A stretch of 62,273 nucleotides of DNA, counting the filler. It is 16 parts of 16 records of this genome, joined end to end, with 100 filler letters (N's around TTAATTAATTAA, not from the genome) between each part and the next. Parts side by side here need not be neighbours in the genome. Positions count along the whole stretch, not along the records: positions 13,582 to 16,191 come from SRR11831586_1976; 15 more parts are not named here. One strand, 5' to 3'. The notes beneath the pieces were generated by a model. That model was not told where the DNA came from. It ran no database searches and was given only the letters and a program-made list of their open reading frames with translations. Below, in pieces: positions 1 to 62,273 of this stretch (the first letter of the stretch is position 1; each line of letters starts with the position of its first letter). Both the position numbers and the translations under genes were made by a program.

Positions 1-259
1 ACTCCTGTGTTGCGTGTCGCTGTTGCGTGCGTTCTTGGGAGCGTGTGTCTTGGAATTGTGCGTGGTGTCCAATGTTCAGTGCGTCTTTCTGTGGCGAGGC
101 TGTGCACGTAGTGTCTACGTCTGTGTCTGAGTACTCAACCGTATGTCTGTATCTGTGTCATGTTGGCGCTGTTGCGCAGATCGAAGCAATCTCTCCCCAC
201 TCAATCCTTTGTTACCAAAACAATTTTATCATCTATCTGATGCACATGTGTGTTTATAG

Positions 260-684
260 ACTGTCGTTCATGAAAAAGTTTGTGCCGATCCTGGGCTCTG
301 AGTGGAGCTTCACCCACTTCCGCCTTCCCGACACCACCGTACGCTCGTTGTGTGCTTTTGGACAGGAGAAGAACTCGGTCATTGGTGCGTCTCTGCGTTG
401 TTGCGTGTGCGTGTATATGTGTGTGCGCCTGCATGTGTCCCCGTATTGATTTTGACGTTATCGTGATCTTGTCGTTGCGTGTGCGCAATTGTGGTTGTGA
501 TTGTCGTTGTTTTCGCACTCAAACGGTTCAGTGTTCACCCACTCACGTCCGTTCTGTTTGCTGCGTGACAGTTGTGTGCTCGGATGGCACATGGTTCAAG
601 TATCTTTTCGACCCAGAGAAGGGCGGAGAATGCAAGCAGGAGACATACGGAAAGTTCTTCGAGAAGGAAGTCGCTCCCGTGTAA
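260..684 (+). CDS. WIPI3/WIPI4 (WDR45-like, Atg18/PROPPIN family) C-terminal exons, 5' partial
   Basis: Exons 260-384 and 572-684 (intron GTGCGT...GACAG) splice to LSFMKKFVPILGSEWSFTHFRLPDTTVRSLCAFGQEKNSVIVVCSDGTWFKYLFDPEKGGECKQETYGKFF. This matches the SEWSF..F / CAFG / C.DG.Y.F / GEC tail of WDR45-type PROPPINs. Confidence 0.85.
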
Positions 685-1059
685 CACAGCGCAGTTGCTG
701 TGCGCTCCGTTGTTGTTTGTTTTCTGTCGTTGTATCAGGTGTGCGTGTGTGTAACTGTGTGTGTGTTTGTGTATGAGTGAATGAGTGAATGCCGATCTTG
801 TAAATGGATAACATGTGTGGGGTGTGGGGCAAAACAAGAATATCTTGATAAATATAGAGTTGTTTCATTTGTGTCCTTGGAGACCACACAAGCATCACGG
901 AACGCATTATGGAAACTTGCTGTGGTGACGATGGTGATGATGTCTGACAGAATCGTGAACCCCCGAGAGATTGTTCCAACGATCCCTCCCACCACCAAAA
1001 ATTGCTGCATCAAAACGCGAATCAGGGGATCTCTCTGCGGACGCTATTGTATTGACGAA

Positions 1060-1958
1060 ATGCCTCCTAGGGCAATGAAGCAAACCATCGAGCGCAAGGC
1101 TCCATCCGATGCGGATGTCATTGCGCGGAATGCTGTGTGGGACGAGGCTTGTCGCAAAGAGCAGCGGTATCATCGTTTTGTGGAGGAATATGCACCCAAC
1201 CCGAAGACGATGATCTTGATTCCGGAGAAGCCCAACAAGGTAACTCCGGCGTCGGCGGTGCCCACGGAGGAAGAAATGCGGGGACTAGGTACGACAGTGA
1301 GCGGATTGTTGAGGGCATCGTAGCCGAAGTAGTGCCATCGACATTGAGGTGGCGGGGAGTTTAACTTCGCTTCTTCCGTTTTCTTTCTCGCTCCGCTACG
1401 TTCTCTTGTAACGATAATTCTCAAATTTGTGTGGGCGCTGAGTTGAGTCGCAGCTGTTTCCTAAACTGTTTTCCCCTTCCGTCTTGTCCTTGTTTGTTTC
1501 GCTTTCTTCTGACGCATTGTTTCATCCCACAGACGAACTGCGGCACACTCTCTCACGAAGCATCGGATCGCCCAAAGATCGCTATGCGTTCCCACAGACC
1601 ACGTCTCAAGAGGTGGGGTGGCATCCGCCTGTACGTTGCCCTGTGAGCTTGGTGTGTGCGTTCTTTGTGTGTAAGCACCGCATATTGCTGCAATGTTGAG
1701 CCCCTGTCGAGAGTACCATGCGTCTCCAGACTGGCAGCTAACCGCGTGCTTCCTTCAATAGCTTTTCCGTGTGGCATTTCCGTTGCGTTGTTGAGCGTAC
1801 CTGACCGTGTTTGTGTGACATATTTTCTTCGTGTACAGGCCGACTTGAAACGACGATTCTACTACGGAATACAGTCCTCCGAGATGACTCGATACCAAGA
1901 GGCGGTGCTGAGCGGACCACAGACCAAGCCCGCCGGAACGAAGGCCGTCAAGAAGTAG
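1060..1958 (+). CDS. FAM183/CFAP144-like ciliary microtubule inner protein (3 exons)
   Basis: Exons 1060-1288, 1533-1630 and 1839-1958 have GTACG donors, CAG acceptors and CTGAC branch points (1509, 1801). The product contains D...N....E...KE.R, NP......KP, P..RY..PQT..QE.GW and S.MT.Y, collinear with FAM183A as I remember it. Confidence 0.75.
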
Positions 1959-2407
1959 ATACAGCGAAAGAATAACACACAACACTCCAGAATACATCGG
2001 ATGCTGCGACGCAGGAGCGTACGGAAAAAGTACCCAGAGTAGCGCACGAGACCGTTAACGGGACACATGTAATATATATTAGAAACTGTATCAGAAGGAC
2101 TGGAGTGCATCCATGATTCCACACAATTTGTGACACACGCATCCATTCTCGGGCGAACTCAGCGAACTCAGAACTCGAACGACCGAGCACAGCGGACGGT
2201 GGGTGGGTGTGAGGCGGTCGCGCACACTTACGATCAACAAGCAGGCATCACCGCGGTTTTCTTATAATCAGCTGATATCCTGCACACGGGCATACACGGG
2301 GGTGTCAGCTAGGAGACAAACCACGTTCAATATGTAACCTTCCACGACGCACGGAAACATAGTTGCACAAAGGCAGTCGTTCATAAGCTGATACGCACCC
2401 AGTCACG

Positions 2408-2431
2408 CACACACACACACACACACACACA
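2408..2431. repeat. (CA)n microsatellite at contig end
   Basis: Pure CA run running into the gap. Confidence 0.95.
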
Positions 2432-2531
2432 NNNNNNNNNNNNNNNNNNNNNNNNNNNNNNNNNNNNNNNNNNNNTTAATTAATTAANNNNNNNNNNNNN
2501 NNNNNNNNNNNNNNNNNNNNNNNNNNNNNNN
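2432..2531. other. Artificial contig spacer N44-TTAATTAATTAA-N44 (stops in all six frames). The same spacer occurs at 5246, 7474, 13482, 16192, 20215, 23356, 25465, 29075, 34844, 37008, 39531, 43075, 51639 and 55454
   Basis: The identical 100-nt structure occurs 15 times, separating unrelated sequences. Confidence 0.99.
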
Positions 2532-4885
2532 TACCGCTTTCACATCCGCCATGCCGCGAAGCAGAGCCACCAGAGACGCAATATGCGGCTCCAGCTGCTT
2601 CCAATCGCTGCATTCTTCAACGGTTTGTCCGAAAAAGGCAACCAACGCGGCCATGCTAGCTTTGCGACAAGCGTCGTCCGGTGCCAAAAGAGGCAGTAAC
2701 GTCCGCTCGTTCACGGAACCGGCATGGTGACCACGTTTGGGTTCAGATCCACGCACATGTTTACCACACAACGCACGCACAGCACATTCCGCATAATGTG
2801 GCCCCCGCACGGGCGCGCACCGCAACACCAAGAGCAGCATCGACCGCAGCAGAGCCGGCACAGGGATCGAGTACAGAGTCAGCACCTGCCACACACATGC
2901 AGCACAGTCCTCTGCGCCCGCATGCATGTGCTTCGTGAACGCATGCAGACACGAGAGATGCGCCTCAGCCACAGACGCACTCACACCCACCGCGATGTCA
3001 GCAGCGAACAACTGCGCAAAGACCAAGGCCGCGCTGCTGATGGTGGTACCGAGGGCTCGTTTCCACGTACGGCATGTGGATTGCACGTGGGACCAGTTCA
3101 ATTCTTCCGCAAACGAGACAGACACACAGAACGCGATGCAACGCAAACAGGTGGCCCGCAGATCCGCAGTTTCATCCGACACGCACGCCGCACTCTCCGC
3201 GGTGAGAAAATGGGCGTCGGTGTATGTGAGCACGTCCAGGCACACGGCCAGCGCCTGCTGAGCCTCCGCCACAGACAGCGTGTTCGCCTCTACGGCGGCA
3301 GAGAGGGGCAGCTCGAGCAAGCGGAGGAGACGAGGACGACGGCGAAGGGAGGGATCGGTGGATACAAGTCGGAGCGCGTGTGTCACACTGAGACCAACTA
3401 CACAGACGTCAAGCGAAAGAGTGAGGCTCATCAGCAGTAGCACAAAACACCCATCTGTTATATCACCGCTCGACAAATACGCATTCGACACGAAGCGCAA
3501 ACACATGTTAACAGAGTCTGATACACATGCGAGTCCAAATCGAAACACACTCACGGGCGCACACAAAACATACGATCCAACGACGCCGTGGCGGTAGGGA
3601 AGGCACCCAGAACATCCAACAGACACGACACCAAACGCGTAACGTGAGCCGATCCAAGACGCTCCGAGTCGAGATGAACAGCGATAAGAGCACCCAGCGC
3701 GGAACAGATTACAGGGAGCGCTGCAGGTTCCTCTGCAAAACACACACGCATAGAAAGAGATGCGACATTTTCACCGACACAAGGAAAATCGTCAGAACCG
3801 CAGCCCGGCACGCCCCATGCCTTTGCGTAACGAGAGGACAGTGTTCATAGATGTAAATCACACACATATATACACACTACACACGCACACACGTACACGC
3901 AAAACATTGACACATATCACACATGCAAACGCACGCGCACCCACACAAATCCACAACCCCTACCCAGGTGAACCCGCACATACTTTCGATATCCTTGTGT
4001 AACGTGTCGTAGTGGCTGAGTCGGCCCCTCCACAGCAGTAGGTGGCTTGATGCGACACCTGCATGGCACGAGCACGAGATCAGGACACAAATATACACAC
4101 ACAACACGCACAGAGACACACACACACGCGCGTGCAGGGAGATAAGCAGGTAATTCACGCAGGAGCCTCTCTGAACAGCTTGTGTACGTACGTATACGCT
4201 AACATACCGTCGAGTGAGGCGGCCAGTGCGCCCACACAACGCAACACCGACGCAAGAGAACTGCCCGGGAAGGCGGTCCACTCTCTCCGTGACAGCAATC
4301 CACCCTCCACGAGCCACTTGGGGTGACCGACAAGCTGGGAAAGCGCCGCTAACCCTTCCACCCCAAACACGCTGTCCGCCGGCGCTTCAATCAGCTCCCG
4401 CACGATCTGTTGCTGGGTGGGTGCATCCGCGGTCTCATACAGTGCACACAACAGCGCGGCCTGTGATGCAGCAGCAGCGGCCTTCGCATTCATGTTCGTG
4501 TGCACCAGCCGTGACACGATCAAGGGCCCGTACACCAGGACGTGTGTTATACGGCAGCCTGCGTGCAGCCACTCCCGTGTGGGCGAGGCACTGGCGTGTT
4601 TCTGCAACAATGTGCACAGAACAGAGACGCAGCGCTTCTCGGAGACCAACACATTGGATACGAGCGCCAGCAGCAGGGCCAGATCACCAGGCGAACAGGG
4701 GGATTCCTCACACTGCAGAACGCGATCTACAAAGATGCAACAGTCGACTTTGAGGCAAATGACGGTGAGGATGATCACAACTTACCTAAAAATTGTGCCA
4801 ACAGCGACGGGGAGTACGCCAGGATCATGCACGCGAATCGCACGGATCGAGGATCTCCATCGTCACAATTAATCGCAGTCTGCAT
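2532..4885 (-). CDS. Multi-exon alpha-helical (ARM/HEAT-like) protein, possibly MEI1/PRD1-like; 3' partial
   Basis: ATG at 4885 (MQTAINCDD...AQFL), followed by a GTAAGT intron and long Leu/Ala/Val/Cys-rich exons (inside ORFs 4155-4778 and 2484-3743) separated by GT/CA-rich introns. Confidence 0.55.
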
Positions 4886-5091
4886 CTCACATCAAGTGAT
4901 ACAGCACTCTGGTGTATGTATTGACGGCAGAAAAGGGGTGAAATGCATGTGTAGCTTCCTGCGAATCGCGAAGGGGACGGATGTCGCCGGTCAAAAACTT
5001 GACCGAAATACAATGGTGGTGCTTCACAGCCTTCCAAAGACAGGCTCCTGTGCTTTGCGGGTTCTTTTCGTCTATTCTGGTGCAGGTGATC

Positions 5092-5245
5092 ATGGCTGAC
5101 CAGGAAGGTTCTCGTAAGAGGCCGGCTGAGGGAGAAGCCACTGTTGAGGGACAAAGTGCTACAGCGCGTAATGTGCTTCCTAAATTTGAGTTTCCGTCAA
5201 ATTGGGTGCTGCCTACCCCCGGCAAGACCACTACTTCCGCAGCCA
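5092..5245 (+). CDS. N-terminus of an unknown protein (MADQEGSRKRPAEGE...), divergent from the previous gene; 3' partial
   Basis: ATG open to the contig end, with a KRP-type basic motif, about 200 nt from the divergent ATG at 4885. Confidence 0.45.
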
Positions 5246-5815
5246 NNNNNNNNNNNNNNNNNNNNNNNNNNNNNNNNNNNNNNNNNNNNTTAATTAATTA
5301 ANNNNNNNNNNNNNNNNNNNNNNNNNNNNNNNNNNNNNNNNNNNNAGAAAGAAAAGAAAACCTCGGTCGTGAAAGCGATACCTTCTTCCCTGTTGCTGAA
5401 AACGTGGGAACGTCCGACCCCACATACAACGCGTCCTTGTATAACCACGACCACGACTCACCTGATGTCGTGTTTGCCATGTACTGCAATCATTCTCCAC
5501 CAAGAAAACAGAGCAGATTGATACTGTTTACGTCCAATCCCGCAAGAAGGAGGATCTTTCCTTCGATTTTGGCTGCGAAAGGGTCGAGCAGTTTAAAATC
5601 ATCGCAGGAGATGTCAGGATGTCTGCGACCGCTGTCAGGGAACTATTTTGATCCACACAATCTCCCCTGTGGCTGCTGTTGTGAACGAGGACCTGAAACG
5701 CCTGCATCGAGGCTGTGTTCACCATTTCAGGCTTCAAGCACTCGCTCCTGCCACTCAAGTTTGTATCCTTGTTTGTCTCACCACCAGGCTTGTTGGGTGA
5801 CTTCAGTGTCCAGAC

Positions 5816-7473
5816 ATGCGCCGCCCTGAATCTGCGGACACGCCCGCGTCTTCACGCGCAACAGGGGTAGCCAGCTCGTCTGGTATTGTTCTCGAGTCTT
5901 TTGCAGATTCGTTCGACCGGCAGTCCACGGCGGCGGGACCGAAGCCACTCTCTCTGCCACCCAGTGCGCATCACGAAGAGACGGCGTTATCCATGCATGC
6001 CAGCAACGAACCGAGAAAGCCCTCCTTCCCGTCAAAACCTAATTCTTCTCTCAAAATACCGGCGCTGGTAGTGGATGGCGATCAGCGATGGGGACATTCA
6101 GCGCGTACGGACGTCAGCATGAACGTGTATCATTCTTCGGGCGATGCTGTTAGTGCCGACCACTCGGAATCAGACACTGACGACGAATTTGGGTGCGTGA
6201 AGCTTTCACATACTTCACTGCTACTATGGCTGACCCACTGTGTAGTGCGTTTGGCGACCAAGAGGAGCGGGAGAAGACGAAGCGAGCATCCATGACCAAA
6301 TGTGGGCTGTGGTGGTACGTCTCACGTGCCGTTTCCCGACGCCGCTCATGGATGTGGGCGGGCCTAGCTATGACTTTCGTCGCCGCGTGAAGCTGGAGGC
6401 ACTGCGGCGCCGCGACCCGATGCCAGTGTGGCGAGACGCCTTGAAAGACATTGACGGGCGGTTCGGGTCGTCCATCTCGTCGTGGTTCACGTGGTGCCGC
6501 TGGGCCTTCCTGCTCAACACATTCATCTTCCTCACATGGGTGCTCCTGCTGGTGGTGCGTTGCCCAGCTCGGGTTGCGTCTTATGTCTCACTGCATACGC
6601 TGTGTGTATCATAGATCCCTGCTGCTGCAAACTTCAGCTGGTCCACCGCGGCGATCGGTGTCTCGTGGGAGCTCATTCTGGGCAAAGGGCTCGAATACAC
6701 GCCCTTGTTCTACGGCGGGTACGCACACACACAATCTGACTTGGTGTGCTTATGCGCGTGCAGGTTTCCGATTGAATCGCGGTGGTACCGTCTGGACCTG
6801 GCCTACGCCACCGTCCTGGCCGCGCTCTTCCTGGTCTCCCTCTTCGCGCTCCTTCGCAGCATCCAGCAGTCCCGCAGCGGCAGCGGGTCCCTGCAGCTGT
6901 TCCGCAAAGTGCGCAACCTGCCCTTCAGCAGCATCTTCTTCAACGCGTGGGACTTTACACTCACCGACCCCGAGTCTGCTGCGGTGCTGTCGATGGGCAT
7001 CGAGAACAAGCTGCACGAGACCCTGGAGGAGGAGGGCGGGGTCAACCTGCGGCCCCAGCAGCTGGCGGGCCGTGCACTGTTCATGCTTCGTGTGAAGCGG
7101 GCTATCTCGTTTGCGGTCACGTGTGCGGTCATCGCAGCGGGCATCGTGGTGATGGATCGCGTCTCACGCAACTACGGCACCCTCAGCGCACGCTTCTCCC
7201 TCCTGCCCACCATCATCATCGCCATCGTGAACGCACTGTTCCCCTTCATCATCGTGCGTGTGTCGGTCATCGAGCAATGGCAGGTGCGTTTGTGTGGATC
7301 TGTGTGTGTATGTGTGTGTATGTATGTGGCGTGGTTGCGTGCGTTACGGATAGAGTACTGTACCGGGGTCTAACACTTTGTAGAGTGATCGTGTGCGTGT
7401 GTACCTCAACATCGGCCGCATTTACGTGCTGAAGGTGGCCAACTTGATCTACTTGATGCTGGTACTGTATGCA
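5816..7473 (+). CDS. Transmembrane channel-like (TMC) family protein, 3' partial
   Basis: Exons 5816-6192, 6246-6314, 6368-6554, 6615-6718, 6764-7283 and 7384-7473 splice in frame. Motifs W..ALK.I.GRFGSSISSWF.W.RW..LLN, G.G.EYTPLFYGG, YRL.LAY, FS..FF.AWDF, LP..II..VN..FP and R...LK are TMC hallmarks. Confidence 0.9.
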
Positions 7474-7575
7474 NNNNNNNNNNNNNNNNNNNNNNNNNNN
7501 NNNNNNNNNNNNNNNNNTTAATTAATTAANNNNNNNNNNNNNNNNNNNNNNNNNNNNNNNNNNNNNNNNNNNNCA

Positions 7576-8820
<1,245 letters not shown>

Positions 8821-8841
8821 GTTGTCATTTTCCACCCTTAT

Positions 8842-8867
8842 AAAAGGTCCGCTTGCGGGCCTTTTTT
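8842..8867 (+). terminator. Rho-independent terminator after fabF
   Basis: AGGTCCGC-TT-GCGGGCCT hairpin followed by a T tract. Confidence 0.85.
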
Positions 8868-8939
8868 CTTAGCTTTTATTCCGACTTGTTCCGTAGTGAA
8901 CATGCTGCCACACTAACAATTCTCTGATAAGGAGCCGGT

Positions 8940-9749
8940 ATGTTCTTAATTAACGGTCATAAGCAGGAATCGCTGGCAGTAAGCGATCGGGCAACGCAGT
9001 TTGGTGATGGTTGTTTTACCACCGCCAGAGTTATCGACGGTAAAGTCAGTTTGTTATCGGCGCATATCCAGCGACTACAGGATGCTTGTCAGCGGTTGAT
9101 GATTTCCTGTGACTTCTGGCCTCAGCTTGAACAAGAGATGAAAACGCTGGCAGCAGAACAGCAAAATGGTGTGCTGAAAGTCGTGATCAGTCGCGGTAGT
9201 GGCGGGCGAGGGTACAGCACATTGAACAGCGGACCGGCAACGCGGATTCTCTCCGTTACGGCTTATCCTGCACATTACGACCGTTTGCGTAACGAGGGGA
9301 TTACGTTGGCGCTAAGCCCGGTGCGGCTGGGGCGCAATCCTCATCTTGCAGGTATTAAACATCTCAATCGTCTTGAGCAAGTATTGATTCGCTCTCATCT
9401 TGAGCAGACAAACGCTGATGAGGCGCTGGTCCTTGACAGCGAAGGGTGGGTTACGGAATGCTGTGCGGCTAATTTGTTCTGGCGGAAGGGCAACGTAGTT
9501 TATACGCCGCGACTGGATCAGGCAGGTGTTAACGGCATTATGCGACAATTCTGTATCCGTTTGCTGGCACAATCCTCTTATCAGCTTGTCGAAGTGCAAG
9601 CCTCTCTGGAAGAGTCGTTGCAGGCAGATGAGATGGTTATTTGTAATGCGTTAATGCCAGTGATGCCCGTATGTGCCTGTGGCGATGTCTCCTTTTCGTC
9701 AGCAACGTTATATGAATATTTAGCCCCACTTTGTGAGCGCCCGAATTAG
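8940..9749 (+). CDS. pabC: 4-amino-4-deoxychorismate lyase
   Basis: Recognised sequence and synteny with fabF-mltG. Confidence 0.98.
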
Positions 9750-9751
9750 TC

Positions 9752-10775
9752 ATGAAAAAAGTGTTATTGATAATCTTGTTATTGCTGGTGGTACTGGGTA
9801 TCGCCGCTGGTGTGGGCGTCTGGAAGGTTCGCCATCTTGCCGACAGCAAATTGCTTATCAAAGAAGAGACGATATTTACCCTGAAGCCAGGGACCGGACG
9901 TCTGGCGCTCGGTGAACAGCTTTATGCCGATAAGATCATCAATCGTCCACGGGTTTTTCAATGGCTGCTGCGTATCGAACCGGATCTTTCTCACTTTAAA
10001 GCCGGGACTTACCGCTTTACACCGCAGATGACCGTGCGCGAGATGCTGAAATTGCTGGAAAGCGGTAAAGAAGCACAGTTCCCTCTGCGACTGGTAGAAG
10101 GGATGCGTCTGAGCGATTACCTCAAGCAATTGCGTGAGGCCCCGTATATCAAGCATACGCTGAGCGATGATAAGTACGCCACCGTAGCGCAGGCACTTGA
10201 ACTGGAAAACCCGGAGTGGATTGAAGGTTGGTTCTGGCCAGACACCTGGATGTATACCGCCAATACCACCGATGTCGCGTTACTCAAGCGAGCGCACAAG
10301 AAAATGGTGAAAGCGGTCGATAGCGCCTGGGAAGGGCGTGCGGACGGTCTGCCTTATAAAGATAAAAACCAGTTGGTGACGATGGCATCAATTATCGAAA
10401 AAGAAACCGCCGTTGCCAGTGAACGCGATAAGGTTGCCTCAGTATTTATCAACCGTTTACGCATTGGTATGCGCCTGCAGACCGACCCGACCGTGATTTA
10501 CGGGATGGGAGAGCGTTATAATGGCAAACTTTCTCGTGCAGACCTGGAAACGCCGACAGCGTATAACACCTATACCATTACCGGTCTGCCGCCAGGTGCG
10601 ATAGCGACGCCGGGGGCGGATTCGCTGAAGGCTGCTGCGCATCCGGCAAAAACGCCGTATCTCTATTTTGTGGCCGATGGTAAAGGTGGTCACACGTTTA
10701 ATACCAATCTTGCCAGTCATAACAAGTCTGTGCAGGATTATCTGAAAGTGCTTAAAGGAAAAAAATGCGCAGTAA
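9752..10775 (+). CDS. mltG: Endolytic transglycosylase MltG (YceG); +1 A homopolymer frameshift near the 3' end
   Basis: Removing one A at 10754-10756 restores the ending ...KVLKEKNAQ* (340 aa), which overlaps tmk. Confidence 0.96.
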
Positions 10776-11406
10776 GTATATCGTCATTGAGGGGCTGGAA
10801 GGCGCAGGCAAAACTACCGCGCGTAATGTGGTGGTTGAGACGCTCGAGCAACTGGGTATCCGCGACATGGTTTTCACTCGGGAACCTGGCGGTACGCAAC
10901 TTGCCGAAAAGTTAAGAAGCCTGGTGCTGGATATCAAATCGGTAGGCGATGAAGTCATTACCGATAAAGCCGAAGTTCTGATGTTTTATGCCGCGCGCGT
11001 TCAACTGGTAGAAACGGTCATCAAACCAGCTCTGGCTAACGGCACCTGGGTGATTGGCGATCGCCACGATCTCTCCACTCAGGCGTATCAGGGCGGCGGA
11101 CGTGGTATTGACCAACATATGCTGGCAACACTGCGTGATGCTGTTCTCGGGGATTTTCGCCCCGACTTAACGCTCTATCTCGATGTTACCCCGGAAGTTG
11201 GCTTAAAACGCGCGCGTGCGCGCGGCGAGCTGGATCGTATTGAGCAAGAATCTTTCGATTTCTTTAATCGCACCCGCGCCCGCTATCTGGAACTGGCAGC
11301 ACAAGATAAAAGCATTCATACCATTGATGCCACCCAGCCGCTGGAGGCCGTGATGGATGCAATCCGCACTACCGTGACCCACTGGGTGAAGGAGTTGGAC
11401 GCATGA
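10765..11406 (+). CDS. tmk: Thymidylate kinase
   Basis: [11 protein letters not shown]-loop; recognised sequence. Confidence 0.99.
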
Positions 11407-12407
11407 GATGGTATCCATGGTTACGACCTGATTTCGAAAAACTGGTAGCCAGCTATCAGGCCGGAAGAGGTCACCATGCGCTACTCATTCAGGCGTTACC
11501 GGGCATGGGCGATGATGCTTTAATCTACGCCCTGAGCCGTTATTTACTCTGCCAACAACCGCAGGGCCACAAAAGTTGCGGTCACTGTCGTGGATGTCAG
11601 TTGATGCAGGCTGGCACGCATCCCGATTACTACACCCTGGCTCCCGAAAAAGGAAAAAATACGCTGGGCGTTGATGCGGTACGTGAGGTCACCGAAAAGC
11701 TGAATGAGCACGCACGCTTAGGTGGTGCGAAAGTCGTTTGGGTAACCGATGCTGCCTTACTAACCGACGCCGCGGCTAACGCATTGCTGAAAACGCTTGA
11801 AGAGCCACCAGCAGAAACTTGGTTTTTCCTGGCTACCCGCGAGCCTGAACGTTTACTGGCAACATTACGTAGTCGTTGTCGGTTACATTACCTTGCGCCG
11901 CCGCCGGAACAGTACGCCGTGACCTGGCTTTCACGCGAAGTGACAATGTCACAGGATGCATTACTTGCCGCATTGCGCTTAAGCGCCGGTTCGCCTGGCG
12001 CGGCACTGGCGTTGTTTCAGGGAGATAACTGGCAGGCTCGTGAAACATTGTGTCAGGCGTTGGCATATAGCGTGCCATCGGGCGACTGGTATTCGCTGCT
12101 AGCGGCCCTTAATCATGAACAAGCTCCGGCGCGTTTACACTGGCTGGCAACGTTGCTGATGGATGCGCTAAAACGCCATCATGGTGCTGCGCAGGTGACC
12201 AATGTTGATGTGCCGGGCCTGGTCGCCGAACTGGCAAACCATCTTTCTCCCTCGCGCCTGCAGGCTATACTGGGGGATGTTTGCCACATTCGTGAACAGT
12301 TAATGTCTGTTACAGGCATCAACCGCGAGCTTCTCATCACCGATCTTTTACTGCGTATTGAGCATTACCTGCAACCGGGCGTTGTGCTACCGGTTCCTCA
12401 TCTTTAA
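11403..12407 (+). CDS. holB: DNA polymerase III delta' subunit
   Basis: CGHCRGC zinc motif, [11 protein letters not shown] and SRC motif. Confidence 0.99.
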
Positions 12408-12417
12408 GAGAGACATC

Positions 12418-13215
12418 ATGTTTTTAGTCGACTCACACTGCCATCTCGATGGTCTGGATTATGAATCTTTGCATAAGGACGTGGATGACGTTCTGGCGAA
12501 AGCCGCCGCACGCGATGTGAAATTTTGTCTGGCAGTCGCCACAACATTACCGGATTATTTACATATGCGGGATCTGGTAGGCGAACGTGACAACGTCGTA
12601 TTTTCTTGTGGCGTGCATCCACTCAACCAGAATGATCCCTACGATGTAGAAGATTTACGCCGTCTGGCGGCAGAAGAGGGTGTTGTAGCGCTGGGTGAAA
12701 CCGGGCTGGATTATTATTACACGCCGGAAACTAAAGTACGTCAGCAAGAGTCCTTCATCCATCATATCCAGATTGGTCGTGAACTGAACAAGCCGGTTAT
12801 CGTCCATACCCGTGACGCCCGTGCCGATACGCTGGCAATTCTGCGCGAAGAAAAAGTGACGGATTGCGGTGGCGTACTACACTGTTTTACAGAGGACAGA
12901 GAAACGGCGGGTAAATTACTGGATCTCGGATTTTACATCTCCTTTTCCGGCATTGTGACCTTCCGTAATGCGGAGCAACTGCGCGATGCTGCGCGTTATG
13001 TCCCCCTGGATCGGTTACTGGTGGAAACTGACTCACCTTACCTTGCGCCGGTACCGCATCGAGGAAAAGAGAATCAACCTGCGATGGTTCGTGACGTTGC
13101 AGAATACATGGCTGTGTTGAAAGGTGTTGCCGTTGAAGAACTGGCGCAGGTAACCACCGATAACTTCGCCCGTCTGTTTCACATCGACGCTTCCCGCCTT
13201 CAATCCATCCGTTGA
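12418..13215 (+). CDS. ycfH: TatD-family DNase YcfH
   Basis: DSHCH, GETGLD and ETDSPY motifs; true start MFLVDSH at 12418. Confidence 0.97.
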
Positions 13216-13260
13216 ATGAGTTTTTTTAAAGCTCGTAATTAATGGCTAAAACGAGTAAAG

Positions 13261-13286
13261 TTCACCGCCGAAAATTGGGCGGTGAA
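13261..13286 (+). terminator. Hairpin downstream of ycfH
   Basis: TTCACCGCC...GGCGGTGAA inverted repeat. Confidence 0.6.
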
Positions 13287-13289
13287 TAA

Positions 13290-13481
13290 CCACGTTTGAA
13301 ATATTGTGACATATGTTTTGTCAAAATGTGCAACTTCTCCAATGATCTGAAGTTGAAACGTGATAGCCGTCAAACAAATTGGCACTGAATTATTTTACTC
13401 TGTGTAATAAATAAAGGGCGCTTAGATGCCCTGTACACGGCGAGGCTCTCCCCCCTTGCCACGCGTGAGAACGTAAAAAAA
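13290..13481 (+). promoter_or_regulatory. ptsG promoter and 5' leader with CRP site (~13356-13377) and Mlc operator (~13388-13410)
   Basis: Lies after ycfH as in E. coli; contains a CGTGA-N6-TCAAA CRP-like site and a TTATTTTACTCTGTGTAATAA Mlc-like site. Confidence 0.75.
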
Positions 13482-13626
13482 NNNNNNNNNNNNNNNNNNN
13501 NNNNNNNNNNNNNNNNNNNNNNNNNTTAATTAATTAANNNNNNNNNNNNNNNNNNNNNNNNNNNNNNNNNNNNNNNNNNNNAAGCACAGAGCAGGGGCGA
13601 AGGGACTGTTCCCGTCGCGTACGCAC

Positions 13627-15417
13627 CCACTGTGTGAGGGAGGAATCGGATCGCGAACCGTTCGTTGTCTTGTGCGCAGTCATACAGCTATCGCAGAGGG
13701 CTCCATCAGCCTGCATAATGCACTAAGAAGAGCTCCGTACCTCCACAATAGGAGCAATGTCATGGTCCAGCGTAAGGCGCAGCATGCCGGTTGAGTGACT
13801 GACATCTGCGTGGCGAATGTTGCGGTAGGGAATGTCCACCAGCTGGCGTTCGGCCTGCAAGGAGTGAGTATGCATGCGGCCTCATCACAACGGTGGAGTG
13901 CGCTGCGTACGGGATTGGAGAGCGAACCCAGCCACATCGCAATGGTGCTGCGCCCAAAATCTACACACACAGAGCCGGACAGTGAGCACAGAGGCGGCAG
14001 TGTGGTACTGACAGTGCGCAATTACCCACGAACGGCTGTGCAGCCCACTCGCCCTTGGTCTGCCAGTCCGCCCCCGGGTAACTCGCGGCGGAGCACACAG
14101 ACACCCTTCGATTTGAAGCTCCACACGCTACACCACACCCCTTGAGCCGCGAGCCATTGAACACGTGCTCATGCACCGTACCTTCGCACAGACCCTGCCG
14201 CGTGGTTGAGCTTGTCCAGGAACTCGCGCATGCGGGCCAGAAGGCTCTCCTCCGAGTCGCCTGGCGTCACACTCAGCATCTCGTTGGCAAACTTGGCGTT
14301 CCCCGAGAGCATTGCCGTCAGCTGTGCAGCCCCGCCCTTGAAGGGCGACACCAGACGCAGAAGAAGCTCCACTATCTGCGCTTGCACCTCATAGTCTGCA
14401 GTGCACAGTTACGTTGCGCACAATGTAGTCACGCAAGGAGAAACAAACGGTATAAACGATATGCAACAGCACCACTGCCGCGCGTTATTATCCACTCGTA
14501 CCTCCTGCGATCAGCAACAGTGGGCCCAGCTGGGAGACCTTGGGCAGGATACCGTGTGCGTCTTTCAGCACAAATTTGCACAGGTCAAAGCCACCATCCG
14601 CCACACAGAAGAGGAAGGTCAGCGTCTCCGCGGCGGCACGGCGCACGCGAACATCGAGAGCCAACTCTGTTGCGGACATGCGGTTAGACGACTCAACGCA
14701 CGGCAAGTGCGGCACGTACCCAGCACCACGTCGCAGAGAGCTTCGCACAAGCTTTTCCCAATCTCCAGCTTTCCTTTGTCCTCAGCAATGCATTCTGTTA
14801 AAGTGGAGACTTTGTTGATGACGGAGAACGCGTAATAGCTGGTTTGCGAGTCCACCCCCTGATCGAGAATGAGCTTGATCGGGGCCTTCAGCTGCAGTTG
14901 CGCGCGTTAGCGCCACAGAGAGGAGGTGGAACTGCGCCGTACCGCATCACATAATCCGGATTTCACCAGCTGTCGAAGTGCATCAACATTGCCGGTGATG
15001 AGCGCCTCCAGGGTGCTCAGGAGCGTATCAACGTTTGCAATGTCCTGACTTTCACTCTAGTAGCTCAGTGTATGAGGCGCAACCTCGTATCAAGAAGATA
15101 AATTCATGGTGATGGTAGAATGCGACTTGAAAACAACTTAGAAGACTGGAAGTACATGAAATCGTACCTGAGTTAGAAGGTCGTTGAGGATATTGGCGGC
15201 CTTTTTGGAAAGCGGATCTTTTTTGGGGCTCATCGCCAATCCCCTGCCTAGCAGTTTCTGGTTATTGTATTCTGCCAACCGCGAGAACATTTTGTCCGGC
15301 GGTGACTGCACCACTTCCTCTATCTATTACCATGAGAAACACCAGTGAGCAGGTTAATCTGAATTGTCAGTTCCGTAATCCGCTCATTCGCGACGCCATT
15401 CGTACCTGAATACCCAT
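13627..15417 (-). CDS. SYCP2-like ARM + PH (Spt16M-like) domain protein (meiotic axis family); multi-exon, 3' partial, one probable homopolymer frameshift at 14071-14075
   Basis: Ten exons with GT donors splice to MGIQIEEVV...LLLIAGDYEVQAQIVELLLRL...MREFLDKLNHAAGSVRSVWSF...PFVDFGRSTIAMWL...LVDIPYRNI...LRLTL. This is collinear with SYCP2 AGDYDLQV.IVEALCR / CR.FLN.VN / VFTFP / WIDFN. Confidence 0.7.
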
Positions 15418-15779
15418 GCTCAACGATTACAATAGTGCAGGAGAGTAGGAATGACTACAATCTCACTTGCAAACGAATGGAGCGTTCAGAAGAGAAGAGC
15501 GAGAGACATGAAAACATTTACCAAATCGCATTATTGATTCACGTCCTCTGACAAGCAGGGGACCACACGTGACCATTGCTATGCATGCATCAGGCCGCAA
15601 CAAGCGAATGTCCATAGACGAAACAATAACCACCCCCACACCGCGCAAGCCTGAAGACGTCGTCCTCCCACGCTCAACATATAAATAAATATACAGACCA
15701 GTGGACATAGTGCTGAAAGACACAATCCACGAACCGAATACGTAGTCACACGCCGTAAACCACTGCGGTCATACCGACC

Positions 15780-16191
15780 TCAGCTCAAGCCTGCCCACCG
15801 CTGACAAACACCAATCAGCTGCTGCCGATCGATCGGCTTCGATACATAGTCCACACACCCAGCGTCAATACACTTTTGCCTGTCCGTCTCCAGGGCATGC
15901 GCGGTCAATGCGATGATGGGCCGCGCATAGCTGCTGGCCCTGAGCTTCATCGTGGCCTCGTAGCCGTCCATCACAGGCATCTGCATGTCCATCAGCACCA
16001 GCGTGTGCGGCGGGTCGGCCTGCATCGCCCGCTCCACGCCCACCAGCCCGTTCTCCGCCAGCTCCACCCGCGCCCCCGCACGGCCCAGGAAGGCGGTCAG
16101 GATGCGCTGGTTGTCCTCGCCGTCCTCCACAAGAAGCACCGCGACGCCCTCCAGCGGCTTGGCCTTCTTCGCGGGCGCGGGCGCGCAGCAG
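15780..16191 (-). CDS. C-terminal receiver domain of a hybrid histidine kinase / response regulator; 5' partial
   Basis: LLVED acidic pocket, LMDMQMPVMDG phospho-acceptor Asp, IIALTAHA and SKP are all present, preceded by an Ala/Pro/Lys linker. Confidence 0.93.
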
Positions 16192-16291
16192 NNNNNNNNN
16201 NNNNNNNNNNNNNNNNNNNNNNNNNNNNNNNNNNNTTAATTAATTAANNNNNNNNNNNNNNNNNNNNNNNNNNNNNNNNNNNNNNNNNNNN

Positions 16292-18660
16292 GCGATCTGC
16301 CCGGTGAAAATAGCCAGCGGGAAGTTCCACGGACTGATACACACCACAGGCCCTAATGGACGGTGGGTTTCGTTAGCGAAATCATCCCGCACCTGTCCGG
16401 CGTAGTAGTGGAGAAAATCGACCGCTTCGCGCACTTCGGCAATGGCGTTACTGAAGGTTTTTCCGGCCTCACGCACCAGAATACCAATCAGTTGCTGCAT
16501 CTGGCTTTCCATCAGCACGGCAGCGCGGTGCAAAATCGCTGCGCGTTCAGCCGGAGGCGTGGCAAACCAGATTGGCGCGTTATTAACCGCACTTTCCAGC
16601 GCCTGTTCTACTTCACGCGGCGTGGCTTCACGCACATAGCCCACAATATCTTTCGGTTCCGCAGGGTTAATAACGGGCGACATCTCACCTGCCGCTACCG
16701 GTTGTTCCAGCATTGGCAAGGCCTGCCATTTTTGCAGTGCACTATTGAGCAGGGCAGAGGAGAGCGAGGCCAGGCGGTGTTCGTTAGCGAGATCCAGCCC
16801 TGCCGAGTTGTCGCGCCCGTGACCGTAAAGATCGCGCGGCAGGGGAATTTTCGGATGCGGTAATCCAGTTTGCCCTTCCTGTTGCGCCAGTTTTTCTACA
16901 GCAGTGACCGGATCGGCGACCAGTTCATCCAGTGGCAAAGAGGTGTCGGCAATACGGTTAACAAACGAGGTGTTAGCACCGTTTTCCAGCAGGCGACGCA
17001 CCAGATACGCCAACAGCGTTTCATGTGTGCCAACCGGAGCATAAATACGACACGGACGGTTAAGTTTGCCGTCGGCAACTTTCCCGGTGACCTGCTCATA
17101 CAGTGGCTCGCCCATACCATGCAGGCACTGGAACTCGTACTGACCCGGGTAGTAGTTCTGCCCCGCCAGTTGATAAATCGCCGCCAGCGTATGGGCGTTG
17201 TGCGTCGCGAACTGCGGGTAGATTAGATTCGGCACCGCCAGCAGCTTTTTCGCACAGGCGAGATAAGAAACGTCGGTATACACCTTGCGGGTATAAACCG
17301 GATAACCTTCAAGGCCGTCCATCTGCGCACGCTTAATTTCACTATCCCAGTACGCGCCTTTCACCAGGCGAATCATCAGACGGCGACGGCTGCGGGTGGC
17401 GAGATCAATCAGGTAATCGATCACCAACGGGCAGCGTTTTTGATAAGCCTGAATAACAAAACCGATGCCGTTCCAGCCTGCCAGTTCCGGCTCGAAACAG
17501 AGTTTTTCCAGCAGATCGAGGGAGATCTCCAGGCGATCGGACTCTTCGGCGTCAATGTTGATACCAATATCGTACTGACGCGCCAGCAGGGTGAGTGATT
17601 TCAGACGCGGGTAAAGCTCTTCCATTACCCGGTCATACTGGGCGCGGCTATAACGCGGATGCAGCGCCGACAGTTTGATTGAAATGCCCGGCCCTTCATA
17701 GATGCCACGACCGTTAGACGCTTTACCGATGGCGTGAATCGCCTGCTGATAGGAAACCATATACGCCTGTGCATCTGCGGCGGTCAGCGCGGCTTCGCCC
17801 AGCATATCGTAAGAGTAACGGAAACCTTTCTCTTCCAGCTTGCGGGCATTGGCTAACGCTTCCGCGATGGTTTCGCCAGTGACGAACTGCTCACCCATCA
17901 GGCGCATCGCCATATCCACACCTTTGCGGATCAGCGGTTCACCGCTTTTACCGATAATGCGGTTCAGCGAGCGGGAGAGGCTGGCTTCGTTATGGGTGGA
18001 AACCAGTTTGCCAGTAAACAGCAGCCCCCAGGTGGCGGCATTAACAAACAGTGACGGGCTACGACCAATGTGTGACTGCCAGTTACCGTTGCTGATTTTG
18101 TCGCGAATTAACGCGTCGCGGGTGGCTTTGTCGGGAATACGCAACAACGCTTCCGCCAGACACATCAGCGCCACGCCTTCCTGCGATGACAGCGAAAACT
18201 CCTGCAATAACCCCTGGACCATACCTGCGCGACCACTGGCATTTTTTTGATTACGCAGTTTATCGGCCAGCTGATACGCCAGTTTGTGCGCCTGTTCAGC
18301 AACTGGCTGCGGCAGGCGGGCTTGTTCCAGCAGCATAGAAACCGCTTCGGTTTCCGGGCGGCGATAGGCCGCGGTGATCGCGGCGCGGGAAACCGACTGG
18401 GGCAATATTTGCTCGGCAAAGTCGAGGAATGGCTGGTGTGGTTCCTCTGCCGGAGTCGGTGCTTCATCGCTCTCATTGGCCGCGCCAGAAAGCAGCGCAG
18501 GTAGCTCCGGCAGAGTATCGCTGTTTTCCAGTTGTTCGAGATAAGAAAAAATCGCCTGCTTAATTAACCAGTGTGGTGTGCGATCGATACGTGTCGCGGC
18601 AGACTTAATACGCTCACGCGTCGCGTCGTCCAGCTTAACCCCCATGGTGGTGGTTCCCAT
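16292..18660 (-). CDS. putA: Bifunctional proline dehydrogenase / P5C dehydrogenase PutA, 3' partial
   Basis: MGTTTMGVKLD ribbon-helix-helix N-terminus; RLVKGAYWD motif. Confidence 0.99.
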
Positions 18661-19082
18661 GCCATTACTCCTGTTGTTCAGAAAGGTGCAACTTAACGTT
18701 ATCGTGAAATATCCATGATGTTGCAACTTTGTGCAACCATGTTAAATGTGACATGCGTAGCAAGCTTAAAAATGAATGAAATGTTAATAAAAGAAATCGA
18801 TATGACAGGGATTAAAAAAATAACTCAGACTTTTTCTCTGCGGCAGTTAACATTTTTGAAAGGTGCAACCGCAAAAAATGTGAGAGAGTGCAACCTGATG
18901 AAAAATAGTGTCGCTGAGCACTAAAATTTAATGTAAATGGTGTGTTAAATCGATTGTGAATAACCAGCGCTTCCGGCAGGATACGGTCGCCCTGGTAAAA
19001 CATAAACTCTGTTACCCCGTTCCGGTGGCAGATATAACGGCAAGTTTCGACATTGCCGATAATAATTTTTTGGAGACTTTAG
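18661..19082. promoter_or_regulatory. putA-putP divergent control region with GTTGCA/TGCAAC PutA operator boxes
   Basis: TGCAAC boxes at about 18687, 18722, 18732, 18864 and 18889. Confidence 0.85.
18802..18924 (+). CDS. Small 40-aa ORF in the put control region (I recall it is annotated as YmdG in K-12)
   Basis: MTGIKKITQTFSLRQ...; the identity is from memory only. Confidence 0.4.
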   Translation: MTGIKKITQTFSLRQLTFLKGATAKNVRECNLMKNSVAEH

Positions 19083-20214
<1,132 letters not shown>

Positions 20215-20446
20215 NNNNNNNNNNNNNNNNNNNNNNNNNNNNNNNNNNNNNNNNNNNNTTAATTAATTAANNNNNNNNNNNNNNNNNNNNNNNNNNNNNN
20301 NNNNNNNNNNNNNNCCAAACTAGTTTGTTGCAATTAGCATCCTTGCACCTCTATGTAAAGGGCTGAAGGGATTCGGATGTGATGGTATGATTACAGACAT
20401 TCGTGTCTGAGATTGTCTCTGACTCCATAATTCGAAGGTTACAGTT

Positions 20447-21379
20447 ATGATCATCGTTACCGGCGGCGCGGGCTTTATCGGCAGCAACATCGTTAAAGCC
20501 CTGAATGATAAAGGCATCACCGATATTCTGGTGGTGGACAACCTGAAAGACGGCACCAAGTTTGTGAACCTGGTGGATCTGAATATCGCAGACTATATGG
20601 ATAAGGAAGACTTCCTGATCCAGATTATGGCTGGCGAAGAGTTCGGCGATGTCGAAGCGATTTTCCACGAAGGCGCGTGCTCTTCCACCACCGAGTGGGA
20701 CGGCAAGTATATGATGGATAACAACTATCAATACTCCAAGGAGCTGCTGCACTACTGCCTGGAGCGTGAAATCCCGTTCCTGTACGCTTCTTCCGCAGCC
20801 ACCTACGGCGGACGCACCTCCGACTTTATTGAATCCCGCGAGTACGAAAAACCGTTGAACGTCTACGGTTACTCAAAATTCCTGTTTGATGAATATGTTC
20901 GTCAAATCCTGCCTGAAGCGAACTCGCAGATTGTTGGCTTCCGTTATTTCAACGTTTATGGACCGCGTGAAGGCCATAAAGGCAGCATGGCGAGCGTCGC
21001 TTTCCATCTCAACACCCAGCTTAACAACGGTGAATCACCGAAGCTGTTTGAAGGTAGCGAGAACTTCAAACGCGACTTCGTCTATGTGGGCGACGTGGCT
21101 GATGTGAATCTGTGGTTCCTGGAAAATGGCGTTTCCGGCATCTTCAATCTCGGTACTGGTCGTGCGGAATCCTTCCAGGCGGTAGCTGATGCTACGCTGG
21201 CTTATCACAAGAAAGGCCAGATCGAATACATTCCGTTCCCGGATAAACTGAAAGGCCGCTATCAGGCGTTCACTCAGGCAGATCTGACAAATCTGCGCGC
21301 GGCGGGTTACGACAAACCGTTCAAAACCGTTGCTGAAGGTGTAACGGAATACATGGCCTGGCTGAATCGCGACGCATAA
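20447..21379 (+). CDS. hldD: ADP-L-glycero-D-manno-heptose 6-epimerase
   Basis: GGAGFIG Rossmann motif, YGYSK; also called rfaD. Confidence 0.99.
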
Positions 21380-21388
21380 GAGCTCTGC

Positions 21389-22435
21389 ATGAAAATACTG
21401 GTGATCGGCCCGTCTTGGGTTGGCGACATGATGATGTCGCAAAGTCTCTATCGCACGCTCCAGGCGCGCTATCCCCAGGCGATAATCGATGTGATGGCAC
21501 CGGCATGGTGCCGTCCATTATTATCGCGGATGCCGGAAGTTAACGAAGCTATTCCTATGCCTCTCGGTCACGGAGCGCTGGAAATCGGCGAACGCCGCAA
21601 ACTGGGTCATAGCCTGCGTGAAAAGCGCTACGACCGCGCCTACGTCTTACCCAACTCCTTCAAATCTGCATTAGTGCCTTTCTTCGCGGGTATTCCTCAT
21701 CGCACCGGCTGGCGCGGCGAGATGCGCTACGGTTTACTCAACGATGTACGCGTGCTCGATAAAGAAGCCTGGCCGCTAATGGTGGAACGCTATATAGCGC
21801 TGGCCTATGACAAAGGCATTATGCGCACAGCACAAGATCTGCCGCAGCCATTGTTATGGCCGCAGTTGCAGGTGAGCGAAGGTGAAAAATCATATACCTG
21901 TAATCAATTTTCGCTTTCATCAGAACGTCCGATGATTGGTTTTTGCCCGGGTGCGGAGTTTGGTCCGGCAAAACGCTGGCCACACTACCACTATGCGGAG
22001 CTGGCAAAGCAGCTGATTGATGAAGGTTATCAGGTGGTTCTGTTTGGCTCGGCGAAAGATCATGAAGCGGGCAATGAGATTCTTGCCGCTTTGAATACCG
22101 AGCAGCAGGCATGGTGTCGGAACCTGGCGGGGGAAACACAGCTTGATCAAGCGGTTATCCTGATTGCAGCCTGTAAAGCCATTGTCACTAACGATTCTGG
22201 CCTGATGCATGTTGCGGCGGCGCTCAATCGTCCGCTGGTTGCCCTGTATGGTCCGAGTAGCCCGGACTTCACACCGCCGCTATCCCATAAAGCGCGCGTG
22301 ATCCGTTTGATTACCGGCTATCACAAAGTGCGTAAAGGTGACGCTGCGGAGGGTTATCACCAGAGCTTAATCGACATTACTCCCCAGCGCGTACTGGAAG
22401 AACTCAACGCGCTATTGTTACAAGAGGAAGCCTGA
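21389..22435 (+). CDS. waaF: LPS heptosyltransferase II
   Basis: Recognised sequence and operon order. Confidence 0.99.
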   Translation: MKILVIGPSWVGDMMMSQSLYRTLQARYPQAIIDVMAPAWCRPLLSRMPEVNEAIPMPLGHGALEIGERRKLGHSLREKRYDRAYVLPNSFKSALVPFFAGIPHRTGWRGEMRYGLLNDVRVLDKEAWPLMVERYIALAYDKGIMRTAQDLPQPLLWPQLQVSEGEKSYTCNQFSLSSERPMIGFCPGAEFGPAKRWPHYHYAELAKQLIDEGYQVVLFGSAKDHEAGNEILAALNTEQQAWCRNLAGETQLDQAVILIAACKAIVTNDSGLMHVAAALNRPLVALYGPSSPDFTPPLSHKARVIRLITGYHKVRKGDAAEGYHQSLIDITPQRVLEELNALLLQEEA

Positions 22436-22438
22436 CGG

Positions 22439-23355
22439 ATGCGGGTTTTGATCGTTAAAACATCGTCGATGGGCGATGTTCTCCATACGTTGCCCGCACT
22501 CACTGATGCCCAGCAGGCAATCCCAGGGATTAAGTTTGACTGGGTGGTGGAAGAAGGGTTCGCACAGATTCCTTCCTGGCACGCTGCCGTTGAGCGAGTT
22601 ATTCCTGTGGCAATACGTCGCTGGCGTAAAGCCTGGTTCTCGGCCCCCATAAAAGCGGAACGCAAAGCGTTTCGTGAAGCGCTACAAGCAGAGAACTATG
22701 ACGCAGTTATCGACGCTCAGGGGCTGGTAAAAAGCGCGGCGCTGGTGACGCGTCTGGCGCATGGCGTAAAGCATGGCATGGACTGGCAAACCGCTCGCGA
22801 ACCTTTAGCCAGCCTGTTTTACAATCGTAAGCATCATATTGCAAAACAGCAGCACGCCGTAGAACGCACCCGCGAACTGTTTGCCAAAAGTTTGGGCTAT
22901 AGCAAACCGCAAACCCAGGGCGATTATGCTATCGCACAGCATTTTCTGACGAACCTGCCTACAGATGCTGGCGAATATGCCGTATTTCTTCATGCGACGA
23001 CCCGTGATGATAAACACTGGCCGGAAGAACACTGGCGAGAATTGATTGGTTTACTGGCTGATTCAGGAATACGGATTAAACTTCCGTGGGGCGCGCCGCA
23101 TGAGGAAGAACGGGCGAAACGACTGGCGGAAGGATTTGCTTATGTTGAAGTATTGCCGAAGATGAGTCTGGAAGGCGTTGCCCGCGTGCTGGCCGGGGCT
23201 AAATTTGTAGTGTCGGTGGATACGGGGTTAAGCCATTTAACGGCGGCACTGGATAGACCCAATATCACGGTTTATGGACCAACCGATCCGGGATTAATTG
23301 GTGGGTATGGGAAGAATCAGATGGTATGTAGGGCTCCAAGAGAAAATTTAATTAA
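22439..23355 (+). CDS. waaC: LPS heptosyltransferase I, 3' partial (K-12-type C-terminus CRAPRENLI)
   Basis: Recognised sequence. Confidence 0.98.
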
Positions 23356-23547
23356 NNNNNNNNNNNNNNNNNNNNNNNNNNNNNNNNNNNNNNNNNNNNT
23401 TAATTAATTAANNNNNNNNNNNNNNNNNNNNNNNNNNNNNNNNNNNNNNNNNNNNTCCGAGATGCGATGCACCCAGCACACGGTGCATGGCGTGGGTGCA
23501 TTGCTCAGCAAGCACCGCACACCTCCAACATGCAATGTTAGCCAACA

Positions 23548-24712
23548 TTAGCGGGACCGATGATCCATAGCCGATGCCTGGATCGCGCCGATCGCAGGAA
23601 GCATGTCAAACATATCGTGTGGGATCACTCCCTGGATCCAGGCGGCCAAGATATCGACAATCGCGTCGGACCGCCCCGCATCATGTTCGAAGAGGGTCGT
23701 GCGGTGAAGCACGTCGTCCTTGGTCACCACGAAGAAGCGCCAGAGCAGCCCGCTGGTGAGCACACCGAACGCCGTCGGAAGCCTGATACAAGCGCACAGG
23801 ACGCACACAGTGGTAAGAGGCAGAAACGCAAAGAGATATGAGACAACGACGTGCTGCTGGCTATTGCGGAGGGCGGCACACTGCGCGACTGCCTGGCCGA
23901 ATCCGTTATCGAACGTATCTTCGCCTTTGGGTATCATCATCACGCTGACTGGTGTTTGCAACTCGGCGAATCCATGGAGATGGTCGCGTGCAGAACCTAC
24001 CATCGCGCGAGTAACGTCGTCAGTGTTCTTCGCCATAAGGAATTATACCTGTTACATCGCGACCAAACGCGTAGTCGACCACACCGTGCACAATGATTTC
24101 ACCGACGGCTGTTGCAGCCAGGGTGTACTCTGGACACACACCGACGCTGCCCGGAACGCGTCGTAGCGCCTCCAGAATATACTGATCTACAAGACAGCGC
24201 CGTCCTGTTTCCGCCTGCATAGAGCCACGATCAGCACTCAGAAGAAGCAGTCACAGATCAACGCGCGTTTACCTTCAGCAAGAAGTTGGTTTCAATAACT
24301 GAAAGTGCCTCGAGAAACTGCTGCGACACCGGAGCGGGTTTCCGTTTATATGCCCACAAACTGGGCGCTCTTTGCAGGCGAAACAGCGGTAAGTCGCTGT
24401 TCGTGATTGCAGAAAACTCGATCGCTTCCGCATCCTGCAGCAGGGCGCAACCAAATAGTCAGTCCTTGCAACATCCGGCTGCAACGCGAACACGTGCACA
24501 CGCACCGGTGCGATGCAACTCAGAAAACGGTCGGCAAGTCCGCGATCCAACGCCTTCACTCTATTGACAGCAGCGAGCAGACCACTGAGGTTGACTCGAC
24601 GGCAAATAGAAGCAGCTATTTTCGAGTCCTGCTTTCCGATTTGGACCTTCTCTCGCATAACAGTGGAGGTCCACTTTCGCCTTACTTCGTCCACCTCGCT
24701 CGCGTCCGACAT
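23548..24712 (-). CDS. Multi-exon protein with a Crinkler/HsdR-N-like restriction-endonuclease-fold domain
   Basis: Spliced product contains AETGRRCLVDQYILEAL, PEY, GVVDYAFG, MIPK..TFDNGFGQAVAQCAA and FGVLTSGLLWRFF, matching the E..RR..+D / G.+DY / K...F..G+.Q / YG+.T.G..W.F pattern. Confidence 0.65.
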
Positions 24713-24972
24713 TTCATACAGTCGATGTGCAATTGTAGGTACAGTGCAATGATTTGGCTTCTTCGTGTGCCTTTCTGACACCCTGCAGCTACGAGTACGT
24801 ATCGATCCATATACATATATAGATCGACATACATGTTATCGATACATCTCATAACATACCTATGTAATAGGGCCGTGCCCTAGCTAGGTAGAGACCAAAA
24901 GTGCACTCACTGAAGCCATGTACTGTTAATATGTAAACTCGCGGTGACACCATAGATTTGTCTGAGATACAA

Positions 24973-25464
24973 ATGCCTCGGCGTTGTCGACCGACCAATG
25001 CTTTGCCTGTTCTCATCGCCCTTTTGATTGGAACCATCTACTGTCACTCCATCATAAATCCCCCCAAAAAAGAATATGACCTCTGCGTTTATGGTGGTAC
25101 AGCCTCTGGTGTCATAGCTGCAGTCGCGGGTCCGTCAATTCTGGTTCGCCATCCATACTGAAATTCTGTAGCTGCTCGAAATGGAATGTCTGTGGCTCTC
25201 ATCTCCGAGAACAATCATCTTGGAGGTACGTGGCTAAGGGATCGCCCACTACTTTCTATTTTCTGCGACAATGCGCATTGCACATCAGGCCGCGGAATCA
25301 CTGTTAGCGGTCACGGTCTAATGTGACTCAATATGAAATAGGCATGGTAAGCGGGGGTCTATCAGCCACCGACAAAGGAAACTCTAGTGTAATCGGTGGA
25401 TTGACCTTGGAATTTTTTGTGCGCGTGGGCAAAGAATACGGACATGTGGACGGTCAGCCCGTAT
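24973..25464 (+). CDS. Secreted FAD-dependent oxidoreductase (FAD_oxidored-like), intron-containing, 3' partial
   Basis: Signal-peptide-like N-terminus; YDLCVYGGTASGVIAAVAAARNG...HLGGMVSGGL spliced across two introns. Confidence 0.85.
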
Positions 25465-25564
25465 NNNNNNNNNNNNNNNNNNNNNNNNNNNNNNNNNNNN
25501 NNNNNNNNTTAATTAATTAANNNNNNNNNNNNNNNNNNNNNNNNNNNNNNNNNNNNNNNNNNNN

Positions 25565-26454
25565 TCCGTTTTCTTTTTGCAGGCCTGCTGCTGGTGATCA
25601 GCCACGCCTTTGCCGCCACGGTTCAGGACGAACACGGCACGTTTACACTCGAAAAAACGCCACAACGGATTGTGGTGCTGGAACTCTCGTTCGCCGATGC
25701 GCTGGCCGCCGTGGACGTCATCCCGATCGGTATTGCCGACGATAACGATGCAAAACGCATCCTGCCCGAAGTGCGTGCGCACCTGAAACCGTGGCAGTCC
25801 GTCGGAACGCGCGCGCAGCCGAGCCTGGAAGCCATTGCCGCTCTGAAACCAGACCTGATCATTGCCGACAGCAGTCGCCATGCGGGGGTTTACATCGCCT
25901 TGCAGCAAATCGCGCCGGTACTGCTGCTTAAGTCCCGCAACGAAACCTACGCTGAAAATTTGCAATCTGCGGCTATCATCGGCGAAATGGTGGGTAAAAA
26001 GCGAGAGATGCAGGCACGTCTGGAACAACATAAAGAGAGGATGGCGCAGTGGGCCAGCCAGCTTCCCAAAGGGACACGCGTGGCCTTTGGCACATCACGC
26101 GAACAGCAATTCAACCTGCATACTCAGGAGACCTGGACCGGCAGCGTGCTGGCCTCTCTGGGGCTGAACGTTCCCGCTGCGATGGCGGGTGCGTCCATGC
26201 CGTCCATCGGCCTGGAGCAACTGCTGGCGGTCAATCCTGCCTGGCTGCTGGTTGCCCACTATCGCGAAGAGAGCATTGTTAAACGCTGGCAACAAGATCC
26301 GCTCTGGCAGATGTTAACCGCCGCGCAGAAGCAGCAGGTTGCTTCGGTCGACAGTAACACCTGGGCGCGGATGCGCGGTATTTTTGCTGCAGAGCGTATT
26401 GCCGCTGACACGGTAAAAATCTTCCACCATCAGCCGCTTACCGTTGTGAAATGA
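25565..26454 (+). CDS. fecB: Ferric citrate periplasmic binding protein, 5' partial
   Basis: Recognised sequence; fecBCDE order. Confidence 0.98.
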
Positions 26455-27449
26455 CCGCGATAAAACACCCGGTGCTGCTGTGGGGGCTTCCCGTTGCAGC
26501 ACTTATTATTATTTTCTGGCTGAGTCTGTTTTGCTACTCGGCCATTCCTGTTTCCGGAGCAGATGCAACCCGCGCCCTGCTGCCTGGACACACGCCAACG
26601 CTACCAGAAGCGCTGGTGCAAAACCTTCGTTTGCCACGAAGCCTGGTCGCCGTTCTGATCGGCGCAAGCCTGGCGCTCGCGGGCACGCTGCTGCAAACCC
26701 TGACCCACAACCCAATGGCCTCTCCTTCACTGCTCGGCATTAACAGCGGCGCGGCGCTGGCTATGGCGCTTACCAGCGCGCTGAGTCCGACGCCGATTGC
26801 AGGCTATTCTCTGTCATTCATCGCGGCATGCGGGGGCGGCGTGAGCTGGCTGCTGGTCATGACCGCAGGAGGCGGATTTCGTCATACCCATGACAGAAAC
26901 AAACTGATCCTCGCGGGTATCGCGCTGTCGGCCTTTTGTATGGGCCTTACCCGCATCACCCTGCTGCTGGCCGAAGATCATGCTTACGGCATCTTTTACT
27001 GGCTGGCAGGCGGAGTGTCCCACGCCCGCTGGCAGGATGTCTGGCAGCTCTTGCCGGTGGTGGTCACTGCAGTCCCTGTCGTGTTGCTGCTGGCGAATCA
27101 ACTGAACCTGCTCAACCTCAGCGACAGCACCGCCCATACGCTGGGAGTGAACCTGACGAGGCTACGTTTGGTCATCAATATGTTAGTGCTGCTTCTGGTT
27201 GGTGCGTGCGTCAGCGTAGCAGGTCCGGTGGCGTTTATCGGTCTGCTGGTGCCACATCTGGCGCGCTTCTGGGCAGGCTTCGATCAGCGCAACGTACTGC
27301 CAGTGAGCATGCTGCTGGGGGCCACGCTGATGCTGCTGGCAGATGTACTCGCACGCGCGCTGGCCTTCCCCGGAGATCTGCCCGCAGGCGCAGTGCTGGC
27401 GCTGATTGGCAGCCCTTGCTTTGTCTGGCTTGTGAGGAGGCGAGGATGA
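26451..27449 (+). CDS. fecC: Ferric citrate ABC permease
   Basis: RLPR and NPMASPSLLG motifs. Confidence 0.98.
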   Translation: MTAIKHPVLLWGLPVAALIIIFWLSLFCYSAIPVSGADATRALLPGHTPTLPEALVQNLRLPRSLVAVLIGASLALAGTLLQTLTHNPMASPSLLGINSGAALAMALTSALSPTPIAGYSLSFIAACGGGVSWLLVMTAGGGFRHTHDRNKLILAGIALSAFCMGLTRITLLLAEDHAYGIFYWLAGGVSHARWQDVWQLLPVVVTAVPVVLLLANQLNLLNLSDSTAHTLGVNLTRLRLVINMLVLLLVGACVSVAGPVAFIGLLVPHLARFWAGFDQRNVLPVSMLLGATLMLLADVLARALAFPGDLPAGAVLALIGSPCFVWLVRRRG

Positions 27450-28402
27450 AAATTGCGCTGGTTATTTTCATCACCCTTGCCCTGGCGGGCTGTGCGCTGT
27501 TATCACTCCATATGGGAGTGATCCCCGTGCCGTGGCGCGCGCTGCTGACCGACTGGCAGGCCGGACACGAGCATTATTATGTATTGATGGAGTACCGACT
27601 GCCGCGCTTGCTGCTGGCACTGTTTGTCGGTGCAGCCCTCGCCGTGGCGGGCGTGCTGATACAGGGGATTGTGCGCAACCCTCTGGCATCACCGGATATT
27701 CTCGGTGTTAACCATGCCGCCAGCCTGGCCTCTGTGGGGGCTCTACTTCTTATGCCGTCACTGCCCGTGATGGTGCTGCCGCTGCTGGCCTTTGCGGGCG
27801 GCATGGCGGGGTTGATATTGCTGAAGATGCTGGCAAAGACCCACCAGCCGATGAAGCTGGCGCTCACCGGCGTGGCGCTTTCTGCATGCTGGGCCAGCCT
27901 GACGGATTATCTGATGCTCTCGCGCCCGCAGGATGTGAACAACGCCCTGCTGTGGCTGACCGGCAGCTTATGGGGCCGTGACTGGAGCTTTGTGAAGATT
28001 GCCATCCCGCTGATGATTTTATTTCTGCCGCTGAGCCTGAGTTTTTGCCGCGATCTCGACCTCCTTGCACTCGGCGATGCGCGCGCCACCACGCTCGGTG
28101 TGTCGGTGCCCCATACCCGATTCTGGGCTTTGTTACTAGCTGTCGCCATGACATCTACCGGCGTGGCCGCCTGCGGCCCGATTAGCTTTATTGGTCTCGT
28201 GGTGCCGCATATGATGCGTAGCATCACCGGTGGACGTCACCGCAGACTGCTGCCTGTTTCGGCCCTGACAGGTGCGTTGCTGTTGGTGGTTGCCGATCTG
28301 CTGGCGAGAATTATTCATCCCCCACTGGAGCTCCCGGTTGGCGTGCTGACCGCCATTATCGGTGCGCCGTGGTTTGTCTGGTTGCTTGTGAGAATGCGAT
28401 AA
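27446..28402 (+). CDS. fecD: Ferric citrate ABC permease
   Basis: True start MKIALVIF at 27446, inside a longer ORF. Confidence 0.97.
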   Translation: MKIALVIFITLALAGCALLSLHMGVIPVPWRALLTDWQAGHEHYYVLMEYRLPRLLLALFVGAALAVAGVLIQGIVRNPLASPDILGVNHAASLASVGALLLMPSLPVMVLPLLAFAGGMAGLILLKMLAKTHQPMKLALTGVALSACWASLTDYLMLSRPQDVNNALLWLTGSLWGRDWSFVKIAIPLMILFLPLSLSFCRDLDLLALGDARATTLGVSVPHTRFWALLLAVAMTSTGVAACGPISFIGLVVPHMMRSITGGRHRRLLPVSALTGALLLVVADLLARIIHPPLELPVGVLTAIIGAPWFVWLLVRMR

Positions 28403-29066
28403 ATGACTTTACGAACTGAAAATCTGACGGTCAGTTACGGGACAGACAAGGTACTTAACGACGTTTCACTCTCACTGCCAACGGGGAAGATCACCGCCCT
28501 GATCGGTCCTAACGGTTGCGGGAAATCGACGCTGTTAAACTGTTTTTCGCGGCTTTTAATGCCGCAGTCTGGCACCGTATTTCTCGGCGATAATCCCATA
28601 AATATGCTCTCATCGCGCCAGTTGGCCCGCAGGCTTTCGCTGCTGCCTCAGCACCATTTAACGCCAGAGGGGATCACAGTCCAGGAGCTGGTTTCGTATG
28701 GTCGTAATCCCTGGCTGTCACTCTGGGGGCGTCTCTCCGCTGAAGACAATGCACGAGTTAATGTCGCCATGAACCAGACCCGGATCAATCATCTTGCCGT
28801 TCGTCGGTTAACCGAGCTTTCCGGCGGTCAGCGCCAGCGCGCATTTCTGGCAATGGTCCTGGCCCAGAATACGCCCGTTGTATTACTTGATGAGCCAACC
28901 ACCTATCTTGATATCAATCACCAGGTGGACCTGATGCGGTTGATGGGCGAACTCCGGACTCAGGGGAAAACGGTGGTCGCTGTGCTGCACGACCTTAATC
29001 AGGCTAGCCGGTACTGCGATCAACTGGTGGTAATGGCAAACGGACATGTTATGGCGCAAGGCACAC
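28403..29066 (+). CDS. fecE: Ferric citrate ABC ATPase, 3' partial
   Basis: GPNGCGKST Walker A, LSGGQ signature and LLDEP. Confidence 0.98.
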
Positions 29067-29074
29067 AGGGGATA
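29057..29074 (+). other. 454 primer/adaptor B remnant
   Basis: CAAGGCACACAGGGGATA is the reverse complement of part of 454 primer B (CCTATCCCCTGTGTGCCTTG). Confidence 0.85.
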
Positions 29075-29174
29075 NNNNNNNNNNNNNNNNNNNNNNNNNN
29101 NNNNNNNNNNNNNNNNNNTTAATTAATTAANNNNNNNNNNNNNNNNNNNNNNNNNNNNNNNNNNNNNNNNNNNN

Positions 29175-32100
29175 GACGCTGGTGTCGTCAGAATCGTCGT
29201 GGGACCGACCGATCAACGCAGCGACCTTGGTGTACTCTTGCAGTAGCGGTCGGAGCGAAGGGAATATGCCGACATGCAATAAATGGCCGGATCCGTTATC
29301 TTTGGATGAACAGACTCATATTCTTTTCTTTTCCTGCGCGCCGCTCAACTCACTGCGCGATATAATGACCGACCGCCCTCCGTCTATGGTGGGTGGTCTG
29401 ATGTCTGGAAACCGTGAGAAATGGCAGCAACTTGCCGAAAGCCATCCCACGTTCGTAGACGTGGACAGTATACAGCACCGCATACGTGAATCGATCGCGA
29501 TTGTTTCCCGTGATCAGGCGGCGTTCCATTTATCACCGGTAGGTAGAGAGTGACAATTGCGTATTTACCCTCGATCCCTGTCTGATTTTGACACATGCAT
29601 GCAGGTGATAATATATAAGTATGGTGGATTACCAGCACTTACAGCAATTATTGACAGTGGCATCATACCATTTGATGCAATAACCGTCGCGCTCGTATTT
29701 CTGCGGCAGTCGAACGTTTCGGTAGAGTTCTCCGCTCTACCAGAGGTGTATCAGCCGCTGCTCAACAGACTCCGCTACTATCCTGGGGCAGTGGTCCACC
29801 TAGTGAAGGATCCTTCTATGGGCGATCCCATACTACTGGTACCTTGCTCCTTCGGCTGCGTGTGTGTCTGTCTGGTACACTTGTGTTCTTCATGCTTGTC
29901 CGGTTGTATGATCAGTGGTCTTCATCACGTTTGCACTTGCGTGCCCCCATGCATGCAGGACTGATGCGTATATAATTGTTTTTGCGTGGTCATTCATGCA
30001 TGCGTGCAGGATCCGCAATTGTTCTTTTGGATGGATGCCAGCTACGAGGACAACTTGCGGGATTGGCGAGGTCACGAACAGCTATCATCAACGACCCAAG
30101 CCGAGTCAGTCAATTTGCAAATAATGTCCTTCATACCCATGTCCACATCGGACGCAGAACAGGAATCGCCGTTGGCCTTCGATGGTGGCTTCACACGCGT
30201 TTTGGGTGAAACAGATATGGAACTAGAGGACGGTACGTTAACGATCACTGCGTGTACCGCTACCGATCTAGTGACAACATACAAGACAGTGCATCTACAT
30301 TGCATGACGACAGCCGCGCGTTGAGATGCGTGTGTGCGCGCTTTGAGCTTTTGATATGTGTTCTGGATTCAGGTTGTCGTCACTATGCTTATATGTGCTT
30401 TCGAATGCATGTGCATGCAGGCTCGGACGACGATGACATGGCAGACGATGGCGATGATAGCGCCAGTGACTTCGACCAAAGCCAGGTTAATGAAGGCAGC
30501 CCTGTCGGTACTGAGACGACCTGGCGAGAGTTCGTAGACAATGTTGAAAGTATCCTTGAACAAGTACGTTCGCGTGCATTTGTGTCGTGTGGGGTTCTGC
30601 ATGCTTGCTTACTTGTTTGTTACTTCCTGCGTTGTAAATATGAGACAAATGCATTTTTGTACTTGCATATAATATCGTTGTTCATCCTCTTCACGATACT
30701 CGAATGAATGTTGACAGTGCCTACTTCCCTACAGCGCGCGGGAAAAAGCAGGACATATCATGCTCCCCGCGTCTCACTTCCGCCGGACCGCGTCACCGTG
30801 GACGATCTGACATCCGAGGCCGTGTCACTGGTTGCGGATGTTGATGCAATCCGTTTTATGCTGTGCAGCAGCGACGCTCTGAGTCAATTTACGCGCACAG
30901 CAAAATTACGCAAAGAAGTATACAACGGAGGCCAACGAATTCGAGGAAAACAGTCTACCAGCGGATGGATGTATCACACCCATAGCGACAGCTACAAGGA
31001 GCTAAGATGGGACCGCGTCCCGCACATTGGTTTGGGTGATATCGAGCAATGCGGGCTCGGTACTCTCAACATCGAGTACTACTTTCCGCGTCTCGAGCGC
31101 TCTACACCCAAGACTGCATTGTCACGTTCGGAGAAGGGGGTCCTTCACACCGCGTTAACCAACGCTACGCGGTCCCTGTCCGAGAGCCGCGCCCGAGACT
31201 CGATCAACACCTCGCTGGCCATGCCCCGTGAACACACCCACAGTGTTTGCAGTGCGACAACGCTGGCAGAGCTACACAAGGGCATTTTCGAGCGCTGTCG
31301 TGCTACAGTGCTCGGTCCGCCTGTGGTTCGTGTGCAGTCCGTGGGAGAAAAACGGATTTGCTCGGCGCGCGTTCAACTGGCGCAGTGCTTAGCGGAAGTC
31401 CGTCAGACATGTCTGGATGAAACGCTTGTTGAGGTACGTGTGCGTGAGTTGCAGTGCATGACTCTGCTTCAGCGGTATAATCAAGTTTCATATTCGCGTG
31501 CTTACGCGCGTGTATGCACGCAGAACTCAACTTTGGACTATGCTATCGAAGTGGTGGCGCCAGAAGGTCGTGTCTTGCTGTTTGACGCATCTCGAGTGAA
31601 AGATTGCATCAAGATGTATCGAGCAAATGCCCACGAGGTTCCTGTGGAGACCTACAACGCGTTGCTTATGGGAAATCTCCTAAGTGGGTTCGCGGTTGAT
31701 TTACAGGAGACACCAGTGACTCGAACCGATGAATTCCGCCTCGGTATATCTCAGGTGCGCATGCATTGTGAAGTTATCGGGGTTAATCCAAGTAAGGTGC
31801 ACCATGTGTTGTATATTGGATGGCTGCACATGCATATATTTGGACTTCTGCATGAATTACATGTTCACTGATAATGCATGATTGGTAATTTATGTACGCG
31901 CGTGTTGGGGACATGCTTATATACAGGGGATGATGCGTCGAATCGTTGGCTATAACCCAGGGGTGAAACTCGGGACCGCCAAACGTAACCATCCATTTCG
32001 GTACACGGACCTTGCGGCACCGTTTGTGAATTTCGCGTCGAATGAGCTGTTCCTCAAATGGTGTGAGGGCATTCACCTATGGACGGTATGAATATCGTTG

Positions 32101-34603
32101 ACATGTGCGCTTAGTGACTAACGCGCGTTTATGTCATCATGTTTAGAAAGGTTCTAGTTTGCACGACGCTCTCCAGAACTACACGGATCGAGTTCGTGAC
32201 GCTCGAGAATGCCTGCTGCGTGGGGTGTCAGGGATGGGCAACCATTTGCGCATCGAGGCAGAAGTTCGTACCGCGCAGCTCATGGAAGCGCCCGAGTGTG
32301 TGCTTGGATTTGTGGTCAACCTAGCGAAAAACGGTATGCATACATATATAGCAAGTATACATGTACATAGCCATCGTGTATATGTACATGCGTGCATACA
32401 AGCACGTGCATGTGTATTGTGCCTGCTGTAAACTGCAAGTTGTGTACACCCTATATTGTCGCTTCATACGTACTCGCGCGCGTATACCCATGTGTATTGT
32501 TCATGTGTATGATATAGGCTGCATTATATCAATACCTGTGGAGGAGGTAGACGCGGTGATCACGAAGGAAATTAAGTGGTCGGTGGGCATGATCGTGGCC
32601 GCACTGACTAGCTACGTCCGAGACCGAGAGCTCGCATGTCTCACGATTCAGCAACGGCTGTACTGTCAGCTCCGGGAGTCGTTCATTATGATGCTGTTCG
32701 ACGGTACGCAGACGTTACATACATGCATGGGCACGCTTTCCCACATGTCGCATGCATGGAAGCGTGCCCATATGATTGCGTGTCAGTCACATGATTTTCT
32801 ATATTCACATAGCCGTAACTCGACTGCAGGAACTATGCGCTACATGTTCAACGCTGGGCCAGGGATGGTCTCCGGAATCCGTAAGGAGATGAAAAAGCGG
32901 AATCTCGTAGCAATCCCGGAGGAGCTGTTCATGTGTCACGGAGATGAGGTTCCGTATGTGAGTCAGACGGAGACAGAGAGTGAGGATGCTATGGAGCGCT
33001 GGAGCAAGTCGCGTATCCGTTCTACGACGCCGAAAAATGACGTGGAGTTTGCGAAGGACGTGTTCCAGTTGGGAAAGAAGATCGATGCATGGGGCAGCCG
33101 TTCCGATACGATCTCGCTGTCTGAAGTTGGGGAGGTGCTGACCCAGGTACATCCATGCATGCACGTTCTTGCACGCCTGCTCGTGACCTCGTACATGTTT
33201 TTTGTGTGCATGCGTTTTGAGCTTGGGCACAGAAATTATGTTCGACAAGTATTCATGCATCTGATGTGCATCGATTACTAGGCCGTGTCGCTCGAGATAT
33301 GGCGGTCCCTCCAATTTCCCGGCAAGGTTCTCAAGCCCTCTGCACAGTGTCCTTCCTATTTCCCTAGGGAGGAGAGCTTAAACAAGCTTCTGGTGAGAAA
33401 CGTTGACAGACTACAGACCCGTAATCTGATAGAATACTTTCGTGTCATCTTCAAAGGCATGTGCACGCGTTCGTTCTTATGTATCATTGATTCAAGTAAC
33501 ATGTTGCGGCTGTATAGGGGAATTGCGTATTGTGGGCAATCGCCAGCCACTGGCGAACATCCTGGTAGATTTGATATCTCGACGAGCAAAGGCAAACGTT
33601 GCGCTGAGTGCTTTTGTGCGCGAGCACAACGTCGACGTGTTTGTGAAAGCCGCTTTGTTGTGTGTAAGGCTGCGCGGAATATTTGACTGCGTTCCAGCGT
33701 TCCAAGGCAGCAGTCATTGGGGCCGTGGCGGTGTTGGCAGCTTTGTGCGCGCCGTCATCCCCCATGTCTATATGGAGAGCCCGCAAGTGCTCCAAAAAAT
33801 GCGCCTAGCGGAATCAGTGGACGAGTTTATTCTGCCTGCCGTCAAGGTAGGTAGGTTCGACACCCCTGCGTCAGAGCTCCTACGCGTGACCGAAGCTGAA
33901 CAACAAGACACTATCAGCAAACTGGAGCTGGCGCTTCAAGGCACCAGTACAGTGGGTACGCGGAAGTACATGCGCAGATGCATGCATGCCCTGGACTAAA
34001 GAGCCGTGTACATGCAGTGAGCGAGTCGGTGGCAAAGAAACTGGAGCTGGTGGCACCCATCGTCAAAGAGTGTTTCTTCCATGATTACAGCAACGTCAAA
34101 CATCGGGAACTGGTGATGGATGCTGACAAAGTGGGACGTAAGAGGGCGCAGCCGGCTCCAGCGGGCACGGGCACACGTACAGGACGTGGGAACTCGTCCC
34201 GTGGGAATCGAGTCATACCTGAGCGTGTGCAAGCCGCGATGATGCTGGCGGAAACGCAGGGGCCTCAGTCACCTTGGTATCCATTCGCCAACGGTCGTCC
34301 TGCCAACAACTTGCGTCTACTCTGCCAAAGTTCTGTTGCGTACGTGAGTGCATGAGACAAATGTCGTGTGCAGTCAATGCTGACATGCTGTTATATAGGA
34401 TATACGACCCGTTCAGCAACGAGCTTATCATTGACAAACAACAACTGGCTGACTCGCGCGGTTTCCTGAAGACTTCTACGGTGAAGCAACAGGAAATTCG
34501 TGAGCGTTGGCGCATTGACGAACCGGACGCGGCTGCTGCATTAATCCATTTGGAAGCACTTGAGGAACTGTCCAGGTGGCATCGTCAGTCAATGCATACC
34601 TAA
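29175..34603 (+). CDS. Large multi-exon protein of unknown family (possibly mobile-element-encoded), 5' partial
   Basis: More than ten exons bounded by GT donors (mostly GTACG/GTGCG/GTATG) and CAG/TAG acceptors; the upstream exons I checked join in frame (the 3' junctions less rigorously). Acidic tract GSDDDDMADDGDD; stop at 34601-34603. Confidence 0.7.
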
Positions 34604-34817
34604 GTGTGCCTTCGCATGTCCGACTGCGACATCTCAGACGCGCGACCTGCCATAAATGATGGTCACAACGATATCAGCATTTGTGCGTTTGAGGATGGGA
34701 GCATGGGCTTGGAAGAATGCCTGGTAAGGGTTGGGGTGTGGTCCATAAGAAGCAGGTGGATGGATATTATACACATGCAGGAACATGCAGTCCCCGATAA
34801 AATTTATTAGCTTGTCC

Positions 34818-34843
34818 CACACACACACACACACACACACACA
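34818..34843. repeat. (CA)n microsatellite at contig end
   Basis: Pure CA run running into the gap. Confidence 0.95.
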
Positions 34844-35120
34844 NNNNNNNNNNNNNNNNNNNNNNNNNNNNNNNNNNNNNNNNNNNNTTAATTAATTAAN
34901 NNNNNNNNNNNNNNNNNNNNNNNNNNNNNNNNNNNNNNNNNNNGGGGTAGAGTGCAAGATGGGGTTGTTCAGGTGGAGCATATAGGGATATACGAGAAGA
35001 CACAGCGGAAGCACGCACTTACATCACTCAGGAGATGAATTGACACGCAACAAGGTGCATGTTCCCAGTATGCTGACTCACAGGGGACACAGAATCAAAC
35101 AATCGGTCACACAAACGTAC

Positions 35121-36661
35121 CCACAGGCGCTTTCTCTGCCCGCGTCTGCACCGCGGCCGTTGTCTTACTCCCCGCAGGAGCAGACGAGTACCCGCCGCCA
35201 TTCATCTCATTGAGTTTCCGCGACGATGGGGTGGGCAAGGGCTCCCCGACAGAAACAGCGTGTTTGGGGGATTCTGGAGGAGTTGGGGGCAGCTGGGAGT
35301 ATCGGGCGATGAGGGCCGATTCGTTAGCCAGTCCACGGGTGCTGAGGGTTGCCAGCAGTTTGGCTTGTTCACGCACGGTCACCCGCAAGTCCTCGATGAT
35401 GTCCGCTTGCTGTTTGGCGACGGTCTTCTGTGAGAGAACGTCATTGCGCGCTGACTGCAGCTGGCCCTCGAACAACTGCGCCTGCACTTTGGCGTGTGTG
35501 AGTTCGTTCAACAGCGTCTCGATGCGTGCTTGTGCCGTCTGCAGCTGCTTGCTGCTCTCCGCAAGTTTCGCACTCGCGTCCTCGCTCTGTGCCTGATAGT
35601 TCGCCGCCCGCGCCTCCACCGTCTTCCAGTGCAGCACCGCTTGGTCCAATGTTGCCGATCGCTCACTCAGAACCGCTTTCGTCTCCGCGAGCTCCTTTGC
35701 GGCCGCGTCGCACCGCTTGCAGGGTTCCGGGAGGGGAAACGGTGGGGGTACCCGTGTCGATGACGCGGAACGAGGAAGCGCCGTGGAGGGGGTAACGGGG
35801 GCCGCATCGCTGGAATTGATGGTTGAAGATGAGGGGAATGTGTGTTCTTTCGCTGTGGTGTTTCCGGAAACGCCCGGGGCAGAGGAGTACGCGGTCCCGG
35901 CAGGCTGGGAGCTGGTCTGTGTGGGGATCCCCTCAAACGGCTCAAAATGTGCGCTGATGTAGCGGTAAAGATGGTTGGGGACGAACCCTGTGGATGGCGG
36001 TTCAATCACCGCGTGCACGGACGGAGTGCTCAGGGGCATGGACACGAGGGGCGCAGTGGAGGGAGGGGTGGAGGGGAAGGACGATGCTCGTTCTGTGACT
36101 GGAAGAGCGGATTTTTGTGTGAGATGAGTGAAGAAACGCAGTGCACGGAAAGACAGAGAGAGCGAAACGCAGTGCACGGCAAGACAGAGAGAGAAAGAGA
36201 TAGGAGGGAACATACCTTGCTGCGTGGAGCGTGGAGAGATGATGCTGGAATGACGTGCATCGGGACCGGAGGGTGAGCGAGGAGAGGAAGAGGATGAGTC
36301 GCTGCGTGAATGATTCAATGAATCCTGCTGTGACATGATGCTCGATGAAGGTGCAAAACTAGTGCCAGGTGGTTCTGATGTGGACTGTTCCGAGACGAAG
36401 CTGAGTTCTGAGTGAGTCTCCGAACCTACCGTAGATAGTGCTTCGAGCTTCTGGTCGTACAAAGATGGCCGTAGCGGAACACCGTGAAGTCGCCCTACTC
36501 GCACATCTCGATGGGCGTCGCGTACGCAACCTCGACGGAGACATACCTAGTGTTCGTGATGGAGAGCCGTGTCTCCGCTGTTCACGATTCTTCTCCTTAC
36601 TCTTTCCAGTAGTGTGCGGGATTTGTTCGACAATGGACAATGTGATGGGCTGGTTCATCAT
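35121..36661 (-). CDS. Ser/Pro/Thr-rich protein with a coiled-coil segment, unknown function; 3' partial
   Basis: Long ORF with in-frame intron(s) (GTATGT donors); C..C followed by heptads AAAKELAETKAVL...LLATL; GTACGT donor at 35120. Confidence 0.6.
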
Positions 36662-37226
36662 TGTGAGACGAGCCTCATCGCAGCAGTTGTGCGTCGAGTC
36701 CTGATGGTATGTACTGAAACTGCGTTGTATCTTTCTGCATGCAGCTCGTATACGCGTGCGCGATCTCTGGATTTTGGGAGAAGACCGCTATAGACCGCAG
36801 TCTGAAAGGAATACCAGTTTGCAAGTGTCATCGAAATACCTTTCGCATTTTCATCTATTTGAAGTTCTGCGCCGCACAGCTGTTGTTGATCTCCACTCTC
36901 TTTGGTCTGATACATTCGTGGTTGCTTTGTTCCCCCAGCCACCAAAATGTCTGGCGTGAGGGAGCGTTATGGTCTTCATCGGGTCATTTCCCCTCCTGGC
37001 GTTATTCNNNNNNNNNNNNNNNNNNNNNNNNNNNNNNNNNNNNNNNNNNNNTTAATTAATTAANNNNNNNNNNNNNNNNNNNNNNNNNNNNNNNNNNNNN
37101 NNNNNNNACACAATCACAAACCCACCCATCCACGGTGGTGATGGCGATGGCGACATGCACACACAGGTACAAGTTTAGTGGTAAGGCACAGACACAACAC
37201 AGACACAGAACATCAATCCTACGTAC

Positions 37227-38319
37227 CTCCATATGAATGCCCTTATCGGTGTGCAACTTGATACGATCGTCCACGCTGCCCATGAACGGAATGCACACAC
37301 CGCTTTCAAGCACTATTCTCTGATACAGACCCGCGCTACTCGCAAACAAAAGAATGGGCCACCACGCACACGAACAAGGAAACAACCGACAATATGGGTT
37401 TCGAACACCTGAAAACTACTCTGAGAAAAAAGTTTCAGTGGCAAACAGAGAGACACCGTGGTCAAGATAGGACTCCAAAACAGTGCACACGTTGACAAGC
37501 AACAAAACGTACCTTTGAGGGCTCACCAGGTGATAACACATGCTTGTAGCCCCAGCACTCTCGCCTGCGATGGTCACTTGACTCGGATCTCCACCAAAAT
37601 GCGATATGTACAGCTGTACCCAAAGCAGCGCTGCTTGCTGATCTTGAAATCCATAGTTGCCTGTGGTGTTCATGCTGCTTTCCCGACGCAGATTATCCGA
37701 AGCATAGAAACCGAATACTCCCACCCTAATTTGCTGTTAACGACGGGCGATTCCAAAACTAGATCAGAACACACCTGTAATTAAATGTTATTACAGTGGC
37801 GTTGATCTTCTTAGACAGACGAGATCCATCCAGCAGTTCGCTTTCTAGGCGAGGAATGGCGGAATAAAACCCTCCACCGGGGATCCACACAAACACGGGA
37901 TGGACAGCGCTACAAAGAAATCAGGTCAGAAACATGATAAACTACGTGGGTACGTACTCATCGTCGGGAGTCCAGATATTGAGGTACAAGCAATCTTCAT
38001 CAGTTATAATTTTGGTTGTCGATTCAGCCTGCTGGGGACAAAACGGCCGCACATAGTGCGCAGCAAATGGGGACTCTGGAAGCGAGTGCAGAGACTACAT
38101 ACAGAATTAGAACCAGCCCATAGTGCACATTTCTAAGAATACCTTTGGAGGGGCCCACCGAAGGGAATCAACAGGGGGCTGAGCAAAAGGCACCCCAAGA
38201 TAGCGGCGCACACCATCCCCTACAATACCTGAGACAATTCCCAAAGGAAAATTCACCGAAATGGACCAAGCACATTGGACCAAGAAGAACGCCACAAACG
38301 CAACGACTAGCGTCTTCAT
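37227..38319 (-). CDS. Type-B carboxylesterase (secreted), multi-exon, 3' partial
   Basis: Signal peptide; YLGVPFAQPP..LRW.PP, EDCLYLNIWTP, WIPGGGF, NYR.G.FGF, GNYG..DQ, FGGDP..VTIAGESAG (nucleophile elbow at 37551-37565). Confidence 0.95.
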
Positions 38320-39935
38320 GTCCTCTTCAACAGGTGTGAGTATCAGTGTAGCATGATAGAAAGCAAGAACAGGAATTACAGTTTGGCAAACATCGAAATT
38401 ATCGAACCGTGAGCCTGCCAGGGTGTATCTTCCTGTCAGACAGGTATCGATATCGATATCGATTTTTTACGATATATTTTTCTGCCCCCTAGATACTTCT
38501 ATACGGAATGTGCAGCTTATCAAGAGTCTAATCGATCGTAGACATACATCGCTATTGGGCTATTGATAGTCTGTGTTCCGCATAACAGGGCATAGATATC
38601 GAGGAGCCCCATCTAGCACGGTCAACGTGGGTTGATAGACGCGGAGCTACATCAAAGAAAGCCGTAGTCGCAAACAATGTGTGTGTCGTGGTTGCACCTG
38701 TCCCTGTTGCCTACGTTCAGAGACACGTACACGGCATCCGCCCAGATCTATTCAGTTATACAAAAGTTAGGTGTATAGACGCGGAACTTGACTAAAAGTA
38801 TCAGCTCCTATACCGTGTCGAGTCGTAGTTTCTGCTGGCACGTGTGCCTTTCAGTCATCACATAAATGTTATCTCATGCGCGGGGAGAAGTACAGGTATG
38901 TTCACGAAAAATTAACACCATGACAAGAGGCAACGTCATTATAGACTCATTACCTTAGTTGCCCCCGTATCGGCTCAATTTGATATGGTATACGAATCCA
39001 TTATGACCTGTATTATGGCAACGTCATTCGATACGATCCTAAATATAATGCGCTGCAGCACTGTGCATACTGGTGCTTAGTAAGAAGTACATGCGCAGTG
39101 CCTCTAACCGTGTGTATAGACACAAAGCAAACGACTCCCTACACAGGATGCTCGAATCCGCAGTCTGCGTACCTAGTATCAAGGACCGATGATTCTTAGT
39201 AGTGAGAGCCCAGACACTTACATGACCCTGCAACATGAATGTATATACGATCAAAGTTTGGTAAAATTTTAATATATGCATACATCAAAGGTGTAGTGTG
39301 CCCATGGCTTCTTGAGTTTGCAAGTCTCAGACAACGACAATTGCCACGTATTTTCACAGCCTGTCGTTCGTAAAGTAACATAAAACATGTGAAGTGAACT
39401 TGCTCATGGCAGTCATGCCAATATCGTTTGTAGGTATATTCTCGGCTGCTGCGGGGTGCGTTAGTGTACTGAATTAGCAATCGGAGTACGCCGTTGAGGT
39501 TCATAGCGTGCGGTTGTATCGGTGGGCGGTNNNNNNNNNNNNNNNNNNNNNNNNNNNNNNNNNNNNNNNNNNNNTTAATTAATTAANNNNNNNNNNNNNN
39601 NNNNNNNNNNNNNNNNNNNNNNNNNNNNNNACAGGGTGGAGAACCCACCACCACTTGTGATAACACCTACAACGGCACATCAAGAACACATTCAGACTTG
39701 ATAGAGGGGCCGCACTCCGCCACATAAACAAGACATCAGGCACGTTTCAAACAATACCCAACTCACAACGACACCCATGCCCTGCACTCACACAACCACT
39801 CCAACGACAACTGGGGTCTGCCCGGTCGCGACTGCACACGTGTACACAGGCGGCATAAATACACAAGACAGATTAATCGCGCGCATACGCCCATTAATCG
39901 AACGATACATCGCACACACACACACAGCCGCATAC

Positions 39936-42267
39936 CGCCGTAATACGAATCACACCCCATCTCGCCCACATCCGTCCACCACTGCCCGTCAACGCTCACA
40001 GGCACCGCAAATCGGGACAGCTGCGTGCCACCCACCGCTGTGGCGTAGGGTGAGGATGCAGGGAACACAGGGTGGAAAGGCTGACAGAAAGACAGGCTGT
40101 CCCGTGCGGCTTCCGCTGCGACACCGTCATCGCCGCTTGCAAACAGCACCGTGATGCCCCGCGCACCCACTACAGAGAGCAAGCAACCCCCACACACAGC
40201 GATGAAGTCAGCCTATCAATATATCATGCGATTGGTGCATCTCGAGCAGACGCCGCGAGAAAAGTCGAAGGGAAAAAGAGTCTCTCAGATGTGAGACAAG
40301 CGCAGGATCAGGCCGATACAGCGCAACACACAACAACAACATACATTTGATCAGCTCCACGTTGATACGGTCAGTGTATTCGATGGGCAGCGTGGACTCC
40401 ATGTCCAGATAGCTGACCGAATGCACCAGGGGTACATCGCTCGTGCTGGAGACGGCGGTAACCCACTGCAGAAACCCTTCCTGTTGGTTACCGTGTGTGT
40501 CGGGGTACGGGCTGTATTCGTTGACCGACCAGAATACGGTTGGGACATTGGGTGCGATACCCAAAAGGTATTGGATATCCAGAGATGCTTCACCGCCTGT
40601 AATGCCGACGCACGCACAAACACATACACAGATAGACACGCGCCCACGTGTACACAGAAGATGAGAATGTGAGGATGGGCGCGCAAAGACAGAGTATTGA
40701 CGTACGGAGTACGAAATCAGGACACAAACACCAACACACACAACAAACAGAGGATATACTACAACAAGAATGAAGCCCGTCCCTCATCCCTCACGGCCCG
40801 TACCTGGGTTGGACTGGTCGTTGGGCCCGATGACTGTGATAGGGCTATCGTTGGGGTACACACCCAGCAAGTTATAGAAGAGACGCAGGTCCGTCTCTGA
40901 GTAGTACTGCTGTAGAAATTCCGCCACCGACTGCGAGTTACGCGCACTGAGGCCACGGGTGCCGGGCGGAACACCTACACACACGCGTGCACACACACAC
41001 ATCAGTATGTATATGATTGGAGAGAGTGTATATATACATATATTAAGAACGGAAGTAGAAAAGGATATAGAGGCGCACGGTGTCAACTGAGGTCAATCGC
41101 ACGGAACACACACACACACACATACATGACACACGACACACCACATACGCACACATACATACCGTACAGAGTCTTGAGTGACAGCGGCGTGGTCCACGTA
41201 CTGGCCAGCGTGGGCACACGAGACCCGTCATCCGCCACACTGTACCCAAACACACTACTCGTCCCATCCGCAAACACAGCCTGTGCGCTTGTGTACAGCG
41301 GAACAAAGTTGGGTGTGTTGCTCACCAGTGTCGCACAGAGCACGTTCACCATGCGGAACCCGGGCAGCGTCGCGTTCAGGGAGGCGCACAGGGCAGCCTG
41401 GGGCGCAGGGGCGGTGGAGCACTGCACACAGCGCATATCCACAGCGGTGCCCGAAGCGACGGCCGTTGGGAACCCAGTCGCCTCTACGTGCACGTTGAAG
41501 CGGGTGATGGGCGCGGAGCCGGCATCGGAGCAGGGCGTGCCTGCGTCTGCGGTGAACGAGCCGTCGGTGCAGCGCGGGACGAAGGAGACCAGCACCTGCG
41601 CGTCCATGGGGCGTGCGGAGGGCACCAAAGGGCTGCTGGGAGAGGCATGCAGGGACTGGGAGAGCGCCGCTACCCCAGCAACATCCACGGACGGGCGCGC
41701 GGAGGTCGGTCGAACGCGGGGCAGGTGTGTGAGGTCCCAGATAAAGTCGATGTGTGCGGCCAGCGTGTCTGGGACGGTGATGCGGTGCGGGGTGCGGATG
41801 ACGCGTGCAACGGTGTCGCGGTGTACGTAGTCGTAGAGGGTGACCTGCAGCAGACGCTGTGCACTGCCCACAGGGATGTGCGCCACCACAAAATGTTTGG
41901 AGGGAGTGAAGGAGAGCGAGGTAGCGCCACCTTCCGTGAGCCATGTGCTCACAGCACGTACGGAGGATGGCGAAGGAGCCGTCATGTTCTGCACTTGATC
42001 GTGCATCAAGAACTGACCGTAAGAGGTTGAGCTGGGGTTGTTGACTCGCCAAAAGATGTTTTCCAACGTGTCAGTGTTTTGTTGACGGATGGCAATGGTG
42101 ATCGGAATGACGACGGAAGCGGCGGCCGGGCCCTGTTGATCCCATTCTCGAGATCTGTGTGGCGGGTCATGAGGGGAGTGAATGAAAACGCGAGTGGATT
42201 GTGCTGCCACGCAGACCGCGACTGCGATGGCGAGTACTAGGACAAGTGTGATGGATGGCGTTATCAT
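39936..42267 (-). CDS. Tripeptidyl-peptidase I / sedolisin (S53) with an inserted domain; 3' partial
   Basis: Signal peptide, pro-domain (P.S..YG.FL), NPGGEASLDIQY (catalytic E/D), VHSVSY, RGITVLFASGDDG and FPASSPY.TAVGGT. Confidence 0.95.
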
Positions 42268-42627
42268 CGCAAGCAAACGAAAGACCGATGCACAGAGATT
42301 TAGCCACTAAAATCAACGCAAAGGCCTGCTGAAAGCCAAATACCAACTTGAATGCAGATCTGACAGGCAAAATAAAAATTCTGACAAACTGTTTCCGAAA
42401 GTCCGGTTGGAAAATTGGAAAAAAGGATTCATGTTTTGTAGATTTTTGGGGCTCCTTTTTGTTCCCATCTCATGTAATCGGGTGTTGTACGGTGCACTGG
42501 TAATGATATTTATTTCTCGAGTCGCACGTGTTGCTCTGTCCAATGTGCGATATGGCATGTGCGTTTGTCTGGGGCTGTTCGCACTAACTTTTCGGTGTAG
42601 CTCAACAGCATAAAACCGTAAGAGAGT

Positions 42628-43061
42628 ATGAGCGGAGAACTGCTCATAAAGCTCTTGTGGGGAGCAGAGAAGTACGCGCAGATCAGGACGACCGTCTCTT
42701 AGCACAGGCTATCCGCGGTATGCATCGATTTTTGTTCTTAAAGTCAGGCGTGGTGACACGGCGTGTTTAGAACTGGAAGAACAAAACATTGATGTGACGG
42801 AATTCAAGAAAACTTACGAAGCATCGGTGCGTGCTTAGCAACTGTATTGCGAGTCTATATACTGTGAGTTCCTCTTTCTTGCTCTTTCCACCCATACCTC
42901 CGTGCACCAATCTAACTTCACACTCACCTCTCTGCGCAGCTTCAGCACAAGCAGAGCAAGAAGGGCGGACAACAGCTAGGACGGAGTGTGCTGGATCAGA
43001 TGGCCCCTGATGAGCGTGTGCGTCCTGTATATACCCCGCCGGATCCGGACGCGGAACCGGC
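42628..43061 (+). CDS. Fragmentary exons of an unknown gene divergent from the TPP1-like gene
   Basis: Exon-like segments ELEEQNIDVTEFKKTYEAS (GTGCGT donor) and LQHKQSKKGGQ...PDAEPA (GTGAGT donor); the first-exon structure is uncertain. Confidence 0.4.
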
Positions 43062-43174
43062 TGTGAGTACGCACNNNNNNNNNNNNNNNNNNNNNNNNNN
43101 NNNNNNNNNNNNNNNNNNTTAATTAATTAANNNNNNNNNNNNNNNNNNNNNNNNNNNNNNNNNNNNNNNNNNNN

Positions 43175-43838
43175 TATCATGCAGCAAACGGTGCAACATT
43201 GCCGTGTCTCGTTGCTCTAAAAGCCCCAGGCGTTGTTGTAACCAGTCGACCAGTTTTATGTCATCTGCCACTGCCAGAGTCGTCAGCAATGTCATGGCTC
43301 GTTCGCGTAAAGCTTGCAGTTGATGTTGGTCTGCCGTTGCATCACTTTTCGCCGGTTGTTGTATTAATGTTGCTAATTGATAGCAATAGACCATCACCGC
43401 CTGCCCCAGATTGAGCGAAGGATAATCCGCCACCATCGGCACACCAGTAAGAACGTCAGCCAACGCTAACTCTTCGTTAGTCAACCCGGAATCTTCGCGA
43501 CCAAACACCAGCGCGGCATGGCTCATCCATGAAGATTTTTCCTCTAACAGCGGCACCAGTTCAACTGGCGTGGCGTAGTAATGATATTTCGCCCGACTGC
43601 GCGCAGTGGTGGCGACAGTGAAATCGACATCGTGTAACGATTCAGCCAATGTCGGGAAAACTTTAATATTATCAATAATATCACCAGATCCATGTGCGAC
43701 CCAGCGGGTGGCTGGCTCCAGGTGTGCCTGACTATCGACAATCCGCAGATCGCTAAACCCCATCGTTTTCATTGCCCGCGCCGCTGCCCCAATATTTTCT
43801 GCTCTGGCGGGTGCGACCAGAATAATCGTTATACGCAT
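43175..43838 (-). CDS. yjtD: SPOUT tRNA/rRNA methyltransferase YjtD (LasT), 3' partial
   Basis: ENIGAAARAM, FGRED.GL and SLNL motifs; synteny. Confidence 0.96.
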
Positions 43839-44237
43839 ATTGCCACTCTTCTTGATCAAATAACCGCGAACCGGGTGATCACTGTCAACTTATTACGCGG
43901 TGCGAATTTACAAATTCTTAACGTAAGTCGCAGAAAAAGCCCTTTACTTAGCTTAAAAAAGGCTAAACTATTTCCTGACTGTACTAACGGTTGAGTTGTT
44001 AAAAAATGCTACATATCCTTCTGTTTACTTAGGATAATTTTATAAAAAATAAATCTCGACAATTGGATTCACCACGTTTATTAGTTGTATGATGCAACTA
44101 GTTGGATTATTAAAATAATGTGACGAAAGCTAGCATTTAGATACGATGATTTCATCAAACTGTTAACGTGCTACAATTGAACTTGATATATGTCAACGAA
44201 GCGTAGTTTTATTGGGTGTCCGGCCCCTCTTAGCCTG

Positions 44238-44378
44238 TTATGTTGCTGTTAAAATGGTTAGGATGACAGCCGTTTTTGACACTGTCGGGTCCTGAGGGAA
44301 AGTACCCACGACCAAGCTAATGATGTTGTTGACGTTGATGGAAAGTGCATCAAGAACGCAATTACGTACTTTAGTCAT
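44238..44378 (-). CDS. yjjY: Small protein YjjY (46 aa)
   Basis: MTKVRNCVLDALSIN...ILTAT*, divergent from arcA as in K-12. Confidence 0.75.
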   Translation of the reverse strand: MTKVRNCVLDALSINVNNIISLVVGTFPQDPTVSKTAVILTILTAT

Positions 44379-44473
44379 GTTACGCCGATCATGTTAATTT
44401 GCAGCATGCATCAGGCAGGTCAGGGACTTTTGTACTTCCTGTTTCGATTTAGTTGGCAATTTAGGTAGCAAAC

Positions 44474-45190
44474 ATGCAGACCCCGCACATTCTTATCGTT
44501 GAAGACGAGTTGGTAACACGCAACACGTTGAAAAGTATTTTCGAAGCGGAAGGCTATGATGTTTTCGAAGCGACAGATGGCGCGGAAATGCATCAGATCC
44601 TCTCTGAATATGACATCAACCTGGTGATCATGGATATCAATCTGCCGGGTAAGAACGGTCTTCTGTTAGCGCGTGAACTGCGCGAGCAGGCGAATGTTGC
44701 GTTGATGTTCCTGACTGGCCGTGACAACGAAGTCGATAAAATTCTCGGCCTCGAAATCGGTGCAGATGACTACATCACCAAACCGTTCAACCCGCGTGAA
44801 CTGACGATTCGTGCACGCAACCTACTGTCCCGTACCATGAATCTGGGTACTGTCAGCGAAGAACGTCGTAGCGTTGAAAGCTACAAGTTCAATGGTTGGG
44901 AACTGGACATCAACAGCCGTTCGTTGATCGGCCCTGATGGCGAGCAGTACAAGCTGCCGCGCAGCGAGTTCCGCGCCATGCTTCACTTCTGTGAAAACCC
45001 AGGCAAAATTCAGTCCCGTGCTGAACTGCTGAAGAAAATGACCGGCCGTGAGCTGAAACCGCACGACCGTACTGTAGACGTGACGATCCGCCGTATTCGT
45101 AAACATTTCGAATCTACGCCGGATACGCCGGAAATCATCGCCACCATTCACGGTGAAGGTTATCGCTTCTGCGGTGATCTGGAAGATTAA
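44474..45190 (+). CDS. arcA: Response regulator ArcA
   Basis: Recognised sequence. Confidence 0.99.
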
Positions 45191-45207
45191 TCGGCTTTAC
45201 CACCGTC

Positions 45208-45244
45208 AAAAAAAACGGCGCTTTTTAGCGCCGTTTTTATTTTT
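45208..45244. terminator. Bidirectional terminator between arcA and creD
   Basis: A tract, CGGCGCT-loop-AGCGCCG hairpin, T tract. Confidence 0.85.
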
Positions 45245-45249
45245 CAACC

Positions 45250-46602
45250 TTATTTCCAGATACGTAACTCATCGTCCGTTGTAACTTCTTTACTGGCTTT
45301 CATTTTCGGCAGTGAAAACGCATACCAGTCGATATTACGGGTCACAAACATCATGCCGGCCAGCGCCACCACCAGCACACTGGTTCCCAACAACAGCGCG
45401 CTATCGGCAGAGTTGAGCAGTCCCCACATCACACCATCCAGCAACAACAGCGCGAGGGTAAACAACATGCTGTTGCACCAACCTTTCAATACCGCTTGCA
45501 AATAAATACCGTTCATTATCGCCCCAATCAGACTGGCGATTATCCATGCCACGGTAAAACCGGTATGTTCAGAAAGCGCCAGCAAGAGCAAATAAAACAT
45601 CACCAATGAAAGCCCCACCAGCAAATATTGCATTGGGTGTAAACGTTGCGCGGTGAGCGTTTCAAAAACAAAGAACGCCATAAAAGTCAGTGCAATCAGC
45701 AGAATGGCGTACTTAGTCGCCCGGTCAGTTAATTGGTATTGATCGGCTGGCGTCGTTACTGCGACGCTAAACGCCGGGAAGTTTTCCCAGCCGGTATCAT
45801 TGCCTGAAGCAAAACGCTCACCGAGATTATTAGCAAACCAGCTGCTTTGCCAGTGCGCCTGAAAACCTGACTCGCTAACTTCCCGTTTGGCTGGTAGAAA
45901 ATCACCTAAAAAACTGGGATGCGGCCAGTTGCTGGTTAAGGTCATTTCGCTATTACGCCCGCCAGGCACCACAGAAAGATCGCCGGTACCGCTTAAATTC
46001 AGGGCCATATTCAGCTTCAGGTTCTGCTTCCGCCAGTCCCCTTCAGGTAAAGGGATATGCACGCCCTGCCCGCCTTGCTCTAACCCGGTGCCGGGTTCAA
46101 TGGTCAGCGCCGTTCCGTTAACTTCAGGCGCTTTCACCACACCAATACCACGCGCATCCCCGACGCTAATCACAATAAATGGCTTGCCTAAGGTGATATT
46201 TGGCGCGTTGAGTTCGCTAAGACGCGAAACATCGAAATCGGCTTTTAACGTTAAATCACTGTGCCAGACCTGACCGGTATAAATCCCTATCTTGCGTTCT
46301 TCCACGTTCTGATTGCCATCAACCATCAATGACTCAGGTAACCAAAAATGGATAAAACTTCGTTTCCGCTCCACGGTTTTATCCTCTTCCTGCACCGTAT
46401 AAAGCTCGGTCACAGGAATAGCGATGAGCGGCCCAACGAGTTTTTGCGGCCCGCTGGTACTTTGGCGAATCGCATCTTCCACATCGCTACGGTAATCAGC
46501 ACGTTCGACAATCACCTGCCGAATCAGCATTATCGGAATTAACAACAGCAATACTGCACCAAACAGGCTAGTCATTTTCCAGAACAGGGGGGATTTCAAC
46601 AT
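45250..46602 (-). CDS. creD: Inner membrane protein CreD
   Basis: Recognised sequence and operon order. Confidence 0.98.
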   Translation of the reverse strand: MLKSPLFWKMTSLFGAVLLLLIPIMLIRQVIVERADYRSDVEDAIRQSTSGPQKLVGPLIAIPVTELYTVQEEDKTVERKRSFIHFWLPESLMVDGNQNVEERKIGIYTGQVWHSDLTLKADFDVSRLSELNAPNITLGKPFIVISVGDARGIGVVKAPEVNGTALTIEPGTGLEQGGQGVHIPLPEGDWRKQNLKLNMALNLSGTGDLSVVPGGRNSEMTLTSNWPHPSFLGDFLPAKREVSESGFQAHWQSSWFANNLGERFASGNDTGWENFPAFSVAVTTPADQYQLTDRATKYAILLIALTFMAFFVFETLTAQRLHPMQYLLVGLSLVMFYLLLLALSEHTGFTVAWIIASLIGAIMNGIYLQAVLKGWCNSMLFTLALLLLDGVMWGLLNSADSALLLGTSVLVVALAGMMFVTRNIDWYAFSLPKMKASKEVTTDDELRIWK

Positions 46603-46659
46603 AGTCTTCTCCTTTGCAATGGCAGCAGGATACGAAGACTATGTGGGAAGAATTTGAAG

Positions 46660-48084
46660 CTATGTGAAGTGACGGTGAAGTCGAAGCGAGGCCAGCACGC
46701 CACCTTCCTGCACGTTGCGCAACGTGACTTCGCCGTTAAACAAACGGGCGACCTCACTGACGAACGCCAACCCCAGACCGCTGCTTTTTTGCCCATTTGC
46801 ACGAGGCAAAGAGTAAAAGCGTTCAAAAATACGTGAAAGCGCGTAGTCAGGAATACCACTACCGGTATCCAGCACCTTAAGCGTGACGTGTTCCTGATCC
46901 ACTTCGGCGCTTAGCGTGATGCAACCGCTCTCGGGGGTAAAATCGATGGCGTTATCCAGTAAATTTCCCAGCGCCTGCTCCAGTAACGCCGGTTCAGCAG
47001 CAACGTTAACCTCGGTGGGCGTAACATGCAGAGTGATTTTTTTTTCTGCCAACTGCACGGTGCGCGCTTCGCTGACGCGGCGGAATAATGCCGCCACATC
47101 AACAGCAGTCAGAACGACTTCCTGACGATTCTCCAGTCTTGCCTGGCGTAGTAACGTTTCTACCAATGCCTGCATACGCGCATTTTGCGTCAGAATGTTG
47201 TCAGTAAAACGAGCCACCACTTCCGGCGGCGGACCTTCGCGTAAAATTTCCGCCGCTCCACGAATCGCCGCCAGTGGGCTTTTTAGCTCATGAGTTAATG
47301 CGTAAACATACTGCTCAATATAGTTTTTCCCTTCCAGCTTCACGCGCATACTTTCCAGCGCCTGCGCGAGTTTACGCAACTCGCTACTACCGAGATCGGG
47401 GAGAGGAACGGGCTTATTGTCAGTGACGGAATCAGCATAGCGAGTGAGCCGGGCAATAGAGCGGTTGATCCACCAAACCATGCCTGCGCCAATCACCAGT
47501 GCAATCCCCAACAAAATGGCGCTGGCCCATAAAATTCGCCGCTCGCTACGCTTAATGACCGGAGCCATCGCCGCGTTCGGTTTGCCTACGCTCAAAACGC
47601 CAATAAGCCGCGAGCCGTCCATAATCGGTGCGGCAACATACATCACAGAACTTTCGGGATCGGCAGGATTTTGCAACGTGCTGCGCGCACCATACTGACC
47701 ACGCAACGTTAGCCAGACGTCATTCCAGCGCGAATAATCCTGTCCAACGGCTTTATTTGCCGAATCGAACAATACTTTGCCCTGCGCATCGGTCATATAG
47801 ACATGATATTCATTGCGCACTTTGTTAATGCCACCGATATTGGCGCGAAACGGGGGATGTTGTAGCTGATTAAACGCCTGCGCCAGTTGCCCATGCGTTG
47901 GGTCCCCAGAGAGCAAATCGGGACGCGCCAGCTCCGCCAGCAACGTTGCGGTGTCGATCAACGTCCCCTCCGTTGCTCTTCGCACGCCCGGTTTAACTTC
48001 TTTGACAAAAATGGCCAGTACGAACCAGGCTGCCACCGCCACCAGTAAAAAATAGCCCAGCAACAACCGCATGCCGATACGCAT
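46660..48084 (-). CDS. creC: Sensor histidine kinase CreC (Pro77, creC510-type allele)
   Basis: THELKSPL H-box; residue 77 is Pro. Confidence 0.98.
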   Translation of the reverse strand: MRIGMRLLLGYFLLVAVAAWFVLAIFVKEVKPGVRRATEGTLIDTATLLAELARPDLLSGDPTHGQLAQAFNQLQHPPFRANIGGINKVRNEYHVYMTDAQGKVLFDSANKAVGQDYSRWNDVWLTLRGQYGARSTLQNPADPESSVMYVAAPIMDGSRLIGVLSVGKPNAAMAPVIKRSERRILWASAILLGIALVIGAGMVWWINRSIARLTRYADSVTDNKPVPLPDLGSSELRKLAQALESMRVKLEGKNYIEQYVYALTHELKSPLAAIRGAAEILREGPPPEVVARFTDNILTQNARMQALVETLLRQARLENRQEVVLTAVDVAALFRRVSEARTVQLAEKKITLHVTPTEVNVAAEPALLEQALGNLLDNAIDFTPESGCITLSAEVDQEHVTLKVLDTGSGIPDYALSRIFERFYSLPRANGQKSSGLGLAFVSEVARLFNGEVTLRNVQEGGVLASLRLHRHFT

Positions 48085-48773
48085 TACAGGCCCCTCAGGC
48101 TATATCCCATGCCGCGATGAGTATTAATCGGTGAAAGATCGGGGTTGATGGCGCGCAGCTTGGCACGCAGCGTTTTAATGTGGGTATCGACGGTGCGATC
48201 GTAGGTGTCCTGCGCATCTTCCCATACGCTATCCATCAGTTGCTGGCGGGACCAGACGCGGCCCGGTGACTTGAGTAACGTCTTCAACAATAAAAACTCA
48301 TACCGAGTCAGCGCTAATGGCGTGTCAAACCAGCTGATCTGCGCCGCGGGTTCATTCAATTCAAAATGTCCAATACGGATGACGGGAGACGGCGTCGAGA
48401 ACTTCTTCACCCGACGCAGTAAGGTGCGCACCCTGGCGCACACTTCGCGGGGTGAAAACGGTTTAGCCACGTAGTCGTCAGCACCAATTTCCAGCCCAAG
48501 CAGGCGATCGACCTCTTCACTTCGGGCCGTCAGGAACAGTACAGGTAACGCCGGATGGAGCGCCAGTAACTGGCGGCACAATTCAAAGCCGCTAATATCC
48601 GGCAGACCAACATCGAGAATCATGACGTCGGGTACCTGCTTGCGAGCTTTATCCAGCACCGGCAAGCCTCGCTCAAAGACCTCGACGGCAAAACCTTCCT
48701 GCTGCAACATGTAGACCAGCGTGTCGGCTATCCCTTGCTCATCTTCCACTAACCAGACCGTTTCCCGTTGCAT
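48084..48773 (-). CDS. creB: Response regulator CreB
   Basis: OmpR-family regulator, recognised sequence. Confidence 0.98.
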   Translation of the reverse strand: MQRETVWLVEDEQGIADTLVYMLQQEGFAVEVFERGLPVLDKARKQVPDVMILDVGLPDISGFELCRQLLALHPALPVLFLTARSEEVDRLLGLEIGADDYVAKPFSPREVCARVRTLLRRVKKFSTPSPVIRIGHFELNEPAAQISWFDTPLALTRYEFLLLKTLLKSPGRVWSRQQLMDSVWEDAQDTYDRTVDTHIKTLRAKLRAINPDLSPINTHRGMGYSLRGL

Positions 48774-48785
48774 AAATCGCCTCTG

Positions 48786-49259
48786 TTATTGCCGCCACGG
48801 CATGACAGGAACCGCGCTAATCGCGTTTTTCGGCGAACCTTCTACAACTTTGTCGGAGTAAGCCAGATAAGCGAGCGCGTTGCGTTTGGCATCATAAAAG
48901 CGCACGACCTGTAACGACTTAAAGACCAGGGACGTGCGTTTTTTGAATACTACCTCGCCCTGAGCTTTGCCGTTTTTAATACGATCCGACAGTTCAATCG
49001 GCCCGACTTGCTGACAAGAAATGGCCGCATCGGAGGTATCTTCCGCCAGACCCAATCCCCCTTTAATACCACCGGTTTTCGCCCGGCTCACATAACAGGT
49101 GACATTTTTCACATCGGGATCATCAAAGGCTTCCACAACAATTTTGTGATCCGGGCCGATCATTTTAAATACGGTGTCGACCGAACCAATCTCTTCTGCA
49201 TGAGCCAATGGCCCCAGCATTATCAGGCTTAAAGACAGGATCAAATGCTTGTATTTCAT
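48786..49259 (-). CDS. creA: Periplasmic protein CreA
   Basis: Recognised sequence. Confidence 0.97.
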
Positions 49260-49468
49260 ATTGTTACCATTTTTATCTATTACACGAGCAATTAGTTCGT
49301 CACGGTAAATAACATATTGATTAAGAACAAAATCTCAATACTTTTATTTCCGTCAAGCCCTAAAACATACTCTACTAAGAAAAAACACTGAATGCTAAAA
49401 CAGCAAAAAATGCTATTATCCAATTACCTGATGTCAGGTGCTCGTTGTTGAAAGGATGAGGATATTTT

Positions 49469-50338
49469 ATGGATCAGGCCGGCATTATTCGCGACCTTTT
49501 AATCTGGCTGGAAGGTCATCTGGATCAGCCCCTGTCGCTCGACAATGTAGCGGCGAAAGCAGGTTATTCCAAGTGGCACTTACAGAGAATGTTTAAAGAT
49601 GTCACTGGCCATGCTATTGGCGCGTATATTCGTGCTCGTCGTTTGTCGAAATCGGCGGTCGCACTACGCCTGACTGCGCGTCCGATTCTGGACATCGCGC
49701 TGCAATACCGCTTCGACTCTCAACAGACATTTACCCGCGCATTCAAGAAGCAGTTTGCCCAGACTCCTGCACTTTACCGCCGTTCTCCTGAATGGAGCGC
49801 CTTTGGTATTCGCCCGCCGCTACGCCTGGGTGAATTCACTATGCCAGAGCACAAATTTGTCACCCTGGAAGATACGCCGCTGATTGGTGTTACCCAGAGC
49901 TACTCCTGTTCGCTGGAGCAAATCTCTGATTTCCGCCATGAAATGCGTTATCAGTTCTGGCACGATTTTCTCGGCAACGCGCCGACCATTCCGCCGGTGC
50001 TCTACGGCCTGAATGAAACGCGTCCGAGTCAGGATAAAGACGACGAGCAAGAGGTATTCTATACCACCGCGTTAGCCCAGGATCAGGCAGATGGCTATGT
50101 ACTGACGGGGCATCCGGTGATGCTGCAGGGCGGCGAATATGTGATGTTTACCTATGAAGGTCTGGGAACCGGCGTGCAGGAGTTTATCCTGACGGTATAC
50201 GGAACGTGCATGCCAATGCTCAACCTGACGCGCCGTAAAGGTCAGGATATTGAGCGATACTACCCGGCAGAAGATGCCAAAGCGGGAGATCGCCCAATTA
50301 ATCTACGCTGTGAACTGCTGATTCCGATCCGTCGTTAA
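49469..50338 (+). CDS. rob: Right-origin-binding AraC-family regulator
   Basis: GYSKWHLQRMFK motif. Confidence 0.99.
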   Translation: MDQAGIIRDLLIWLEGHLDQPLSLDNVAAKAGYSKWHLQRMFKDVTGHAIGAYIRARRLSKSAVALRLTARPILDIALQYRFDSQQTFTRAFKKQFAQTPALYRRSPEWSAFGIRPPLRLGEFTMPEHKFVTLEDTPLIGVTQSYSCSLEQISDFRHEMRYQFWHDFLGNAPTIPPVLYGLNETRPSQDKDDEQEVFYTTALAQDQADGYVLTGHPVMLQGGEYVMFTYEGLGTGVQEFILTVYGTCMPMLNLTRRKGQDIERYYPAEDAKAGDRPINLRCELLIPIRR

Positions 50339-50982
50339 CGCTGCAGCTCATCTAATGCAGGGGCGTCCAGATGCGAGATGTCCCCTGCGGTTTCAACGAC
50401 CCAGCCAGACGCCAGCCACAGGCTTTCCTGATAATCCACGCGCGAAATAGAACAGTTACGCAGACGTAAGCGGCGCTCTGCCCATGCTGGTAATCCGAGA
50501 ATCGTACTCACCAGGCATCCCAGTGCAATACCATGACTCACCAGCAGCGGTCGGCTTCCCTGCGGTAAGTCCCGGCAAGATTCCAGTGCCGCATTGACGC
50601 GATCGCTGAGCTCCTGCATTGACTCGCCTTCAGGAATACGCCCGTCAACGGTGCCATTGACCAGCTGCCGACGCCAGTTCTCTTCTTCTTCGGTCAGAGA
50701 ATCGATATGTCTTTTTTCCAGCACACCCATGTTTAATTCACGCAGGCGAGAATCAAAGATGATGTCACAGCCGCAGGCCTGGGCGATGATTTCCGCCGTA
50801 CGCCGGGTGCGTCCTAAATCGCTACTGATGATATGCGTAATGCCAAGCTCTTTGGCACGGGTTGCCACCTGCATCGCCTGTTGCTCACCTTTGGCGGTCA
50901 GCGGGCTGTCAGACTGGCCCTGAATACGTCGCTCGGCGTTCCACTGCGTTTCACCGTGGCGGACTAGGTATACCTGTAACAT
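50335..50982 (-). CDS. ytjC: Phosphoglycerate-mutase-family phosphatase YtjC (GpmB)
   Basis: RHGET motif; synteny. Confidence 0.96.
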   Translation of the reverse strand: MLQVYLVRHGETQWNAERRIQGQSDSPLTAKGEQQAMQVATRAKELGITHIISSDLGRTRRTAEIIAQACGCDIIFDSRLRELNMGVLEKRHIDSLTEEEENWRRQLVNGTVDGRIPEGESMQELSDRVNAALESCRDLPQGSRPLLVSHGIALGCLVSTILGLPAWAERRLRLRNCSISRVDYQESLWLASGWVVETAGDISHLDAPALDELQR

Positions 50983-51021
50983 GCTTTTTTTCCGTATACT
51001 GCTGTAACGTTAATTTTCTGA

Positions 51022-51546
<525 letters not shown>

Positions 51547-51548
51547 GC

Positions 51549-51638
51549 GCCTGATGCGACGCTGCCGCGTCTTATCATGCCTACCAAACATATTGAAATT
51601 ACGGGTATTTGTAGGACGGATAAGGCGTTCACGCCGCA
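51549..51638. repeat. REP/BIME elements
   Basis: GCCTGATGCGACGCT...GCGTCTTATCATGCCTAC and an inverted GTAGGACGGATAAGGCGTTCACGCCGCA copy. Confidence 0.92.
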
Positions 51639-51738
51639 NNNNNNNNNNNNNNNNNNNNNNNNNNNNNNNNNNNNNNNNNNNNTTAATTAATTAANNNNNN
51701 NNNNNNNNNNNNNNNNNNNNNNNNNNNNNNNNNNNNNN

Positions 51739-52084
51739 CACCAGCGTCGATACTAATCACGCCGAACGCGATAAACATCTTCGCAGTGCAGATTTCCTCA
51801 ATACCGCAAAATATCCACAGGCAACATTCACCTCCACCAGCGTGAAGAAAGACGGTGACGAACTGGATATTACCGGCGATCTGACGCTGAATGGCGTAAC
51901 CAAACCCGTCACGCTGGAAGCGAAATTAATTGGTCAGGGCGACGACCCATGGGGTGGTAAACGTGCAGGCTTCGAGGCCGAAGGCAAAATTAAGCTCAAG
52001 GACTTCAATATCAAGACAGATTTAGGTCCAGCTTCTCAGGAAGTGGATCTGATTATTTCAGTGGAAGGCGTACAGCAGAAGTAA
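51739..52084 (+). CDS. yceI: YceI, 5' partial
   Basis: [10 protein letters not shown] and [12 protein letters not shown] motifs. Confidence 0.95.
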
Positions 52085-52095
52085 GCGTGAAATGT

Positions 52096-52118
52096 TGCCG
52101 GATGGCACGCATCCGGCA
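52096..52118. repeat. REP-like hairpin between convergent yceI and trhO
   Basis: TGCCGGATG-GCACG-CATCCGGCA. Confidence 0.75.
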
Positions 52119-52125
52119 ATGATAT

Positions 52126-53178
52126 TTATTCTGTTGGATCAGGAATGCACAGTGTTGTATTCAGACGTCCACGAGACTTATTAAAGATCTTATTGCCATT
52201 TTCACGTCCTGCCCGACGGCGTCGCTGTTCTTCTGGCGGTAACGCGCTTTCTTCGCAGCAAATCTCACTACAACAACCTTTGTATTTTTCCGCGCATACT
52301 GGACACTGAATAAACAGCAGGTGGCAGCCATCATTTTTACAGTTGGTATGGCTGTCGCACGGCGCGCCGCACTGGTGGCAATGCGCGATAATCTCATCCG
52401 ATATACGTTCGCCCATCCGCTCGTCAAAAACAAAATTTTTGCCAATAAAACGCACCGGCAAGCCCTGCTCGCGCGCCTTACGGGCGTATTCAATAATTCC
52501 GCCCTCGATATGCCAGACTTTGTTGAATCCGTTATGTTTCATCCAGGCACTGGCCTTTTCACAACGAATGCCGCCGGTGCAGTACATGACGATTTTTTTA
52601 TCTTTATGTGCCTGCATCATCTCGACTGCTTTTGGCAGCTGCTCACGGAAGGTATCTGCCGGAATTTCGAGCGCGTTTTCAAAGTGCCCCACTTCATACT
52701 CATAGTGGTTACGCATGTCGATAAATAGTGCATCGGGATCGTCAAGCATGGCGTTCACTTCCGCCGCTTGCAGATACTCACCAACATTGCTGGCATCAAA
52801 GTGAGGATCGTCAATACCGTCGGCAACAATGCGATCGCGTACCTTCATGCGCAGTACCCAGAAGGATTTCCCGTCATCATCCAACGCGATATTCAGGCGT
52901 AAACCCTCTAAAGCCGGGTCGAAGGCATAGAGCTGCGCGCGAAATGTTTCAACATTGCTCGCAGGTACGCTGATTTGCGCGTTAATGCCCTCATGCGCCA
53001 GATACACTCGCCCAAAAACATTCAGCGCGGTAAACAGCTGATATAAAGCGTCACGGGTCGCCTTAGGATCGGCGATGTGGAAATACTTGTAAAACGAAAT
53101 GGTGGTTCGCGGTTCGCTCTCAGCCAACATTTTGGCTTTTAGCGCGTCGTTGGAAATGCGGTTGTGTAACACTGGCAT
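52126..53178 (-). CDS. trhO: tRNA U34 hydroxylase TrhO (YceA), rhodanese family
   Basis: [11 protein letters not shown] motif; start MPVLHN. Confidence 0.97.
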
Positions 53179-53402
53179 GGTGTACGGTTCCTGCGAGATG
53201 GGAAAGTAAAAATCCGCGGCATGATATAGCAATTATCGATAATTAACATCCACACATTTTACGCTACATTTGCGCATTAAAAATTATTTGTTATTTACAA
53301 GCGCGGCAATTTCGCCCAGTCTTCAGCCACAAATTTTGGTTGCGGGCGAAAAAATGCGACAATACATACAATTGCCCGAATAGGTTGAAAAACAGGATTG
53401 AT

Positions 53403-54323
53403 ATGACGAATCTACCCAAGTTCTCCACCGCACTGCTTCATCCGCGTTATTGGTTAACCTGGTTGGGTATTGGCGTACTTTGGTTAGTCGTGCAATTGCC
53501 CTACCCGGTTATCTACCGCCTCGGTTGTGGATTAGGAAAACTGGCGTTACGTTTTATGAAACGACGCGCAAAAATTGTGCATCGCAACCTGGAACTGTGC
53601 TTCCCGGAAATGAGCGAACAAGAACGCCGTAAAATGGTGGTGAAGAATTTCGAATCCGTTGGCATGGGCCTGATGGAAACCGGCATGGCGTGGTTCTGGC
53701 CGGACCGCCGAATCGCCCGCTGGACGGAAGTGATCGGCATGGAACACATTCGTGACGTGCAGGCGCAAAAACGCGGCATCCTGTTAGTTGGCATCCATTT
53801 TCTGACACTGGAGCTGGGTGCGCGGCAGTTTGGTATGCAGGAACCGGGTATTGGCGTTTATCGCCCGAACGATAATCCACTGATTGACTGGCTACAAACC
53901 TGGGGCCGTTTGCGCTCAAATAAATCGATGCTCGACCGCAAAGATTTAAAAGGCATGATTAAAGCCCTGAAAAAAGGCGAAGTGGTCTGGTACGCACCGG
54001 ATCATGATTACGGCCCGCGCTCAAGCGTTTTCGTCCCGTTGTTTGCCGTTGAGCAGGCTGCGACCACGACCGGAACCTGGATGCTGGCACGGATGTCCGG
54101 CGCATGTCTGGTGCCCTTCGTTCCACGCCGTAAGCCAGATGGCAAAGGGTATCAATTGATTATGCTGCCGCCAGAGTGTTCTCCGCCACTGGATGATGCC
54201 GAAACTACCGCCGCGTGGATGAACAAAGTGGTCGAAAAATGCATCATGATGGCACCAGAGCAGTATATGTGGTTACACCGTCGCTTTAAAACACGCCCGG
54301 AAGGCGTTCCTTCACGCTATTAA
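53403..54323 (+). CDS. lpxL: Lipid A lauroyltransferase
   Basis: Recognised sequence; [11 protein letters not shown]-terminus. Confidence 0.98.
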
Positions 54324-54330
54324 ATCTCCC

Positions 54331-54361
54331 ATGCCGGATGCTTCAGAATGGCATCCGGCAT
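54331..54361. repeat. REP-like hairpin after lpxL
   Basis: ATGCCGGATGC...GCATCCGGCAT. Confidence 0.75.
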
Positions 54362-54494
54362 TACCACAGCAAATCCCCCTGATTTAGCGATAAAAGCTCT
54401 CTGGATTGCGCCCCCTGGAAGTCGGGCGCATAATTAGTGTGCTTATCTTTTCTTCTTATGTTCACCGCGCCTGGCGCACCAACAGCGGATTGCT

Positions 54495-55453
54495 ATGTCA
54501 CCCTGTGAAAATGACACCCCTATAAACTGGAAACGAAACCTGATCGTCGCCTGGCTAGGCTGTTTTCTTACCGGTGCCGCCTTCAGTCTGGTAATGCCCT
54601 TCTTACCCCTCTACGTTGAGCAGCTTGGCGTTACCGGTCACTCCGCCCTGAATATGTGGTCCGGTATTGTCTTCAGCATTACATTTTTATTTTCGGCCAT
54701 CGCCTCACCGTTTTGGGGTGGACTCGCCGACCGTAAAGGCCGAAAACTCATGCTATTACGCTCTGCCCTCGGCATGGGCATCGTGATGGTGTTGATGGGG
54801 CTGGCACAAAATATCTGGCAGTTTTTGATCCTGCGGGCGCTTCTTGGGTTACTTGGCGGATTTGTCCCCAACGCTAATGCTCTTATCGCCACACAAGTAC
54901 CGCGTAATAAAAGCGGCTGGGCGCTGGGTACGCTCTCCACAGGCGGCGTTAGTGGTGCGTTGCTCGGCCCAATGGCTGGCGGCCTGCTCGCCGATAGCTA
55001 CGGCTTACGTCCGGTATTCTTTATTACCGCCAGTGTGCTCATACTCTGCTTTTTCGTCACCCTGTTTTGCATCAGAGAAAAATTCCAGCCGGTCAGCAAA
55101 AAAGAGATGCTGCACATGCGGGAAGTGGTGACATCACTTAAAAACCCGAAACTGGTACTCAGCCTGTTTGTCACTACGTTAATCATCCAGGTGGCGACGG
55201 GCTCAATTGCCCCCATTCTGACGCTGTATGTCCGCGAACTGGCGGGTAACGTCAGTAACGTCGCCTTTATCAGTGGCATGATCGCCTCGGTGCCAGGCGT
55301 GGCGGCTCTGCTAAGTGCACCACGACTCGGCAAACTTGGCGATCGAATCGGACCCGAAAAGATCCTGATTACAGCGCTGATCTTTTCTGTACTGCTGTTG
55401 ATCCCAATGTCTTACGTTCAGACGCCATTGCAACTTGGGATTTTACGTTTTTT
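54495..55453 (+). CDS. mdtG: MFS multidrug transporter MdtG, 3' partial
   Basis: [11 protein letters not shown] motif A; synteny with lpxL. Confidence 0.97.
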
Positions 55454-55583
55454 NNNNNNNNNNNNNNNNNNNNNNNNNNNNNNNNNNNNNNNNNNNNTTA
55501 ATTAATTAANNNNNNNNNNNNNNNNNNNNNNNNNNNNNNNNNNNNNNNNNNNNCGCAGTTGCGGTTATAGGGTTCAGTTATAT

Positions 55584-55650
55584 AAAGCCCCGATTTATCG
55601 GGGTTTTTTGTTATCTGACTACAGAATAACTGGGCTTTAGGCCCTTTTTT
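55584..55650 (+). terminator. Two tandem terminators between metY and rimP
   Basis: GCCCCGA...TCGGGGT plus T tract, and GGGCT-TT-AGGCCC plus T tract. Confidence 0.8.
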
Positions 55651-55667
55651 ATGTCTTGGGGGTGGGC

Positions 55668-56120
55668 TTGTCCACATTAGAGCAAAAATTAACAGAGATG
55701 ATTACTGCGCCAGTTGAGGCCCTGGGTTTTGAACTGGTTGGCATCGAATTTATTCGCGGTCGCACATCCACACTGCGCATCTATATTGATAGTGAAGATG
55801 GCATCAATGTTGATGATTGTGCTGATGTGAGCCACCAGGTAAGTGCTGTGCTGGATGTTGAAGATCCCATCACCGTTGCTTATAACCTGGAAGTCTCCTC
55901 ACCGGGTCTCGATCGCCCACTGTTCACGGCTGAACACTACGCCCGTTTTGTCGGAGAAGAGGTGACTCTGGTTCTCCGTATGGCGGTACAAAACCGTCGT
56001 AAATGGCAGGGCGTTATCAAAGCGGTAGACGGTGAAATGATCACAGTTACCGTCGAAGGTAAAGATGAAGTGTTCGCGCTGAGTAATATCCAGAAGGCGA
56101 ACCTGGTTCCCCACTTTTAA
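55668..56120 (+). CDS. rimP: Ribosome maturation factor RimP
   Basis: TTG start; [12 protein letters not shown] motif. Confidence 0.97.
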
Positions 56121-56147
56121 TAGTCTGGATGAGGTGAAAAGCCCGCG

Positions 56148-57635
<1,488 letters not shown>

Positions 57636-57659
57636 TAAACTGTAGCAGGAAGGAACAGC

Positions 57660-60332
57660 ATGACAGATGTAACGATTAAAACGCTGGCCGCAGAGCGACA
57701 GACCTCCGTGGAACGCCTGGTACAGCAATTTGCTGATGCAGGTATCCGGAAGTCTGCTGACGACTCTGTGTCTGCACAAGAGAAACAGACTTTGATTGAC
57801 CACCTGAATCAGAAAAATTCAGGCCCGGACAAATTGACGCTGCAACGTAAAACACGCAGCACCCTTAACATTCCTGGTACCGGTGGAAAAAGCAAATCGG
57901 TACAAATCGAAGTCCGCAAGAAACGCACCTTTGTGAAACGCGATCCGCAAGAGGCTGAACGCCTTGCAGCGGAAGAGCAAGCGCAGCGTGAAGCGGAAGA
58001 GCAAGCCCGTCGTGAGGCAGAAGAATCGGCTAAACGCGAGGCGCAACAAAAAGCTGAACGTGAGGCCGCAGAACAAGCTAAGCGTGAAGCTGCTGAACAA
58101 GCGAAACGTGAAGCTGCGGAAAAAGACAAAGTGAGCAATCAACAAGACGATATGACTAAAAACGCCCAGGCTGAAAAAGCCCGCCGTGAGCAGGAAGCTG
58201 CAGAGCTCAAGCGTAAAGCTGAAGAAGAAGCGCGTCGTAAACTCGAAGAAGAAGCACGTCGCGTTGCTGAAGAAGCACGTCGTATGGCGGAAGAAAACAA
58301 ATGGACTGATAACGCGGAACCGACTGAAGATTCCAGCGATTATCACGTCACTACTTCTCAACATGCTCGCCAGGCAGAAGACGAAAGCGATCGTGAAGTC
58401 GAAGGCGGCCGTGGCCGTGGTCGTAACGCGAAAGCAGCGCGTCCGAAGAAAGGCAACAAACACGCTGAATCAAAAGCTGATCGTGAAGAAGCACGCGCAG
58501 CAGTACGTGGCGGTAAAGGCGGAAAACGTAAAGGTTCTTCGCTGCAGCAAGGCTTCCAGAAGCCTGCTCAGGCCGTTAACCGTGACGTTGTGATCGGCGA
58601 AACTATCACCGTTGGCGAACTGGCGAACAAGATGGCGGTTAAAGGCTCTCAGGTCATCAAAGCGATGATGAAACTGGGCGCAATGGCAACCATCAACCAG
58701 GTTATCGATCAGGAAACCGCACAGCTGGTTGCTGAAGAGATGGGCCATAAAGTTATCCTGCGTCGTGAAAACGAGCTGGAAGAGGCGGTAATGAGCGACC
58801 GTGACACGGGTGCTGCGGCTGAACCGCGCGCGCCGGTTGTGACCATCATGGGTCACGTTGACCACGGTAAAACCTCTCTGCTGGACTACATTCGTTCAAC
58901 GAAAGTGGCCTCTGGCGAAGCGGGCGGCATTACCCAGCACATTGGTGCATACCACGTTGAAACTGAAAACGGCATGATCACCTTCCTGGACACCCCGGGG
59001 CACGCCGCGTTTACTTCAATGCGTGCTCGTGGTGCGCAGGCAACGGACATCGTAGTCCTGGTTGTTGCTGCCGACGACGGTGTGATGCCGCAGACCATCG
59101 AAGCAATCCAGCACGCGAAAGCGGCGCAGGTACCGGTGGTGGTTGCAGTGAACAAGATCGATAAACCAGAAGCTGATCCGGATCGCGTTAAGAACGAACT
59201 CTCCCAGTACGGCATCCTGCCGGAAGAGTGGGGCGGTGAAAGCCAGTTCGTACACGTATCTGCGAAAGCGGGTACCGGTATCGATGAACTGCTGGACGCT
59301 ATCCTGCTGCAGGCGGAAGTTCTGGAGCTGAAAGCGGTACGTAAAGGTATGGCGAGCGGTGCGGTTATCGAATCCTTCCTCGATAAAGGTCGTGGTCCGG
59401 TTGCTACCGTTCTGGTACGTGAAGGTACTCTGCACAAGGGCGATATCGTTCTGTGTGGCTTCGAATACGGTCGTGTTCGTGCGATGCGTAACGAACTGGG
59501 TCAGGAAGTGCTGGAAGCGGGTCCGTCCATTCCGGTGGAAATCCTCGGCCTGTCCGGCGTACCGGCTGCGGGTGATGAAGTTACCGTTGTACGTGACGAG
59601 AAGAAAGCGCGTGAAGTTGCACTCTATCGTCAGGGTAAATTCCGCGAAGTTAAACTGGCGCGTCAGCAGAAATCTAAACTCGAGAACATGTTCGCCAACA
59701 TGACCGAAGGCGAAGTTCACGAAGTGAATATCGTCCTGAAGGCAGACGTACAGGGTTCTGTCGAAGCGATCTCCGACTCCTTGCTGAAACTGTCTACTGA
59801 CGAAGTTAAAGTGAAGATCATCGGTTCTGGCGTAGGTGGTATCACCGAAACCGACGCCACCCTGGCTGCGGCGTCCAACGCCATCCTGGTTGGCTTTAAC
59901 GTACGTGCTGATGCCTCTGCACGTAAAGTGATTGAAGCGGAAAGCCTGGATCTGCGTTACTACTCCGTCATCTATAACCTGATTGACGAAGTGAAAGCGG
60001 CGATGAGCGGTATGCTGTCTCCGGAACTGAAACAGCAGATTATCGGTCTGGCGGAAGTTCGTGACGTGTTCAAATCGCCGAAATTTGGTGCCATCGCAGG
60101 CTGTATGGTTACCGAAGGTGTGGTTAAACGTCACAACCCGATCCGCGTTCTGCGTGACAACGTGGTTATCTACGAAGGCGAGCTGGAGTCCCTGCGCCGC
60201 TTCAAAGATGACGTTAACGAAGTCCGTAACGGTATGGAATGTGGTATCGGCGTTAAGAACTACAACGACGTCCGCACTGGCGATGTGATCGAAGTATTCG
60301 AAATCATCGAGATCCAACGTACCATTGCTTAA
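57660..60332 (+). CDS. infB: Translation initiation factor IF-2
   Basis: [13 protein letters not shown] and NKID GTPase motifs; 890 aa. Confidence 0.99.
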
Positions 60333-60348
60333 GGTTTTTAGGGTTCCA

Positions 60349-60422
60349 TGCGGGATAAGGCGTTTACGCTGCATCCGGCATGGATTGCCTGATGTGACGC
60401 TGGCGCGTCTTATCAGGTCAAC
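60349..60422. repeat. REP elements between infB and rbfA
   Basis: GGATAAGGCGTTTACGCTGCATCCGGCA and GCCTGATGTGACGCT...CTTATCAGG. Confidence 0.88.
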
Positions 60423-60453
60423 GTGAACAGCCCTTCCACCTGAAATTAATTTT

Positions 60454-60479
60454 AAAAAGGGGCTAACAGCCCCTTTTTT
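60454..60479 (+). terminator. Terminator before rbfA
   Basis: AAAAAGGGGCT-AAC-AGCCCCTTTTTT. Confidence 0.8.
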
Positions 60480-60495
60480 GTCAGGAGAATTTATT

Positions 60496-60897
60496 ATGGC
60501 GAAAGAATTTGGTCGCCCGCAGCGCGTAGCGCAGGAAATGCAAAAAGAGATCGCTCTCATCCTGCAGCGTGAAATTAAAGATCCTCGCCTGGGCATGATG
60601 ACCACCGTTTCCGGTGTCGAAATGTCTCGCGACCTGGCGTATGCCAAAGTATATGTGACGTTCCTCAACGACAAAGATGAAGACGCGGTTAAAGCGGGCA
60701 TCAAAGCGTTGCAAGAAGCTTCTGGTTTCATCCGCAGCCTGCTGGGGAAAGCGATGCGCCTGCGTATCGTGCCGGAACTGACCTTCTTCTACGACAACTC
60801 TCTGGTTGAAGGGATGCGCATGTCAAACCTGGTGACCAGCGTGGTCAAACATGACGAAGAACGTCGTGTTAACCCGGACGACAGCAAGGAGGACTAA
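60496..60897 (+). CDS. rbfA: Ribosome-binding factor A
   Basis: [11 protein letters not shown] start with AGGAG Shine-Dalgarno. Confidence 0.98.
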
Positions 60898-61841
60898 TGA
60901 GTCGTCCTCGTCGTCGCGGTCGCGACATTAACGGCGTTTTGTTGCTGGATAAACCTCAGGGTATGTCCAGCAACGATGCGCTGCAAAAAGTGAAACGTAT
61001 ATATAACGCCAACCGTGCCGGGCATACCGGTGCGCTGGACCCGCTGGCGACCGGCATGTTGCCGATTTGCCTCGGGGAAGCGACGAAGTTTTCCCAGTAT
61101 CTGCTGGACTCCGACAAACGCTATCGGGTCATTGCGCGTCTTGGACAGCGTACCGATACTTCTGATGCCGACGGACAGATCGTTGAAGAACGTCCGGTAA
61201 CCTTTAGCGCAGAGCAGCTGGCAGCGGCACTGGATACTTTCCGTGGCGATATCGAACAGATCCCTTCGATGTATTCAGCACTGAAATATCAGGGCAAAAA
61301 ACTGTACGAATATGCGCGTCAGGGCATTGAAGTTCCGCGTGAAGCGCGTCCGATTACCGTTTATGAATTGCTGTTTATTCGCCATGAAGGCAATGAGCTG
61401 GAGCTGGAAATTCACTGCTCAAAAGGCACTTATATCCGCACCATCATTGATGACCTGGGTGAAAAACTCGGCTGTGGCGCGCATGTTATTTACCTGCGCC
61501 GTCTGGCGGTAAGTAAATATCCGGTTGAACGGATGGTGACCCTGGAGCACCTGCGTGAACTTGTTGAGCAAGCTGAACAGCAGGATATTCCAGCCGCGGA
61601 GTTACTTGATCCATTACTGATGCCAATGGACAGTCCAGCTTCGGACTATCCGGTGGTGAATCTTCCGTTAACGTCTTCTGTTTACTTCAAAAATGGTAAC
61701 CCGGTTCGTACATCTGGTGCGCCACTGGAAGGACTGGTTCGCGTCACGGAAGGTGAGAACGGCAAATTTATCGGTATGGGCGAAATTGACGATGAAGGCC
61801 GCGTTGCGCCTCGTCGCCTGGTGGTTGAATACCCGGCGTAA
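60897..61841 (+). CDS. truB: tRNA pseudouridine-55 synthase
   Basis: [12 protein letters not shown] motif. Confidence 0.99.
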
Positions 61842-61893
61842 TGTTAACCGTCTTGCGATAACAGGTCGCTACGAGTAGAATACTGCCGCTTAA

Positions 61894-62259
<366 letters not shown>

Positions 62260-62273
62260 TTCTTGCGAGTTTC

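What the first reader, a model, noticed from the sequence alone, without database searches (positions are those of the whole stretch)
13627..15417. SYCP2/Red1-type ARM-PH chromosome-axis protein hidden in ten short exons
Seen: no ORF in the track captures it, but splicing gives an ARM-like region ending LIAGDYEVQAQIVELLLRL...REFLDKLN, followed by a beta-rich PH-like region (VWSF...FVDFGRSTI...LVDIPYRNI...LRLTL...FAIRF). One base must be removed (C5 run at 14071-14075, or the C3 run at 14104-14106), consistent with the homopolymer errors elsewhere. Established: this ARM+PH module is the N-terminal domain of meiotic axis proteins (SYCP2, Red1), and related proteins were repurposed as kinetoplastid kinetochore proteins KKT17/18. 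Inference: evidence of cryptic meiosis or a synaptonemal complex in this protist, or of an axis-derived kinetochore component. This is the strongest novel candidate in the window.
Basis: partly seen in the sequence, partly recalled or inferred. Interest (0 to 1): 0.75.

Follow-up and report, generated by a model that had tools for sequence, protein, structure and literature searches.

The report
SYCP2-type meiotic axis gene fragment
A short eukaryotic contig carries the first ten exons of a gene related to the meiotic chromosome-axis protein SYCP2, a family already known across eukaryotes, so it is real but fairly ordinary.

Summary
Contig 13582-16191 carries a ten-exon gene on the minus strand (15417 to 13623). 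Eight of 9 introns start with GTACG, and exon 7 is one base out of phase.

A 1000-nt metagenome contig (L001) encodes a relative with four of the same intron positions and phases. Exons 5 and 6 are fused there, which confirms that splice.

A profile of exon 6 plus its three database relatives hits mouse SYCP2 N-terminal region (PDB 5iwz) at E = 3.8e-6. The match covers the last armadillo helices up to the first strand of the PH-like domain. Two relatives hit it singly. The window's own exons do not, and Pfam finds nothing.

The PH-like part could not be tested, because the tools refuse spliced products. The closure motif and coiled coil lie beyond the contig end.

The frameshift is probably a homopolymer sequencing error. 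Three E. coli K-12 contigs in the same window differ from references only by 3 single-base homopolymer indels in 21,092 nt.

SYCP2-type proteins are reported in all eukaryotic supergroups (PMC8131943), so this is a new member of a known kind.

The parts
15406..15417 (-). Exon 1 (ATG + 3 codons), followed by a GTACG donor.
   Evidence: An in-frame TAA lies four codons upstream of the ATG (read). No relative supports this exon.
15168..15323 (-). Exon 2 (52 codons), start of the helical N-terminal region.
   Evidence: TAG acceptor, GTACG donor, open frame. No relative. No Pfam hit.
14943..15056 (-). Exon 3 (38 codons). An acceptor 12 nt further in is also possible.
   Evidence: No relative. No Pfam hit.
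14720..14891 (-). Exon 4 (172 nt, ends in phase 1).
   Evidence: Its 3' intron has the same position and phase in L001.
14502..14666 (-). Exon 5, with a HEAT/ARM-like D-x-RVRRAAA-x-L helix motif.
   Evidence: Weak hits to designed HEAT-like repeat proteins through this motif (E 0.17-4.1). Contiguous with the exon 6 equivalent in P0003/L001.
14182..14395 (-). Exon 6, the last helices of the ARM-like domain; this part links the gene to SYCP2.
   Evidence: phmmer hits P0001 (3.7e-13), P0002 (2.0e-4) and P0003 (9.3e-4) among 1.84 billion representatives. Profile A2 hits 5iwz_A residues 194-287 at E = 3.8e-6.
14026..14127 (-). Exon 7 (102 nt, one base too many): first strands of the PH-like region, read in two frames.
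   Evidence: L001's 104-nt equivalent matches the first frame at the exon's start and the second frame at its end.
14068..14109 (-). Stretch within which the frame change must lie.
   Evidence: leaving out one base here scores 148-157 against L001. C5 run 149, C3 run 148, best 157 at 14093-14094. As assembled the score is 18.
13911..13960 (-). Exon 8 (50 nt), with the DFGR...MWLG motif shared with L001.
   Evidence: The intron before it has the same position and phase in L001.
13741..13854 (-). Exon 9 (38 codons), with the YRNI motif shared with L001.
   Evidence: No PDB hit alone.
13623..13687 (-). Exon 10, ending at a GTACG donor (13622-13618). The contig ends 41 nt later, so the gene is cut off.

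Best explanation
This is the 5' part (about 387 codons in ten exons) of a SYCP2-type chromosome-axis core gene. It comes from an unidentified, intron-rich eukaryote whose contigs are mixed with E. coli K-12 contigs in this assembly.

By homology with SYCP2 and Red1, the product would begin with a folded domain. That domain would be an armadillo-like helical part of about 275 residues packed against a PH (Spt16M-like) beta part of about 110 residues. The closure motif that binds the HORMA protein Hop1, and the coiled coil that builds the axis filament, would lie downstream. Both are beyond the contig end.

Shown: the exon chain, its conservation in a relative, and sequence homology of the ARM-end/junction region to SYCP2.

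Inferred: the PH fold, the missing C-terminal parts, and the meiotic role. Also inferred: the one-base frame error in exon 7 is a homopolymer sequencing error, not a mutation.
For: Gene model:
- 8 of 9 introns start GTACG, and all 9 end TAG or CAG.
- 9 of 9 minus-strand GTACG words are at predicted donors.

Conservation:
- L001 shares the intron position and phase after exons 4, 6 and 7. The intron after exon 8 is in the same phase, about two codons displaced. L001 has exons 5 and 6 fused.
- The joined alignment scores 342 against a shuffle maximum of 53. The part after exon 6 scores 127 against a maximum of 48.

Family:
- Profile A2 hits 5iwz_A (SYCP2) at E = 3.8e-6, 30.1 bits, as one stretch (profile 2-96 = chain 194-287). 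The next natural hit is at E = 0.45; a designed SNARE protein comes in between at E = 0.21.
- P0002 alone gives E = 1.1e-4. P0003 alone gives E = 0.041. Both have 5iwz_A as top hit.
- In a Foldseek search with a low-confidence model, 5iwz is the only row with probability 0.80 (rmsd 3.3 over 88 columns, 30% identity). All other listed rows have probability 0.12 or less.
- The conserved D-Y of the GDYE motif is at residues 207-208 of the model and 215-216 of the 401-residue chain, which holds a 1-390 construct. The model ends at 387, which fits a complete N-terminal region.

Frameshift:
- 3 of 3 differences between 21,092 nt of E. coli contigs in this window and K-12 references are single-base homopolymer indels.
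- Exons 8-10 stay open and conserved.
Against: - No Pfam family at E <= 10 for any of 9 exon pieces, and no SYCP2 family for P0001-P0003.
- 7 of my 10 PDB searches did not find 5iwz: exon 6, exon 5, exon 9, the L001 exon-7 equivalent, P0001, profile A5 (exon 5 region) and profile A6 (exon 6 + P0001). The window reaches SYCP2 only through P0002 and P0003.
- The top hit is a designed repeat protein. It scores E = 1.2e-11 from 7 stretches of about 10 bits each, which shows that helical-repeat likeness alone can score.
- The structure model is poor (mean pLDDT 55.6), and Foldseek gave no match at E <= 0.001.
- The ESM Atlas gave only generic ARM/HEAT/TPR clusters, all under 0.9.
- The PH fold, closure motif, coiled coil and expression are untested.
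- As assembled, the frame is broken.
Confidence: 0.72

Rival explanations
1. It is a SYCP2-type gene that really is frameshifted: a decaying pseudogene in a lineage that is losing the axis or meiosis.
For: The assembled sequence has the extra base. Read as assembled, the frame runs into a stop in exon 9. No reads could be laid.
Against: The only errors measurable in the same window are of this kind: 3 of 3 are homopolymer indels, about 1 per 7 kb. There is a single defect in about 1.16 kb. Exons 8-10 are open and still conserved with L001.
Confidence: 0.1
2. There is no frameshift. Intron 6 uses an acceptor 22 nt further in (AAG), giving a shorter exon 7 that is in phase.
For: Phase arithmetic works, and the reading is open.
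Against: It scores 131 against L001, versus 148-157 for the one-base readings. It drops the VWSFKSKGV stretch, which matches L001's VVSCKSLGV and follows a TAG acceptor at the position and phase of L001's intron. An A at -3 occurs in none of the other 9 acceptors.
Confidence: 0.07
3. It is an unrelated ARM/HEAT-repeat protein. The 5iwz match would reflect general helical-repeat likeness.
For: A designed repeat protein outscored 5iwz. Exon 5 matches designed HEAT-like repeats. Atlas neighbours are generic ARM/HEAT families. There are no Pfam SYCP2 hits.
Against: 5iwz is hit as one 95-column stretch with shared motifs, for example GDYE-Q--VE-L-R and FL--LN. It is top hit for two relatives singly, and no other natural ARM protein is better than E = 0.45. 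The match sits at the same distance from the N-terminus. It is followed by conserved, less helix-prone sequence.
Confidence: 0.08
4. It is a SYCP2-type paralogue used in mitosis at kinetochores, as KKT17/18 are in kinetoplastids.
For: KKT17/18 belong to the same family, and duplications occur in Diplonemida (PMC8131943).
Against: Nothing here shows a second copy or mitotic expression. The gene has 9 spliceosomal introns in 1.8 kb. That it is therefore unlike kinetoplastid genes is my own knowledge, not a call.
Confidence: 0.03

Closest known systems
Mouse SYCP2 N-terminal region (PDB 5IWZ; ARLD + Spt16M-like domain; Feng et al. 2017, PMC5498334, passages read)
   Same: There is significant profile-to-sequence similarity over chain residues 194-287. 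The conserved GDYE motif sits at the same distance from the N-terminus. The region is about 390 residues in both. A helical part comes first, then a part that is less helix-prone.
   Different: Identity is about 30% over 88 columns for relative P0003 (Foldseek alignment). The window's own exons give no direct hit. The PH-like part is not shown to match. The rest of the protein is unknown here.
Red1 / Rec10 / ASY3 axis core proteins (West et al. 2019, as summarised in PMC12871700; abstract and passages read)
   Same: The N-terminal architecture expected from the literature is ARM + PH, followed directly by a closure motif.
   Different: The closure motif and coiled coil lie beyond the contig end. 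Seed-plant ASY3 lacks the ARM-PH domain.
KKT17/KKT18 of kinetoplastids (Tromer et al. 2021, PMC8131943; passages and section 11 read)
   Same: They belong to the same SYCP2-type family (ARM-PH-coiled coil).
   Different: They are kinetochore proteins of mitotic trypanosomes. Nothing here points to such a role, and the intron-rich gene structure argues against a kinetoplastid source (own knowledge).
Generic ARM/HEAT repeat proteins
   Same: Exon 5 carries a D-x-RVRRAAA-x-L motif that matches designed HEAT-like repeat proteins. The P0003 model is all-helical. Atlas neighbours carry Arm/HEAT families.
   Different: Those matches are not significant (E >= 0.17; Atlas scores under 0.9). Only SYCP2 gives a long single-stretch match.

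Membership tests
SYCP2-type axis core proteins (criteria of Tromer et al. 2021, PMC8131943) | [quoted passage not shown] | tested here: inconclusive
   Met for the last ARM helices up to the first strand: A2 vs 5iwz_A E = 3.8e-6, chain 194-287; P0002 E = 1.1e-4. Not shown for the body of the PH domain: exon 9 and the L001 exon-7 equivalent gave 0 PDB hits. The window reaches SYCP2 only through its relatives.
SYCP2-type axis core proteins | N-terminal armadillo-like helical repeat domain. | tested here: inconclusive
   The P0003 model has 8 helices and no strand, but mean pLDDT is 55.6. A HEAT-like motif is in exon 5. Atlas neighbours are ARM/HEAT, under 0.9. Exons 2-4 are untested beyond open frames.
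SYCP2-type axis core proteins | PH (Spt16M-like) beta domain packed on the ARM part. | not testable with these tools
Indirect evidence only: conservation with L001 (score 127 vs shuffle max 48), and a lower share of helix-forming residues (0.38 vs 0.49).
SYCP2-type axis core proteins | HORMAD-binding closure motif after the N-terminal domain. | not testable with these tools
   The contig ends 41 nt after exon 10. No longer contig was found.
SYCP2-type axis core proteins | C-terminal coiled coil that forms tetramers and filaments. | not testable with these tools
   It lies beyond the contig end. No genome is held for this window.
Pfam SYCP2 N-terminal domain families (names and accessions recalled, not from a call) | A hit to the family model above its cut-off. 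| tested here: not met
   0 families at E <= 10 for 9 exon pieces. No SYCP2 family for P0001-P0003. Pieces of 20-136 residues are a weak test.
Meiosis-specific genes | Expression restricted to meiotic or sexual stages. | not testable with these tools
   No sequencing run was listed for the contig.

The most novel reading that the evidence does not exclude
The source organism and its three environmental relatives (P0001-P0003) may form a lineage in which no SYCP2-type protein has been recognised. Tromer et al. 2021 list Amoebozoa as unclear. They list Apusozoa, Haptophyta, Cryptophyta, Rhodophyta and Glaucophyta as having HOP1 but no detectable SYCP2-type gene. In that case this divergent clade, which Pfam did not detect in the pieces tested, would fill a gap in the distribution of the synaptonemal-complex axis. 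It would also mark meiotic capacity in a protist not known to be sexual.
Probability: 0.2. Interest if true: 0.5.

Novelty: new member of a known kind. Interest (0 to 1): 0.3.

Why it matters
SYCP2-type proteins are hard to detect by sequence, and their presence tracks the presence of synaptonemal complexes (PMC8131943, section 11). A clear member from a poorly sampled, intron-rich lineage, with three environmental relatives, adds a bridging sequence for homology searches. It is also one item of a meiotic toolkit for that organism. One gene fragment does not show that meiosis occurs, and the family's wide distribution is already in print.

The case also shows that this window mixes E. coli K-12 contigs with eukaryotic contigs. 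Single-base homopolymer errors occur there at roughly 1 per 7 kb, which matters for every frameshift seen in it.

Tried and rejected
- Pfam on single exons gave nothing.
I did not pursue it by another route.
- Word-based protein searches for longer relatives found none, with exon 6 or with profile A2. The search at near lengths returned only the same three fragments.
- Sequencing runs: none was listed, and no RNA holder was listed.
- No whole genome is held for the window. The nearest held genome, G001 (4.8 Mb, one contig), has no match to the contig.
- The genome-contig scan matched a pattern in 22 stretches, but none was confirmed.
- The metagenome scan found only L001, the 1000-nt contig that encodes P0003 itself.
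- A family search on L001's record was not possible. The accession I gave there was recalled.
- Earlier findings of this scan: nothing by place, sequence or words.
- MAFFT could not align the two halves of exon 7 to L001 usefully, so no profile was made for that exon.
- ESM Atlas: only generic helical-repeat neighbours for P0003. Nothing useful for a 479-residue open frame of another contig.
- A literature search for a GTACG donor consensus, to place the organism, gave nothing usable. The organism remains unidentified.
- Rejected: that the gene comes from a kinetoplastid (9 spliceosomal introns).
- Rejected: that the contig is bacterial (multi-exon structure with conserved intron positions).

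Full report
WHAT THE WINDOW IS

The window is not one piece of genome. It is 16 contigs of 2.0-8.5 kb joined by 100-nt linkers (N44, TTAATTAATTAA, N44).

Several contigs are E. coli K-12:
- 7574-13481 is fabF-pabC-yceG-tmk-holB-ycfH.
- 43175-51638 is the arcA-cre-robA region.
- 55554-62273 is rimP-nusA-infB-rbfA-truB-rpsO.

Each covers 100% of its query at 100.0% identity to K-12 laboratory strains. The three Rfam hits of the window are enterobacterial leaders and an sRNA. No whole genome is held for the window. The nearest held genome lacks the contig of interest.

Other contigs are eukaryotic. The finding lies on one of these, 13582-16191 (2610 nt, GC 0.56).

THE OBSERVATION

- The 9 introns are 51-111 nt long.
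- 8 of 9 begin GTACG, and intron 7 begins GTAATT.
- All 9 end TAG or CAG.

The contig has 9 GTACG words on the minus strand, and every one is at a predicted donor. The plus strand has 2. The ninth, at 13622, suggests that exon 10 ends at 13623 rather than 13627. Only 41 nt of contig follow, so the gene is cut off.

Exon 7 is 102 nt where the flanking phases need 101 or 104. Read as assembled, translation runs out of frame into a stop in exon 9.

RELATIVES

Exon 6 (70 residues) was searched with phmmer against 1.84 billion representative proteins. It found 3 proteins at E <= 0.001:
- P0001: 95 aa, 67% identity, E = 3.7e-13.
- P0002: 105 aa, E = 2.0e-4.
- P0003: 136 aa, E = 9.3e-4.

All three are short open frames called on contigs of 618-1000 nt from three different sources. 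Word-based searches found no longer relative and no further member.

P0003 lies on a 1000-nt metagenome contig, L001. I read L001's exons from its sequence and joined them in a script. L001 has the equivalents of exons 5 and 6 in one exon, which confirms that splice. It has introns at the same position and phase as the window after exons 4, 6 and 7. The intron after exon 8 is in the same phase, about two codons displaced.

The joined products align with 86 identities in 253 columns. The score is 342, against 34.5 +/- 5.1 (max 53) in 300 shuffles. The part downstream of exon 6 alone scores 127, against 22.9 +/- 4.4 (max 48).

The gene model from exon 4 to exon 9 is therefore well supported. Exons 1-3 rest on signals and open frames only.

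THE FRAMESHIFT

L001's equivalent of exon 7 is 104 nt. Its product matches the window's first frame at the start (VVSCKSLGV against VWSFKSKGV). It matches the second frame at the end (KPWI-DFGR against QPFV-DFGR).

I left out each of the 102 bases in turn and aligned the result to L001:
- 4 deletions give a stop.
- Deletions between 14109 and 14068 score 148-157, so the site cannot be fixed.
- The C5 run scores 149, the C3 run 148, and the best is 157 at 14093-14094.
- An in-phase reading through an AAG acceptor 22 nt further in scores 131.
- The sequence as assembled scores 18.

Is a sequencing error plausible? I compared the three E. coli contigs above (21,092 nt) base by base with K-12 records. 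They show 3 differences, and all 3 are single-base length changes in homopolymer runs:
- At 10756, A3 in the window against A2 in the reference.
- At 49386, A6 against A7.
- At 55651, T6 against T7.

There are no substitutions. It makes one such error in a 1.16-kb coding sequence unremarkable but not proven. The measured errors are in A/T runs, while the candidate here is a G/C run.

WHAT THE PROTEIN IS

Single pieces gave nothing:
- No Pfam family at E <= 10 for 9 exon pieces.
- No SYCP2 hit in the PDB for exon 6, exon 5 or exon 9.

A profile of exon 6 with P0001-P0003 (A2, 103 positions) gave 11 PDB sequences at E <= 10:
- The first is a designed circular repeat protein (E = 1.2e-11). Its score is the sum of 7 repeats of about 10 bits each, with individual E-values of 5.8-9.7. 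I treat it as an artefact of repetition.
- The second is 5iwz_A, synaptonemal complex protein 2, at E = 3.8e-6 and 30.1 bits. It is one stretch, profile 2-96 against chain 194-287. Shared motifs include gdyevqahvlelllrl over GDYELQVGIVEALCRM, and rlfldklnraaGd over RIFLNLVNGILGD.
- The next hit (E = 0.21) is a designed SNARE protein. The next natural protein is at E = 0.45.

Searched singly, P0002 gives 5iwz_A as top hit (E = 1.1e-4, residues 10-101 against 202-292). So does P0003 (E = 0.041). P0001 does not. Neither does the profile of exon 6 with P0001 only, nor the profile of the exon 5 region. In all, 3 of my 10 PDB searches found 5iwz and 7 did not. The window is tied to SYCP2 through P0002 and P0003, the 'hopping' logic that Tromer et al. 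themselves used.

The geometry fits:
- The D-Y of the motif is at residues 207-208 of the window model and at 215-216 of the 401-residue chain. That chain holds the mouse 1-390 construct.
- The window model ends at residue 387, at the contig end.
- Past the exon 6/7 junction the similarity continues: G-S-V-R-S-V-W-S-F in the window against G-D-K-R-R-V-Y-T-F in the chain.

An AlphaFold model of P0003 with the four-row alignment is all-helical (8 helices) but poor, with mean pLDDT 55.6. Foldseek found no match at E <= 0.001. However, 5iwz (rank 5, E = 2.4) is the only listed row with a high probability: 0.80, TM by query 0.46, rmsd 3.3 over 88 columns, 30% identity. All other rows have probability 0.12 or less and rmsd above 10.

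Exon 5 carries a D-x-RVRRAAA-x-L motif that weakly matches designed HEAT-like repeat proteins (E 0.17-4.1). The ESM Atlas places P0003 among generic ARM/HEAT/TPR clusters, all under 0.9 and none of them SYCP2.

The helical-repeat nature and the SYCP2 link of its last part are therefore supported. The PH (Spt16M-like) fold of exons 7-10 is not shown. It is conserved in L001 and has fewer helix-forming residues than the first part (0.38 against 0.49). The spliced product could not be sent to any profile or folding tool.

COMPARISON WITH WHAT IS KNOWN

Feng et al. 2017 (PMC5498334, passages read) describe the mouse SYCP2 N-terminal region as two subdomains. One is an armadillo-repeat-like domain of fourteen helices. 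The other is a Spt16M-like (PH-type) domain of ten strands and two helices.

The introduction of Mendez Diaz et al. 2026 (PMC12871700, abstract and passages read) gives the architecture of axis core proteins, in order:
- an N-terminal ARM-PH domain;
- a closure motif for the HORMA protein;
- a disordered linker;
- a C-terminal coiled coil that forms tetramers and filaments.

Tromer et al. [quoted passage not shown] They give as their best criteria a significant similarity to the last ARM repeats plus the PH domain, together with a C-terminal coiled coil. They report no detection in some lineages: ciliates, Amoebozoa (unclear), Apusozoa, haptophytes, cryptophytes, red algae and glaucophytes.

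Here the first criterion is met in part. The second cannot be tested. I did not look at that paper's supplementary tables, which may list the lineage concerned.

VERDICT

This is a real gene, the 5' part of a SYCP2-type axis core gene, and a new member of a known kind. Its presence is one item of a meiotic toolkit, not evidence of cryptic meiosis by itself. The organism is unidentified.

Another non-E. coli contig of the window encodes pieces matching FAM183. From my own knowledge, not from a call, that is a ciliary protein. If that contig is from the same organism, the organism has a flagellated stage.

Interest is modest. It would rise if the lineage turned out to be one of those where the family has not been found.

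Noticed in passing
window 1-62273: The window is a chain of 16 contigs (2.0-8.5 kb) joined by N44 + TTAATTAATTAA + N44 linkers. E. coli K-12 contigs are mixed with eukaryotic ones, so neighbouring 'genes' across linkers are not neighbours in any genome.
   Followed up: partly
window 10756, 49386, 55651: Three E. coli contigs (21,092 nt) differ from K-12 references only by three single-base homopolymer length changes (A3 vs A2, A6 vs A7, T6 vs T7). There are no substitutions. This is a homopolymer-type sequencing error signature of about 1 per 7 kb.
   Followed up: yes
window 15783-16190, minus strand: Just upstream on the same strand, an open frame cut by the contig end encodes a response-regulator receiver domain (PF00072, E = 1.9e-25). 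Its stop is about 360 nt before the ATG of the SYCP2-type gene. It is probably the C-terminus of a hybrid histidine kinase or response regulator.
   Followed up: partly
window 13582-16191, minus strand: There is a very strict donor consensus: 8 of 9 introns start GTACG, and all 9 GTACG words on that strand are at predicted donors. The read-through tails of P0001 and P0002 (R-T-Y) would fit the same donor at the same place. L001 has GTAC at that intron but other donors elsewhere.
   Followed up: partly
window 781-1320 and 1442-1696, plus strand: Two open frames on another non-E. coli contig match consecutive parts of Pfam FAM183 (E = 4.2e-6 and 6.3e-6, both just under the curated cut-off). From my own knowledge FAM183 is a ciliary protein, which hints at a flagellated organism.
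   Followed up: no
window 41083-42306 (minus); 37419-37736 and 38110-38466 (minus): Other non-E. coli contigs encode a pro-kumamolisin activation domain (E = 2e-34) and pieces of a multi-exon carboxylesterase (E = 1.2e-24 and 2.2e-7). Most other open frames of 80 aa or more on these contigs have no Pfam hit: 85 of the 89 scanned.
   Followed up: no
P0002, residues 88-101: The tail of P0002 after the conserved FL-KLN-AAG motif (R-T-Y-A-F-V-C...) aligns with SYCP2's R-R-V-Y-T-F-P-C. That relative may have no intron at the exon 6/7 position, and the tail may be real coding sequence rather than intron read-through.
   Followed up: no
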